This document shows, piece after piece, positions 1-64,000 of a stretch of DNA of 64,000 bases. Location: NCBI RefSeq assembly GCF_020745735.1, contig NC_083409.1, positions 12,833,259 to 12,897,258 on the forward strand, given 5' to 3'. Numbering within the stretch: position 1 is the first letter of the stretch; each line of letters starts with the position of its first letter. Made by a program: the position numbers and the translations under genes. The notes beneath the pieces are model-generated. The model ran no database searches. It saw nothing but the letters and a program-made list of their open reading frames with translations, and had not been told where the DNA came from. This stretch comes from Hemiscyllium ocellatum. Taxonomy: Eukaryota.

Positions 1-30
1 GATTCAAGGTGGAAGGAGAGAGATTTGTAC

Positions 31-79
31 CTGCGATACAGAATGCCAGGGGCCAGATCAGCTGGATGTGTGAAATCAT
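31..79 (-). CDS. IGKV: Leader exon 1 of a second, oppositely oriented kappa-type Ig light-chain V gene (MISHIQLIWPLAFCIA-G, phase-1 donor); the V exon lies beyond the left window edge
   Basis: Reverse complement of 12216-12264 with one substitution (TGT ATC vs TGT GTC). ATG at 79-77, GCAG|GTACAA donor at 31/30. The 30 visible intron bases match 12265-12294. Confidence 0.88.
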
Positions 80-139
80 GGTGTGTGCTCCTGTCCCTGT
101 GCCTGGTTCCTGATAAACTCTCCCTTCACTGGGCTCTGC

Positions 140-234
140 TTTATAAAGCTGCAGCCTGTGAGAGTCTGACTGGGTGTTCCTCAGTATGTAAATGGCATCA
201 GGCAGAGAGAGCCACGTCAGCCCCTCACACTTCC
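140..234 (-). promoter_or_regulatory. Promoter of the left (minus-strand) V gene: TATA, variant octamer, CRE-like element, Ets/PU box
   Basis: TTTATAAA 140-147; ATGTAAAT 186-193 (ATTTACAT on minus); ACGTCA 214-219; CACTTCC 228-234 (GGAAGTG on minus). Mirror image of 12058-12155. Confidence 0.7.
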
Positions 235-2379
235 TTCTCTCGCTCTCTCGCGCTCTCTCAGAGAATCATTGATGTGAACAACATTGAATGAGGCCATTTA
301 GCCCATTGTGTCTGTGTGAGTAAACAAAGATCTGATGACACTAATCCCATCCTCCAGCTCTTGACCTATCACCCTGGGGGCTACAGCAACACAAGGGAAT
401 ATCTAAACACTGCTCCAGTGTCACGAGAGTTTGTGACTCAACCAGCCTTTCAGGCAGTGAGTTCCAGACTCCCACCACCTTCTGGGTGAAAACATTTCTC
501 CTCAATTCTCCTCTCACTCCAATTTGACTGGGCCTGGACTCACTCAAGTTCAGAAGGATGAGAGGGAATCTGATTGAGATGTATAAAATTCCAACAGGGC
601 TGGGCAGAGAGGAGGTTTCCTCTGGTTGGGAAGTCTGGAATCAGGGGACTCAGTCTCAGGGGGATAGAGGGTAGACCATTTAGGACTGAGATGAGGAAAC
701 ATTTCTTCACTCAAAGGGTAGGACAACTGTGGAACCCAAGGAACTGAATAAATTCAAGAAAAGGAGAGAGATAATTGTTTTGTATTTTAACAGCATGAAG
801 GGAATGGGGAGAAAGCAGGAATATGGTTTTGAGATGGAGGATCAGCCATGATCATACTGAATGACAGAGCAGGCTCAAAGGGCCGAAAGGCCTACTCCAG
901 TTCCGAGTTTCTGTGTCCATGTCTGTGTTACCTGGGACACAGGTTATTGAGTACTTTACTGATATATAAAGTGCCTTCTTACCCACGCTATCACTGCCCC
1001 AAATAATCTTATCCCCCTCTATCATGTCCCCTCTCAGCCTTCACTGCTCCAAGGAAACAATCCCAACCTTTCCAAGATTTCCCCACAGCTGACCCTCCAT
1101 CCCAGGCAGCATCTTGGTAAATCTCTGCACCCTCTCAAGTACAGTCACATCCTTCCCAGAATGTGGTGACCAGTACCTATCCACCTCTCTCTCTCTCTCT
1201 CTCTCTCTGTCTCACATCTGCCACTTCTTTCTCTCTATCCCTCTCTCTCCTACTGTTAATCTCTTTCATGTTCTCTCTCTCTCTCACTCTGTCTCATAGC
1301 CACACTCCCCAATTCACTCATGCTTTCTCACTCCATCTCATAATTTTTATTTTTCCATCTCTCACTGTCTCCATAACTCCTTCCCCCTTTCGCTTCAATT
1401 TAAATCCTCTGTTTATCTCTCCTCTCTATACCTCCCTCTGTCTCTCTCCCTCCCTCTCTGTATTCCCAATCTACAGTCGCACTCCCTCCCTCTCTGTCAT
1501 TCTGTTTCTAATCATACTCATGTCTCTCACTTTCTCTCTCTCTCTCTCTCTCTCTCGCTCTCTCTGTCTCTCACACACACACACACACACGTACAGACAC
1601 TCACCCTTTGTCTCTGACTCACTTCTCTCTCTTTCTCACAGTGTCCCAGGTTGTGGCAGTTGAATTCAGGATGAATCTCCCTCTCTCTGCCCCACTCATG
1701 GATGTTAACCCTTGACCCCAGAAGCATGTTTTCTCCGAGAGTAAGGCCCCATTTTCCACATTGACCTGGATTTGGCCTCTCTCAGAAAGATGGCTAGATT
1801 CTTGTCAAATGAAGGGCAGTTCTGTGCTTTTGGCCTGTTCTCACTGGGGACTGGTTTGGACACAAAGCTCATTCCATGAAGGCCCTGCAGAGAGAGGAGA
1901 TCCTCAGGCCATCAGTGTGAGCTGGGCGGGGGGGGGGGGCGCAGCACAGGTTCTGACCCACTGATCCAGCCTGTCCATTCACAATATTTTCCAATCCCTT
2001 CCCCTCTCCTACCCCTCTCTTTCCCTTTCCATGATCAGTCTCTGAGTCAGGGTGTTTTACTGGGATGTGGGTTGAACCATTACACAGTTACAACAGAAAG
2101 GAACTGAACCCCACACTCACCTTGGAGTCCATGATGCACTGGACTCTCCTACAGAGTCCAGTAAACATGGCCTCCTTCCTGCAAGAGCCTCCACTAGAGA
2201 CCAGTAAACATGGATCTCCTTCTGACTGGATCCTCCAAGACAGATCAATAAATATGGGCCTCCTAATCACTGGAACTTCCAATGGAGATGAGTAGATGGT
2301 TGAGTTTTTGAAGAAGTAAGCAAGAAGATAGGTAAAGATGGAGTAGTACACTCTGTCTACATGGAGTTAATACAAGGTT

Positions 2380-3520
2380 CCCTATGGTAGACTGCTCAGT
2401 AAGATTATATCACACAGGATCCAGGGAGAGCTCACCAATTGGATATAAAATTGGCCTGATGATAGGAGGCTGAGGCTGGTGAGAGAGGGTTGTTCTTCAG
2501 ACTGGAGGCCAGTGACCAACTGCCTGTCAAAAGAATCGATCCTGGATCCACTGTTGTTCATCATTTATATGAGTAATTTGGATGAGAAAATAGCAGGAAT
2601 GGTCAGTAAGTTTGTGGCTGATGTTAAAATTGTTGGCATAGTGGACAGGGAAGAAGGTTATCCAAGAGTGCAATGTCATCTTGATCAACTGGGCCAGTGG
2701 GTCAACATATCCAGATGGAAATTTTGATAAATGGAAGGAGTTGCATTTTGGGAAGACAAACCAGGGCAGGAATTACACAATTAATGGTAGAGCCATGGGG
2801 AGTGTTGTTGAACAGAGAGACTGAGGGGTACAGGTACATAGTTCCTTGGAAGTGGGGTCACAGGTAGACAGGGTGGTGAAGAAAGTATTTGGCATGCTCA
2901 CCTACACTGGTCAAAGCAGGGAGTACAGGAGCTGGGACATCATGTTACAGCTGTACAAGGCATTGGGAAGGCCACATTTGGGCACAGTACATTTCTGCTC
3001 ATCCTACTCTCAGAAGGAAGTTATGACAGTGGTTTGAATACAAGAAAGATTAACAGGGATGTGACAAAGATTGGAGGATTTGAATTACAAGATGAGGATG
3101 AATAGGCCAAGATGTTTTTCCAAGGAATGCAGGAGATTGAGGGGTGACCTTATAGAGGTTTATAGAATCATGAGGGTCATAGATAAGGTGAATAGTCAAA
3201 GTCTTTTCCTCAGGGTAGGAGAATCCAGTACTAGAAGGAGTAACTTAAGTTGAGAGGGGAAAAAATTAGTAGGAAACTGAGAGGCAGCATTTTCACACAG
3301 AGGTTAGTGTGTATGTGTAATGAGCTGCCAGAAGAATTCGTAGAGGTGAGGACAATTACTACATTTCAAGGACATTTTTACAGGAACATGGATAGGAAGG
3401 ATTTAGAGAGAATTGAGCCAAACACATGCAAATGGGACTAGTTCAGTTTTGGATACTTGGTCGGCATGGATGAGTTGAGCTGAACGGCCTGGTCCCATGC
3501 TGTAAACCTCTATGACTCTT
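2380..3520 (+). mobile_element. CR1-type LINE, 3' part of ORF2 (RT C-terminus) and 3' UTR, degenerate
   Basis: Frameshifted fragments DWRPVTNCLSKESILDPLLFIIYMSNLDE..SKFVAD, RRLRGDLIEVYRIM, FTQRLVCMCNELPEE. Boundaries approximate. Confidence 0.8.
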
Positions 3521-5650
3521 TAATGATGTATACATGGACCACCTTCCAATAGACACCAATAAACATGGACCTCTTTCCACTGGAACCTCCAATAGACACC
3601 AATAAACAGGGACCTCCTTCCCACTGGATGCTCCAGAAGAGACCAGTAAACATGGCCCTCCTTCCCTCAGTACTATCCAGCACCTGAGCTGCAAACCCCA
3701 CATCCTCTCCATCACGTATGCCTCTTATTTCAATCTCAACAACATTGTGTCTGCACTACCTCGCCCCCTTGACCACAGAAACCCTAATTCCTGCTCGTCC
3801 TGCTCCCTAACTCTATGATTCTAATGTCCTCTCCTAGCTTCCTAAAGCCATATTCCATAAACTCCAATTTGTCTGATATGGAGTGGGCCCTTCCCTGTCT
3901 TATCCATCTCTCAATCCAGAATGACCCCTGACCTCACTGCCAGCCAATTGCCACCATGGCCTCCCTCCGTCTGTGTCCTGCTGCAGACTCACATTCCCTC
4001 CCTCCCCCTTCCATCTTCTGTCTCTGGTCTCCTGCCCATTGCTGCTTGCTCCATCCCACCATTGACAGCAGAGCCTTCAGACCCCTACAGCATGCTCTCG
4101 GACTTCCTGCCCTTGATCCCTCCCCCTCTGAATGGTTGTGCTATTGAATATACTGTTCAATCCCATCACTTTTGGTTCACTGTTCCCTTGCCATTGATTT
4201 GCTGAATTATTCCTCATCAGTAAATCTAGTCTGGCCTGTTCCCTGAGTTGGTTCAAGAGAGTTTTCCTTGAGAAAACACTCTTCTGTAAACTGGGTTGTC
4301 TGTTTCTCCCAGTCTTTGTGTAAAGGTGAGTCTAAGTATGTGTAAGCTCTAAAACAGCACAGACAGAGGTCACTGGGTTAATTGCGACTGTTAGTCAAAT
4401 GAGTCCAATGAGTCCCATTAACCCAGCCCTTCCTGTATAACCCTGCAATTATTTCCTTTTCAGCTATTTCTCCAAATGCCCTTTTGAAAGTTGCTGTTGA
4501 ATCCACTTCCACTCACCTTGCAGACAGTCATCATGAACTCGCTGGATAAAAAATGTTCCTATCTTCTCTCTTGTGCTTTCGACTCTTTCTGAAATGTGTG
4601 CCCTTGGGTTACTGACCCTCCTGCCTGGAGAAACAATTTGTCCTGTATTTACTGCATCCAAACTCTCTAATTGTGAACCCCTCATTGAGTGAGACCTATT
4701 TCCAGCACAGGGGGAGAACATTCAGCCTGTCAGGGAAATGCTGTCATTTCATGGAGCAATCCAGTCAGTCCCACCCTCTCCCCTACTCGACCCCCAGGGC
4801 CTTGCAGGTTTATTTCCATCAAGAGCCCATCCAATCTGCCATTGCAATCACTGAGTGTCTTCACCTGTCACACCTGAATGGGCACAAATTTCCAAGACTT
4901 TGACAATTGCTGCTAAAATCAAAGTTCTTTCTGACATTCCATATCTCTTGCCCAACAGAATGTAAGATAATCTCAAAGGGAAGACAGGATTTTGTCTCCA
5001 CACGGTCTGTGCTGTGGTCACTCTTACTGATACTGTCATGGACAGATACACCAACAGCAGGTTGGTGAAGGTGATAGTGAGTATGTTTTTCCCTCTTGTC
5101 GGTTCCCTCACCCCCTGTCCCAGGTCCAGTCTCGCAGCTGAATCAGGTGGAGCGTGACCAGTTTGCTCAGTAGTGATGCTTCTGAGCAGCTTTTGATGGT
5201 GGACTTTGAAGTCCCTTACTCAGGGTATATCCTGCATCATTCCCATCCTCAGTGCTTCCTCCAAGTGTTGTTCAACATGGAGGAGGACTGACTGCTCAGT
5301 TGAGGTTGGAGGGGAGGGCGGTGCTATGTGGTAATCAGCAGGAGGTTTCCTTCCCCATGTTTGACCTGCTGTCATGAGGCTTCATGGATTCCATAGTTAA
5401 TGGTGAGGACTCTCAGGGCAACTCCCTTCCGACTGTACACACCACTGTGTTGCCTTCCCTGCTTGGTCTATCCTGCCAGTTATAAACTGAACGAGGGAAC
5501 AATTCTGTGCAGGTTTCACACCTTGGAGACAGAGCTGCTGCTGGATTCTGTTTCTGATCTCCGAGTGCAGGCGTGTGTGTTTGTGAGAGAGTGACTGACA
5601 CTTTTTCCAAAACTGTGCTGTTTCTGCAAAAAATAAATCCTAGAACCAGC

Positions 5651-5898
5651 CTCCTGTGCTGTCAGATTCCAGGGAGAGCAGACAGTTCACAGTTTTCTCC
5701 CGTCTCAGTAACAAACACCCAGCTGCTCCGAGCTCCTTGTTTCACTTCCTCTTTTGGTGAAGTTTCAACCTTGCGATCTGACAGTCTTTGCAGTTATTTT
5801 TTACACTGGGGCTTTCTGCTGTGGTCAGAATCTCTAATAATAAGTGTCCAATCAGTGACAATCACAGCAGCTAAGAGCAGTCAGGACTGAGGAGCCAG
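5651..5898. repeat. Left arm of an inner inverted repeat (partner 6784-7031), non-TE-like, containing an Ets-IRF composite element
   Basis: Reverse complement of 6784-7031 (ORFs 5573..5890+ and 6792..7109- end in near-identical peptides). GTTTCACTTCCTCT at 5739-5752 (AGAGGAAGTGAAAC on minus); E-box CAGCTG 5720-5725. Confidence 0.9.
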
Positions 5899-6783
5899 TG
5901 TCCCTGTGAAGAAATAAAGCTGAAAGTTCCACAAAAGAAGCATTGATTCAGATCTTACACTCCACAACCATCTGATGAAGGAGCAGTGCTCCAAACGCTA
6001 ACACTTCCAAACAAACCTGTTGCATTAGAACCTGGTGTTGTGTGATTTTTAACATTTACATAACAGGCCAACACCGGCATCTCCAAATCATGGAATTGGA
6101 TGGAATTTGAGAAATGCATTTACCTTGGGTCAGGAATGGGTCTGTCTAGGAGACAGAGAGGAAGGATAATGTGCGTGTGTTCCAATGAGACAGATGTGAG
6201 TAGTGGTATTCCCAGGGATCTGTGCTGGGACCTCAGCTTTTCACGATATTTCTCAATGATTTGGATGAAGAAACAGAGAGCCATATATCCAAGATTATTG
6301 ATCACACTGAGTGAGGCAGCTTGGAGGAGGTCACAGAGATAGGGAGGGTGGAAGAACAGGGAGCAGATTGAGAACAAGGATGAGAATTTAAAAATCGAGG
6401 TGTTGCTGGATCAGGAGCTTATGTCAGTCAATGAGGATTGTGGTGGTCATGGTGGGGTGGGGAGGTTTGGGCAGGGGTATGGGGTGGACTTGGTGTGAGT
6501 TTGAAAACAGACAGCAGAGTTTGGGATGAGCTGATGTTTACGGAAGTCAGTGGCTGTGATGTGGGCCTGGATATCATTGGAATGGTCACAAAAACATGGT
6601 TGAGATTTTCAGTGGCTGATAATTGTGATGTGGAGGATTTGGGCCTCAAATCAGCCCCAAAGATGAGGCCAAAGTTGTAAAGAGTCTGGTTGAGCAGCAG
6701 ACAGTGCTCAGGGAGAGGGATGGAGCTTGTACCAGGAGCTGAAGAGGATGGCTTTGATCTTCCCAATGTGTTTCCCAGTGAGC

Positions 6784-7031
6784 CTGGCTCCTCAGTCCTG
6801 ACTGCTCTTAGCTGCTGTGATTGTCACTGATTGGACACTTATTATTAGAGATTCTGACCACAGCAGAAAGCCCCAGTGTAAAAAATAAATGCAAAGACTG
6901 TCAGAGCACAAGGTTGAAACTTCACCAAGAGAGGAAGTGAAAGGAGGAGCTCGGAGCAGCTGGGTGTTTGTTACTGAGATGGGAGAAAACTGTAAACTGT
7001 CTGCACTCCCTGGAATCTGACAGCACAGGAG
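6784..7031. repeat. Right arm of the inner inverted repeat, containing an Ets-IRF composite element
   Basis: GGAAGTGAAA 6933-6942; CAGCTG 6957-6962; reverse complement of 5651-5898. Confidence 0.9.
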
Positions 7032-7633
7032 GAGGCCATTCAGCCCATCATGCCTTTGAATGACCCAGTGAATCCCACTGCTCCCCTCTCTCTCCCCATA
7101 ACCCAGCAAATCTTTCCTTTACAGTTCAATCTCCAATTCTCTCTTATAGACCTCATGTCCACAGAGTGAGACTGCCCTGAACCTGGGCTTCAAATTGGCA
7201 TCTCATTCATTCATTGGGAGACAAACTGCCTGGGCTAGGAAATGGAGTTCAGGACCCTGAACATTCCCTCTCCCCTCCTGAGGAACACTTCATTTGGTTT
7301 TGCATATTCACTTGTGGGAAGTGGGCTTCACCGGCTGGGCCAACATTTTTTACCCTGTCCCTAGTTACCCTGGAGAAGGCGGTGGGAACCTGACTTTTTG
7401 ACTATAGTCCACAAGACGTAAGTTGACCCACAATGCCGTTGGGGAGAGAATGCCAGCATTTTAACCCAGCAAGTCTGAGGGATCAGCGACATATTTCCAA
7501 GTCCGGATGCTAAGCTTTTTTGAGGGGAACTTGCAGCTCACAGTGTTCCCATGTATCTGCTGCTCTTGTTCTAAATGGAAGTGAACGTGGGTTTGGAGGG
7601 AAACCAAAAGAACTGCAGATGCTGTAAATCTGA

Positions 7634-7793
7634 GACAAAAATAGAAAGTGCTGGAAAAGCTCAGCAGGTCTGGCAGCATCTGTGAAGAGAAATCAGAGTT
7701 AATATTTCATGCTCAACCTGAAATGTTAATTCTGATTTCTCTCCAAGATGCTGCCAGACCTGCTGAGCTTTTCCTGCAATTTCTATTTTTGTC
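7634..7793. repeat. Near-perfect ~160-bp fold-back built from a Penelope-type terminal repeat
   Basis: 7634-7680 vs 7747-7793: 2 mismatches in 47 nt. Inner arms gagaaatcagagttaatatttca / tgaaatgttaattctgatttctc flank a ~9-nt loop. The motif GCTGGAAAAGCTCAGCAGGTCTGGCAGCATC resembles the terminal repeats at 43810 and 44930. Confidence 0.75.
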
Positions 7794-10700
7794 CATGGGT
7801 TTGGAAGGTGCTATCTGAAGATCAGTGATGAATTTCTGCAGTGCATCTTTTCGATAATACACACTGCTGCTATGGAGCGTCAGTGACGGTGAGTTTGGGT
7901 GTTTTGAGAATGCGATGCCAATCAAGGAGTTTGCTTTGCTCTGGATGGTATCAAGCTTTTTGAGTGGATAAGAAAGACATAGGATACAATCGACATAGAT
8001 AGGAAAGGTTTCAAGGGATATGTGTGAAATGCAGGCAAATAAGATGAGTTCACTTCAGAAAACCTGGTCAGCACGTAGAAGTTTGGCTTAAGGGTTTGTT
8101 CCTGTGCTGTATGACTCTGTGAACGTTGTTGGAGCTGCACCTGTCCAGGCAAGTGGGGAGTATTTGCTCACACTCCTGACTTGGTTGACAGGCTTTGGGG
8201 GATCAGGAGTTGAATTACTGGATGCAGTATTCCTAGCCTCTAACTTGCTCTTGTAACCACTGTGTTTCTTTGGTGAATCCAGTTGTGTTTCTGGTCAATG
8301 GCACCTCAAGAATGTTGATCGTGGGGATTCAGTGATGGTAATAGCATTGATTGTCAAGGGGCGATGTTAAGTTTGTCTCTTATTGGTGATGGTGATTGGC
8401 TGGCATTTGCATGGCACCAATGGGAAATGTCACTTCTCAGACAAAACCTGGATATTGTCCAGATATTGTTGCATTTGCACGTGGACTGCTTCAGTATCTG
8501 AGGAGTTGAGAAGAGTGCTGAGCATTATGCAATCTTTGGCAATCATCCCCATTTACGAGTTTGCCTTGAGTTGCAATATCTGTTTGGAGTCTGTCCTATT
8601 TAGTACGGTGATAGTACCACAAAACACAATGGAGGGGATTCTCAATGTGAAGGTCAGACTTTGTTTCCACAAGGACTGTGTGATGGTCACTCTTACCAAC
8701 ACTGTCAAGGACAGATGCATCTACAGCCACAAGATTGGTGAGGATGGGGTCAAGCATCTTTTTCCATCTTTTGGTTCCAGCTGCAGAGCCAGTCCCTCAG
8801 CTACATCCATGAGGAACCAACCAGCTCGATCAGTAATGCTGCTGCCGAGCCACTCTCAGTGGTGGACATTGAAACCCCCCACCCAGAGTACACTCTCTGC
8901 TGTCATCACCCTCAGTGCTTCCTCCAAATGTTGTTCAACACCCAGGAGAGACTGATTCATCAGCCGAGGGAGCAAGATATCTTGTAATCACCAGGAGGTT
9001 TCCTCGCCCATGTTTAACCTGGTGTCATGAGGTCCAGAGCCAACTTTGAGATTTCCCAGGGTAACTCCCTTCTGGCTGTAGACCACTGTGTCATCAGCTC
9101 TGCTGGGTCTGCCTTTCTGGTGGGACAGGACACATGCAGGGACAGTGATGGTAGTGTCTGGGACATTGTCTGTATGGTTCTGTGAGTATGACAGTGTCAG
9201 GCTGTTGCTTGACTAGTCTGTGAGACAGCTTTCCTGAATTTGGCACTAACTCCCAAATGTCAGTAAGGAGGACAGAGCAGGGTAGACAGGACTGTTTCTG
9301 TCATTGTCTTTTCGGTGTCTAGATCGATGCCTGTGGTCCGTCCGGTCTCATTTCTTTGTTGAAACATTGTCACAATTGATAAAACTGAGAGCCTTGCGCG
9401 GCCATTTCAGAGGGCACTAGAGAGTCAACCACATTGCTAGAGGACAGTGCCGTGTACCCCGGCAGTACATTCCCACCTCCCCCACTTCCCCATTCTGTAT
9501 ATGGAAGGCGGAAGCCTGCCAGCAGGATATTCAACCGCAGGAGCTATCACAGCCCGTGTGCAATTCTGTCCCCACATTAAATCCACACAAATCTTGAATT
9601 CACATAACTCCTTCAATATCCAAACATTCCAAGAATGTTCACAAAGTTGCAGTAAGAGGGATGGGGGAGAGGGTGGAGGAACATAAGAACTAGGAGCAGG
9701 AGCAGGCAATTCAGCCCCTTGAGCCCACTCCACCATTTAATACAATCATGGCTGATCCCATCTCAGACTCAACTCCACTTTCCTGCCCACTCTCCATCAT
9801 CCTTTAACCCATTACCCATTAAATATCTGTCCATCTCCTCCTTGGTGTGAGACAGGGAAGGGACCACTCCATTTCAGAAAAGACTGACCATGGAAGGGGA
9901 AGGAGAGGGGAAGGGATTGGAACATGTTGTGAATGGACAGGATGGGTCAGTGGGTCAGAGCTTGTCCTGTGCCTCCAACGCACGCTGATGGCCTGAGGAT
10001 CTCCTCTCTCTGCTAGGCCTTCATGGAATGAGCTTTGTGTCCAAATCAGTCCCCAGTGAGAATCGGCCAACAGCACAGAACTGCACAGAACTGCCCTTCA
10101 TTTGACCAGAATCTGTCCATCTTCCTGACAGAGGCCAAACCCTGGTCAACGTGGAAATAGGGCCTTACTCCAGGAGAAGACAGGGGTCAAGGGTTAACAT
10201 CCATTAGTGGAGCAGAGCAGAGGGAGATTTATCCTGCATTCAACTGTCACCACCCAGGACACTGTCAGAAAGAGAGAGCAGTGAGGCAGAGAGAGAGATG
10301 GAGGGAAAAATAGTGAGTGTGGGCGTGTGTGTGGGCGTGTGTGTGTGTGAGAGAGAGAGAAAGAAAGAAAGAAAGTGAGAGAGAGAGATAGAGGGACGAG
10401 CATCTGATACAGTGTAAGATATGTGAGGGGACCGAGAGAGTTAGAGGGAGGTAGAAATGGTGAGGCTGAGGGATAGAGAGTGAAACAAGATGTGAGACAG
10501 TGTGACTGAGAGGGATGGAGAGAGAGAAAGAGACAAGGGGAGAGAGAGAGAGAGTGAGAGACAGGATGGGTGTGAGACTAAGCATGAAGAGAGTTGAGAG
10601 GGAGGGTAGGGTTGAGTGTGAGAGAGAGAGATGAGTATGGGTAGATTTATAATGACAGAGAGAGAGGGAGAGAGACTGTAAATTGGGAGGTCGAGAGGGA

Positions 10701-12026
10701 AGGAGAGAGAAAGAGGGAGGAATAGAGAGTGACAGATAACAATTGGAGGCTTTTAATTGAAGTGAGAGAGGGAGCGAGTAACAGAGACAGTGAGAGATGG
10801 AGAAACAGATGATAAGATGGAGTGAGAAAGCATCAGTGAGTTGGAGAGAGTGGCTATGAGACAGAGTGTGTGTGTGTGTGTGAGAGAGAGGGAGAGAGAG
10901 AGAGAGAGAGAGAGAACATGAAAGAGATTAACAGTGGGAGAGAGAGGTAGAGGTAGAGAGAAAGAAATGGCAGATGTGAGTCAGAGAGAGAGAGGGACAG
11001 GTCCTGGTCACCACACTCTGGGAAGAATGTGATTGTACCTGAGAGGGTACAGGGGAGATTTCCCAGGATGCTGCCTGAATGTGAGCTTTGAGCAGTGAAG
11101 GCTTAACAGGGACCTGATAGAGAGGGATAAGATTATTCAGAACAGTGACAGGGTAGGTAGGATGGCACTTTTTACATGAGTAAAAGACTTAAAAACCTGG
11201 TACAGAGATTGAAGGTAACACAGACATGGACACGTAGAAACTTGGAGCAGCAGTAGGCCATTCGGCCCTTTGAGTCTGCTCTGTCATTCAGTATGATCAT
11301 GGCTGTATCAATTTTTGAATGTCATAATTTCTTCGAGGGTCCGTGTGGGCTTGTCGGGCCAAATGGCCTGTTTCCACACTGTAGGCATTCTATGATCTAT
11401 GGCTGATCCTCTCTCTCAAAGCCATATTCCTGCCTTCTCCCCATTCTCTTCAAGTTGTTAAAATGCAAAACAATTATCTCTCTTGTTTTCTTGAATATAT
11501 TCAGTTCCTTGTCCTCCACAGCCTTCAGTGGTAGCGAATTCCACAGGTTGACCACCCTCTGAGTGAAGAAATGTTTCCTCATCTCAGTCCTAAATGGTCT
11601 ACCCTCTATCCCCCTGAGCCTGTGTCCCCTGGTTCCAAACTCCCCAACCAGGGGAAACCTCCTCCCTGCCCAGCCCTGTTACAATTTTATATGTTTCAAT
11701 CAGATCCCCTCTCATCGTTCTGAACACGAGTGAGTCCATGGCCAGGCGAGTTGGAGAATTGGAGAGTGAGAGGAGAGTTGAGAAGAAATGTTTTCACCCA
11801 GAGGGTGGTGGGAGTCTGGAACTCACTGCCTGAAAGGCTGGTTGAGTCACAAACTCTCGTGACATTGGAGCAGTGTTTAGATATTCCCTTGTGTTGCTGT
11901 AACCTCCAGGGTAATGGGCCAAGAGCTGGAGGATGGGATTAGTGTCATCAGACCGCTGTTTACCAGCACAGACACAATGGGCCAAATGGCCTCATTCAAT
12001 GTTGTTCACATCAATGACTCTGAGAC

Positions 12027-12057
<31 letters not shown>

Positions 12058-12155
12058 AGAGGAAGTGTGAGGGGCTGACGTGGCTCTCTCTGCCTGATGC
12101 CATTTACATACTGAGGAACACCCAGTCAGACTCTCACAGGCTGCAGCTTTATAAA
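12058..12155 (+). promoter_or_regulatory. V-gene promoter: PU box, CRE-like element, variant octamer, TATA
   Basis: AGAGGAAGTG 12058-12067; TGACGT 12076-12081; ATTTACAT 12102-12109 (1 mismatch to ATTTGCAT); TTTATAAA 12148-12155, about 60 nt upstream of the ATG at 12216. Confidence 0.72.
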
Positions 12156-12215
12156 GCAGAGCCCAGTGAAGGGAGAGTTTATCAGGAACCAGGCACAGGG
12201 ACAGGAGCACACACC

Positions 12216-12264
12216 ATGATTTCACACATCCAGCTGATCTGGCCCCTGGCATTCTGTGTCGCAG
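12216..12264 (+). CDS. IGKV: Ig light-chain leader exon 1 (MISHIQLIWPLAFCVA-G)
   Basis: ATG in CACCATG context, hydrophobic 16-aa signal peptide, phase-1 donor GCAG|GTACAA; 186-nt intron ending cccctcag at 12450. Confidence 0.95.
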
Positions 12265-12450
12265 GTACAAATCTCTCTCCTTCCACCTTGAATCTTTAGC
12301 TGCTCTCCATTTCACTCCAATTCCACTGACTTGTGATTGAAGGGAAAATGCTGAAACCAGAGGAATGCTCAGTGTCTCCAACAATCTCTCATTTGACCGG
12401 CTCTTTCTGTGACAGTTCTGACTTCACTGTGTTTCTCTCTGACCCCTCAG

Positions 12451-12747
12451 GTATCAGTGGGGACATCACCATGACCCAGTCTCCCCCGGTGCTGTCAGTG
12501 GGACTGGGCCAGACCGCAACCATCACCTGTAAGGCCAGTCAAAGCATTAGCAGCTACCTTGCTTGGTACCAGCAGCAAGAAGGTCAGAAACCCTCTCTCC
12601 TGATCTACAATGCAGCAACTCGATTCACAGGAGTCTCCGAGAGATTCACCGGCAGTGGATCAGGGACCAGTTTCACCCTGACAATCAGCAACGTTCAGAA
12701 TGAGGATGTCGCTGACTATTACTGTCAGCAGTATAGCAGCGGGTCTT
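12451..12747 (+). CDS. IGKV: Leader 2 plus kappa-type (shark type III/NS4-like) V segment, intact: (G)[98 protein letters not shown]
   Basis: Canonical Cys-Trp-Cys, WYQQ and D-x-A-D-Y-Y-C motifs; open frame; followed directly by a consensus 12-spacer RSS. Confidence 0.97.
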
Positions 12748-12775
12748 CACAGTGACACAGAGCTGTACAAAAACC
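12748..12775 (+). other. Recombination signal sequence, 12-nt spacer (V side)
   Basis: CACAGTG (12748-12754) - ACACAGAGCTGT - ACAAAAACC (12767-12775); perfect heptamer and nonamer. Confidence 0.97.
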
Positions 12776-13211
12776 TCAACACGCACAACACCACCTCCTG
12801 GACTGACACATCGCACAGTTACATAAAATGTATAATAATGAACACACAGTCTCACTGCCTGAAGTGATATATCCAGTTAGATCTGAATGAAACTGATCAA
12901 ATTACCCAAAACTGGGATTTCCACTGTCCACGGCACACTCCAGTCCCTGTCGTGTCTCAACGCTCACTGAAGGCCTCTAGTTTCTCTCTTACACTCCATG
13001 GCCACATGTGAAGAGCAGCTGCAAGATTTAACATCGAAAAACAAATTTCACAAACCTCCCGAGCCCAGCTGGAAACAACCCAGAGAGACAGAGAGAGAAA
13101 GACACATGAATGAGGGAGAGACAGAGAGGGGCAGGGAGAGGGTGAGAGTGAGCGATAGACACACAGAGACAGAGAGAGGTTGACAGTGATAAGAGGAAAG
13201 CAGAGAGCTGA

Positions 13212-13250
13212 GGTTTTTGTACAGCCTCTGCACTGGGAGCTCTCACTGTG
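13212..13250 (-). other. Recombination signal sequence, 23-nt spacer (J side)
   Basis: GGTTTTTGT (13212-13220) - 23 nt - CACTGTG (13244-13250). Faces the V RSS, so joining is deletional and excises 12748-13250 (503 bp). Confidence 0.97.
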
Positions 13251-13285
13251 TCTTACGTTCGGTAAAGGAACCAAGCTCAGACTGA
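13251..13285 (+). CDS. IGKJ: Single J segment (LTFGKGTKLRL, phase-1 donor)
   Basis: FGxGT motif; CTG A|GTAAGT consensus donor at 13285/13286. Confidence 0.95.
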
Positions 13286-13659
13286 GTAAGTAAACCTCAA
13301 TCCTCTGTTACTAACCCTGTCAATACTGAAACACACTTTCTAAAATACAGTTGCTGATTTGTTGAAGGTGTTAGTGGGGAGCTGCAGTGAATGAAATGGT
13401 TGATTGAGGAGCACTGTGTCTAACAGGGTGTCCAGCTGTATTTCTTTACTTTCATGCCCTCTTTAAAAAAAGCAAGATATAAGTCAGTAAGTTTTACTCA
13501 CTGTGTGGAGGAGCTCTGTCCATTTACAGCCTGTGGTCCCATTCCTGCAGCATGGAGTGAAATCAGTGAGTAGCCTCCTGCCAGTCTCAGTGTGACGGAT
13601 ACGGGCAGAGTTTGATGTGAGCTCTGGCTCCCTGTCCCAGTCTCTGATCTCACTGACCT

Positions 13660-13695
<36 letters not shown>
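13660..13695 (+). repeat. (CAG)12 microsatellite at the 5' end of the J-C intron
   Basis: Directly read: 12 uninterrupted CAG units. Confidence 0.95.
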
Positions 13696-13697
<2 letters not shown>

Positions 13698-15244
13698 CAG
13701 TGAGACACCGAGCTCCCACCTCCCCCAGCTTTAACTCTGCTCAATCACACAATCACAGAATTGTTACAGTGCACAAGAAGGCCATTCCGTCCATCCTGTC
13801 TGGACTAGCTCTCCGAATGAGCAATTGACTGAGTGTCATTCTCCTGCCTTCTCCCTGTCACCCTGCACATTGTTCCTTTTCAGATAACAGTCTCATTCCC
13901 TTCGGAATGTTTTAATTGAAGCTGCCTCCACCACACTCTCAGGCAGTGCATTCCACACCTTAACCACCCACTGGCTGAAAATGTTTTCCCTCATCTCACT
14001 TTTCTTACTTTTCCAATTACTTTCAATCTGTGGCCTCACAGTCTCAATCCTTTCACAAGTGGAATCATTTTCTCCCAATTTACTCTGTTCCAGGCCCCTC
14101 CTGATTTTGAATTTCTGGAACAATTCTCCTCGCTGCCTTCTCCAAAGACTTGGAGGTGCCGGTGTTGGACTGGGGTGGACAAAGTTAAAAATCACACAAC
14201 ACCAGGTTATAGTCCAACAGGGGGTTTATTTGGAAGCACCAGCTTTCGGAGCATCCCTCCTTCATCAAATGATTGTCAGCGGCGCACCAAAAGCTAGTGC
14301 TTCCACATCAACCTGTTGGACTATAACCTGATGTTGTGTGATCTGTAACTTTCTCCAAAGAAGACAGTCCCAGATTCTCCAATCTATCTTCAGAACTGAT
14401 ATTCCTCATCCCTGGAATGATCTTTGTGCATATGTTTACCAGCTCTACAAAACATTCACCTCCTTCCTGCATTATTCACATTATTTATGTCCCTCATGAT
14501 TTTATAAACCTCTGTAAGGTCACTCCTCAGCCTCCGGCACTTCAGGGTAAAAGATCTCAGCTCTTCCAGCCACTAATGTTCACAGAGTCAGACAGCGTGG
14601 AAACAGATCTTTCAGTCTAACTCCTCCATGCTAACTAGATATCCAAAACTGACCTCATCCCATTTGCCAGCATTTAGCCCACATCCCTCTAAACCCTTCC
14701 TATTCATGTACCCATCCAAACATCTTTTAAATGTTATAATTGTATCCGTCTCCAGCACTTTCTCTGACAGCTCGATCTGGACACGCACCACCCTCTGTGT
14801 GACAAGTTACCCCTTAGGTCCCTTTTGGATCTTTTGCCTCTCATCTTAAACCTATACCCTCTAGTTTTACATTCCCTTTCCCAAGGCAAAGACCTGGGAT
14901 ATACACCCTGTCCATGCCTGTCAAGATTTTATAAACATCTATAAGGCCACCCCTCAGTCTCCGATCCTGCAGGAAAAATAACCTCTTCCGACAGTTCAAA
15001 CCCTCCAGTTCCAGGCAACATCCATGTAAATCTTTTCTGCAGAATTTTAAGTTTAACAGCATCCTTCCTATCACAGGATGATCAGAATTGTCCACGTTAT
15101 TCCCAAAATAGCCTCACCAATTTCCTGTACAGCTGTTAATGATGTCCCAACTCTGATACTTAGTGCAGTGACCAATAAAGGCAAGTGTACCCAACACCTT
15201 CTTCATCTCCCTGTCTCCCTGTGACTTCACTGTCAAGGAATAAT

Positions 15245-15349
15245 GCCCCTGCCCCTGCCCCTGCCCCTGCCCCTGCCCCTGCTCCTGCCCCTGCCCCTGC
15301 CCCTGCCCCTGCCCCTGCACCCTGCACTTGCCCCTGCCCCTGCACCCTG
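15245..15349. repeat. (GCCCCT)n hexamer expansion inside a CR1 fragment
   Basis: About 17 slightly imperfect units; source of the QGQG / AGAG ORF artefacts. Confidence 0.92.
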
Positions 15350-15532
15350 AGGTCACTTTGTTGAGCAACACCCCACAGGGCCCCACCATTAACAGTATAA
15401 CTCCTGCCCTGGTTTGACTTTCCAAAATGCAACATCTCACATTTATCTAAATTGAACTCCATTTGTCACACGTTTAGATCAGAGTGGTGCTGGAAAAGCA
15501 CAGCAGGTCAGGCAACATCCAAGGAGCAGGAA

Positions 15533-15568
15533 AATCGATGTTTCGGGCAAAAGCCCTTCATCAGTATT
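15533..15568 (-). ncRNA. Minimal hammerhead-ribozyme-like motif in a Penelope-type terminal repeat
   Basis: Minus strand reads CUGAUGA-A-GGGC-UUUU-GCCC-GAAAC-AUC-GAUU. Confidence 0.5.
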
Positions 15569-18500
15569 CCTCTAGCCGAAAAGTCGATTTTTCTGCTCCT
15601 CGGATGCTGCCTGACATGCTGTGCTTTTCCAGCACCAGTCTGATCTAAACTCTGGTTTCCAGCATCTGCAGTCTGCACTTTTGTCCATTTGCCACACCTC
15701 TGCCCATTTCCCCAAATGATCAAGGTCCCACTGTACTCTCAGATAAGCTTCTTCACTATCCACTGTACCACCAATTTTGGTGTCATTTACAAACTCGCCA
15801 TAATTCCTATATTCACATCCAAATCATTTATTTAAATGATAAAAAGCCAAGGGCCCAGTCCTTGTGGCACACAGCTGACATCTGATCTCCAGTCTGAAAA
15901 GCAACCACTTACCACCACTCTCTGTCTCCTATCTTGAAGTCATTTTTTTTTTACCCAAATGGCTAGCTCCCCCTGGATCCCATGTGGCCTAATCTTACTA
16001 ATCAGTCTATCATGTGGAACCTTGTCAAATGCTTTGCTGAAGTCTATATAGACAGTGTGTACTGTTTTGCCTACATCAATCTTCTCTTCAAACAATCTCA
16101 ATCACGTTAGTCAGACATGATTACCATGCACAAAACTGCATTGTTTGTCCAAATGCATGTAAATCCTGTCCCTCAGAACTCACTCCAATAACTTACCCAG
16201 CAATGACTTCAGGCTCACTGGATTAGATTTCCCTGGCTTTTCCTTACAGCCTTTCTTAAATAATGGCTAACATTAGCCAACCTCTCTGGTTCTCCAGAAC
16301 CTCACTCATGGCTGTCAATCAGAAACATACCTCAGCAAGGGATCCAGCCATCTCTTTCCTAGCTTTCCACAATGTCCTGGGATACACCTGATCAGGTCCT
16401 GGAGATTTATCTACCGTCTTGCACTTTAAGAAATCTTCTTCTATAATGTGGACTTGTGTCAAGACATTACTATTTATTTCCCAAGTTCCCAAATTTCCAT
16501 GTCTTTCTCCATGATAAATACTGACCTGGAATATTCATTTAAGACCTAAACCATTTCCTGTGGATCCACCCAGAGGTACATTGTTCATCTTCATGGGGCC
16601 CTATTCTCTCTCTAGTTACTCTTTTGCCCTTTTCTTATTTACCATAATTCTACCACTTTTGCCCTTGAGTAAGTTCAGGAATTGTTTGCCCTCCTTCAAA
16701 TGTATCTCGACTATACCTGGTCCACATCCTCTACTATTCTTTTCAGGACTTTCCTGCCAACCTTTGATCCAACTTTATTCAGATCTGAGACATCCATATC
16801 TTATAGAAGCTGGCATTTTCCCCAGTGAAGATGTTTTACCCTGAAAAGGCCTTTGTTCTTTTCTACCGTCACCCTCAACTTTGTGATACAATGATCACTC
16901 TTCCTTAAGTGTCCTCTCACTGACACGTGATCCACTTGGGCCTCCTCATTCCCAAGATCCAGATCTAGCAGAGCCTCCTTTCTCATTGGACTGGAGACAT
17001 GCAGCTGGAGAAAATTCACATGAACACACTCTCACGACTCTGGCCCCTCTGTCCTTCACACTGCTACTACCCCAGTCTATATTCAGAAATTAAAGAAATT
17101 CCACCCCCCCCCCCAACCCCATTTGTAATGACTATTATATTTGCAGGTCACTGTAAATTCCTTGCAAATGTATTCCTCTAAATCCTTCCCATTGGGTGGT
17201 GACTTATTGACTGCACTGATGATTCTGTGGACCTTGGTGTTCCTCTCTGACAGTCCCTCCTGACTCCCACAGCTCTGCCAAGTTAGTTTAAACCCTCTCC
17301 AACAGCACGAGTAGATCACCTCAATGGAGCTCAGTGCCAGCTCTGTTCAGGAGCAACGCTGTCTGGTCTATCCAGGTCCCATTACCCCAGACCCAGTCCC
17401 GATGTCACAAGAATCTAAAACCCTCCCTCCTGGATCCTCTTCCCAGCCCCACAGTCACTTGTGTTATCCTCCTGCTCCTCTTGTCACTTGCCTGGGGCAC
17501 TGGGAGTAACCTGAAGATTCCTACTTTTGAGTTCCTGATGTTATTTCCCTTCTGAGCTCCCTAAATTCTGACTGCAGGACTACATCCCTTTTCTCCCTCT
17601 GTCACTGGGACCGATGTGGACCACGACTGCTGCCTATTCCCCCTCTCCCCTCAGGGTGCTCTGCAGTCGCTCAGTGACATCCTTGACGCTGGCACCAGGG
17701 AGACAACACACCATCCTGGATTCCCATCTGCAGCTGCAGAAACACCTATCGATGCCCTCAGTCTCAAATCTCCTTTTACGATCACTCTTCCAGTCTTGCT
17801 AATACCACCCCACCACCCCACCACCCCTCACCTCCCCTCCCCCCCCCACCACCGCCCCGGCAACCCCCCATTATAGCTGAGTCACCAGTGATGCCAGGGA
17901 CTTGGCTCTGGCTGCACTCCCCAGATGAACCATCATTCTCATCAGGATTCTGAACTGTATCCTGGTTGGAGAGTAGGATGCCTGGGGACTCCTATACTAG
18001 CTGCCTGATCCTTTTGGACTGTCTGCTGCTCCCCCATTCCCTCTCTCCCTGCATACTCTGAGGCTGCAGAGTTACCACATCTAGAAACGTGCTCTCCACG
18101 GAGCTCTCAGCCTCAGAGACGCTCTGCACTGACACCAGCTGCTGCTCAAGCTCCAAAACCCAGAGCTCTAACTGCTGTCACAGACTTCACTTCCTGTACT
18201 CATGGTATTCCAGGAGCTGGGAAACATTCTGAAATTCCCACATGGATGCACACTCTCTCCACTCTTTGTTTGTCTCTTGGCAAAGTTCTGATGACAAACA
18301 GCTCCAGCAGGGCTCACAGTCCAGTGGGTTCAGTGTTCCAGGGTTTTGGGGAAACTCTCCAGAAGTCTTTAAGAAATAGGAGCAGAAATCAGCCATTCAG
18401 CCCATTGAATCTGCTCTGCCATTTGATCTTGGCAGATATGCTTCTCACCCCCATTCTCCTGCCTATTCCACAGGAACGTTCGATCCCCTTCACAATCACG

Positions 18501-21500
18501 AACCTATCTATCTCTGTCTTAAATACACTTAGTGACTTGGCCTCCCCTGCCCTCTGTAACAATGAGATCCACAGATTCACCACCTTCTGGCTGAAGAAAT
18601 TCCTCCTCACCTCAGCTCAAAAGGGTCGGCCCTTCATTCTGAGGCTGTGCCTTGGTTCCCGAGTCTGTCCTGCATCCACTCTATCCAGGCCGATCAGTAT
18701 TCTGCAAATTTCAATCAGATCCCTCCTCATTCTTCTAAACTCCATCGAGTACAGACACAGTGTCCTCAACCACGCCTCATATGACAAGCCTTTCATCCCC
18801 AGGATCATTCTTGTAAACCCCTCCAATGCCAGCACATTGTTTCTTAGAATATGGGTCCCAAATCTGCTCACAATATTCAAAATGTGGTCTGACCAGTGCC
18901 TTACACAGCCTCAGCAGTACATCTCTGCTCTTGTATTCTGGCCCGATTGAAATGGATGCGAACATTTCATTTGCCTTCCCAAGCACAAACTGGACCTGCC
19001 TGTTAAACTGAAGGGAAACCTGAATGAGGTTTATGCTTTAGATTTCCAAAAGCTTTCCTTATTTAGCAAACAGTCTTTGCATCTCTTCTTCCTCCCAAAG
19101 TGCATACCCTCACACTGTCACACATTGTATCCTGTCTGCCACTTCTTTGCCCACTCTCCGAGCCTATCCAGGAGCTTTTACAGCCTTCCCACTTCCTCAA
19201 CACTACCTGTCCCTCCACCTATCTCATGTCACGTGCAAACTTAGCAACAATGTCTTCACTTCCTTCATCCAGATTGTTAATGTATAACGTGAATAGTTAT
19301 GGCCATAACATTGACAACTGCAGAACTCTACTAGTCACCAGCGGCCATTGTTCCTCATGCTCTGCTTTATGCCAACCTGCCAGTCTTCAATCCATGCCAC
19401 TACATTGCCACTAATACTGTGGGCGCTTATCTTATGTCAAATGCCTTGTGGAAATCCAAAGAGATTACTTCCTCGGACTCTCCTTTGTCTGACTGGCTCA
19501 TTGCCTCCTCAAAGAATTCTAACAGATTTGCCAGGCATGACGTCTCCTTGATGAAGCCATTGCACTTCCAATCCTCTGCAATTTCATCCTTAAATTGAAG
19601 TCTAAAACTTTACCAACAACTGAGTCCTGGCGAACTGGCCTACAATGTCCCACCTTCTACCTCCCTCCCTTCTGAAACAGGGGTGGTATGTGAGCCATTT
19701 TCCTGTCCCTTGCCCCCACCAAATCCGTCCCCATCTCACCTCCATACCCTGACTCCATTGATTACTGAAAGATCATCACCAATGCCTCCACAATCTCCTC
19801 AGTGATCTCCTTCAGAACACATGGGTGTAGTTCATCCAGTCTGGGTGCGTTATCCATATTCAGACCTTTCAGCTTCCCCAGTACCTCCTCCTTAGCGATG
19901 GCCACTGCACTCCCCTCCGACCCCTGACAGTCTTGAATTACTGGGACACTGCTGGTGTTTTCCATGGTGCAGACTGAGGCAAAATATCTATTCAATTCCT
20001 CTGCTATTCCTTCATTTCCTGTTATTCTTTCTCCAGCCTCATTTTCCAGTGATCCATAGTCTATTTTTGACTCCCTCTTCCTTTTTATACACCTGATAAA
20101 ACTCCTGCAATCTTCTTTTATATTACTGGCTAGATAACTCCCACATTTCACATTCTCCACCCTTAATGCTTTTTCAGTTATCCCCTGCAGGTTTTTAAAG
20201 GCTTCCTAATCCTCGGGCTTCCCACTATTCTCCACCACATTGAGTTACCTTTACTCAACTGAAATACTGTTCAATCTGATTGCAGCTTCTCCCTCTCAAA
20301 CTACAGGGGGAATTCTATCGTATTATGGTCACTTATCCACAGGGATACTTTCACCTTAAACTCACTAATCAAGTTTGCCTCAATACACATCACTGAATCC
20401 AGACCTGCCAGTTCCATAATGGCTCAACCACAAGCTGCTCCAAAATCATCGACATTCCATGAAATCCTTTCCTTGAGATACACTACCCAGCCCACCTATC
20501 CATTGAAGTCTGCCCTGACATTTTCTGTCTCCTAATTGATTTCCTTCCCCACACCCTGGTCACTGCTTGGAGACCTGGACATAACTTGCATCAGATTCTT
20601 TATTTATTGCAGTTCCTCAGCTCTACCCACACAGATTCTACACCTTCTAACTCTACATCACTTCTTGCTATTGATTTAATTTCATTTCTCACTAACAAGA
20701 CAACTCTTCCCCCTCTGCCCATCTGCCTGTCCTTTTGATAGGACATGCATCCTTGAATATTTAGTTCCCAGCCCGAATTCCCTTTCAGCCATGTCTCTGT
20801 GATATCCACAACATTGTACCTGCCAGTTTCAATCTGCACTACAAGCCCATTGTGTATATTGTGTGCATTTAAGTACAACACCCTCAGTCCTGCATTGATT
20901 GCCCTCCTTCCCATCATTGTCCCCTTATCTGCTGTGCTTTATGTTCGATTCCTGATCCTTTCTGTACTCTCTGTCCTTTTACATCTTCTAGAAACTTGAA
21001 TAACCTTTCCTGAGCCCTCCTCAACTTTAGTTTAAATTCCTTGGAAACTCAATTTACCTGGATTTGTGACATCACTTTGTCAACCTTACTCAGAATGCTT
21101 TGTGCATTTAGATACAAACTCTTTAAGTTTGTTCTATTGTTGATTTTCCCTGCACTTTTATGATCCCTTTGATATTCAAAAATTCCATCCCTTCCTTTTA
21201 TTTTTTGGTAACAATCAATCCCATCACTAACCGGCAATCCTACCATCTCCTTTACCTTCCATTTTCTCATTTTCCATCCAACTGAACCAAATTCCTTTCT
21301 CTTTGGGTTGAGTTCAGGACAATATTTATCGTTGAGCCAACATCATTATTGGTCTTTGATCTCATTGCTTCGAGTGGGATCTTGCTGTGCAGAAACTGGC
21401 TGCCACGTTACTGACATTGCAACAGTGATTGCTTGTCAAACAAAACTGTCTGTAAATGTCTTTGGGAGAGCCTGATGTGTTAAGGGCTGGATTGAAATAC

Positions 21501-23261
21501 AATTAGAGTCAGAGGGATGGACAGCACAGAATCAGACCCTTTGGTCCAACTCGTCCATGCTGACCAGATATCCGAAATTAATCTAGTCCCACTTGCCAGC
21601 ATTTGGCCCATATCCCTCTAACATCTTTCTATTTACATACCCATGTCTTTTAAATGTTGTAATTGTCCCAGCCTTCACCACCTCCTCTGGCAGCTCATTC
21701 CATACATTTAACTCCCTCTGATTGAAAACGTCCCTTAGGTCCCTTTTAAATCTTTCCCCTGTCACCTTCAGCCTATGCCGTCCAGTTCTGGACTCCCCAG
21801 CTCTGGAGAAAAAATCTTCTCTATTCACCTTATCTATGCCGCTCATGATTTTATAAACCTCTATACGGTCACCCATCAACATGCAATGATCCAGGGAAAA
21901 CAGCCTCAGCCTATTCAGTCTCTCCTTTTCATGCAAACCCTCCAACCTTGGCAACATCCTTGTAAATCATTTTAAGATTCGCAACATTTTTCCTACAGCA
22001 AGGAGAACTGAATTGCACACAGTAATCCAAAAGTGCCCTAACCAATGTCCTGTACAGCCGCAACAGCTCCCAACTCCAATACCTAATGCACTGACAAATA
22101 AAGGAAAGCAAACCAAATAACTTTGTCACTTCCCTATGTACCTGCAACTTCATCTTCAAGGAACTATTCTTCATTTTTTGGAATAACTGAGAGTCTTTCA
22201 GTTGTGAAAGATGCCATTCCATGGCACTATTGGATGAAGAGCAGGCAGTTCCCCCTGGTGTCCCTGGTCAATATTTATCCCCCAGTCAAAATCACTCAGA
22301 ATGTATTTCTCTGCTAATTATCACATGGTGTTTGGGATCTCGCTGTGCACAGTCTGCTGGAAAGATCCAGTGGGACACCCTGAGTTGGGGACAGGTGCTA
22401 CACAAGTGCAAGTCTTTCTTGAAGGTTGGAGTCTCCTGATCAGGATCCTCATCCATTGTCTGCGCACTCTCACCTTCCAGGAGTCATGGGGTCATTAGGA
22501 GCAGTGACCCTGTCTGACCCTAGGACACTGAGACTCTTTGCAGCCTCACCCTTGACCTCAGCCCAATAGTGTGCAGCAAGGTTTGAAATATAATCTAGAA
22601 TCTTCTACACAGACACCCCAACGTGATTCTTTCCTGACGTGTGTGGATCCGAGTCTTCTCCAATGTTCTTGGATAAAGTTCTCCTGATCTGTGGGTAATC
22701 GGAGGTTTGTTAAAGAGATACCACGCTCCATCCCACTTTCCAGCTCTTGCTCCATAGCTCTGGAAGTTTTGCTGTTTCAAGTGAACATCTAAGTGTTTTT
22801 TCAATGTGATGAGGGTTTCTGCCTCTCCCACCCTTTCAGACAGTGAGTCCCACATCCCACCAAGTTCTGGGTGAAAACAAAGACCCTCAACCCCCCTCTA
22901 ATCCTGCCCCAACTGATTTCAATCTCTCCCCATGGTTATTGCCCTCTGTGCTGGTGGAAATCAGTCCTTCCTACCCACTCTGTCCAGGCCCCTCATCATT
23001 TTACACACCACCATCAAATCTCCCCTCAGCCTCCTGTGTTCCAAAGAAAACAGTCCCAGCCAAATCCAATCATTCCGCAAAGCTCAAAGTCCCCATTCCA
23101 GACAAACTCCTCCTCTGTCCCCATCTCTAATGGAATCACATCCTTCCTGTATGTGGTGACCAGAACCGTACACAGTTCTCTCACTGTGCTCTAACTGGGG
23201 TTTTATACAGTTCCAGAATAAACAAACACCTTGCTTTCACAGTCAACCAAAAATGAGATAA

Positions 23262-23600
23262 GGGAGGTGATGGTCTAATGGTGTTATTGCTGAGCTGTTA
23301 ATCCAGAGATCCAGATAATGTTCTGGGGACCAGGGTTAGAATCCAGCAGATGGTGGCATTCAAATTCATTCAAAACAACATCTGCAATTAAGAGACTAAT
23401 GATGACCATGAAACCATCGTTGATTGTCAGGAAAAAGCATCTGATTCCCTTATGTCCTTTAGGGAAGAAAACTGCCATCCTTACCATCTGACCCCAGACC
23501 CACAGCAATGTGGGTGACTCTAAACTGTCCTTTGGGTGATTAGGGATGGGCAATAAATGCTGCCGATCCAGCAATGCCCTCATTCCATCAAGGGAAAAAG
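23262..23600 (+). mobile_element. tRNA-headed Deu-domain SINE (SacSINE1-like)
   Basis: Central segment GATGACCATGAAACC..ATGTCCTTTAGGGAAGAAAACTGCCATCCTTACC..CCAGACCCACAGCAATGTG recalled as the Deu domain; L2-type tail GGGCAATAAATGCTG. Family name is from memory, not a database search. Confidence 0.6.
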
Positions 23601-24728
23601 AAAAACAGTTTATCCCATGTGTCTTCTGAACCACCTCACTGACCTGCATTAATCACCATGGCCACATCTTCCACCTCCACACCCATCTGACTTCCAGCTT
23701 CAAAATGATGAGAGACATTCCTTCATTATCTGAGAAACAGATAGAAACATCAAACACAGGAGCAGCAGTAGGCCATTCGGCCCTTCAAGGCCTGCTCCAC
23801 CCTTCAATATGATCATGGCTGTTCATCCAACACAGTCCCCTGTTCCTACTTTCTCCCCACATTCTTTGATCCCTTTAATCCTAAGAACTGTATCTAATTC
23901 CTTCTTAAATACACATTGCATCTAATTCCCTTTTGCTGGAAAAATGGATGACAATTATTGGGTTGTTGTTTTTTGACCAGTATGGACACAATGGGCTGAT
24001 GGGTCTTTTGGGCCCCTATGACTCTATTGTTATTTATTATGAATAACTGGGTACCAAGGGCTGACCCTGTGGCACCCTAAGTTGTTATTACCTGCCATTC
24101 AGAAAAAGACTCATTCTTTCTGTGCTGTCTGCCAACCAGTTCCCAATCCATGTCAGTACGTGAACCCCAATCCTCTTGTTTCTTTGGTCTAGATGTGGGA
24201 GTCCCACCCTTACTCATTGTGGGAACAGATTCTGAACAGTCTGTCTCATCCTTTGAGGGCTCCCACTGCCCTGACACTGATTTCCCATCATGCCATTGGT
24301 TCCCATCCACTTTTACCAAAGCACCGCACAGTTTAGTAAAATGAAAACTTTTACACTTGCTCCATGGTTCTCCATTTCCATTCCTCCTCTCAATCTCACT
24401 GAGTTCTAATCAGTGTCACTAAAATGCTTCCCCATCGATAGCCCTTCCAGCTTCCCACATTCATTCCATAACTGATGGTCCAAAATTGTCCCTTCTCTCT
24501 CTGCTGCTTCACCATCACCTTCTCAGGGACATCTAGGGACGGTAATGAATGCTGGCCCTGCCAGTGACACTCAGATCGCAAGAAGCAATTTGAACAGTGT
24601 CTGTTCATTTGTTGGATTTATTCTGTATTGACGAAGAATGTTCAAAAAGATCGTATTGTCAGTGAATATTGTGAGGGTTGAATTCCCTTCAAATGTCAGG
24701 GATTAAAATTGTTTCTTTTGTCTTTCAG

Positions 24729-25057
24729 TCCGTGACAACTCTCAGCCCAAGCTGACCCTGCTGCCCCCCTCCCCTGAGCAGATTAATGCCAAGGACACTG
24801 CCACCCTGGTGTGCCTTGCCAATCACTTCTATCCCGATGAGCTGGAGGTGCAGTGGAAGAAAGACGGTGCAGTCATTTCGGACGGGGTTCAGACCAGCAA
24901 CTACCTGCGAGCTTCGGACAGCACCTACAGTGTCAGCAGCCTGCTGACCCTCTCTGGGTCTGACTGGGAGTCCAACGCTCGCTTCTCCTGTGCCCTCACC
25001 CACGTGACCCTCCCCTCTCCCCTCAGCAAGAGCATCAGGAGATCAGAATGTGTGTAG
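24729..25057 (+). CDS. IGKC: Kappa-type constant exon, intact: (I)RDNSQPKLTLLPPSPEQINAKDTATLVCLANHFYPDELEVQWKKDGAVISDGVQTSNYLRASDSTYSVSSLLTLSGSDWESNARFSCALTHVTLPSPLSKSIRRSECV*
   Basis: Acceptor cttttgtctttcag|TC, in phase with J; C1-set Cys/Trp/Cys; penultimate Cys for the interchain bond; TAG 25055-25057. Confidence 0.97.
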
Positions 25058-25582
25058 AGTGTTGGAGACAGTCCACAGAGGAGACACAACTTTAAATAGA
25101 ACAGGGCTGAGCTGGCAGGACAAAGGTCATTGTCAGCACTGAATTTCAACTCTCTTCCTTCTCAGGACTGCTCAGGGAACCTTCTGAGGTTTGGATGTAA
25201 AAGCAGGTCATTGCGACAGTGTCGAGGGAGCTTTACACTGTGTCAAACCCCATGCTGTCCCTGTTCTGGGAGTGTTTGATGGGGACAGGGTTGACTTGTG
25301 ATGCCAAGTAAAATCTCTTGAAGTTGCTGAAGACTGTCAGCTGTACAAAACAATGTGAACCTCAGAAGTCTCTGCTTCAGTAAACCAGATCTCCTTCCTG
25401 CTCAGCCGCCAGTTCCAATTTAAGGTTTTGTCACTGTTTAAAGGGACAGGATTCTCATGTTATTGAGCAATTCTCCACAAGTGTTTTCCTTAAACACCAT
25501 TGTGGCTGTGAATTTGAGCAGCTTCCTCTGTCTGGGCTGTTAATTGCAGTTTTTTTTCTGTCAATGTGAATGTGGAAAAGGG

Positions 25583-25588
25583 AATAAA
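25583..25588 (+). terminator. Polyadenylation signal of the kappa transcript
   Basis: First AATAAA found after the stop, followed by a CA and a GU-rich element (gtctctgtctggtgtgtg). Retained at 61328 in the C relic. Confidence 0.75.
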
Positions 25589-26058
25589 GGTGAAGATTCA
25601 GTCTCTGTCTGGTGTGTGCTTTGGAAATAGATAACCTTCCCCACCCCCCAGTTGATTGGCTGCATTTCAGCAGGTCATTGTCAAGATTGGCTGGTTGGCC
25701 TGTCAATCAATTACAATCATTAATCATTAATCATTTTCAAATGATCCCTTTGATCAGGAATTTATGCAGGTTACAAGATTCCAAAAAGAACAGAAACCGA
25801 CAGCTGTTAGGACTCAATAAGTACAATCCGACACATTCCCTCTTCACTCTGTTGGTCCAGGCCCAGCTGATGGGATCGCACTGTGCAATCTCTGCTGCAT
25901 GTTGGGTAGCTGCTGAAACAATCTTCGGCCAATCACTGACATTGTCAGCTGTGTCTCTCTGAGGTAAAAACAAGGACTGCAGATGCTGGAAACCAGATTC
26001 TAGATTAGAGTGGTACTGGAAAAGCACAGCAGGTCAGGCAGCATCTGAGGAGCAAGAA

Positions 26059-26093
26059 AATCGATGTTTCGGGCAAAGCCCTTCATCAGGAAT
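26059..26093 (-). ncRNA. Minimal hammerhead-ribozyme-like motif in a Penelope-type terminal repeat
   Basis: Minus strand AUUC-CUGAUGA-A-GGGC-UUU-GCCC-GAAAC-AUC-GAUU; intact core and stem II, short stem I. Confidence 0.55.
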
Positions 26094-27474
26094 AAAGCTC
26101 TATCTGGAATGTGTGCCTCTCTGAGGGCGAGTGTTTAACTTAATGCTGCTTGGAGGGGTCTCTCTCAGTGTGGATTTGTTACTCAGAGAGACACCTACAG
26201 GCAGCGTTCAGTAACGCACCCACATTCGGAGACACCTGTCTCCAGCATGGAGTGTGATCATGTTCCTCAGTGCTACCTGTCTCACAGAGTGAGTGTGTTA
26301 CTCTGTGCTGTCTGTAGGTGTCTCTCTGAGGTATGTGTCTCCGAGTGATGGATTGAGAATGGGCTTTGTGCTGGGGATTGAAGATTAGGCTTTAATCTTC
26401 TCAAATCATGAATGGAAAACAGTTCTGCTGATTCAGTCTGAGATGGCAGCTCATTCAGATGGCCAAAGTTAAAAAACACACAACTCCAGGTGATAGTCAA
26501 ACAGGTTTATTTGAAAGTAGAAGCGTTCAGAGCACTGTTTCTTCATCAGGTAGCTGGAGGGGCAGGATCATTGGACACAGAATTTATAGTAAATTCAGAT
26601 GGCAGCTGAGAAAGGTGAATACTGAGAGTGTATTCTCAGTAAGGGAGGGATTTCAGAGGCAGTGGGCACTGTGCTCCCTCATGCAGAAATGTCGATTTTC
26701 CTGCTCCTCAGATGCTGCCTGACCTGCTGTGCCTTTTCCAGCACTACTCTAATCTAGACTGTGCTCCCTAATGTGATGTCCAATTACAAGGGGACTTTCT
26801 GAATCCAGGGTCAATGGTGGCTGCCTGCCCAGCCAATGCTGGCTCCCCATAGTCATATTTCAGTGGTTAATTAACCCAAAACAAGGTGCAGCAATATTAC
26901 CTTCCAGGGAGGGGAGCTGTCTGAGGGAGGGAGGTTGAATTCTTGCAGCCCCAAGAGAGGTTGCGGTGGATTAATGACAGGTATGACCACCATGAAGGTG
27001 CCACTTTCTCTCCCCCTGCTACAGCTGTAATGACCCTCAGGTTAAAAGTGTGACTGCTCTGGAATGATGACCACATTCCTGGGTGATGGAGGGAAGGCCA
27101 ACCTCTCCCAAAGGCAGCACAGGCTGGATCGAAGGTGAAACAAGAGTAAGCTTGGGGAGATTGAGGGTGACAGAAGGAGGGGGTTGGTTGGCAGGTTGTT
27201 ATTCAGAGTCAGGTCCCAGAGTATCAGTCCTTCTGACATTCCCCTTTTTATCTGTCAGCCAGGGCTCCCTGATTGGACAAAGTTAACCGTCCCTGTCAGG
27301 GAACTCATATTTCATCAAAAAGAATAAAACATTTATTGAACAAGGAGCTCAAGAGCTAAATGACATTCAACAAAATTAATGGTTTGAAAGATTTCATTAT
27401 GGATACTGCAAATAAGATTTGGTGAAGAACTTTTTCACTCAACAGGTGGTGGGAATCCGGAATGGACTGTCATA

Positions 27475-27770
27475 AAATCCCTACTGTGAGGAAACAGGCC
27501 ACTTGGCCCAACATGTCCACACTGACCCTTGGAAGAGTAACCTACCCAAGACCCAATCCCCTATCTTATTACTCTGCTTTTCCCCTGACTAATGAGCCTA
27601 CCCTACACATCCCTGACCACTGTGGGCAACTTAGCATGGCCAATTCACCTAACCTGCACGTCTTTAGACTGTGGGAGGAAACCAGAGCACCCAGAGGAAA
27701 CCTATGCAGACACTTGGAGAATGTGCAAACTCCACACAGACAGTTGCCTGAGGCTGGAATTGAACCTGAG
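27475..27770 (-). mobile_element. HE1-type shark SINE (older copy)
   Basis: Reverse complement of the V-SINE core TGTGTGGAGTTTGCACATTCTCC..GGTGAATTGGCCATGCTAAGTTGCCC; tRNA head truncated. Confidence 0.85.
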
Positions 27771-27779
27771 TCAAAACAC

Positions 27780-30558
27780 CCAATCCAGCCTTGACTTCGC
27801 TCCAGCATCTGCCTCCACTTCTGGCCCCTCCCACTCTGCAACCAGGACTGAGACTACATTTCCCACAGTCACCCTGAGTCCAACTGCCTACCTGCAGCCA
27901 GCCAGCACACTCGCTCTCCCTCCTCACCCATCCACCCCCACAGTGCACCCTATCCCTCCACTTCTCCCTCTTCACCTCATCCCCACCTTCGCACTCCCTC
28001 ACCTCACTCCACAACCCACCTCCGTCCCAATCTCCTTTCTCTCCCACACCCATTCTCTCCCATTCCCATCAGCCTTGCCCCCTCCCCTCCTTCAGCCATC
28101 TCGGACCCCCCTGAAAACCTCGTCCCCCACCCCGAGCCTTGCCCCTTATTTACTGCCCCCCACGACCTCGAACTCTCTGAGTCCAAAAGGTCCATCCTGA
28201 GAAAAGGGCTCACATTCGTTCCCAACTTCAAAAAATCCCGCACCCACCAGGATGTGGAGCTCTTCTTCCGCCGCCTCTACCTCCGTGTCTTCTTCTTTAA
28301 CAAAAACTCCCAAACTCCCTCTGAGGACCCCTCCTCCCACCTTCAACCTTCCTCCTCCACTTGGTCACCCCCCAACCCCCCCACCACCAGCTGTGTACAC
28401 ACCCTAGAGCCCTTCATTGCTGACCACTGATGTGACATCAGCCGCCTCAATTTCTCCACCTCCCCTCACCCTCTCCAATCACCCCTCCTCCAAACATGCA
28501 GCCCTCCACTCTCTCCGTACCAACCCCCGGTTCACTATCAAACCCACTGACAAAGGTGGTAGTCTGGGGAACGGACCTCTTTGTCACAGAGGCCGAACCC
28601 CAACTCTCTGACCCCACGTTCTACCTCCCCCTTGCCCATGACCCCACTGTGACCCATCAGGCCAAGATCACTCACACTGTCTGTGCCCCCATTGCCTCCA
28701 GTGATCTCACCTCCACTGTCTCCAATCTCACAGTCCCCCAGCCCTGCACTGCCCAGTTCTACCTGCTCCCCAAGATCCACAAACCCAACTACACTGGCCG
28801 ACCCATCATCTCAACATGCTCCTGCCCCACCGAACTCCTCTCATCCTACCTCAACTCCATCCTCTCCTCCTTGGTTCAGGCACTTCCGACCTACATCCGT
28901 GACACCAACCATGCTCTCCATCTCTTCAGTAACCTTCAGTTCCCAGGCCCCCAGCACTTTACCTTCACTATGGACAGTCCTTATATACGTCCATACCCAA
29001 CAAGATCAGCCTCCTGGCCCTCTGCTTTTTTCTCTCCAACAGATCCATCCACTCCCCCTCCACCAATACCCTCCTCCATCTGGCCCAACTGGTCCTCACC
29101 CTCAACAACTTTTCCTTTAACTCCTCCCAGTTCCTCTAAATCTAGGGGGTGGCTATGAGTACCTGGATGGGCCCCAGCTCCCCCTGCCCCTTTATTGGCT
29201 ATGCTGAACAGTCCCTCTTCAGTGCCTACACAGGCACTGTGCCCCAGCTCTGCTACCATTACATCGATGACTGCATTGGTGCAGTGACCTGCACCCAGGC
29301 TGAACTGGAGCAGTTCATCGTCTTCGCCCACAACTTCCACCCTACCCTCAAATTCACTTGGTCCACCTCGGACACCTCCCTCCCCTTTATTGACCTCTCC
29401 ATTCCCATCTCCAGTGACCGTGTTCAGATAGACATTTACTGCAAACTCACAGACTCCCATTATTACACGGACTATACTTTCTCCATCCCATTCTTCCAAT
29501 TCCTCCGCCTCTGCTCTATCTGCTCGAATGAGGAGACATTCCACTCCCAAGTATTCTAGATGACCACCTATTTCGAACAACATGCTTTTGCTCCCTCTGT
29601 CATCCATCGCACCACCTCCATTTCCCATTCCACTGCTCTAAACCCACCCCCCTCCAAACAGAATAAAGACAAAGACCCCATTGTCCTCACCTATCACCCA
29701 AACCAATCTCTGTATCCAACACATCATCCTATTCCGCCAACCCCAACAAGACCCCACTACCAAGAATGTCTTCCTCACTCTACCCCTGTCTGCCTTCCAC
29801 AAGGACTGTTCCCTTTGACAGTTCTTGGTTTGCACCACTCTCTCCACCATCTCTCCTGAACCCCCCGGTACCTTCCCATGCAAACGGAAATGATGCAAAG
29901 CCTGCTGGTACACCAACCCCAGCACCTCCATCCAGGATCCCAAACAGTCCTTCCAGGTGAGACAGAGGTTCACTTGCCTCTCCTCCAACTTAGTTTACTG
30001 CATCAGGTGATGGCGATGTGGTCTTCTCTACATCGGGAAGACCAAACATAAACTTAGGCAGTGGTTGGTCGTGCATCTCAGCTGGGCCTGTAGGAGCCGA
30101 CCAGACCTCCCAGTCACCACCCATTTTAATTCCCCTTCCCACTCCCTTTCTACCATGACCATCTTTCGCTTCCTCCATTGCCACAATGAACCAAATCGCA
30201 AATTGGAGGGACAATACCTCATCTTCTGCCTGGGCAGCCTACAGCCCAGAGGATTCAACACTGAGTTCTCCAAATTCAAACACCTTCCCTTCCCATTCCC
30301 TGACTCCCTCCCCAGCCCCTCCCATCTCTTCCACTCCTCTCTGCCACCAAACAGATTAATTCCTTCCATTAACGAACCAGGTCGTTTCATCTGCCTGTCT
30401 TCATCTATCCCCATTCTCCACCTTGCCCCGCCACCCCCTTTATCTGCAGCTCCGCCTACACTCACCGCCATTCCTGAAGAAGGGTTACACCCAAAACATC
30501 AACTTCTTCACCGCCTGATGCTGTCTGGCTTGCTGTGTTCCTCCAACCTTCTGCCTGT
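27780..30558 (+). mobile_element. Penelope-like retroelement (Neptune-type), near full length, frameshifted
   Basis: ELSESKRSILRKGLTFVP, TIKPTDKGG, LPKIHKPNYTGRPIIS..YIRDTNHAL, YIDD, GIY-YIG region (..GLLYIGKTK..HFNSPSHSL..YLIFCLGSLQPRGFN), terminal repeat at 30470-30558. The 5' boundary is uncertain. Confidence 0.85.
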
Positions 30559-32512
30559 CATTGAATGGAACCAGCAGGAAAGGGCTGGACAATCAAGTGT
30601 CAGGGCCATCAACAAATGGGAATGGGACATACTTCAGACCAATGCATTGAGACAGTCAATCACAAAGAGGTGACCAAACTGAAAATGAAACACTCATACA
30701 CAGTGGACGGAATTTAATATCAGAAAGTGTGAGACCATGCACTTTGTTCGGAATAATCGAAAGGCCGACTATTATTTAAATAGTGAGAGATTCCAAAAAA
30801 GTGCAGTACAGAGTGATCTGGGTAGTATTGTGCATGAAACATTGAAAGTTAGTGCAGGTGCAGCAAGGAATTGAGAAGGCAAATGGAATTTTCACCTTTA
30901 TTGTCTGGGGTTGGAATTTAAAAGTAGAGAAATCTTGTTGAAACTTTACAGGGTGTTAGTGAGCCTGGATTTGAAGTATTGTGTGCAATTTTGGTCCCTG
31001 TATTTAAGAAAGGATGGATAGTCATTGGAGTCCTACTCCTGCTTCAATTTCTCATGTTCTTGTGTGCTCCAGTGTCCCTCCCTCACAGCACAACTGGTTT
31101 GTCCCTTCCCTGCAGTAGCAGCCTCCAGTCTCTGGGTGGTGCTGCCATATGATCTGCCTTCCCAGGCTGTCACAATTCCCACATCACAACAATGCCTGGA
31201 CTTCGGAAGTATTGAATTGGCTGTAAAACATTTTCCAACATCCAAGCTCAAAAACGGCATAATAGAAATATAATTCTCTCTCCTTTTATGTTTTGTCTCC
31301 AAGCCTTCCCACCTGTCATCCAACAACATCGCACACTTGTGTAAAATCTAGAATGGATCATGAATCTCTGGGAGAACTTACTTTGTGACAACACTGGGTC
31401 TAATGACCACACCCTCAGTGGGCTTTGAGGGTGAAGGTCAATAGCAGTCTCATTGGGACTTGATCTGAATTGTCTCCAGTCAGTCAATGCTTTTGTCTGG
31501 TCCAAACAGTACTGACCAACCTTCGAGCCCAGTGATCTGATTGAGATGAAGGGTGAGCTGTGCTGGACTTTCACACATGGCTCACACACATGGTGAAGCA
31601 GGGATTCCCCATTTCAGAAGAGTAAATGGAACAAACGAACTGGGTGGATGTGACATCCCCACCTGTCCCCAAGAGAGTGGGGACAGGAACAGTAATATTC
31701 TCACACAGAAAGGATGGTAAAAATTTTAACCCAGAGAGGGAGAGGGGATAGGAAAAGCAATGCTCCCTAAAGACAGGGGACAGTATCTGTCTGTTCCCCA
31801 CTTTCTTGTTGTGTTGTGACCTTGGGAAATTGGTTTGGTTTATATTTTCTCAGTTGTATTTAGGTTTGATGAGGTGATTCATTAACAAGGATTCCAATTA
31901 CATATTTCCTGTAGCAGCAGATCCATTGAAGATCACGCTATCATTTGGAGTTTGCCCAAGTTTCTGTCCAGGCTGATACAGCATGGTCTACCAGTGCTGC
32001 TCCTATTGGGCTAAACCATCACACACGAGGGAATCTGATGGGCACTTTCTCTTTGTGCTGACAAAGGGAGAGATTTGGTTTTACTGTGTTGGTGGCCAGA
32101 GAAATTAGTCAGTGGATGTAGTTCCAGCTGAGCAGAATGTTCTGATGTTCACGATGGGATTAACCTCAACAGTTCCCACTTGCCTTTACCCCGACAGTGG
32201 AACAGGAAGTCACCATGCAGTGGTCTCCTGGCTCACACTGAGACACCAAGTTGATGGTATAACTGCAGAGAGCAAGGCAGTGGCTTGGACTCACCGAACA
32301 ATCAGTGGCTTCAGCCAACAACTGGGTCACAGGCAAATGGCGTGTTGTATAAACTCTCAGTATCTCAGCGAACATTCATTGACAAACATAACTAGAAAAT
32401 GGAACAGGATATTGTTTATGAAAATTGGCATTGCAAAAATAAAATACAAACACATTATAGATAATCCCATTTCAAAGACTACAGCATTTTCTTTGAAAAC
32501 TGGATGATTAGT

Positions 32513-32830
32513 GGGCGGCACGGTGGCACAGTGGTTAGCACTGCTGCCTCACAGCGCCTGAGACCCGGGTTCAATTCCCGACTCAGGCGACTGACTGTGT
32601 GGAGTTTGCACGTTCTCCCCGTGTCTGCGTGGGTTTCCTCCGGGTGCTCCGGTTTCCTTCCACAGTCCAAAGATGTGCGGGTCAGGTGAATTGGCCATGC
32701 TAAATTGCCCGTAGTGTTAGGTAAGGGGTAAATGTAGGGGTATGGGTGGGTTGCGCTTCGGCGGGTCGGTATGGACTTGTTGGGCCGAAGGGCCTGTTTC
32801 CACACTGTAAGTCTAATCTAATCTAATCTA
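32513..32830 (+). mobile_element. HE1-type SINE, full length, young
   Basis: tRNA head GGGCGGCACGGTGGCACAGTGGTTAGC..GGTTCAATTCCC, V-SINE core, (AATCT)n tail; CpGs intact; absent at the paralogous site in A'. Confidence 0.93.
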
Positions 32831-33774
32831 TAATGAGATGAGAAATCAAACACCCATCCACACCGTCACACGGTGTTGAAGACGCACTGTCCTCATCATA
32901 ACAGGTTTGCAAGCATCTGAATAACACGTAAGGGGAGAGAAACATTGCAAACTGTATTATCACGAGAGAGGATCCATTAAAACCTAGAACCATGATGTTA
33001 AATGCTCCCTGCCATAAACAACACTGATGCATTCACATCATTGGAATGTTAAACGATTTAAATCTCAAGAGGCATTGATGATTTTTTTCCAAGACCATAG
33101 CAAGAAAGCAGCAGCTGACATATGAACTCGAACAAAATGATAACAGGCATTGAATACAGAGCTGACTCGAGAGAGAGAAAAAAGATCAACAGCAGAGATC
33201 TGTCCATTGCTGGGAACATTTTAGACAAGACACCTTGTTGCCAGCAAGTTACTGCAGCTTGAAAACTCCAGTACGGTCAGAAAGAGAAAAAGGACAATGT
33301 GCAGATTGTTGAACAGGCCCCTACACCTGGGCCTGAGGCAGGGGCCCAAGCTCCAACACACTGGCCTCACTTCACACCAACCTTCACACAGTGCGGGGTC
33401 ATGAACTCCGGCCATCAATCTCTCAGGGACTGGGACGGAGTGAGGGAACAGGGACAATTGTAGAAGAGACAATAAGGAGCAAAGCAAGATGGATAAAGTG
33501 ATTTGGAAAGGGGTTAGAGGAGAAAATATACTTTGTGCCACTCAGTACTAACATCATCTACGTGTTTCACAGAATGAACAAGACAGCACACTGTGAAGAC
33601 AAACAAAAGTCACATCAAAGTACTTTTCTTATCACAGGGGGCATTTTCATTGTGGTGCCCTCAGTACCCTACTTCTAAAGCTGCACTGTCTCTCTATGGG
33701 TCCCTGCAGATTGAGCCTGTCAGCTCCAAGTAAGGCCCCAGTTTATTTTTTACTGATCAGGGACAGTGAAGCAG

Positions 33775-33789
33775 CTGCCCTCTAGTGGC
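33775..33789 (-). promoter_or_regulatory. CTCF core motif
   Basis: CTGCCCTCTAGTGGC (GCCACTAGAGGGCAG on minus); identical at the paralogous site 55253-55267. Confidence 0.6.
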
Positions 33790-36639
33790 GAGAGAGAGCT
33801 TGCGCTGCTGCTGAGGATTATGGGTAAAGTCCCCTTCCATTCGCGCCCACACAAACCAGCAGCCACTTCAGCTGCTTTATTGAAAACCACAAGCTTTCAA
33901 GGGGCTGTTCTTTCAACGGTGTAACTGGACACACGATCAAATGAGTTAGGGGCAGAGGAAGGAGATTCATCCTCTTGAGCCTGCTCCCTATGGCTGACCT
34001 GATTATTCCACATTCTTGCCTTACTCTGATAGATTCTTGAAAGCAATGGCTATCTACTTCTTCACTACAAGCATTCAGAGGTTTCATTTCTATGTTTAAT
34101 GAAGAATCCCAAAGATCTATGACCTTATGCAAGATAAAAACCTGCTTATCTCGGTCTTCTATGAGGGAACTTGTTTTAATTTGATATTCTCCCTGAAAAG
34201 GAAACATGCTTTTCACATCCACACTGTATTCTATGTTCATGTTGATATGGCATCTGCTTTAATCAGCTGCTCTCTCTTGAGAACAGCAGCCTATCCTGCC
34301 ACCTTCAGTGACTGATGCACATAAACATCCAGGTCCTACTGCCCCTACACCCACCCATACTTGTACCCTTTAGTTTGTTTTGTCTCTCCACGTTTTCTTT
34401 CCAAAATGAATCAGTGACATCTCTTTCCATTAAATTGTTTCTACAGCCGTCTGCTCATTCCATTAACTGATCTACATCCTTTTTGAAGTTAGACACTATC
34501 TTTTTCATCAGCCGAAATATATCCAAGTTTCATACCATCAGCAAATTTTGAAGTTATGCCTTGTGCACTCAGGTTAACATAGATTTAAATATTTTAAATA
34601 TTTCTTTTTAAAATGAACTATCTGATAAACTATTGTAAATTAAACCTCAAATTTATTGCCCATCTCTAGTTACTCGGTCTGAGTTCTCAGCCAGATTATG
34701 GGGCCTTTAAGAATGAATCACGTCACGGTGGGACTGGAGTCACAGACCGGGTGATGACTGGGTTCCCTTGTCCAAGCTACATTCATGAACATGACATTGA
34801 GTTTCATGGGGTTTTTTATTCAGATCCCAGCGTCTTCCTTCCCAGAAATTACATGGCTCACCACCGCCCTCTCCAGGACAATTAGGAAAGGGCAACAAAT
34901 AGCAGCCATTTTTGTGCCCGCCCATCCCAGGAGAAATCAAAATAAATGAGATACACTTCAAATGATCAAACTGGTGAGGCTTGAATTCATCTCTTTGGAA
35001 GACTGGAGCCTAGGCTAGAAACAGAGCCATGACATGGGTGACCCTGGTTTGTCAGACTGAAAGGTGGAGCATCCTTTGGATTGACACTGGGATCAGACAC
35101 AAAATGAATTACACTCAAAGATCGAACACACGGCTATCAAAGCAGGTCACCAAACTGCAAAGAGCATCAATTTATCTGGGAGACCTCAACAGGTATCATT
35201 GGGTGTAAGAGCATTAGGCAGGCAAGTGTCAGATATTGTTGAACACACTAGAAACACAGTCACACAGAAAGGGAAGCTATTGGGATAGAGCAGGGAAATG
35301 GGAATAACTGAATTTCTCCACTGAGAGCTGGAAGGGGCTTTCTCAGTTGTAACTCCTCTGAGAATGATAAAGGTTGAAGGGCCATTTATATTATAAATAA
35401 CACTGCAGCCCGCAAGAAAGGATGTCGAGTGACAGATCTCCTTGAACTTGGAAACAATATCAGAAATAAAGGTCAATGTGATTTTGGATTGAATATTGAG
35501 AGTTAGGAGATGGAGGGGAGAGTGACCATGGCAGCTGTCCTGAAGAATGGTTAGGTCATGGCTAGAATATGGCGCACAGTTAGGGGCTGCTTTGAGGGAC
35601 AATACATAATGGGACATGGAGAAGTGATCTCGGGTCACAAGAGATGTGCAGGCTAGCAAATGGAAAACGTCATGGAAAATGCAGGATTACGGGAATATGT
35701 GGGGGAAGTGTGGGATGGGTGGGATGGCCTTCAAAGGGTCGGTATGAGCTTGTTGGGATGTGTGGCCTGCTTCCACTCTGTAGGAATTCCTCGATTCTGT
35801 GATTCTATGAGGGCCAGAACAGGATCTCGACAGTGGAGGGAGGGTATTCTGATGTTCAAAAATTCTGAAACAAATAAACACAATAAATGTAGATTTACTC
35901 TCAGTGCAGACAAACTGAAAGGCAAAATGTCATATTCTCCAGTCATATACCAGGTACAGAAAAGAGATCAGGAAAAACATTTTGATGCAGTTATTGGAAT
36001 TGAATGATGAATGATGATAAACAGAGTGCTCCATTCAAAAAAAGACAGAATTACTTTTTAGAATTTCAACAGGCCTGAAGCAAAAGAGGAAATCAGGATG
36101 AAATAGTCATTTGAGAATATAGTACTTGAGTGAGACAAAACCCTTCTTGTGAAAGCATTTCATTTTGCCTTGCTTTCTCTCCATGGATGCTGCCTGACCC
36201 GCTGGGATCTCCATTCTTTTGCTGTGCTATTTCTTACAAATTGTCTTGTTGTGTGCAAGACAAAAGCTTTAACAAAATGTCTTTTTTTTTCAGGAACACT
36301 TGAATTTGGATCAGTTTGGAGAGAAAGCAGGGCCATGGAATCATCTTTCCCTGCAGGGAGGGAGGGAGTGTGTGTGGAATCTCCCATGGGCAGGGTTCTC
36401 CTGGCTGCCACCAGGAGAAAGCTGGAGCTTGATGATCGAGCTGAATGGACAGGGCTCACTCTCACAGTCCTCAGGGCCATGGAGCCTCTTGTGACGGGAG
36501 CATCTGCTTGGTGTCAGGGCAGACAATGACATTGCAGTGGGATTGGAAATGGGACAACTCGACAATGGATGCTGCACAATGGCTGCACTGACTCTTCCTC
36601 TCTGCCTGATCCCTCCCCACACATAGCAGAAGCTGCATT

Positions 36640-37420
36640 AGGAGCCTGTTCTAAAGGGCTACACAACACTGCAGCACTCCCGAACTGCAAAGAGAAGAAC
36701 ACTTCTACAAAGACTTTGCCAAGAACGGGTATTTCTGCAACTTCATCCACAGATGCCGAACAGACAAACAACGCGATGAGGACATGCCACAACCTAACCC
36801 ACTAGCCACACTACCTTATATAAAAACATCACAGAACTGACAGCTCGACTTCTCCAACCATTCACAAACTGCCCAAAAACTGACAGCCAGACAAACTCAG
36901 ACAACAACTCATGAGAACAGAAGGCCCACTGTGTGAAAGACAGATGTAATTTACAAGAATCCATGCAACGTTTTGCACGAAACACCTCGGACAAACAGCC
37001 AGACAACTAGCCATGCACATCCATGAACACCAACGAGCCACTAAACCCCATGAGCATCTGTCCCCAGTAGCTATACACACAGATGACAAGGACCACAAAT
37101 TCGATTGGGCCAACACTATGATCATAGGACAAGCTCAACAGAGGGCAGCCAGAGATTTTCTAGAGGCATGACACTTATCCATGGGCTCCATCGATAAACA
37201 CATTGACCTAGACCCAGTATACCGACCATTGCAACGAACATCAGGAACCAGTAACTGGAAACAGCAAGAATGGAACCAAATAAATTCCAGGAGATACAGC
37301 ACAACAGCACTTCACAGGAAGCTCCAAAGCTCTGAAGATGTCACCTAGACAGAGGACAAAATGTCTACAAATCAACGTCCCAGTTCAGCGAGCATACCCA
37401 CAACTACAGCAAAAGTGAAA
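36640..37420 (+). mobile_element. Penelope-like retroelement 3' fragment (Poseidon-type GIY-YIG)
   Basis: Broken frames ..GQTARQLAMHIHEHQRATKPHE..HKFDWANTMIIGQAQQRAARDFLEA; hammerhead-like core at 37332-37365. The mirror copy is 62960-64000. Confidence 0.75.
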
Positions 37421-38825
37421 CGTTTTCCTGTCCTACAGTGCGCTCCAAATCCTTACCTGCCCTCCTCATTGTCATACCCTCCTGCCCCTTCCTACATATG
37501 GAGTGGGACAACCTGGTCCTGAGGCTTATAACATCTTTCTGGGACAAAGTCTCCAGGTATCTCTGCACCTCCCTGATGTGTCACCAATACTTTCAACTCA
37601 GCCTCCAATCCAAACACCCTGTGTGGGAGTTGTTGTAGATTTATGCATTCACTGCAGATGTGTTTAATCTGAGTCACTTTAACTCAATAAAGAAATGTTG
37701 ATCCCATTTACAAATGAAAGATGTCTATTTCTCTATCAAACTAGTAATTGTCTTCAGTATCTGAATTAAAGTTTTAGTGCTTTCCATTTATTGACCTTCC
37801 CGAATGGGGGTGTTCCGAAGCAGTACAAGACGACATGAGGATATAGATGGGCTGGAGGGTCAGATGGGCTGATCAGTAACAAGTGGAATTCATTCAGATA
37901 AATGTGAGTCAGTGGACTGAGCTCCCCCTGACCATGTGAGTGAGGTGAGGGCAGAGTGACAGCCCTTGACATCAAGGCCTCTTTGATGGTGTGTGGCATC
38001 AAGGAGCCCAAGCAATGCAGCAGTTTTTCACCTGCTGTTCCAGGGAAAGGATCAACATCTGGATCCCTCAGAGCAAATCCTCAGAGTTCTGTCATTCTGA
38101 AGGGACACATTCTCCTTCTCAACTGTGTGAAGACCCACTGCCAGTCCCTCAGCAATCAGACAATCAACTCTGAACACTCCCTGAGTGAGCTCACTCCATT
38201 ATGTTCAGATGCACTGCCAGAGAGCCCATTCTTCCACTCCAGGGTTTTGTTTGCCCTCCCATCACAGAGACCCCCCGTGAACCCCTTCAGTTCGCTCTCC
38301 ACTGGAGGGGGCTGATCCCAGTTGTTTTGATGGATGCATCTGTGTGTGAGAGATATATATTATATATATATATATATAAAACTCAATATGTTCCCTGTTC
38401 CCCACCCACACACGTATGAACACAGGTTCTTTTCCATTCACCGTACACCATCAGACACAGGTATTCAGGATGGGTACTGACCCTTCAGAGCACCACCATG
38501 GTGGATGGCGGGTTATGGAGTGAAAGGTTCCCTCCCCACTCTGGGTTGGAACTTCCCCATCTACACTCTGAGTTCAGCTTACTCTCAGCATCATTCTTCA
38601 ATCTTTCTGTACTCCACCATACCTTTCTTCTCTTCTCCAGTTATTGGGGAAAATTTTCTCAGGGCCTTGCGTTCCTGCTGAAAGTGCCCCTTCTGGCCCT
38701 AACTGTAGTGTGGCCCTCCTGCTCCCGGGACCCCATTGGACTCTCTATTTTCAATCCCGTTTTCCGTGCCCTGATGGTGGAGGGTTTCACTTCACACACC
38801 TTTCCCTTAGGCTTCAGTTCGGGAC

Positions 38826-39657
38826 ATTTCCAAAGCACACACGAGACAGAGACAAAGACAGAGACTGAATCTTCTTCATCGTTATTCCCCTTTCCAGATT
38901 GACATTGACAGAAAACAGTCAGCAATTAACAGCCCAGACAGAGGAAGCTGCTCAGATTCACAGCCACAATGGAGCTTGAGGAAAACACTTGTGGAGAGTT
39001 TCCCAAAAACATGAGAATCCTGTCCCTTTAAACAGTGACAAGACCCTGAGGTGGAACTGGTGGCTGAGCAGGAAGGAGATCTGGTTTACTGAAGCAGGGA
39101 CCTCTGAGGTTCACATTGTTTTTATACAGCTGACTGTCTTCAATACCTTTGAAAGGTTATGCTTGTTATCACAAGTCAACATTGTCCCCAACAAACAGTC
39201 TCCTGGACAGGGACAGAATAGGGTTAGATACAGAGTAAAGCTCTTTCTGTACTGTTCCCACCAAAGACACCCAGGACAGGGACAGGATAAGAAACAGAAT
39301 AAAGCTGTCTCCACACTGACAGGGACAGCACTGGTTGGGTACAGAGTGAATCTCTGTCTACAATGTCACAGTTACCCGCCTTAATCCCTGAACCTCAGAG
39401 TCTCCAGAGGCCAGTCTCACAAAGGAAGAGAGTTGAAATTCAGTGCTGCCAATGACCTTTGTCCTGCCAGCTCAGCCCTGTTCTATTTAAAGTTGTGTCT
39501 CCTGTGTGGACTGTCTCAAACACGCTACACACATTCTGATCTCCTGATGCTCTTACTGAGGGGAGAGGGGAGGGTCACATGGGTGAGGGAACAGGAGAAG
39601 CGAGCGTTGGACTGGCAAAAGTATCATTTTGAATATTTGTATCGAATACCTAACAAA
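38826..39657 (-). pseudogene. IGKC: Kappa C relic: last 28 codons (SNARFSCSLTHVTLPSPLSKSIRRSECV*, 39611-39525) plus 3' UTR; poly(A) signal mutated to AATAAC
   Basis: Near-identical to 24971-25057 and the downstream UTR; 5' three-quarters of the exon missing; AATAAC at 38886-38881. Confidence 0.92.
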
Positions 39658-40104
39658 CCGGATGTTTTTTAAATTCCCTTTTATTGTGGACATTGAAGTC
39701 CCCCACCCAGAGTACATTCTGTGCCCTCACCACCCTCAGAGCTTCCTCCAAGTGCTGTTCAACATGGAGGAGAGACTGACTCATCAGCCGAGGGCGGACA
39801 GAACATGGTCATCAGCCAGAGGTTTCACAGAATCAGAGAATCATACAGTGTAGAAGAGGTCCCTCATCTGATCATGTCTGTCCCACAAAGGCAAAACTAA
39901 AGCTACTCTCCATCCACTTTCCAGAACTGGGCCCAACGTATTGAATGTTCGGATATTTCAGGCACTCATCCAGGTATTTTTTAAAAGGCATATTTTATGG
40001 GGATCTGCTCTGCTCTTCTAATAGAGTCATGGCATCTTCTACTGGCCTCTGAGAGGGCAGACATCAGAACATCCCATCTGAAAGATCGTCCCTGAGAACT
40101 GAAC

Positions 40105-40530
40105 GTCTGACAGTGTTGCACTCCCTCAGTATTGACACACCAGCAGTGCATCATGCCTTCATCATGAACTATCTGACAGTGCAGCACTCCCACAGTGTGG
40201 ACTTTCTGATATTGCGGCATTCCCTCAGTACTCACCCTCTGACAGTGCAACACTCCCTCAGTACTCACCCTCTGACAGTGCAACCCTCCCTCAGCTCTCA
40301 CCCTCTGACAATGCAGCACTCCCTCAGTACTGACCCACCATTAGTGCAACACTCTCTCAGTACTGACCCTTCAATAGTGTGGCACTCCCTCAGGACTGTC
40401 CCTCTGACAGTGCTGCACTCCCTCAGTACTGACCCTCTGACAGTGCTGCACTCCCTCAGTACTGACCCTCTGACAGTGCTGCACTCCCTCAGTACTGACC
40501 CTCTGACAGTGCTGCACTCCCTCAGCACTG
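40105..40530. repeat. 33-bp minisatellite (CACTCCCTCAGTACTGACCCTCTGACAGTGCTG)n
   Basis: About 13 units, near perfect at 40415-40525. The mirror array is 59745-60095. Confidence 0.92.
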
Positions 40531-41299
40531 CACTGCACTCTCAGCCTGGATCATTTGCTTCAGTGATAGAATCATGTAATGATGGAATTTGTACAATGTT
40601 GAAGCAGGCCATTCACCCCAATGAGTTCACACCAATCCTCCGAAGAGCATCCCATCCAGATCCAAACCACTGCACTATCCGTGCAACCCTGCATTTCCCA
40701 ATGGCTCATCCACCCAATCTGCTACATTGTGAGTGTGAGGGGAGAGTGCTCCCCACTGGGACCAGGCTGAAACCTCCCGGTCCAACAGCCCGCCTTGCTT
40801 CCCCATCCCAACCCACACTTGGAGGAATGAGACCACCTGGGGAGGCTAGAGATGTTTCCCAGTTAGAGATAGTGCCTTCAGGGGAGAGATAGTGAACAGA
40901 TGATAGGGGCAGGGGGCAGTGGGGTCTGTTGTCTTGAGGTGGGGTGTAGGACACATTGAAGCAGGTGATGGCAGGTGCTGAGCCCTTTCCCCGGAAGGAG
41001 TTTGTAAGTCGCTGGGTGAAAGTGGGAGGGGCACTAGAGTAACACCTTTGTTGCTGTTGAATCTCTTGCTGACTGCTCAGTCACGTCTGAGAGACACACA
41101 GACACATCAGACACACAGGAGGCAGCTTTCTGTGGATGTTCTCCTGGGGCAGGCCTCATCAATCATGGAGCTATGGTCAGTAACAGTGTAAGCGGCGCGG
41201 CCCTGAAAGCCTGAGTCTGCAACTCAGCTCAGAAGGACCTCAGCTCATTTGTCAAAACTGGTTCTGTCCCTCTGCAGCCTAGCATTAAATTTTAATGCA

Positions 41300-43600
41300 T
41301 TAAAATCTGCATTTGCTACCTCTCAGTCCGGGTCTGCAGCTTATCCATGTCCCTGTGTAACCTGTAATATCCTTCAGCACTATCCACAACTCCACAAACC
41401 TCAGTGTCATCCGCAAATTTGCTAACCCATCTTTCGATGCCCTCATTCAGGTCATTTATAAAAATGGCAAACAGCAGTGGGCCCAAAAGAAATGCTTGCA
41501 GTACACCGCTGGTAACTGAACTCCAGGATGAACATTATCTATCAAAAACCACACTCTGTCTTCTTTCAGCTAGCCAACTTTCTGATCCAAACCACTAAAT
41601 TACCCTTAATCCCATGCCTTGGTATTTTGTGGAGAACCTTATCCAATGCCTTACTGAAGTGCATATGCACCACATCAACGGCTTTATCCTTATGTACCTG
41701 TTTGGTCACCTTCTCAACAAACTCAATAAGGTTTGTAAGGCCGGAGCTCCCATGCTGACTATTCCTAATCAACTTATTCCTTTCTAGATGATTATAAATC
41801 CTATCTCTTCTAACCTTTTGCAACACTTTACCCACAACCGAAGTAAGACTCACTGGTCTATAATTACCAGGGTTGTCTCTACTCCCCTTCATGAACAAGG
41901 GGACTACATTTGCTATCTTCCAGTATTCTGGCACTGTTCCTGTCAACCATGATGACATAAAGATCAAAGCCAAAGGCTCGGAAATCTCCTCCCTGGCTTC
42001 CCAGAGAATCCTTGGATAAATCCCATCCGGCAAAGGGAACTTAAATATTTTCATGCTTTCCAGAATTGCTAACTCCTCCTCCTTAAGAGGGAAATCAAGA
42101 TGGCAAAAAGGTAGCATGAGATAGCTTTGCTTAATTGGGCTAAGGAGAATCCAAAGGGATTTTATAAATGCATTAAGGACAAAAGAGTAATAATTAACAG
42201 AATAGGGCCCCTCAACGATCAGCAAGGCAGCCCATGGTGGAACTGCAGGAGATTGGGCAAATACTAAACAAGTACTTTGTGTCAGTGTTTACTGTGGAGA
42301 AAGACACAGCAGATAGAGAATTTGGGGAAATAGATGGTGACATCTTGAAAAATGTCCATATTACAGAGGAGGAAGTGCGGTATGTTTTAAAATGCATAAA
42401 AGTAGATAAATCACTGGGACCTGATCAGGTGCACCCCAGAACTCTGTGGGAAGCTAGGGAAGTGATTGCTGGGCCACTTGCTGAAATATTTATATCATCG
42501 ATGGTCACAGGTGAGGTGCTGGAAGACTGGAGTTTAGCTAATGTGGTAAGGAAAAGCCAGGAACCGGTGAGTCTGACATAGTGGGTGGGCAAATTGATGG
42601 AGAGAATCCTGAGGGGCAGGATTTACATATATTTGGAAAGACAAGGACTGTTTCAGGATAGTCAACATGGCTTTGTACCTGGGAAATCATGATTCACTAA
42701 CCTGATTGAGATTTTGAAGAAATAACAAAGACGATTGATGATGTCAGAGCAGTGGACGTGATCTGTATGAACTTCAGTGAGGCATTCAACAAGTTTCCTT
42801 GTGGTGGATTGGTTTTCAAGGTTAGATCACATGGAATACAGGGAGAACTAGCTACTTGGATATAGAAATGGCTTGCAGGTAGAAGACAGAGAGTGATGGT
42901 GGAGGGTTACTTTTCAGGCTGGAGGCCTGTGATCAGTGGTGTGCCACAAGGATCAGTGTTAGGTCCACTGCTTTTTGTCATTGACATAAGGATTTGGATG
43001 TGATCATAGGAGGTATAGTTAGTAAGTTTGCAGATGACACCAAATTGGAGATGTAGTGGGCAGTGAAGAAGGTTACCGCAGTGTACAATGGGCCGATGAG
43101 TGGCAGATGGAGTTTAATTTAGATAAATGTGAGATGCTGCATTTTGGAAAGCCAAATCATGAGAGGATTTAGATGCTTAATCATGGAATTCCTACAGTAT
43201 GGAAACAGGCCATTTGGCCCAACAAGTCCACACTGACCCTCTGAAGAGTGACCCATCCTCCTATCCTGTTCCTCGACATTTAACCCTGACGAATGTACCT
43301 ATTGTACATATGCCTGAACTTTGGGCAATTTAGCATGGCCAATTCACCTAATCTGCACATCTTTAGACTATGGGAGGTAACCCACACAGACACATGGAGA
43401 ATGTACAAATTCCAGTCATCCGAGGCTGGAACCGAACCAGATCTCTGGCACTGTGAGGCAGCAGTGTTAATCACTGAGCCACCGTGTCACCCCTTACTGG
43501 TGAGGTACTGGGGAGTGTTGCTGAACAAAAAGACCTTGGAATGCAGGTTCATAGTTCCTTGAAATTAGAGTCACAGGTCGGAAAGATAGTGAATAAGGCA
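41300..43600. mobile_element. Two abutting CR1 ORF2 fragments in opposite orientation (minus 41300-42080, plus 42085-43600), with an HE1 SINE at ~43180-43490
   Basis: PDGIYPRILWEAREEISEPLA..PGNYRPVSLTSVVGK (41566..42225-) and LGPDQVHPRTLWEAREVIAGPLA (42234..42581+). Confidence 0.8.
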
Positions 43601-43727
43601 CTTTTTAAATTTCAAAAATATACTTTATTCATAAAATATTTTGATAATCTGTACAATTGGTTCTTGCCATACATCCGTAAACATTCCATTTCTTTGCATA
43701 CAGGGACAGAATAATCACTCATATATA

Positions 43728-44982
43728 GCAACACGTTTTCAGTCTTAGCCTGCTGGACACACTTTCCTCATTCCTGAAGAAGGGCTCATGCCCGAAATGT
43801 TGATTCTCCTGCTCCTTGGATGCTGCCTGACCTGCTGCGCTTTTCCAGCAACACATTTTCAGCCCTGTTCCCTGTAAAAACACCACCCCATACTCCCAAT
43901 TCCTTCATCTCCGCTGCATCTGCTCCCAGGAGGACCAGTTCCAATACCGTACAACCCAGATGGACTCCTTTTTCAAAGAACGCAATTTCCCCCCAGGCGT
44001 GATCGACGATGCCCTTCACCACTTCTCCTCCACTTCCCGCTCCTCCGCCCTTGAGCCCCACCCCTCCAATCATCACCAGGACAGAACCCCACTCGTCCTC
44101 ACCTACCACCTCACCAACCTCCATATACAGCATATCATCCACCGTCATTTCTGTCACCTCCAAATGGACGCCACCACCAGGGATATATTTCCCTCCCCTC
44201 CCTTATCAGCGTTCCGGAAAGACCACTCCCTCTGTGACTTCCTCGTCAGGTCCACATGCCCCACCAACCCAACCTCCACTCCCGGCACCTTCCCCTGCAA
44301 CCGCAAGAAATGCAAAACTTGCGCCCACACCTCCCCCCTTACTTCCCTCCAAGGCCCCAAGGGATCCTTCCATATCCGCCACAAATTCACCTGCACCTCC
44401 ACACACATCATTTACTGCATCCGCTGCACCCGATGTGGCCTCCTCTATATTGGGGAGACAGGCCACTTACTTGCGAAACGTTTCAGTGAACACCTCTGGG
44501 ATACCCGGACCAACCAACCCAACCACCCCGTGGCTCAACACTTCAACTCCCCCTCCCACTCCACCAAGGACATGCAGGTCCTTGGACTCGTCCATCGCCA
44601 GACCATAGCAACACGACAGTTGGAGGAAGAACGCCTCATCTTCCGCCTAGGAACCCTCCAACCACAAGGGATGAACTCAGATTTCTCCAGTTTCCTCATT
44701 TCCCCTCCCCCCACCTTGTCTCAGTCAAATCCCTCGAACTCAGCACCGCCTTCCTCACCTGCAATCTTCTTCCTGACCTCTCCACCCCCACCTCCACTCC
44801 GGCCTATCACCCGCACCTTGACCTCCTTCCACCTATCGTATTTCCAACGCCCCTCCCCCAAGTCCCTCCTCCCTACTTTTTATCTTAGCCTGCTGGACAC
44901 ACTTTCCTCATTCCTGAAGAAGGGCTCATGCTCCTTGGATGCTGCCTGACCTGCTGCGCTTTTCCAGCTACATATTTTCAGC
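43728..44982 (+). mobile_element. 5'-truncated Penelope-like element (Neptune-type) with direct terminal repeats, nested in the Tx1 3' UTR
   Basis: ORF 43960..44949: CNRKKCKTC linker, IIYCIRCTRCGLLYIGETG (GIY-YIG), RLIFRLGTLQPQGMN. Repeats 43743-43862 and 44883-44982. Flanked by TATATA (43722-43727, 44983-44988). Confidence 0.9.
43770..43805 (+). ncRNA. Minimal hammerhead-ribozyme-like motif (CpG-decayed) in the Penelope terminal repeat
   Basis: AUUC-CUGAAGA-A-GGGC-UCAU-GCCC-GAAAU-GUU-GAUU. Confidence 0.5.
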
Positions 44983-47900
44983 TATATACAGGTCTGTACA
45001 ATTACTATCCACATATTTAGCTGAAGGGTAAGCAGAGCCCAAATGACTGCGTGGGCCGCCTGTTCTTAGGCAGGCAGACATAACACAGTAGCCTTTCCCC
45101 ATCAAACCTTGGCAGCAGCTACTCCAAGCTTCAGCCTATTCCTCAACACGTAGTGCTGGACTGTGAAATGTGCCAGTCTCCAACACTCAGTCGGGGTCAA
45201 CTCCTTCAGCTGGAAGATCAACAGGTCCTTCACTGAGCTGATGTTCCTCCAGGCACAGTTGATGTTCGTCTCGGTGTGTGTCCCAGGGAACAGGCCATAG
45301 AGCACGGAGTCCCGTGTCACTGCATTCCTTTCCAGACTTCTTCTGAATAGGCACATTCCAGAAGGAGGTGTGTGACAGTCTCGTCCCCCCCGCAGCCGCT
45401 TTGAGGGCAGTGTGCGGTGCGGGAGAGAGTCCGGGCGCGCATAAAGGATCTCACAGGCAGAGCCCTTCTCACCACCAGCCAAGCCAAGTCTTGGTGCTTG
45501 TTGGAAAGTTCTGGCGATGAGGCATTCTGCCAAATGACTTTGACAGTCTGCGCAGGGAACCGCTCGATAGGATCCGCCCTCTCCTTTTCCTGAAGGATCT
45601 CAAGAACACGACATACTGACCACTTCCTGATGGACTTGTGGTCAAAGGTGTTTTTCTTCATAAACTTCTCCATGAAGGACAAGTGGTATGGAACAGTCCA
45701 ACTACTCGGAGCGTTCCGCGGCAGCGAGGCCAGGCCCATCCTTCGCAACACCAGGGACAGGTTGAACCTCAGTACATAGTGACGCTTGGTGTTTGCGTAC
45801 CAGGATTCCACGCCCAGCTTGATGCAGCCACACACGAAGGTGGCCATCAGGGTGAGGGTGGCATTCGGCATGTTTTTTTCCCCATTGCCCAGGTCTTTGA
45901 ACATTGTGTCTGTACGGACCCGTTCCATCTTTGATCTCCACATGAAGTGGAAGATGGCCCAGGGACTGCGGCGGAACAGGTTCTGGGGATAGGCCAGACC
46001 TGTGCCACATATAACAATACTGAGAGTACCTCACACCTGATGACCAGGTTTTTCCCGGCGATGGAGAGCGACCGTTGCTCCCATCTGCCCAGTTTCTGCC
46101 TCATCTTCCTGATCCGCTCCTCCCAGGTCTTGGCGCACGCCCCAGCCCCCCCGAACCAAATACCCAGCACCTTCAGGTGGTCGGTCCTGACGGAGAAGGG
46201 GATCGAGGATTGGTCAGTCCAGTTCCTGAAGAGCATTGCCTCGCTCTTGCCTCGGTTTACCTTGGCCCCCGAGGCCCGTTCGAACTGGTCACAAATGCAC
46301 ATGAGTGTGCGCGGACAGCGGATCTGAGCAGAAAACGGCGACGTCATCCATATACAGGGAGGCCTTAACCTGCAAGTTCCCGCTGCCAGGAATAGTCACC
46401 CTCTCAGACTCACATCCTTTCTGATGGACTCAGCAAATGGCTCTATGCAACACACAAACAAGGCAGGAGAAAGAGGACAGCCCTGCCTGACTCTAGATCT
46501 GACTGGGAAGCTATCTGATTCCCACCCATTGATTGAGACTGCACTGACAATGTTGGCGTAGAGCAGTCTGATCCAATTTCCAATTCCCTCCCCAAAGCCC
46601 ATTTTGGAGAGGACATCCCTCATATATGTATGCAATATCCTGTCAAAGGCTTTCTCCTGGTCCAGGCTGATCAGGCAGGTGTCCAACCCTCTGTCCTGCA
46701 CGTAGGCGATCGTATCCCTGAGGAGTGCGAGACTCTCAGCGATCCTCCTGCCCAGTACAGCACAGGTTTGATCGGGGTGGATCACCAATCCCAGAGCAGT
46801 CCTGACCCGGTTGGCGATGACCTTTGACAAGATTTTGTCGTCTGTTTTTAACAGTGAGATTGGTCTCCAATTTCTAATTTCCTCCCTCTCCCCCTTCCGC
46901 TTGTAGATGAGGGTGATGATGCCTTTTCTCACTCATGGTACCTGCCCGAAGCATACTGACATACACCTCCAGCAGGTCCTGGCCAATCAAGTCCCAAAGA
47001 AGAGAATAGAGCTCGACCGGTAAGCCGTCACTTCCGGGAGTTTTATTCTTTTTGAAGAAATCGAGGGTCTTGGTCAGCTCATCCAGAGATAGCGGCTGGT
47101 CCAGCCTCTCCCGTGTTCTGTCGTCTAAGACCTCCGTGATAGAGAACAGGAACGACTGGGAAGCTGCACTGTCAGTTAGCTTCACGTCATACAGACTGGC
47201 ATAGAAGGATTTGCTGATCCTCATGACATCAGCCTGAGATGACGTCATCAAACCATCTTCTACCATCAGGCTGCTGAGCACTGAGCTCTCTTTGTGCACC
47301 TTCTGGAAGAAGAAACGTGAGCACGTCTTGTCCTGCTCCACCGAGCGGACTCTGCACTAGAAGATTATCTTGGAGGCCTCCGAGGAAAGAGGGAGGTTTA
47401 CTGGCCCTTCACCTCCTTGAGGTCCTCTGTGACATCCACCCCCATCGTCTGCAGAAGGAACAGGTTCTGATACTTTCCTAGAGCTGAGACCGCCTCTGTC
47501 TCACCTCCTGAACACCTTTGAGGATGAAGAACCTCTTGATGTTCCCTTTTACTGTTTCCCACCAGTCCGCTGGGGACTCAAAGAGGGGCTTCACAGTTCT
47601 CCAACCTGTGTAGTCCCTCTTCAGCTCTTCAATGTTTCCCGGGGTCAACGGCTTTGTGTTCAGCTTCCCCCTTCCCTTACCCGCCCGCTGCTCGTCCTGT
47701 AGGTGACAGTCAGCCAGCAGGAGGCAGTGCTCAGAGAAGAACACCGGCTTGACGTCGGTGGATCTGACCGAGAGTGTTCGGGACACAAACAGGTAATCTA
47801 TCCTTGAGCGGATAGACCCGCCTGCTTGTGACCTGGTGTATCTTATGCTGCGCTCCATCTGCAGGGGCGCTGAAGACGTCGTGCAGCTTTTCATCTTTTA

Positions 47901-49782
47901 CCGTGTCCATCGGGGCTCTGGACGTGGCGTCCAGTTTACTGTCCCCCCCGCTGGATCGTCCATCTGCATCAATGATACAGTTGAAGTCTCCAGCCAGAAT
48001 GACCAGCCTGGACATAGCCAGTAACAGTGGAAGCTGCTGCAGGACGGCCAACCGTTCATTCTTACCTGCTGGGGCATACATGTTGATTAGTCTTGCGGGA
48101 GTGTTTCTGTATGTAGGAAGGCCAACGTGGAAACAGATTGCGCAGCAGATTTTATGCTGTGCACATTAATGTTTGCAATTCTTATCCCCATTTTTAACAG
48201 GTTGTGAGGTTACCCATGTCCATTCGCCGCTGGTCCTGCCCATCTGCAGTAGCTGTCTGCATCCCCATGGTGAACACGAACTGCTGGACCCTCGCAGGGC
48301 TGAGGTCACTGTCCAGCTCCTCACTGGGGCCCATTTGCCCACTCCGGTGTCATCGGGCCGGGACCAGGGTCCACGCAGTCCAGTACTATATCTGACAGCG
48401 GGGCTGTCAGAGAGTCACTGTTCCCAGTAACCTGGAGCTGTGTGGTGGTGGGGCCCTCCTGGCTTTCACCTGGTGAGGGGTGGTCATTTCCCATTGCCTC
48501 AGGAGGTTCGTCCTTTCTTGTTTGGCAGGTGCTGCCCTCCTTTCTCCCCGCAGTGCTCTGTCTCTTCTTTTGGTGATGACCCTCCTTGCGCCCGTCCTTA
48601 CCCTCCGAAGAGCTGTCTGTGTCTTCCCCATGCAGCTGCCGTTTCCCCCTTTTCTGGTCGGTTTTGGCGGCCTGGCGGGTTTTCTTCCTCCTGTTTTGTA
48701 CAGGAATCCATTCCTCTGCCTCCTTCGTTCCCTCCTCCTCCTCCCTCCTCCTCCTCCGTCTGTCCTGTAGGAGCTTTGATCGGCAGCTGTATCTCTCTGG
48801 TGACTGTCATCTGCTCCACTCCTGCCTGTCCTTCCTTTTGCGTGCCCCCAGACACCATTTCCGTTCACCCCCGGCCATCTGCGCATCGGTAGCGGCCCCC
48901 CCTGTCTTGGGCAGGCCTTGTACATGTGGCCCACATCCCCGCACAGACTACAGTTCTTGGCCTCCTTGCATTCTTTGGTCGGGTGACCTCCTTCTTGCAG
49001 TTTCAACAGATCGTGACCTTGCAGTCCGCTGCCATGTGGCCTCACCCCCCGCAGGTTTGGCACACTTTAGGCTGCCCTGCGTACGTCAGATACCCTCTGC
49101 TCCCTCCGATAGCAAAGCTGGAGTGTGGGTGGAGGATGTTCCCACTGACATCAACTCTCAGGGTTACCCTGACCTGTCATTTGTTGGTCCAGATCCTGAA
49201 AGTGTCAACCACTTCGGTGCTTTCTCCCTCAACCTGCACGTATCTTCTCAGGAACGCCAGGACATCGGTTGCTGGAACATTTGGGTTGTTCATATGGAGC
49301 GTAACAACCTGACTCCTCTGTGCAGGAAGCACACACAACGAGACCTCTGACAAGATGGAGAACAGCGGCTCCCCTTCCTTCTCCTTGAAGACCTTCAGGA
49401 GCTGCCCGCATTGCTTCACGCTCCTGAATGTGACGTCAAAGTAGCCTGCCCGAGGGAAATCCTGCAGCTGTACACATCCGCTGCAGCAAACCTACAGCAC
49501 TCGAGCAACATCTCCTTGATGAACACCGTCCGATCGACTGGTGTACGCTCCTCCACCTTCTTGACAGTCACCCTGACTGTGCTGCGAATGCCCTGGATGA
49601 GGGGTGGGCAGCTGCTGAGGCCATCGCTCTGAGGTTGGCTGGTCCCTGAATTGGCGTTAGGCGAAAGCCAGCATGAAGATCCACCAAGGGCAGGTCAGCA
49701 CAACCAGACGATCTTCCAACATCTGATCACAATCTGGTGATGATCTCCACTAGCTCTGATGACTCGCAACTCGACCTCTGTC

Positions 49783-49825
49783 CTGATAAGAACAGACACT
49801 TGATCTTAGCCAAAAGGCCGAGAAG
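49783..49825 (-). pseudogene. RNU2: U2 snRNA 5' fragment (U2 nt 5-34 plus 40-52) forming the 5' end of the Tx1 element
   Basis: Minus strand CTTCTCGGCCTTTTGGCTAAGATCAAGTGT-CTGTTCTTATCAG equals the vertebrate U2 5' sequence (as recalled) with 5 nt (AGTAT) missing. Confidence 0.92.
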
Positions 49826-49849
49826 TCAACACTCCATCTACAATGGCTC

Positions 49850-50200
49850 CAGGTAGCATGGTCACTCAGTTGTTAACACCGCTGCCTCACAGAGCCAGGG
49901 ATCCGGATTCAATTCCACTCTTAGGTGATTGTGTGAATGAAGTTTGAACATTGATCTGTGTCTGCGTGGGTTCCCTCCAGGTACTCCAGCGTTCTCCCAA
50001 ATCTAAAGACATGCAAGTTATGTGGATTGGCCGTGCTCAATTATACATAGTGCCCGTGGTGTGCAGGCTAGGTGGATTAGCATGAGAAATGTAGGCTTAG
50101 AGGGATGGGATTGGTCTGGGCAGGATGCTCTTCAGAGGGTCAGTGTGAAATCGATGGGCCAAATGGCCTTCTTCCAAACTGTAGGGATTCTATGATCTAT
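49850..50200 (+). mobile_element. HE1-type SINE (older copy)
   Basis: Degenerate tRNA head, GTCTGCGTGGG core, TAGGGATTCTATGATCTATGA tail. Confidence 0.8.
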
Positions 50201-51090
50201 GACCTTCCTCGTCTTTTGCTATCGTTGTGTCTAACTTTGTGATTCATGTCCCAGGACACTCAGATCCCTCTGCGCCTGCATAGAGAAAGGGGATAAAAAT
50301 AAAATGCTTGCTCAGGGTCTTTGTGCTGGTCAGGGGTTAGGACTTGACAAGAGGACACTTGCTAAAGGGAGCTCTTGCTGGGAGAGAAAGTCAGGAGAAA
50401 GCAGTTTCCAGTGAGTTACTCATCAACAGGTAGTTGTGGTTAGTGAAGGATTTGCGCTATGAAAATGCAGAAATAGGTACAGGCCTCAAGAGGAAGGGAC
50501 ACGAAAACGTGGTTGCTCAGAAACTGCTTTGAGCAGAGAGCAGTCAGCAGGTACTGTGCTCACAGCAGCTAAGGCAGACTGGGAATGTTCAACTCGAATG
50601 TCTCAAAGCTACAAAAGTATCACCTGAATGTGAGACTGAAGATGAAACCTCAGAGTGTGTCATCAGTGACAGGAAACCAGGAAGTCGGGCCCCAGCAAGG
50701 TGCAGCTGCTCTAGGATGGTCACTCACTGACATTAAGAAAGGAATGAGAGACAAACCCCACACTCAAACCCTGAAACACCCAGCCACCCGATGCACCATT
50801 CGGTTCAACCCAATCTGCTCAGTGTCCATCTCCCAGGAAGTAGGCAGCAGGTCACGGTGTCTGTATCTGTCTGTGTTCTGAAATGATGGCACTTGATCTG
50901 CAGACTTCACATTCCGCTTCCTCTAACTCCCTGTGAGAAACCTCCCTAATCTACAACAGTGGGAAAGCAAACTCAGAACGAGAGGCTCAACAGCATCAAA
51001 CAATAACCACACGGACCATACCACTACCTCCCCCCTCCACCCCCCCAGGGTAAGCGTGTCCTCCCCCACCTCTCCTTGCCCTCTCACTCC

Positions 51091-51198
51091 CTGAGTTGAC
51101 TCCTCCTCCTCCAGTCTCCTTTTCCCATCTTCAGTCCCCACAAGCCTCTGTTTGGTTTGGAGGAGCTCATTGGTGAGGACATCAGCCTTTTCCTCAAC
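51091..51198 (-). pseudogene. RABGAP1L: Orphan coiled-coil exon resembling the C-terminal region of RABGAP1L/RABGAP1: VEEKADVLTNELLQTKQRLVGTEDGKRRLEEEESTQ
   Basis: Close match to the RABGAP1L peptide as recalled ([35 protein letters not shown]). Open 36-codon frame; splice sites look decayed (ctctg|GTT; CAG|ggagtgag). Needs BLAST confirmation. Confidence 0.62.
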
Positions 51199-51239
51199 CA
51201 GAGTGGGCAAGATGGACACAGTGTGAGGGACCGCCTGGA

Positions 51240-51510
51240 TCTCCCCCTCACTCCCCAGTCACAGAACCTGGGCCCTGGGTCTCCCCTCACTCTCCAGTCA
51301 CAGAACCTGGGCTCTGGGTCTCCCCTCACTCCCCAGTCACTGAGCCAGGTCCCTCGGTCTCCCCCTCGCTCCCCAGTCACGGAGCCTGTGCCTGGGTCTC
51401 CCCCTCACTCCCCAGTCACGGAGCCTGTGCCTGGGTCTCCCCTCACTCCCCAGTCATGGAGCCTGGGCCTGGATCTCCTCCTCACTCCCCAATCACGGAG
51501 CCTGGATCTT
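51240..51510. repeat. ~39-bp C-rich minisatellite (CTCCCCAGTCACGGAGCCTGTGCCTGGGTCTCCCCCTCA)n
   Basis: About 7 imperfect units; produces the PGSPLTPQS repeat ORF 51157..51561. Confidence 0.88.
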
Positions 51511-53714
51511 CCTCTGTTCCCACCCCCTCCTCCTGTCACAGAGTCTGGGAGCGAGTCATGAAGTAACTCTCTCTCTCGAGTGTGCCATCACTGGACAACA
51601 AGGCAAATCCTGGTTGAAGGAGGGGATGACATGCTGGGCTACGTTGTCTCGAGGAAGCTGTTCAATATTGAATGGAACCAGCAGGAAAGGGCTGGACAAC
51701 CAAGTCTCTGGGCTGTAAGCAAATGGGAATGGGACATGGTACAGGCAGATACACAGAGACAGACAATTACGAAAAGAAGACCAAACAGAAATAAGACAGC
51801 ACTCATACACAGCAGATGGAGTTTAAATTTGGAAAGTATAAGGTCATGCACTTTGGTCGTAATAATCAAATGGCAGATTATTATTAAAATGGAGACAGAT
51901 TCCAACAAAGTGCAATGCAGAGGGATCTGGATGTTATTGTGTATGAAACATAGAAAGTTAGTGCAGGTGCAGCTAGTAATTGTGAAGGCGAATTGAATAG
52001 GAGCCTTTATTGCTGGGAGTTGGAATGTTAACGTAGAGAAATACTGTTATAACTGTAGAGGATGTTAGTGAGTCTGCACGTGGAGTACAGTGTGCAGTAT
52101 TAATCCCTGTGTTTAACAAAGAATGTACTGGCATTGGAGTCCTCCTCCTGCTTCTATTTTCCATGTCCTTGTGTTCTCCAGTCTCGTTCTCTCACAGCCG
52201 AACTGGTTTGGAGCCTGCCTGCAGTAACAGCCTCCAGCCTCTGGGTGGTGCCTTGCCCAGCCTCCCAATTCCTCTCCCCAGTCTCCTGCTGCAGCAGGTG
52301 GGGAGGTGATATAATGGACCACTCGGTTATCCTCAATCCCTCCCCCATCTCCCAAACTCTCCAACCTAGCCTTCCCCCTCATGCCTTCAGTCGCCCAGCC
52401 CTCAGCACAGGGATTTCCTCCACAAACCCCTCTCACTTCTTTGTCTCCTTCTCGTCATCATCACAAAAACTGTGTGATGGTTCCTACATTAAAAATGCTA
52501 GATCAATACAAGTTGTTGTTGTTGCTGTTACTGACCAGGAGTTAATCATCGACACGTTTCACTGATATAAAAGGAAAGGGAATGACCACTGACTGTGGAG
52601 AGGTGATCATTTTTAGCCAGCTGTACCACCACTACCTGCTGTACCATCACTACCTGCTGTACCATCACTACCCGCTGTACCATCACTACCAACTCACCAA
52701 GGTTCCTTAAGGTATTACCTTTCAAACCAATGACCACTACCATCTAGAAGGACAAGGGCAACAGATACGTGGGACACCATCCTCTGCAAGTGTCCATCCA
52801 GGCCACTCCCCATCCTGACTTGGAAATACATCACAGCTCCTTCACTGTCGCTGGGTCAAAATTCTGGAATTTCCTCCCTTAGTATTATGTGGGGAGGCCT
52901 ACAGCACATGGAATGCAGCGGTTCAAGAAGGCAGTTCACCACCAACTTCAGCACGGCAACAAGTGACAGGTAATAAATTCTGGCCGAGGCAGTGACCCCC
53001 CACATACCATGAAAGAATTTTAAGAAGTCCCTTTACTTTGGCTTCTCCATCCCACCCAGCCCAATACTCAGGCCTCACTGGTTACTTGGGGTTTATTTGC
53101 CAGCCTGTCCCATTCTCCACTCCGGTGTCCTACCCCCCGATATCCTGGTCAATGACTTGCTGTTATTGTGGGAGCCTGCTGAGCGTAAATGAGCTGTCAC
53201 AGCTCCCACATTACAACAATGTCTAGACTTTGAAAATATTCCATTGTTTGGAAAACATCTTTGAATATTCTCAGCTCATGAACGGTGTAACAGAAATACA
53301 ATTCACTCTCCTTTTTGTTTCCCTTCCATGTCTTCCCATCTGTTTCCTCACAACATCCCTCTCTTGTTTAAAATCTAGAATGAATTATGAATCTCTGGGA
53401 AAACTTATCCTGTGGCAACATTTGAGACTAACAACCACATCCTCGATGGGCTTTGAGTGTGAAGGTCAATAACACTCTCATTGGGACTTGATCTGGGTTA
53501 TCTCCAGTCAGTCAGTGTTATTGTTCTGGGGCCAGACAGTACTGACCAACCTTAGACCCTGTGATCTGATTGAGATGAAGAGTGAGCTGTGCCGGGTATT
53601 AACACATGGATCAGTATAGTGAAGCAGGGATTACCCATTTCACAAGAGAGTAAATTGAACTAACAAACTGGGTGGCTGTGACGCCCTCATGCCGATACCG
53701 AGAGTGTTTTTTTT

Positions 53715-54024
53715 AGATTAGATTACTTACAGTGTGGAAACAGGCCCTTCGGCCCAACAGGTCCACACCGACCCGCCGAAGCGAAACCCACCCATACCCC
53801 TACATTTACCCCTCACCTAACACTACGGGCAATTTAGCACGGCCAATTCACCTGACCCGCACATCTTTGGACTGTGGGAGGAAACCGGAGCACCCGGAGG
53901 AAACCCACGCAGACACGGGGAGAACGTGCAAACTCCACACAGTCAGTCGCCTGAGTCGGGAATTGAACCCGGGTCTCAGGCGCTGTGAGGCAGCAGTGCT
54001 AACCACTGTGCCACCGTGCCGCCC
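53715..54024 (-). mobile_element. HE1-type SINE, full length, young
   Basis: About 7 differences from the copy at 32513-32830 over ~305 nt; different site and orientation within the duplicated block. Confidence 0.93.
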
Positions 54025-55252
54025 ACAGAGAGACAGGAATAGTAACATCCTCAGACAGAAAGGATGGTCAAAAAGGTATGGCCCCCAATGAGGGAGGGGA
54101 CAGGAACAGCTACACTCCCCTGAGAGAGAGGGGACAGTTACAGTGACACTCGTGAGAGACAGGGGACAGTCACTGCCTGTTCTCCATTTTCTTCCTGTGT
54201 TGTGATGTATGACCTGGGAAATTGGTTTGGTTTATATATTCTCAGTTGTAATTGGGTTTGATGAGTTGATTCAGTAATAAGTATTCCAATTCTACATTTC
54301 CTGTAGCAGCAGATCCACTGAAGGTCATCCTTTCATTTGGAGGTTGCCCAGGTTTCTGTCCAGGCTGATACAGCATGATCTCCCAGTGCTGCTCCTATTG
54401 GGCTAAACCATCACAGACCAGGGAATCTGATGGTCACTTTCTCTTTGTGCTGGCAAAGGGAGAGATTTGCTTTTGCTGCAATGGCGGCCAAAGAGATGGG
54501 TCAGTGGAGGTAGTTTTCCTTGAAAGTTGGAGATAGTAGGATGAGAATTCAAACACCCACCACTCCATCACATGGTGTTGAAGACACACTTTCCTCATCA
54601 AAACATGTTTGCAAAGCTCTTCGTAACACGTAAGGGGAGGGAAACATTGCAAACTGTGTTATCACGTGTGAGGGTCCACGAAAAACTAGGACCAAGATGT
54701 TAAATGATCCCAGCCATAAACAACACTGATGGATTTACATCATTAGCTTGTCAAACAAAATTAGAAAGTCTGTGATCAGAAAGAGGAAAAGGACAATGTG
54801 CAGATTGTTGAACAGGCCCCTACACCTGGGCCTGAAGCAGAAATCCAAGCTCCAACACACTGGCCTCACTTGACACCAACCTTCACACAGTGCGGGGTCA
54901 TGAACTCTGGCCATCAATTCCTCTGGGATCGGGATGGAGTGAGGGAACAGGGACAATTATAGAAGAGTCAATGAGGAGTAAAGCAAGATGAAGAGGGTGT
55001 TTTAGAAAGGGTTTAGAGGAGAAAATATACTTTGCGTCACTCAATACTGACATAGTCTACATGAATCACAGAATGAACAAAACTGCACACTGTGAAGACA
55101 ATCATATCCCAGGGGACATTTTCACTGCTGTGTGATAAGTATCCCGGTTCAAAAGCTGTTCTCCCTCTCTCTCTCCACATTTCTACAGATTGAACTGGTT
55201 TGACCCGAGCAGGGCCCCAGTTCATTTGTTCTGTTCAGGGACAGTGAAACAG

Positions 55253-55267
55253 CTGCCCTCTAGTGGC
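55253..55267 (-). promoter_or_regulatory. CTCF core motif
   Basis: CTGCCCTCTAGTGGC, identical to 33775-33789. Confidence 0.6.
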
Positions 55268-55445
55268 TATAGAGTGCTGGTACTGCTGCTGAGAACCACG
55301 CGTCAAGTCCCGGGCCATGAGCATCTGAACGAAACAGCGGCCATTCCAGTGGATTCCGGTGGGAATGAGTTATCAGTTGTTTCGGTCTGGTTCACCAGTC
55401 AGTCAATCAGCCCATGGCTGACCTATGTAAATATATATGTGAAAA

Positions 55446-55761
55446 ACTTACCTGGAAACTAAATTGTCGAGTCTGAGGGGCGTGTCCTCGATGCTCGGAG
55501 GTCACGTGGTCCTCTGATGCACGCGCAGAGGATGATCACGTGATGCTCCGAGATGCGGGCGCGGTCACGTGGTCTCCCTGTTTCGCGCTCCGGGAGGTCA
55601 CGTGATCGGCCGTTTCGCGCCCCGGAAGTGGGCGAGACTGCCGTTTCGCGCTCGAAAGGAGGCCACATGGTGGTCCTTTGTCTCCGAAAAGGGAAGGTCA
55701 CGTGAGGTCGGACAGCCGGAAATGCGAGGAGGCGGGGAATGGAGTCGGAGCAACAGCCAAT
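55446..55761 (-). promoter_or_regulatory. CpG-island-like promoter with a candidate first-exon donor
   Basis: 5 x CACGTG (55503, 55537, 55566, 55599, 55699); 3 x TTTCGCGC (55581, 55613, 55644); CCGGAAGT 55622; CCGGAAAT 55716; GGCGGG 55731; CCAAT 55757; minus-strand CCAG|GTAAGT at 55452/55451. Confidence 0.6.
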
Positions 55762-57289
55762 TAGAAGACAACTTCACTTGAGTGATGGTATGATGTTTTC
55801 TATGGTATAAAAGACTGTGTCAGGGACAGATATAGGTTTTTTTGTTCTTTCTGAACTGACTGACTGAGTAGTTTGTCAGGGACAGGAAGGTTTAGACCCA
55901 GAGCTCTGTATACTTTATCCACTTACTGATAGAATAAAACTAAAACTGTAAGATTAGATATTTTTCATATTGCTTTATTTAAAGAGCACGCAGGACTTGG
56001 CTCACACATAAAAGATAATAAATTTGTAGATTGAGCCTAAAGTCCGTCACCTAGAACACATTCCCGCTTAATTCTGTAACCCTTACCTTGTTGAGCGAAT
56101 GAACATTGAACCCCGACCTTGACAGTTTTGTCAGACCTAGAGTTCCAGATTTCCACCACTCTTTGTCACAAAGACTTCTTCCTGAAATCATTCCCAATTC
56201 TAATTTTATCAATCCCCTTGTTTTGGACTCGACAATGGAAAAAATATGGACATTAACATTGTTAATTATTTTCCGTGGAAATGCCTCGCTTTTGCAACCT
56301 GTTCTCTCTCATTAACAGTTTCTGATCTGAAGGTGACATGACAGGCTGGATACTGAGAGGGTGGATCCTGTTATAGGGCAGACGAGAACTGGAGGGACAG
56401 TTTAACACAAAACAGTCTCCCGTTTAAAAGGAAGGAGGGGTTTTCATGCTGAGGTTTGACAGTCTGTGGAATTCTCTTCTCTACGTGGGAATGGAGGTTG
56501 GGTAATTAAGTATACTCAAGGTTGAGGTAGACAGGTTTTTGATGAATAAGGCAGTTTAGGATAACTGCAGAAAGTGCAGGTGAGACCATAACCAGATGAG
56601 CAGTGATCTTCTCCATTGGCACAGCAGCTCCCAAAAGGCCTGCTCCTGCTCCTGGGTCCGATGTTCTGGCAGAGGCTGCAGCAACCCTGGACCCCCATCT
56701 TTCCTTTGTCACTCACTGACAGAAATACAATTTCAAAACAAACATTATTTTCTTTAACAAGACCAAGTCAATTATGGTTGATGTCGTTTTCTCAGCTCTC
56801 TTTTCATCTCAACAGGGTTTTAGAAACATGTTTTTTGTGTTACGTTGGAGAGGAGACAGATACAAGACAGAGTGAGGCCTCAGAGAACACAGGGAGCTCT
56901 CACTCTGCACAGCGAGGCTGTCACGGGAAACATCTGGAGAAAGGCTTGGAGGGAGGTGGAGAGGAGAGAGGCGTGGGAAAAGAGACCTGACAGTTCAAAA
57001 CAAAAACACTTCACATGTTGCTATCATCTAGTTAATAAAGTTGAGAGGATTAGAAACCCATAACAGTGAGAATGTGGTGTCTCAGAACCTCAAAGGCAGA
57101 CAGCAAATAGCTGCATTAGTCCTCCTCAGGGTGTTCATGTCATTGGGAAGCTTCAAATTTATTGCCCATCTTCAACTGCTCGGACTGAGATACTTTCTGA
57201 GCCAGATCGTGGGGACGTGAAGAATGAATCATGTCACTGTGGTCAAAACTCTAGTGTGGCCGCAATTGCATACTGTATTGCATACAGTT

Positions 57290-57790
57290 GTGGTCACGGC
57301 ATTTAAAAAAAGGATGTGGGAAGTTAAGGGTTCAGAGGAAATATACTAGGATGTTGCCTGGCATGGAGGGAAGGCCTTATGAGGAAAGGATGAGGGACTT
57401 GTGGCTGTTTTGTTAGAGAGAAGAAGGTTGAGAGTTGTCTTAATTGAGACATACTAAGATAATCACAAGGTTAGATAGGGTGGATAGTGAGAGCCTTTTT
57501 CCTCAGATGCTGAGGGGACATAGGTTTAAATTGAGGGGTGATAGATATAGGAGAGATGTCAGAAGTAGTTATTTACTCAGAGACTAGTAGGGGCATGGAA
57601 TGCACAACCTGCAACAGTAGCAGACTCACCAACACTAAGGGCATTTAAATGGTCACGGGATAAACATATGGATGAAAATGGAATAGTATAGGATAGTTGG
57701 GCTTTAGATTGGTTCCATAGGGCGGCACAACATCGAGGGCTGAAGGGCCTGTACTGCGCTGTCATGGTCTATGTTCTATGTTCTATGTTC
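57290..57790 (+). mobile_element. CR1-type LINE 3' end with (TTCTATG)n tail
   Basis: RLRVVLIETYKI-like segment, CR1 3' UTR, tail tctatgttctatgttctatgttct. Confidence 0.8.
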
Positions 57791-59744
57791 TGGATCTGAC
57801 ATTGCTCACCACCGCCCTCTCCAGGACAATTAGGGAAGGACAACAAATAGCAGACAAATCAATGATTGCCCCATCCCAGGAGAAATCAAAATAAATGACG
57901 TACAATTCAAATGATTAAGCTGTTGAGGCTTGAACTCATCTCTTTGAAAGACTGGAGCCTCGGCCATGACATGGGTGAACCTGCATTTTTAAATTGCAAG
58001 GTGGAGTGCCCTACGGATCAGGCACAAAATGAATTACACAAAGACCGAACAAACGGCTACCAAAGTGTGTCACCAAACTGCAATAAATAGCAATTTGTCA
58101 GGAAGAACTCAAGAGAAAGCCATTAGTGGGTGTAAGAGGATAAGACAGACAAGTGTCAGATGTCATTGAATGCACCATAAATACATTGAAGCTGTTGGGA
58201 TAGAGCAGGGCAATGGGATTAATTGAATTTTTCTATTGAGAGCTTTCCTGGTTGTAATGACTCAGAACGTTAAAGGATGAAGTGTAGCTCATATTGTAAA
58301 CAATGTACTGCAGTGGGCAAGAAAGGATGTTGAGCAACATAAATGCTTAAAATTGGGAAAGAAAGTCCTATAAAAGAAATGAGAAAGGCCAATGGGACTT
58401 TGGAATGAATATTGAGAGTGAGGAGATGGAGGGGAGAGTGGCCAGGACAGCTGTACTGAAGAATGGTTAGGTCACATCTGGGATATGGTGGATAGTTATG
58501 GGCTTCCACGAGGGGCAATGCAGAATGGGACAGGGACAGGGGATCTAGGTTATAGGGAAACACCAGAACAGGATCTTGAGGTGGGAGGGAGGGTATTCTG
58601 ATAACAAAACTTCTTTATGAAATCGACACAGTAAATGTAGATTTACTGTCAACACCGACAAACAGAAAGGCAAAATGACACATTTTCCGGTCATTCACCA
58701 AGTCCAGGAAGGAGATCAGGAAAACTATTTTGATGCAGAGATTGGCGTTTAGTAAGTTCTGGTAAATTGGGTCCTCCATTTACAATGGGACAGAATTACT
58801 TTTTGGAATTTGAACAGGTCTGAAGCAAAAGAGCAAATTATGACCAAATGGTCATTTGAGAATATTGAACTGGCCTGAAAATGCCAGGTTTTTAGCAGCT
58901 TTTCACTTTGCCCTCATCAGGACGGTTGTAAAAGTACCAATCAAAGGAGAAAAACATGACATTGATATTGCAAGTGAGGAAAGTGCTGACAGGCTGAGGT
59001 GTTGTCACTATGAACACGCCAGTTTAAATATTGTTTCCCTTTGTTGTGGCATTTCTTGTAAATTGTCCTGATGTATGCAGGACAAAAAGCTTCAACATAA
59101 TGTTTTGTTTTTTGCAACATTCAAATGAGGATCAGTTTGGAGAGAAAGAATGAAGATGGAAATGAACATGAAAATTGGTCTAAATTCAGCAGAGACCAGG
59201 ATAGCTTCAGCTTGAACTTAATACAGGAATTACCAGGTGAAATTTAATCACTGGAATGATTGAACCACCTTCCACCAGTTTGATTGTTTGAATTGTCCAT
59301 CAGTTATTTTGATTACTCCTGGGATGGGGAGGACATTGATATGTCTGCTGTTTATTGCCCTTCCCTAACTATCCTGGAGAGGGCGATGGTTAGCTTTCTC
59401 CTGAATGCACTATCTCTAGCTGGGAAACTAGAGATGGTCTCATTCCTCCAAGTGTGGGCTGGGATGGGGAAGCAAGGCAGGCTATTGGACCGGGAGTTGT
59501 CAGCCTAGTCTCAGTGGGGAGCACTCTCCCCTCAGACTCACAATGTTGCAGACTGGGTGGATGAGCCATTGGGAAATGCAGGGTTACAGGCATAGTGTCG
59601 TGGTTTGGATCTAGGTGGGATGTTCCTTGGAGGATTGGTGTGAACTTATTTGGGTGAATGGCCTGCTTCAACATGGTAGAGATTCCATCTTTACATGATC
59701 CTATCACTGAAGAAAATTATCCAGGCTGAGAGTGCAGTGCAGCG

Positions 59745-60095
59745 CTGACGGGATGCAGCACTGTCAGAGGGCCAGTACTGAGGGACTGCCACACTGTCAG
59801 AGGGTCAGTACTGAGGGAGTTCCACACTATTGTAGGTTCAGTACTGAGGGAGTGTTGCACTAATGTTGGGTCAGTACTGAGGGAGTGCTGCACTGTCAGA
59901 GGGTGATTACTGAGGGAGAGCTGCACTGTCAGAGGGTGAGTACTGAGGGAGTACTGCACTGCCAGAGGGTTCGTACTGAGGGAATGCCACACTGTCAGAA
60001 AGTCAATACTGTGGGAGTGCCATCCTGTCAGATAGTTCATGCTGAGGGAGTGCTGCACTGCTGTTGTGTCAATACTGAGGGAGTGCAACACTGTT
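59745..60095. repeat. 33-bp minisatellite, mirror of 40105-40530
   Basis: (CAGCACTGTCAGAGGGTCAGTACTGAGGGAGTG)n, about 10-11 imperfect units. Confidence 0.9.
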
Positions 60096-60568
60096 AGAGG
60101 TTTAGTGCTCAGGGACCATTTTTCAGACTGAATGTTCTGATGTCTGCCCTCTCAGGGGCCAATAGAAGATGCCATGACACTATGAGAAGAGCAGAGCAGA
60201 TCCCCATGGTGTCCTGGTCAATATTTTAAAAATATATCTTTTAAAAAATACCTGGATGAGCGCCTGAAATATCCGAACATTCAATACCTTGGGCCCAGTT
60301 CTGGAAAGTGGATGGAGAGTAGATTTAGTTTTGCCTTTGTGGGACAGACATGATCAGATGAGGGACCTCTTCTACACTGTATGATTCTCTGATTCTGTGA
60401 AACCTCTGGCTGATGACCATGTTCTGTCCTCCCTCGACTGATGAGTCAGTCTCTCCTCCATGTTGAACAGCACTTGGATGAAGCTCTGAGGGTGGTCAGG
60501 GCACAGAATGTACTCTGGGTGGGGGACTTCAATGTCCACAATCAAAAAGGAATTTAAAAAACATCCGG

Positions 60569-61376
60569 TTTGTTGGGTATTGGATACAAATGTTCAAAAT
60601 TATACTTTTGCCAGTCCAACGCTCATTTCTCCTGTGCCCTCACCCATGTGACCCTCTCCTCTCCCCTCAGCAAGAGCATCAGGAGATCAGAATGTGTGTA
60701 GAGTGTTTGAGACAGTCCACAGAGGAGACACAACTTTAAATAGAACAGGGCTGAGCTGGAAGGACACAGGTCATTGTCAGCACTGAATTTCAACTCTCTT
60801 CCTTCTTGAGACTGGCCTCTGGGAGACTCTGTGGTTCAACGGTTAAGGCAGGTTACTGTGACACTTTGAGAACCCAGTACTGTCCCTGTCCTGGGAGTAT
60901 TGACGAGGACAGTGTGGAGACAGCTTTATTCTGTTTCTTATCCTGTCCCTGTCATAGGTGTCTTTGGTGGGAACAGTATGGATAGAGATTTACTCTGCAT
61001 ATAACCCTATTCTGTCCCCGTCCAGGAGACTGTTTGTTGGGGACAGTGTTGACTTGCAACAACAAGTATAACCTTTCAAAGATATTGAAAACTGTGAGCT
61101 GTATAAAAACAATGTGAACCTCAGAAGTCTCTGCTTCAGTAAACCAGATCTCCTTCCTGCTCAGCCACCAGCTCCACCTAAAGGTTTTGTCACTGTTTCT
61201 CATGCTATTGAGAAAATCTCCACAAGCGTTTTCCTCAAGCTCCATTGTGGCTGTGAATTTGTGCAGCTTCCTCTGTCTGGGCTGTTAATTGCTGACTGTT
61301 TTCTGTCAATGTCAATCTGGAAAAGGGAATAAAGATGAAGAAGATTCAGTCTCTGTCTGGTGTGTGCTTTGGAGAT
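60569..61376 (+). pseudogene. IGKC: Kappa C relic: last 28 codons (SNAHFSCALTHVTLSSPLSKSIRRSECV*, 60615-60701) plus 3' UTR and intact AATAAA (61328-61333)
   Basis: About 4 mismatches to 24971-25057; UTR colinear with 25058-25628. Confidence 0.93.
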
Positions 61377-61399
61377 GGCCCGAGCTGAAGCCTCTGGGA

Positions 61400-62960
61400 A
61401 AGGGTGTGTGAATTGAAACCCTCCACCATCAAGGCACGGAACAGGAGGGGGAGAATAGAGAGGGCAATGGGGTCCTGGGAGCAGGAGGGCAATACGACAG
61501 CTAGGGACAGAAGGGGCACTTTCAGCAGGAATGCAGGGCCCTGAGAAAATCTTCCCCAATAAATGGGGAAAGAAGGAAGGTGTGTTGGAGTTCAGAAAGA
61601 TCAAAGAATGAAGCCGAGAGTGAGCTGAACTCAGAGTGTAGATGGGAAAGATCCAACCCAGAGTGGGGAGGGTACCTTTCACTCGATAACCACCCATACA
61701 CCATGGTGATGCTCTGAAGGGGCAGTACCCATCCTGAATAGCTGTGCCTGATAGTGTATGATGAATGGGGAAGAGTCTGTGTCCATACGTGTGTGGGTGG
61801 GGAACAGGGAATATATCAAGCTATATATATATTATATATATGTATATATCTCATTATATCTCACTCACAGATGCATCCATCAAAACCACTGGGACCAGCC
61901 CTCACTAGTGGAGAGCAAACTGAAGAGATTCATGGGAGGACTCTGTGGTGGGAGGGCTATCAAAACCTTGGAGTGTAAGGGTGGGCTCTCTGGCAGTCTA
62001 ACCGAACATAATGGAGTGCGCCAACTCAGGGAGTATTCAGAGCAGATTGGCTCATTGCTGATGGACTGGCAATGGGTCTTTACACAGTTGGTCATTTTGA
62101 ATGTGCCCTGGTCCAGGGAGGGCTGAGGACCAGGACAAGTTCACATTCACATTTAATGAACAACAATATTGGTGGAACTGTCTGCCCCTAGGGTTCCCCA
62201 GTAGTCCCTCCATCTTTCAGCAGAGCATGGCACAGGGCTGTGAGAGTTCAGGTCAGTTCCCCCAACCAGTTTGGACAGAGTGTGCTTGACTTGCTGCTGT
62301 TTGTGTGAACTGAGGAGGAGGAGGTGTCCGTTTGGGATGACAGAATTCTCAGGAGTTGCTTGGAAGGATCCAGATGTTGATCCCTTCCCTGGACTAGCAG
62401 GCTCCTTGATGCCACACACCATCAAAGAGGCCTTGATGTCAAGTGCTGTCACTCTGCCCTCACCTCACTCACATGGTCAGGGAGAGCTCACTGACTCACA
62501 TTTATCGGAATGAATTCCATTTGTTACTGATCAGCCCATCTGACCCTCCCAGCCCATCTATATCCTCATGTCATCTTGTACTGCTTCGGGATACCCCCAT
62601 TCGAGAAGGTCAATAAATCAAAAGCACGAAAATTTAAATTCAGATACTGAAGACAATTACTGGATTAATAGAGGAAGCCGTATCTTCCATTTGTAAGTGG
62701 GATCTATATTTCTTTATTAAATTAAAATGACTCAGATTAAATACATCTGCAGTGAATGTATAAATTACAACAACTCCCACACAGGGTGTTTGGACTGGAG
62801 GCTGTGTTGAAATAATTGGTGACACATCAGGGAGGTGCAGAGATACCTGGAGATCTTGTTCCAGAAGGAAGTCATAATCCTCAGGACCAGGCTGTCCCAT
62901 TCCATATGTAGGAAGGGGCAGGAGGGTATGACAATGAGGAGGGCAGGTAAGGATTTGGAG
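61400..62960 (+). mobile_element. Degraded endogenous-retrovirus-like internal region (pro/pol relic)
   Basis: RT segment FTQL(V)ILN.. / EDQDKFTFTFNEQQYWWNCLPLGFPSSPSIFQQSMAQG (62125-62238); degenerate QSVLDLLL at the QYVDDLLL position (62276-62299); IKEALMSSAVTLP. The mirror copy ~37440-38820 lacks ~62090-62312. Confidence 0.6.
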
Positions 62961-64000
62961 CGCACTGTAGGACAGGAAAACCCCTCACTCTTGCTGTAGT
63001 TGTGGGTATGCTCACCGAGCTGGGAAGTTGATTTGTAGACATTTTGTCCCCTGTCTCAGTGACACCTTCAGAGCTTTGGAGCTTCCTGTGAAGCGCTGTT
63101 GTGCTGTGTCTTCTGGAATTTATTTGGTTCCATCCCTGCTGTTTCTGGTTGCTGGTTTGGGAATGTTCATTTCAGTGGTCGGTCTACTGGGTCTCGGTCA
63201 ATGTGTTTATTGATGGAGCCCATGGTTCTAGAAATTCTCTGGCTGCCCTCTGTTGAGCTTGTCCTATGATCATAGTGTTGGCCCAATTGAATTTGTGGTC
63301 CTTGTCATCTGTGTGTATAGCTACTCGGGACAGCTGCTCATGGGGTTTAGTGGCTCGTTGGTGTTCATGGATGTGGGTGGCTAGTTGTCTGGCTGTGTGT
63401 CCTGTGTGTTTCATGCAGGCTTTGCATGGAATCTTGTAAACTACATTTGTCTTTCACATGATTGGTTTTGGGTCTTTTGTTCTCACGCACTGTTGTCTGA
63501 GTGTGGCTGGCAGTTTCTGGGCAGTTTATGAGTGATTAGATTCCCTACAGTATGGAAACAGGCCCTCCGGCCCAACAAGTCCACACCGATCCTCCAAAGA
63601 TAACCCACCCAGACACAGTCCCCTACCCAATACTGACCTCAACTGATGCACCTAGCACTAGGGGCAATTTAGCATGGCCAATTCACCTGACCTGCACATC
63701 TTTGGATTGTTGGAGGAAACCGGAGCACCCGGAGGAAATCATTGCAGACACGGGGAGAATATGCAAACTCCAGACAGACAGTTGCTTGATGAGGGAATTG
63801 AAATCGGATCCATGCCACTGTGAGGCAACAGTGTTAACTACTGAGCCACCGTTCCATGATTGGACAAGTCTGGCTGTCAGTTCGGTGGCGTTTCTTTATA
63901 TACGGTAGCGTGGCTAGGAGTTAGGTTGTAGCATGTCCTCATCGTGTTGTTTGTCTGTTAGGTATCTGCGGATAAAGTTGCAGGAAAATCTGTTCTTGGT
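62960..64000 (-). mobile_element. Penelope-like (Poseidon-type) fragment interrupted by an HE1 SINE at ~63535-63855
   Basis: ORF 63184..63414- (..HTGHTARQLATHIHEHQRATKPHEQLSRVAIHTDDKDHKFNWANTMIIGQAQQRAAREFLE); mirror of 36640-37420. Confidence 0.78.

What the first reader, a model, noticed from the sequence alone, without database searches (positions are those of the whole stretch)
1..12294. Two kappa V genes head-to-head across a decayed 12.3-kb palindrome
Seen: base 1 pairs with 12294; a second leader exon and promoter point away on the minus strand, with ATGs 12.1 kb apart; outer arms (1-2041 / 9881-12294) and inner arms (5651-5898 / 6784-7031) are nested about a common centre near 6.1-6.3 kb. 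Identity is close to 100% over the proximal ~240 bp of promoter and leader and lower distally, and the intervals between arms are replaced by different TEs. Established: shark Ig genes are organised as multiple V-J-C clusters. Inference: an inverted (fold-back) cluster duplication created divergent genes that may share upstream control, with gene conversion or selection keeping the promoters identical.
Basis: partly seen in the sequence, partly recalled or inferred. Interest (0 to 1): 0.7.

Follow-up and report, generated by a model that had tools for sequence, protein, structure and literature searches.

The report
Head-to-head shark kappa light-chain clusters
Two shark antibody kappa light-chain gene units lie head to head, each with its own conserved upstream control-like block, as an old inverted duplication; the layout is real, but it is an ordinary variant within a large gene family.

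Summary
Bases 1-2041 are the collinear reverse complement of 12294-9881. There is 1 mismatch in the first 235 bp and about 86-88% identity beyond. A second promoter and leader exon point left off the window, with ATGs at 79 and 12216. The inner arms (5650-5910 / 6772-7032) are 95% identical.

A Chiloscyllium punctatum kappa contig (L001) is collinear with the right unit. It shows that both arm pairs are standard parts of a kappa cluster unit: a 349-bp upstream block with EICE, E-box and RUNX motifs, a repeat-laden linker, about 1.7-2 kb of proximal upstream DNA, then promoter/leader, V, J and C.

The structure is an old, asymmetric inverted duplication. The left unit is truncated inside its block, and the 861-bp centre is single-copy DNA of the right unit.

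Constraint explains most of the identity gradient. The promoter/leader block and the upstream block are 92-98% identical across species, against about 80% for their flanks. Extra gene conversion is only suggested (1 difference against 5.8 expected).

An assembly artefact is very unlikely.

The scan has already noted head-to-head kappa pairs elsewhere in this genome. Interest is modest.

The parts
1..30 (-). Left cluster: first 30 bp of the leader intron. The gene runs off the window to the left.
   Evidence: Identical to 12265-12294, with donor GCAG|GTACAA in both copies.
31..79 (-). Left cluster leader exon (MISHIQLIWPLAFCIA..), ATG at 79-77.
   Evidence: One difference from the right copy, at position 37 (Val to Ile). 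The left-specific base appears as a minor variant in contigs of a second study.
80..235 (-). Left promoter block: TATA-like TTTATAAA (140-147) and octamer-like ATTTACAT (186-193).
   Evidence: No differences from 12060-12215. It differs by 2.6-3.9% from three C. punctatum clusters over the 235-bp block.
236..2041 (-). Left proximal upstream arm.
   Evidence: Collinear with 12059-9881 at about 86-88% identity with indels. Also collinear with L001 8367-9846.
2042..3868 (.). Insertion of dispersed repeats (LINE-like), present in the left unit only.
   Evidence: The empty-site alignment restores collinearity with the right arm. Copies lie at 14.6-16.0, 21.5-22.2 and 42.7-43.1 kb and in L001. K-mer depth is very high at 2401-3200.
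3869..3900 (-). Resumed arm homology beyond the insertion.
   Evidence: 3900-3869 against 9850-9881, 90.6%.
3901..5649 (.). Left linker, with no counterpart in the right unit or in L001.
   Evidence: Mostly low k-mer depth. 4954-5469 is a repeat that also lies at 8623-9110, in direct orientation.
5650..5910 (-). Left copy of the conserved upstream block (truncated), with EICE at 5740, CAGCTG at 5720 and RUNX core at 5820.
   Evidence: 95% identical to 7032-6772. 96.3% identical to L001 3373-3615. It lacks the distal ~93 bp of the block. Motifs.
5911..6771 (+). Single-copy centre ('loop'): a repeat fragment at 5964-6089, then the right unit's own further-upstream DNA at 6100-6771.
   Evidence: It contains no inverted self-match. 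6100-6688 matches L001 2460-3033 (75%) and 6679-6771 matches L001 3268-3360 (97.8%).
6679..7032 (+). Right copy of the conserved upstream block (full length, 349 bp), with EICE GGAAGTGAAA at 6933, CAGCTG at 6957 and RUNX core at 6857.
   Evidence: 95.1% identical to L001 3268-3615, while its flanks are 75-84%. Motifs.
7033..9849 (.). Right linker: short blocks collinear with L001 (7033-7293, 9483-9549, 9833-9881) separated by repeats, including a 160-bp hairpin at 7634-7793.
9850..12059 (+). Right proximal upstream arm.
   Evidence: Collinear with the left arm and with L001 8367-9846.
12060..12215 (+). Right promoter block: octamer-like ATTTACAT at 12102 and TATA-like at 12148.
12216..12747 (+). 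Right leader exon (12216-12264), leader intron (12265-12450) and V exon (12451-12747).
   Evidence: Open reading frame with a kappa-like V-set domain. It is 81-87% identical to C. punctatum V domains, and the best non-shark hits are kappa V regions.
12748..12775 (+). V recombination signal: CACAGTG, 12-bp spacer, ACAAAAACC.
13212..13285 (+). J recombination signal (GGTTTTTGT, 23-bp spacer, CACTGTG; 13212-13250) and J segment (13251-13285).
24729..25057 (+). C exon of the right cluster.
   Evidence: C1-set domain, E = 6e-23. Splice phase fits J. The J-C intron is 11.4 kb.

Best explanation
The stretch is the shared upstream region of two kappa-type (shark type III/NS4-like) light-chain V-J-C clusters that lie head to head. 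An old inverted duplication of a whole cluster unit most likely produced the pair.

A unit consists of a 349-bp conserved upstream block with EICE, E-box and RUNX motifs, a variable repeat-laden linker, about 1.7-2 kb of proximal upstream DNA, and a conserved promoter/leader block, followed by V, J and C.

The right unit is intact. The left unit is the truncated copy: it breaks off inside its upstream block and is joined, through a repeat fragment, to DNA that lies 0.64-0.86 kb upstream of the right unit's block.

After the duplication, the unconstrained parts drifted to about 12-14% divergence and gained different insertions and deletions. Two elements stayed nearly unchanged because they are under purifying selection, presumably as the promoter and an enhancer-like element of each cluster.

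Shown here: the anatomy, the collinearity with another species' cluster, and the conservation pattern. Inferred: the duplication mechanism, which copy came first, and any regulatory function.
For: - Arms: they are collinear inverted repeats with a divergent second promoter and leader.
- Right cluster: it is complete.
- Collinearity with another species: C. punctatum contig L001 matches the right unit block by block. 6100-6688, 6679-7027, 7023-7293, 9483-9549, 9833-9881, 9885-10178 and 12041-14142 match L001 2460 through 12080 in the same order.
- Left unit truncated: the left block matches only 243 of the 349 bp. Of the central 861 bp, 672 bp are the right unit's upstream DNA.
- Three-taxon counts: L and R are nearest relatives in every segment. 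The ratio d(L,R)/d(.,C) is the same for the arm (0.69) and the block (0.67), so one history with different constraint fits.
- Constraint on the promoter/leader block: it differs by only 2.1-5.6% among five copies from two species, while V-J spacers differ by 7-20%.
- Mirror geometry: note s1-195872 puts a V-type RSS 453 letters left of the window. In the right copy, 453 bases lie between 12294 and the heptamer at 12748.
- Not an artefact: the window has no N and the arms differ by 12-14% with indels. A contig from a second study bridges 1942-2111. Contigs from another organism match left-arm-specific DNA, with 1 difference in 892-1143.
Against: - I did not read the left V, J and C. Their presence rests on an unchecked note plus the matching geometry.
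- No long read spanning both arms was available, only contigs of 100-500 bp.
- The linkers (3901-5649 against 7033-9849) share nothing in inverted orientation. Direct descent of one copy from the other therefore needs several later deletions and insertions.
- Without the other family members of this genome, I cannot show that L and R are each other's closest paralogues.
- The function of the conserved blocks is untested.
Confidence: 0.75

Rival explanations
1. Gene conversion, either arm to arm or across the family, keeps the promoter/leader (and probably V) nearly identical on top of selection. On this view the identity gradient marks the edge of a conversion tract about 165 bp upstream of the ATG. 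This can be true together with the main explanation.
For: - The promoter block has 1 L-R difference, against 5.7-5.9 expected from the arm and block ratios (Poisson P about 0.02).
- C. punctatum paralogues C1 and C3 differ by 4.7% in this block although their V-J spacers differ by only 6.8%. L-R differs by 0.4% with arms at 14%.
- The 30 bp of intron in the window are identical. The mirrored RSS distance (453) implies no net indel through the intron and V.
- The promoter/leader contigs have several-fold higher k-mer depth than arm-specific contigs. The left-specific base at 37 is a roughly 3% minority, so many copies may share the sequence.
Against: - Fisher tests on the same counts are not significant (P 0.09-0.23).
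- The block is strongly conserved between species and among paralogues in any case, so constraint alone explains most of the effect.
- Only 235 bp of the putative tract can be seen.
- The tool states that contig depth is no copy number.
Confidence: 0.3
2. The pair arose not by inverted duplication but by inversion or juxtaposition of two existing members of a tandem kappa array, or by amplification of an older head-to-head pair that is itself the repeat unit of the array.
For: - Earlier scan notes list several other head-to-head kappa pairs in this genome. One follow-up calls the layout routine in a roughly 200-copy array (I did not check this).
- The linkers of the two units are unrelated.
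- L-R divergence in the arms (14%) is not far below the distance to a C. punctatum cluster (20%).
Against: - L and R are nearest relatives in all three segments compared.
- The left unit ends inside its conserved block, right beside the right unit's upstream DNA. This fits a duplication junction.
- The bamboo-shark cluster L001 has no partner within 3.3 kb beyond its block.
Confidence: 0.2
3. Assembly artefact: a false inverted duplication or a mis-join.
For: The left copy runs off the window, and no long read spanning the structure was available.
Against: - The arms differ by 12-14% with many indels, and their spacers differ.
- The window has no gaps.
- Left-arm-specific sequence and the arm/insertion boundary (1942-2111) occur in contigs of a second study and of other organisms.
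Confidence: 0.03
4. The inner arms are the terminal inverted repeats of a fold-back or DNA transposon inserted by chance near the middle.
For: Two 261-bp inverted arms at 95% identity lie 861 bp apart. They are more alike than the outer arms, and their centre is off that of the outer arms by 0.2-0.4 kb.
Against: - The flanks show no evident target-site duplication.
- The window holds no other copy.
- The right arm is part of a 349-bp block lying in the same place and orientation upstream of a kappa V gene in C. punctatum, at 95% identity, with collinear flanks on both sides.
- The ratio d(L,R)/d(.,C) equals that of the outer arms.
Confidence: 0.03

Closest known systems
Cartilaginous-fish kappa (type III / NS4) light-chain V-J-C miniclusters
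   Same: There is one V with a split leader, a 12-RSS, one J with a 23-RSS about 0.45 kb downstream, and one C1-set C exon on the same strand. An octamer-like motif and a TATA box lie upstream. The literature describes many near-identical family members that share regulatory motifs (PMC2193156, PMC12227049).
   Different: Two units sit head to head only 12.1 kb apart. Older literature assumed shark IgL clusters lie in one polarity and far apart (PMC3014032). The J-C intron here is 11.4 kb.
Teleost IgL clusters with V segments in opposite polarity (zebrafish inversional inter-cluster joining, PMC3014032)
   Same: Neighbouring light-chain clusters lie in opposite transcriptional orientation. The 12/23 geometry would allow the left V to join the right J by inversion.
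   Different: No evidence here for any inter-cluster joining. According to an unchecked note, the left V's heptamer is TACAGTG, which would cripple it. In teleosts the V lies opposite to the J and C of its own cluster; here each cluster is internally co-oriented.
Large genomic palindromes kept alike by arm-to-arm gene conversion (for example primate Y-chromosome ampliconic palindromes; from general knowledge)
   Same: Inverted arms carry paired genes around a short unique spacer.
   Different: The arms here are about 86-88% identical, not over 99.9%. High identity is confined to two short conserved blocks that are equally conserved in another species. The linkers are unrelated.
Mammalian light-chain enhancers with a PU.1/IRF composite site (kappa 3' and lambda enhancers; from general knowledge)
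   Same: The conserved upstream block carries a perfect GGAAnnGAAA composite site, an E-box and a RUNX core. All three are invariant in three copies from two species.
   Different: The block lies upstream of V (5.3-5.7 kb here), not downstream of C. Neither binding nor activity has been tested.

Membership tests
Shark kappa (type III/NS4-like) V-J-C cluster | V-set domain most similar to kappa V regions | tested here: met
   It is 81-87% identical to C. punctatum V domains, and the best non-shark hits are mammalian and reptile kappa V regions at 60-69%.
Shark kappa (type III/NS4-like) V-J-C cluster | V with a 12-bp-spacer RSS and J with a 23-bp-spacer RSS on the same strand, not germline-joined | tested here: met
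   CACAGTG-12-ACAAAAACC lies at 12748-12775 and GGTTTTTGT-23-CACTGTG at 13212-13250.
Shark kappa (type III/NS4-like) V-J-C cluster | A single C1-set constant exon downstream, in splice phase with J | tested here: met
   24729-25057, C1-set with E = 6e-23. The PDB search did not tell kappa from lambda for the C domain.
Shark kappa (type III/NS4-like) V-J-C cluster | The second (left) cluster is also complete with V, J and C | not testable with these tools
   Only the promoter, leader exon and 30 bp of intron are in the window. Note s1-195872 reports an RSS at the exact mirror distance with open V, J and C frames, but I could not read that DNA.
Inverted segmental duplication (palindrome with spacer) | Two collinear reverse-complementary arms, more alike than chance allows | tested here: met
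   About 2 kb of collinear arms (BLAST E = 0 for the proximal 0.9 kb) plus a 261-bp inner pair.
Inverted segmental duplication (palindrome with spacer) | The arms are each other's nearest relatives compared with an outside copy | tested here: met
   The C. punctatum copy is the odd one out in all three segments. Other paralogues of the same genome could not be included.
Inverted segmental duplication (palindrome with spacer) | Physical linkage of both arms confirmed in independent long reads | tested here: inconclusive
   Only contigs of 100-500 bp were available. One bridges 1942-2111, and arm-specific contigs occur in a second study.
Palindrome homogenised by arm-to-arm gene conversion | Near-identity along the whole arms | tested here: not met
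   The arms are 81-96% identical per 100 bp beyond the first 500 bp.
Palindrome homogenised by arm-to-arm gene conversion | A local tract more alike than constraint predicts | tested here: inconclusive
   1 difference against 5.8 expected (Poisson P = 0.02); Fisher not significant.
Fold-back / TIR transposon (inner arms) | Terminal inverted repeats with a target-site duplication, and dispersed copies | tested here: not met
   No evident target-site duplication and no other copy in the window. The arm is part of a conserved, syntenic block upstream of a kappa V in another species.

The most novel reading that the evidence does not exclude
The head-to-head pair works as one divergent regulatory unit. 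On this reading the two conserved enhancer-like blocks, 0.86 kb apart, act on both promoters. The opposed 12-RSS and 23-RSS would allow V of one cluster to join J-C of the other by inversion, giving sharks a form of light-chain editing that they are thought to lack. Local gene conversion would keep the paired promoter/leader/V regions alike.
Probability: 0.08. Interest if true: 0.6.

Novelty: new member of a known kind. Interest (0 to 1): 0.3.

Why it matters
The layout of shark light-chain clusters in the genome is still described as poorly known (PMC12227049). Older work assumed a single polarity and wide spacing (PMC3014032). This pair shows that whole cluster units can be duplicated in inverted orientation within about 12 kb.

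Its more useful result is a by-product. Comparing the two arms with a bamboo-shark cluster outlines what one autonomous kappa unit contains. That unit includes two strongly conserved non-coding blocks: the promoter, leader and leader intron, and a 349-bp upstream block with EICE, E-box and RUNX motifs. Both are good candidates for the control elements of shark Ig clusters.

As a structure the pair is an ordinary product of gene-family expansion, and the scan has seen similar pairs elsewhere in this genome.

Tried and rejected
- Pfam on nine decayed ORFs from the spacers and nearby LINE-like copies gave nothing. The repeats are therefore called repeats only from their other copies and their k-mer depth.
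The first P0008 look-up timed out and succeeded later.
- Read laying returned only short Logan contigs, so it could not test linkage of the two arms.
- The findings search by sequence with the right block was blank. One words query was malformed.
- The PDB sequence search with the C domain did not separate kappa from lambda.
- I first read the inner arms as an unrelated, younger repeat or transposon, because they are 95% alike against 87% for the outer arms and their centre is offset by 0.2-0.4 kb. I rejected this after the cross-species comparison.
- A sensitive search (word size 7) found no further inverted homology between the linkers beyond the 32-bp piece at 3869-3900.
- Literature searches found no description of inverted neighbouring IgL clusters in sharks.

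Full report
**The observation**

A self-comparison of the first 14 kb confirms the inverted repeat. Bases 1-2016 are the collinear reverse complement of 12294-9895.

A global alignment of the two arms gives this profile:
- 99-100% identity for 1-200
- 92-97% for 201-500
- 81-96% per 100 bp after that, mostly 85-93%, with no steady decline

The right arm is about 380 bp longer, because of a 100-bp indel and 237 bp of low-complexity DNA.

The first 235 bp hold a single mismatch at position 37. It changes one leader residue, Val in the right copy to Ile in the left.

Reading both ends shows the same features pointing outward. These are a promoter with an octamer-like ATTTACAT and a TATA-like TTTATAAA, a leader exon, and a splice donor. 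The ATGs are at 79 (minus strand) and 12216 (plus strand). The inner arms are 5650-5910 and 6772-7032, 261 bp at 95% identity. The window contains no N.

**The right-hand gene**

It is a complete, apparently functional kappa-type cluster:

| Part | Coordinates | Evidence |
|---|---|---|
| Leader exon | 12216-12264 | |
| Leader intron | 12265-12450 | |
| V exon | 12451-12747 | |
| 12-RSS (CACAGTG-12-ACAAAAACC) | 12748-12775 | |
| 23-RSS (GGTTTTTGT-23-CACTGTG) | 13212-13250 | |
| J segment | 13251-13285 | |
| C exon (C1-set, E = 6e-23) | 24729-25057 | |

The J-C intron is 11.4 kb and rich in repeats.

The V domain is 81-87% identical to predicted proteins of *Chiloscyllium punctatum*, and the best non-shark hits are kappa V regions. 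The organism is therefore a shark, probably an orectolobiform. The family is the kappa (type III/NS4) light chain, known to exist as about 50 or more V-J-C cassettes with shared regulatory motifs (PMC2193156, PMC12227049).

**The left-hand gene**

Only its promoter, leader exon and 30 bp of intron are in the window.

An earlier first-reader note (s1-195872) reports a V-type recombination signal 453 letters before the window start, with open V, J and C frames. In the right copy, exactly 453 bases lie between 12294 and the heptamer at 12748. The geometry is a perfect mirror, which also implies no net indel through the leader intron and V exon.

I could not read that DNA, so this remains a lead with matching geometry. 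According to the same note the left heptamer is TACAGTG. If so, the left V would be poorly recombinable.

**What the arms are**

The key evidence is a *C. punctatum* contig that carries a related kappa V gene with 10 kb of upstream sequence (L001). It is collinear with the right-hand unit of the window:

| Window | L001 | Identity | What |
|---|---|---|---|
| 6100-6688 | 2460-3033 | 75% | further-upstream DNA |
| 6679-7027 | 3268-3615 | 95.1% (349 bp) | conserved upstream block |
| 7023-7293 | 3899-4164 | 84% | linker block |
| 9483-9549 | 4199-4265 | 88% | linker block |
| 9833-9881 | 4329-4377 | 88% | linker block |
| 9885-10178 | 8367-8651 | 87% | proximal upstream arm |
| 12041-13178, 13082-14142 | 9829-11025, 11046-12080 | 82-85% | promoter, V and J |

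Both pairs of arms are therefore standard components of a kappa cluster unit, not leftovers of a once-perfect palindrome.

The inner arms are copies of a conserved upstream block. Earlier notes of this scan had described such a block on other DNA of this genome (s1-203484, s1-216793, s1-228462), and that lead changed my reading. All three aligned copies keep a perfect EICE (GGAAGTGAAA), a CAGCTG E-box and a RUNX core.

Each block lies upstream of its own gene, in the same relative orientation. The distance from EICE to ATG is 5.3 kb on the right and 5.7 kb on the left.

**Asymmetry and the junction**

- The left block matches only 243-261 bp of the 349-bp conserved block. The distal ~93 bp (right copy 6679-6771, 97.8% identical to L001) are missing or decayed on the left.
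- Contigs that leave the block at 5898 carry on with the reverse complement of 6751-6780. This agrees with other copies being longer than the left one.
- The 861-bp centre has no internal inverted symmetry. It consists of a dispersed-repeat fragment (5964-6089) and 672 bp of the right unit's own upstream DNA.

The right unit is therefore intact and the left unit is truncated. This is the anatomy expected of an inverted duplication with a short single-copy loop. The fold-back mechanism itself, and which copy came first, are inferences.

**The spacers**

The left arm is interrupted rather than ended at 2041. Removing 2042-3868 restores collinearity with the right arm up to 3900/9850. The inserted DNA is made of dispersed LINE-like repeats with copies elsewhere in the window and in L001, and it has very high k-mer depth.

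Beyond that point the linkers (3901-5649 against 7033-9849) share nothing in inverted orientation. The right linker keeps short blocks collinear with L001, separated by repeats. The left linker is mostly low-copy DNA of unknown origin. Pfam did not recognise any of the decayed ORFs.

**Selection or conversion**

I used L001 as a third taxon and counted only well-aligned columns:

| Segment | d(L,R) | d(R,C) | d(L,C) | Ratio d(L,R)/d(.,C) |
|---|---|---|---|---|
| Proximal arm | 14.0% | 20.4% | 19.8% | 0.69 |
| Upstream block | 5.0% | 7.3% | 7.7% | 0.67 |
| Promoter/leader block | 0.4% | 3.4% | 3.9% | 0.12 |

L and R are nearest relatives in every segment. The equal ratios for the arm and the upstream block show that one history with different constraint explains both. 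The block's 95% identity therefore does not mean a younger event.

In the promoter/leader block, 1 difference is seen where 5.7-5.9 are expected. Poisson P is about 0.02, but Fisher tests on the counts are not significant.

Adding two more *C. punctatum* clusters (L002, L003) gives these differences, taken across the five copies for the 235-bp block and among R and the three *C. punctatum* clusters for the other parts:

| Part | Difference |
|---|---|
| Promoter/leader block (235 bp) | 2.1-5.6% |
| Leader intron | 1.6-3.8% |
| V exon | 6-18% |
| V-J spacer | 7-20% |

Paralogues within *C. punctatum* (4.7-5.6%) are no more alike than copies from different species. There is thus no sign of species-wide homogenisation.

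Constraint explains most of the identity gradient. Some extra homogenisation of this pair, or of a subfamily, is possible but not shown. Contig depths hint that many copies share the promoter/leader sequence, and the left-specific base at 37 is a roughly 3% minority. The tool warns that depth is not copy number.

**Artefact?**

An assembly artefact is very unlikely, for three reasons:
- The arms differ by 12-14% with many indels, and their linkers are unrelated.
- The window has no gaps.
- A contig from a second study bridges the arm/insertion boundary (1942-2111, 2 differences). Contigs from another organism match left-arm-specific DNA (892-1143, 1 difference) and the left-specific insertion.

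Physical linkage of both arms on single long molecules could not be tested.

**Comparison with what is known**

Shark IgL genes as V-J-C miniclusters are textbook knowledge (PMC12227049, PMC2193156). Their arrangement relative to one another is described as poorly known, and older work assumed a single polarity and wide spacing (PMC3014032). I found no paper describing inverted neighbouring clusters in sharks.

Within this scan, however, several head-to-head kappa pairs were already noted on other DNA of the same genome. One follow-up judged the layout routine in a roughly 200-copy array (s1-228448, s1-236454, s1-228492, s1-210510). I did not check these.

Inversional joining of the left V to the right J is geometrically allowed by the 12/23 rule, as in zebrafish (PMC3014032). 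Nothing here supports it, and the reported left heptamer defect argues against it.

**Verdict**

This is a real, old, asymmetric inverted duplication of a complete kappa cluster unit. Its apparent nested palindrome reflects two conserved non-coding blocks of the unit, not a decaying symmetry. It is a new member of a known kind, of modest interest.

Its main value is in marking out the unit and its conserved control-like blocks.

Noticed in passing
window 12265-12450 (also L001 10080-10265, L002, L003): The 186-bp leader intron differs by only 1.6-3.8% among the window's right cluster and three C. punctatum clusters. It is far better kept than the V exon (6-18%) or the V-J spacer (7-20%). Together with the promoter and leader exon it forms a conserved block of about 390 bp.
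   Followed up: partly
window 13212-13250 versus 12748-12775: The J-side 23-RSS is much better conserved among clusters and species (0-8% different) than the V-side 12-RSS (7-18%).
   Followed up: no
window 7634-7793: A 160-bp self-complementary hairpin (89%). Copies of its core lie at about 25972, 26709, 43819 and 44938 in the window and at L001 3051-3258, right beside the conserved upstream block. It looks like a MITE-type dispersed element.
   Followed up: partly
window 2042-3868, 9881-9885; L001 4378-8366: The left unit and the bamboo-shark cluster both carry a large insert exactly where the right unit has 9881/9885. They share one element in unit-consistent orientation (73-78%), but their LINE-like parts lie in opposite relative orientation. 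Either the right unit lost an ancestral element or the site is an insertion hotspot.
   Followed up: partly
window 3901-5649: 1.75 kb of mostly low-copy DNA in the left linker has no match in the right unit or in L001. Its origin is unknown.
   Followed up: no
window 13286-24728: The J-C intron of the right cluster is 11.4 kb and is filled with LINE-like repeats (14.6-16.5 kb and 19.7-22.2 kb), so the cluster spans about 12.9 kb.
   Followed up: no
window 392-494 and 11789-11939: A LINE 3'-tail-like fragment (also at 22730-22879) lies about 270-430 bp upstream of both ATGs in both arms. It was therefore already part of the unit before the duplication.
   Followed up: no
L001 1-3268: The bamboo-shark cluster has no second promoter or V within 3.3 kb beyond its upstream block. 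The tight block-to-block head-to-head junction is thus not a universal feature of kappa clusters.
   Followed up: partly

What the first reader, a model, noticed from the sequence alone, without database searches (positions are those of the whole stretch)
5651..7031. Duplicated 248-bp element with an Ets-IRF composite motif: candidate upstream B-cell enhancer
Seen: the only sequence conserved in the middle of the palindrome is a 248-bp non-TE-like block present twice, 5.3-5.7 kb from each ATG. Both copies keep GAGGAAGTGAAA (5740-5751 on minus; 6931-6942), an adjacent CAGCTG E-box and a TGTTTGT forkhead-like site, while all flanking DNA differs. Established: GGAANNGAAA is the PU.1/Spi-B plus IRF4/8 element of the mammalian kappa 3' and lambda enhancers, where it lies near E2A sites. 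Inference: a shark light-chain enhancer placed 5' of V, one per cluster, which I do not recall being described.
Basis: partly seen in the sequence, partly recalled or inferred. Interest (0 to 1): 0.72.

Follow-up and report, generated by a model that had tools for sequence, protein, structure and literature searches.

The report
Conserved upstream block of shark kappa genes
A 260-350 base non-coding block lies a few kilobases upstream of shark antibody kappa light-chain genes, changes two to four times more slowly than the DNA around it in three shark species, and carries binding-site motifs typical of B-cell enhancers. It is therefore a credible but untested candidate for the genes' own on-switch.

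Summary
Arms 5650-5910 and 6772-7032 form a 261-nt inverted repeat, 95% identical, with only two copies in the 64-kb window. They lie 5.6 and 5.2 kb from the two head-to-head kappa V start codons.

I first suspected a transposon with long terminal repeats. Related loci argue against that. In bamboo shark (Chiloscyllium punctatum) and zebra shark (Stegostoma tigrinum) contigs, the same block sits 2.4-6.4 kb upstream of a kappa V, in the same orientation. Three of the four copies there sit so; the fourth is the inverted partner copy. No copy lies elsewhere in the 180 kb I could read.

Core 6782-7000 differs far less than its homologous flanks in all three comparisons: 5.5% against 21% (p=5e-9), 10.5% against 19% (p=0.01) and 18% against 25% (p=0.07). 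The E-box CAGCTG is intact in 6 of 6 copies and the Ets-IRF motif in 5 of 6, always 14 nt apart.

- The full block is about 350 nt (6679-7032), and the left copy is truncated.
- Its outer ~25 nt are the start of an old dispersed repeat.
- The 95% identity of the two copies probably owes something to gene conversion.
- One bamboo-shark cluster shows no block.

Function is untested. The scan has reported this same kind of block upstream of other kappa clusters of this genome. I found no paper that describes it.

The parts
6679..7032 (+). Full right-hand copy of the conserved block, facing the V gene at 12216.
   Evidence: It is 95.1% identical over 349 nt to C. punctatum L001 3268-3615. It is 87.8% identical to S. 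tigrinum L005 7295-7634, and 78% and 75% identical to the two L002 copies.
6782..7000 (+). Most constrained core. It holds RUNX-like GACCACA (6856), kB-like GAAAGCCCC, TGCAAA, the Ets-IRF site GAGGAAGTGAAA (6931-6942), the E-box CAGCTG (6957-6962), GTTTGTTACTGAGA and GAGAAAACTGT.
   Evidence: Core against flank mismatch is 5.5% vs 21.1%, 10.5% vs 18.9% and 18.3% vs 24.8%. The invariant runs come from the six-copy alignment.
5650..5910 (-). Left-hand copy of the block, inverted and facing the partner V whose ATG is at 79 (-). It lacks the inner ~100 nt of the ancestral block.
   Evidence: It is 95% identical to 6772-7032 and 96.3% identical to L001 3373-3615. The inner part, 6679-6781, has no counterpart on the left.
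5911..6678 (.). Spacer between the two copies. It is transposon debris: LINE reverse-transcriptase-like fragments and a very high-copy short repeat at 5964-6160.
   Evidence: Evidence comes from the ORF fragments, the depth spike and loose ends at 6004/6053, and 75% homology of 6100-6688 to L001 2460-3033.
7007..7293 (+). Ancient copy of the dispersed AGGCCATTCrGCCCATC repeat. Its first ~25 nt form the outer end of the block.
   Evidence: Family alignment. The copy is shared with L001 (84%), L002b and L005.
12040..12752 (+). Presumed target gene: kappa V promoter (octamer variant ATTTACAT, TATA-like), leader ATG at 12216, and V exon ending at the RSS at 12748.
   Evidence: The promoter and leader are 95% identical to L001.

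Best explanation
The block is a constrained non-coding module that belongs to the kappa V-J-C cluster unit of orectolobiform-type sharks. It lies 2.4-6.4 kb upstream of V, in a fixed orientation, and comes as an inverted pair where two clusters sit head to head.

Most likely it is a lymphoid cis-regulatory element, an enhancer. On this reading an Ets factor (PU.1/Spi family) and an IRF4/8-type factor bind GAGGAAGTGAAA. An E-protein binds CAGCTG 14 nt away. Further factors bind the invariant TAGAGAT-CTGACCA(CA), TGCAAA and TTACTGAGA stretches. Together they would open and activate the adjacent V promoter.

An upstream position can work in a cluster-type locus, because V-J joining removes only about 500 bp and never separates the element from its gene.

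**Shown:** the repeat, its position, its constraint, and the retention of the motifs.
**Inferred:** factor binding, enhancer activity, and which gene is the target.
For: **Position.** Six copies in three species are each upstream of a kappa V or in the mirrored partner position. No copy lies elsewhere in 116 kb of loci plus the 64-kb window.

**Constraint.**
- Core against flank mismatch is 5.5% vs 21.1% (p=5e-9), 10.5% vs 18.9% (p=0.01) and 18.3% vs 24.8% (p=0.07).
- The core is also below the 10-12% divergence of the closest counterpart loci, L003 and L004.

**Other species.** Exact 31-mers of the block are held by runs of other species at 0.46-0.50. Own-species runs hold 0.54-0.64. The surrounding 2.1 kb scores only 0.20-0.24 in those other species.

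**Motifs.** The E-box is intact in 6 of 6 copies and the Ets-IRF site in 5 of 6, with no indel between them.

**Rarity.** Against zebra shark, few non-coding stretches of the cluster reach 90% identity. They are the block, the promoter, stretches by J and in the J-C intron, one short window at 18141-18260, and one stretch 3' of C.

**Not coding, no known RNA.** One-base indels in L002b rule out a reading frame. There is no Rfam match.

**Background.** IRF4 was discovered as PU.1's partner on the Ig kappa enhancer, and IRF4/IRF8 act on light-chain enhancers through such composite sites (PMC10390622).
Against: - No functional data of any kind.
- The Ets-IRF motif is not enriched in the window: 6 matches against 3.5 expected. 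The motif reading is post hoc.
- Constraint is moderate. The block changes at about 0.3-0.7 of the flank rate, and the third comparison is not significant.
- The motif-rich half, 6901-7032, is slightly less conserved than 6782-6900.
- One copy, L002a, has lost the Ets-IRF site. One cluster, L004, shows no block.
- Known Ig light-chain enhancers lie 3' of J or C, not 5' of V.
- Only one subfamily of kappa clusters in one shark order was sampled.
Confidence: 0.55

Rival explanations
1. The block is a constrained cis-element of another kind. It could be the promoter or first exon of an upstream non-coding (germline) transcript. It could be a boundary between the two divergent clusters. Or it could target recombination or somatic hypermutation rather than act as a classical transcriptional enhancer.
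For: The position and conservation evidence is the same as for the main explanation. Runs guessed to be RNA, from three other species, hold 11-36% of the block's 31-mers. The block sits between head-to-head clusters. In L002, whose VJ is fused in the germline and needs no rearrangement, the two copies are the most decayed.
Against: My regular-expression scan found no CTCF-like core. There is no conserved splice donor or clear initiator. Hypermutation-targeting elements in birds overlap enhancers anyway, which is my own knowledge.
Confidence: 0.2
2. The block is a neutral relic with no function. On this reading the 95% inverted repeat reflects recent gene conversion, or a secondary inverted duplication, between the two upstream regions. 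The cross-species similarity would reflect slow shark substitution rates and mixed orthology.
For: The left copy groups with the right copy at 95.6% identity, yet its outer flank is of the L002a type. So the block's tree disagrees with its flanks, as conversion predicts. The repeat's outer edge falls inside an old transposon copy, so it is a breakpoint and not a functional edge. The L002 comparison is not significant.
Against: Conversion within a genome cannot raise identity between species. The core differs by 5.5% from a bamboo-shark cluster whose flanks differ by 21%. That is also below the 10-12% seen between the closest counterpart loci. The zebra shark shows the same pattern. The bamboo-shark copies themselves differ by 20-33%, so they are not being homogenised.
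Confidence: 0.17
3. The 1383-bp unit 5650-7032 is a transposon or foldback element with 261-nt terminal inverted repeats, or the arms are copies of a dispersed repeat.
For: The layout is an inverted repeat around 861 bp of transposon-rich DNA. The whole region is repeat-dense, and summed depth over the arm bins is 3-6 times that of the lowest bins.
Against: There is no target-site duplication: CCAG precedes the left arm and AGGC follows the right arm. L001 and L005 carry a single copy with the same right-hand flank. The left and right flank types are each conserved in another species. No copy lies away from a kappa V upstream region in 180 kb. By contrast the true dispersed repeat gives 16 hits in 64 kb.
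Confidence: 0.04
4. The block encodes a structured non-coding RNA or a small protein-coding exon.
For: A stop-free frame of about 108-110 codons crosses each arm. The minus-strand consensus fold has z = -2.3. Possible RNA runs hold the block's words.
Against: There are three single-base indels inside the block in L002b. There is no Rfam match at E<=1. The plus-strand consensus fold has z = -0.7, and the minus-strand value is marginal.
Confidence: 0.04

Closest known systems
Mouse and human Ig kappa 3' enhancer and Ig lambda enhancers, with their PU.1/Spi-B plus IRF4/IRF8 composite sites
   Same: Both have a GGAANNGAAA Ets-IRF composite next to an E-protein site in a compact module of 200-350 bp attached to a light-chain gene. 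IRF4 was found as PU.1's partner on the kappa enhancer (PMC10390622).
   Different: The shark block lies 5' of V, not 3' of C. It occurs once per small V-J-C cluster rather than once per large locus. I did not test sequence homology to the mammalian enhancers. Binding and activity are untested.
Teleost Ig enhancers: IgH Emu3' of catfish and zebrafish, and light-chain cluster enhancers reported in Atlantic cod (from my own knowledge; the library search did not retrieve those papers)
   Same: They are enhancers serving Ig genes of fishes, including cluster-type light-chain loci, and rely on E-box and octamer-type sites.
   Different: Those elements were defined by reporter assays and lie downstream of C or within the locus. 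This block is upstream of V and is defined only by conservation.
Chicken Ig light-chain enhancer and hypermutation-targeting (DIVAC) region (my own knowledge)
   Same: It is a compact element with E-box, IRF/Ets, MEF2 and NF-kB-type sites that controls both transcription and mutation of a single V-J-C unit.
   Different: It is 3' of C. There is no evidence here for any role in mutation.
Blocks reported by this scan upstream of other kappa clusters of the same genome (s1-203484, s1-228462, s1-228455, s1-216793 and others)
   Same: They have the same size range (180-355 nt), the same 5-6 kb upstream position and the same motif set. They are very probably paralogous copies of this block.
   Different: I could not read those windows, so I did not check identity with this block. 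They are AI notes and not independent evidence.

Membership tests
Ig light-chain enhancer of the Ets-IRF composite type (kappa 3' / lambda enhancers) | Ets-IRF composite sequence GGAANNGAAA is present | tested here: met
   GAGGAAGTGAAA is at 6931-6942 (+) and 5740-5751 (-). The motif count in the window is not above chance (6 against 3.5).
Ig light-chain enhancer of the Ets-IRF composite type (kappa 3' / lambda enhancers) | Composite site and neighbouring E-protein site are retained across copies and species | tested here: met
   The Ets-IRF site is intact in 5 of 6 copies (L002a has GTGGAAATGAAG). CAGCTG is intact in 6 of 6. The 14-nt spacing has no indel.
Ig light-chain enhancer of the Ets-IRF composite type (kappa 3' / lambda enhancers) | Location downstream of J or C | tested here: not met
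   The block lies 2.4-6.4 kb upstream of the V leader in all loci.
Ig light-chain enhancer of the Ets-IRF composite type (kappa 3' / lambda enhancers) | Cooperative binding of PU.1/Spi-B with IRF4/IRF8, and B-cell-specific enhancer activity | not testable with these tools
   This needs EMSA or ChIP, reporter assays and chromatin profiling.
Ig light-chain enhancer of the Ets-IRF composite type (kappa 3' / lambda enhancers) | Sequence homology to the mammalian enhancers beyond short motifs | not tested
   No tool here holds mammalian enhancer sequences, and I did not type any from memory.
Conserved non-coding element under purifying selection | Fewer substitutions than homologous flanking DNA in independent comparisons | tested here: met
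   The core differs by 5.5%, 10.5% and 18.3%, against 21.1%, 18.9% and 24.8% in the flanks (p=5e-9, 0.01, 0.07). It is also below the 10-12% closest-counterpart baseline.
Conserved non-coding element under purifying selection | Retained position and orientation relative to the same gene | tested here: met
   The E-box end of the block faces the nearest V in all six copies. L004 is an exception with no block.
Transposon with terminal inverted repeats / dispersed repeat | Target-site duplication and many copies in unrelated contexts | tested here: not met
   There is no target-site duplication. There are only two copies in the window and four in 116 kb of other loci, all upstream of kappa V or in the partner position. 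L001 and L005 have single copies. A genome-wide census was not possible.
Structured non-coding RNA | Match to a known family, or a consensus fold better than shuffled alignments | tested here: inconclusive
   No Rfam match. Alifold z is -0.7 on the plus strand and -2.3 on the minus strand.

The most novel reading that the evidence does not exclude
The block is the cluster-autonomous B-cell enhancer of shark kappa genes, which would make it the first antibody-gene enhancer identified in a cartilaginous fish. It would use the same Ets-IRF plus E-protein logic as mammalian light-chain enhancers, but from a position upstream of V. That would date this regulatory logic to the origin of light chains. 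It would also give a handle on how one of many clusters is chosen for expression.
Probability: 0.45. Interest if true: 0.75.

Novelty: new variant of a known kind. Interest (0 to 1): 0.62.

Why it matters
How sharks switch on, rearrange and exclude their many small V-J-C antibody gene clusters is an open question. In five completed searches of the held library, three of which targeted sharks, I found no paper describing a regulatory element for cartilaginous-fish Ig genes. This block is short, well defined and conserved, and it has a testable pair of sites. That makes the question directly approachable through reporter assays, ATAC-seq or H3K27ac profiling of shark lymphoid tissue, and binding assays with shark Spi and IRF proteins.

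If the block is active, the Ets-IRF plus E-protein logic of light-chain enhancers would predate the split of cartilaginous and bony vertebrates. It would also show that enhancer position is free to differ in cluster-type loci.

Tried and rejected
1. **Transposon with long terminal inverted repeats (my first reading).** Rejected after I found single copies with conserved flanks in L001 and L005, no target-site duplication, and no copies away from V upstream regions.
2. **Copy number from contig depth.** The region is repeat-dense and the tool warns that depth is not copy number. I could only say that the arm bins are 3-6 times the lowest bins in own-species contigs and about 10-20 times in organisms C and D.
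3. **Chromosome-level assemblies gave no DNA.** I tried Hemiscyllium, Cetorhinus, Heterodontus, the Scyliorhinus torazame draft (GCA_003427355.1) and the new C. punctatum assembly. The file or the gene range was too large. No carcharhiniform, lamniform, heterodontiform, squalomorph, batoid or chimaera locus could be tested.
4. **Findings search by sequence.** Blank.
5. **Rfam.** No match.
6. **Consensus RNA fold.** Not convincing.
7. **Coding exon.** Rejected because of frameshifting indels.
8. **Literature.** Five completed searches found no shark Ig enhancer. One search failed on syntax.

Full report
**1. What is in the window**

The window starts inside a head-to-head pair of shark kappa (NS4/type III-like) light-chain clusters. 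The right cluster has these parts:
- leader ATG at 12216;
- V exon running to 12747;
- a 12-spacer RSS at 12748;
- J at about 13251, preceded by a 23-spacer RSS;
- C exon at 24707-25054.

The partner V lies just off the window's start, with its ATG at 79 on the minus strand. The two promoter and leader regions and about 2 kb upstream form the outer arms of a palindrome, 1-2016 against 9895-12294. Identity is 97% next to the genes and falls to 73-79% in low-complexity DNA.

**2. The observation**

Arms 5650-5910 and 6772-7032 are a 261-nt inverted repeat at 95% identity, with 861 nt between them. The window holds no third copy.

The Ets-IRF pattern GGAANNGAAA occurs 6 times in the window against 3.5 expected. 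The motif alone therefore carries no statistical weight.

**3. First hypothesis: a mobile element**

An inverted repeat around transposon debris looked like an element with long terminal repeats.
- The spacer holds LINE reverse-transcriptase-like fragments.
- It also holds a very high-copy short repeat at 5964-6160.
- Laying contigs of four runs showed that the whole 3600-9500 stretch is repeat-dense.
- The last ~25 nt of each arm, together with the right flank, are the 5' end of a dispersed family marked by AGGCCATTCrGCCCATC. That family has 16 hits in the window against 0.3 expected.

So the outer edge of the repeat is a breakpoint inside an old transposon copy, not a functional boundary.

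**4. What overturned it**

*Word index.* Exact 31-mers of 6695-7044 are held at 0.46-0.50 by runs of two other species. Own-species runs hold 0.54-0.64. The same other species hold only 0.20-0.24 of the words of the surrounding 2.1 kb.

*Related loci.* I searched with the V protein and a shark C domain, then fetched the DNA around annotated homologues. Four Chiloscyllium punctatum contigs (L001-L004) and one Stegostoma tigrinum locus (L005) could be read. Larger assemblies gave no DNA.

| Locus | Block position | Identity to window 6679-7032 | Distance upstream of V |
|---|---|---|---|
| L001 (bamboo shark) | 3268-3615 | 95.1% over 349 nt | 6.4 kb |
| L005 (zebra shark) | 7295-7634 | 87.8% | 2.4 kb |
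| L002 (bamboo shark), copy b | 4949-5296 | 78% | 4.7 kb |
| L002, copy a (inverted) | 991-1350 | 75% | faces a partner cluster off the locus |

- L001 is in the same orientation as the right copy. Its flanks are colinear but only 75-84% identical.
- L002's inverted copy has an outer flank homologous to the window's left flank, 4692-5650.
- In L002 the two copies are about 3.6 kb apart.
- L003 has too little upstream DNA to test.
- L004 is the closest counterpart of the window's left half, at 87% over 1-5538. It loses homology 112 nt before the block. It has no copy within 14.4 kb of its V, though that span includes 968 N.

No copy lies anywhere else in the 116 kb of loci.

**5. Constraint**

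Segment identities of the right half against each locus peak in the block:

| Comparison | Flanks | 6679-6781 | 6782-6900 | 6901-7032 |
|---|---|---|---|---|
| L001 | 77-86% | 97% | 96% | 94% |
| L005 | 79-86% | 87% | 96% | 90% |
| L002b | 68-75% | 72% | 84% | 81% |

Mismatch counts for core 6782-7000 against the flanks 6100-6678 plus 7033-7300:

| Comparison | Core | Flanks | Fisher p |
|---|---|---|---|
| L001 | 12/219 | 177/840 | 5e-9 |
| L005 | 23/219 | 49/259 | 0.01 |
| L002b | 40/219 | 102/412 | 0.07 |

The closest counterpart loci differ from the window by 10-12% in non-coding upstream DNA (L003, L004). The 5.5% core divergence from a non-orthologous bamboo-shark cluster is therefore below even the best-case neutral level. 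The block evolves at roughly 0.3-0.7 of the flank rate, which is real but moderate constraint.

Against zebra shark, 120-nt windows reach 90% identity only in these places:
- the promoter, leader and start of V;
- the block;
- J with its RSS;
- two stretches of the J-C intron, 13471-13660 and 13781-14000;
- one short window at 18141-18260;
- the 3' part of the C exon;
- 25311-25620.

**6. Footprint**

In the six-copy alignment the invariant runs are TAGAGAT, CTGACCA, AAAAA, TGCAAA, TCACCA, CAGCT(G), TTACTGAGA and GAGAAAA.
- The E-box is intact in 6 of 6 copies.
- The Ets-IRF site is intact in 5 of 6. L002a reads GTGGAAATGAAG.
- The 14 nt between the two sites never gain or lose a base.
- Conservation collapses after about 7000, where the old transposon end begins.
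- RUNX-like GACCACA and kB-like GAAAGCCCC are kept in 4 of 6 copies. The CCAAT and MEF2-like sites are less well kept.

Single-base indels in L002b exclude a coding exon. Rfam finds nothing. A consensus fold is no better than shuffled alignments on the plus strand (z -0.7) and marginal on the minus strand (z -2.3).

**7. Why the two copies here are 95% alike**

The left and right copies have different, individually ancient flank types. The left type is shared with L002a. The right type is shared with L001, L002b and L005. Yet the left copy groups with the right copy at 95.6%, not with L002a at 74%. The equivalent pair in L002 is only 67% alike.

The simplest reading is gene conversion between the inverted copies in this lineage, limited to the stretch where they still matched. 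The case for constraint rests on the cross-species comparisons. The left copy has also lost the inner ~100 nt (6679-6781) that every other copy keeps.

**8. Mechanism**

I think the block is most likely a lymphoid enhancer of the adjacent cluster (0.55).
- *Shown:* position, orientation, constraint and motif retention.
- *Established background:* Ets-IRF composite sites recruit PU.1/Spi-B with IRF4/IRF8 on Ig light-chain enhancers (PMC10390622).
- *Inferred:* shark orthologues bind here and activate the V promoter. That promoter has the octamer variant ATTTACAT and GAGGAA about 110 nt before the ATG.

An upstream site is compatible with a cluster locus, because V-J joining deletes only the ~500-bp V-J spacer.

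The rivals are another kind of cis-element (0.20), a neutral relic shaped by conversion (0.17), a mobile element (0.04) and an RNA or coding exon (0.04).

**9. Comparison with what is known, and novelty**

The block works like, or at least reads like, the kappa 3' and lambda enhancers. It fails their positional criterion, and I did not test homology to them. So I class it as a new variant of a known kind, not a member.

Five completed literature searches found no regulatory element described for cartilaginous-fish Ig genes.

The scan itself has already flagged the same kind of block upstream of other kappa clusters in this genome, and four follow-ups reached a similar reading. These are unchecked AI notes. 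They prompted me to test the cluster association, which I did on independent public loci.

**10. Limits**

- There was no genome-wide census.
- Only three species of one shark order were sampled, and essentially one kappa subfamily plus the diverged L002 type.
- There were no expression or chromatin data.
- The coded runs guessed to be RNA that hold the block's words could not be examined.

Noticed in passing
window 13461-14000: A second conserved non-coding island lies in the J-C intron, 200-750 nt downstream of J. In 120-nt windows it reaches 92-97% identity to L001, L004 and L005, and 88% to L002. That is where a mammalian-type intronic enhancer or matrix-attachment region would sit.
   Followed up: partly
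window 25311-25620: A stretch downstream of the C exon is at least 90% identical to the zebra-shark locus. It is either 3' UTR or a 3' element.
   Followed up: no
L002:10440-10620: This bamboo-shark kappa cluster has V and J fused in frame in the germline (…DYYCMQDYSVPQTLSFGKGTKLQLS followed by a splice donor). The same cluster carries the two most decayed copies of the block.
   Followed up: partly
L004:1-14400: This bamboo-shark cluster is colinear with the window's left half at 87%, but has no block within 14.4 kb upstream of its V. Homology stops 112 nt before the expected position. The contig is a draft scaffold with 968 N in that span.
   Followed up: partly
window 39528-39614 (-) and 60612-60698 (+): Two 29-residue fragments of the 3' end of a kappa C exon lie in opposite orientation. 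They sit inside another large inverted repeat (about 40 kb against about 60 kb).
   Followed up: no
window 5964-6160 and 7540-7736: Very high-copy short repeats with sharp edges at 6004/6053 and about 7635/7709. They are shared by all four species whose contigs I laid.
   Followed up: no
window 291, 7033, 11976, 50153 and 12 more sites: A dispersed repeat family marked by AGGCCATTCrGCCCATC has 16 hits in 64 kb against 0.3 expected. One old copy abuts the block and is shared with the bamboo-shark and zebra-shark loci.
   Followed up: partly
window 6695-7044: Runs guessed to be RNA, from three further species, hold 11-36% of the block's exact 31-mers. I could not check whether the block is transcribed.
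   Followed up: no
window 12095-12215: The V promoter carries an octamer variant (ATTTACAT) beside GAGGAA, and a TATA-like TTTATAAAG. This stretch is 95-97% identical between the two clusters and to bamboo shark.
   Followed up: no
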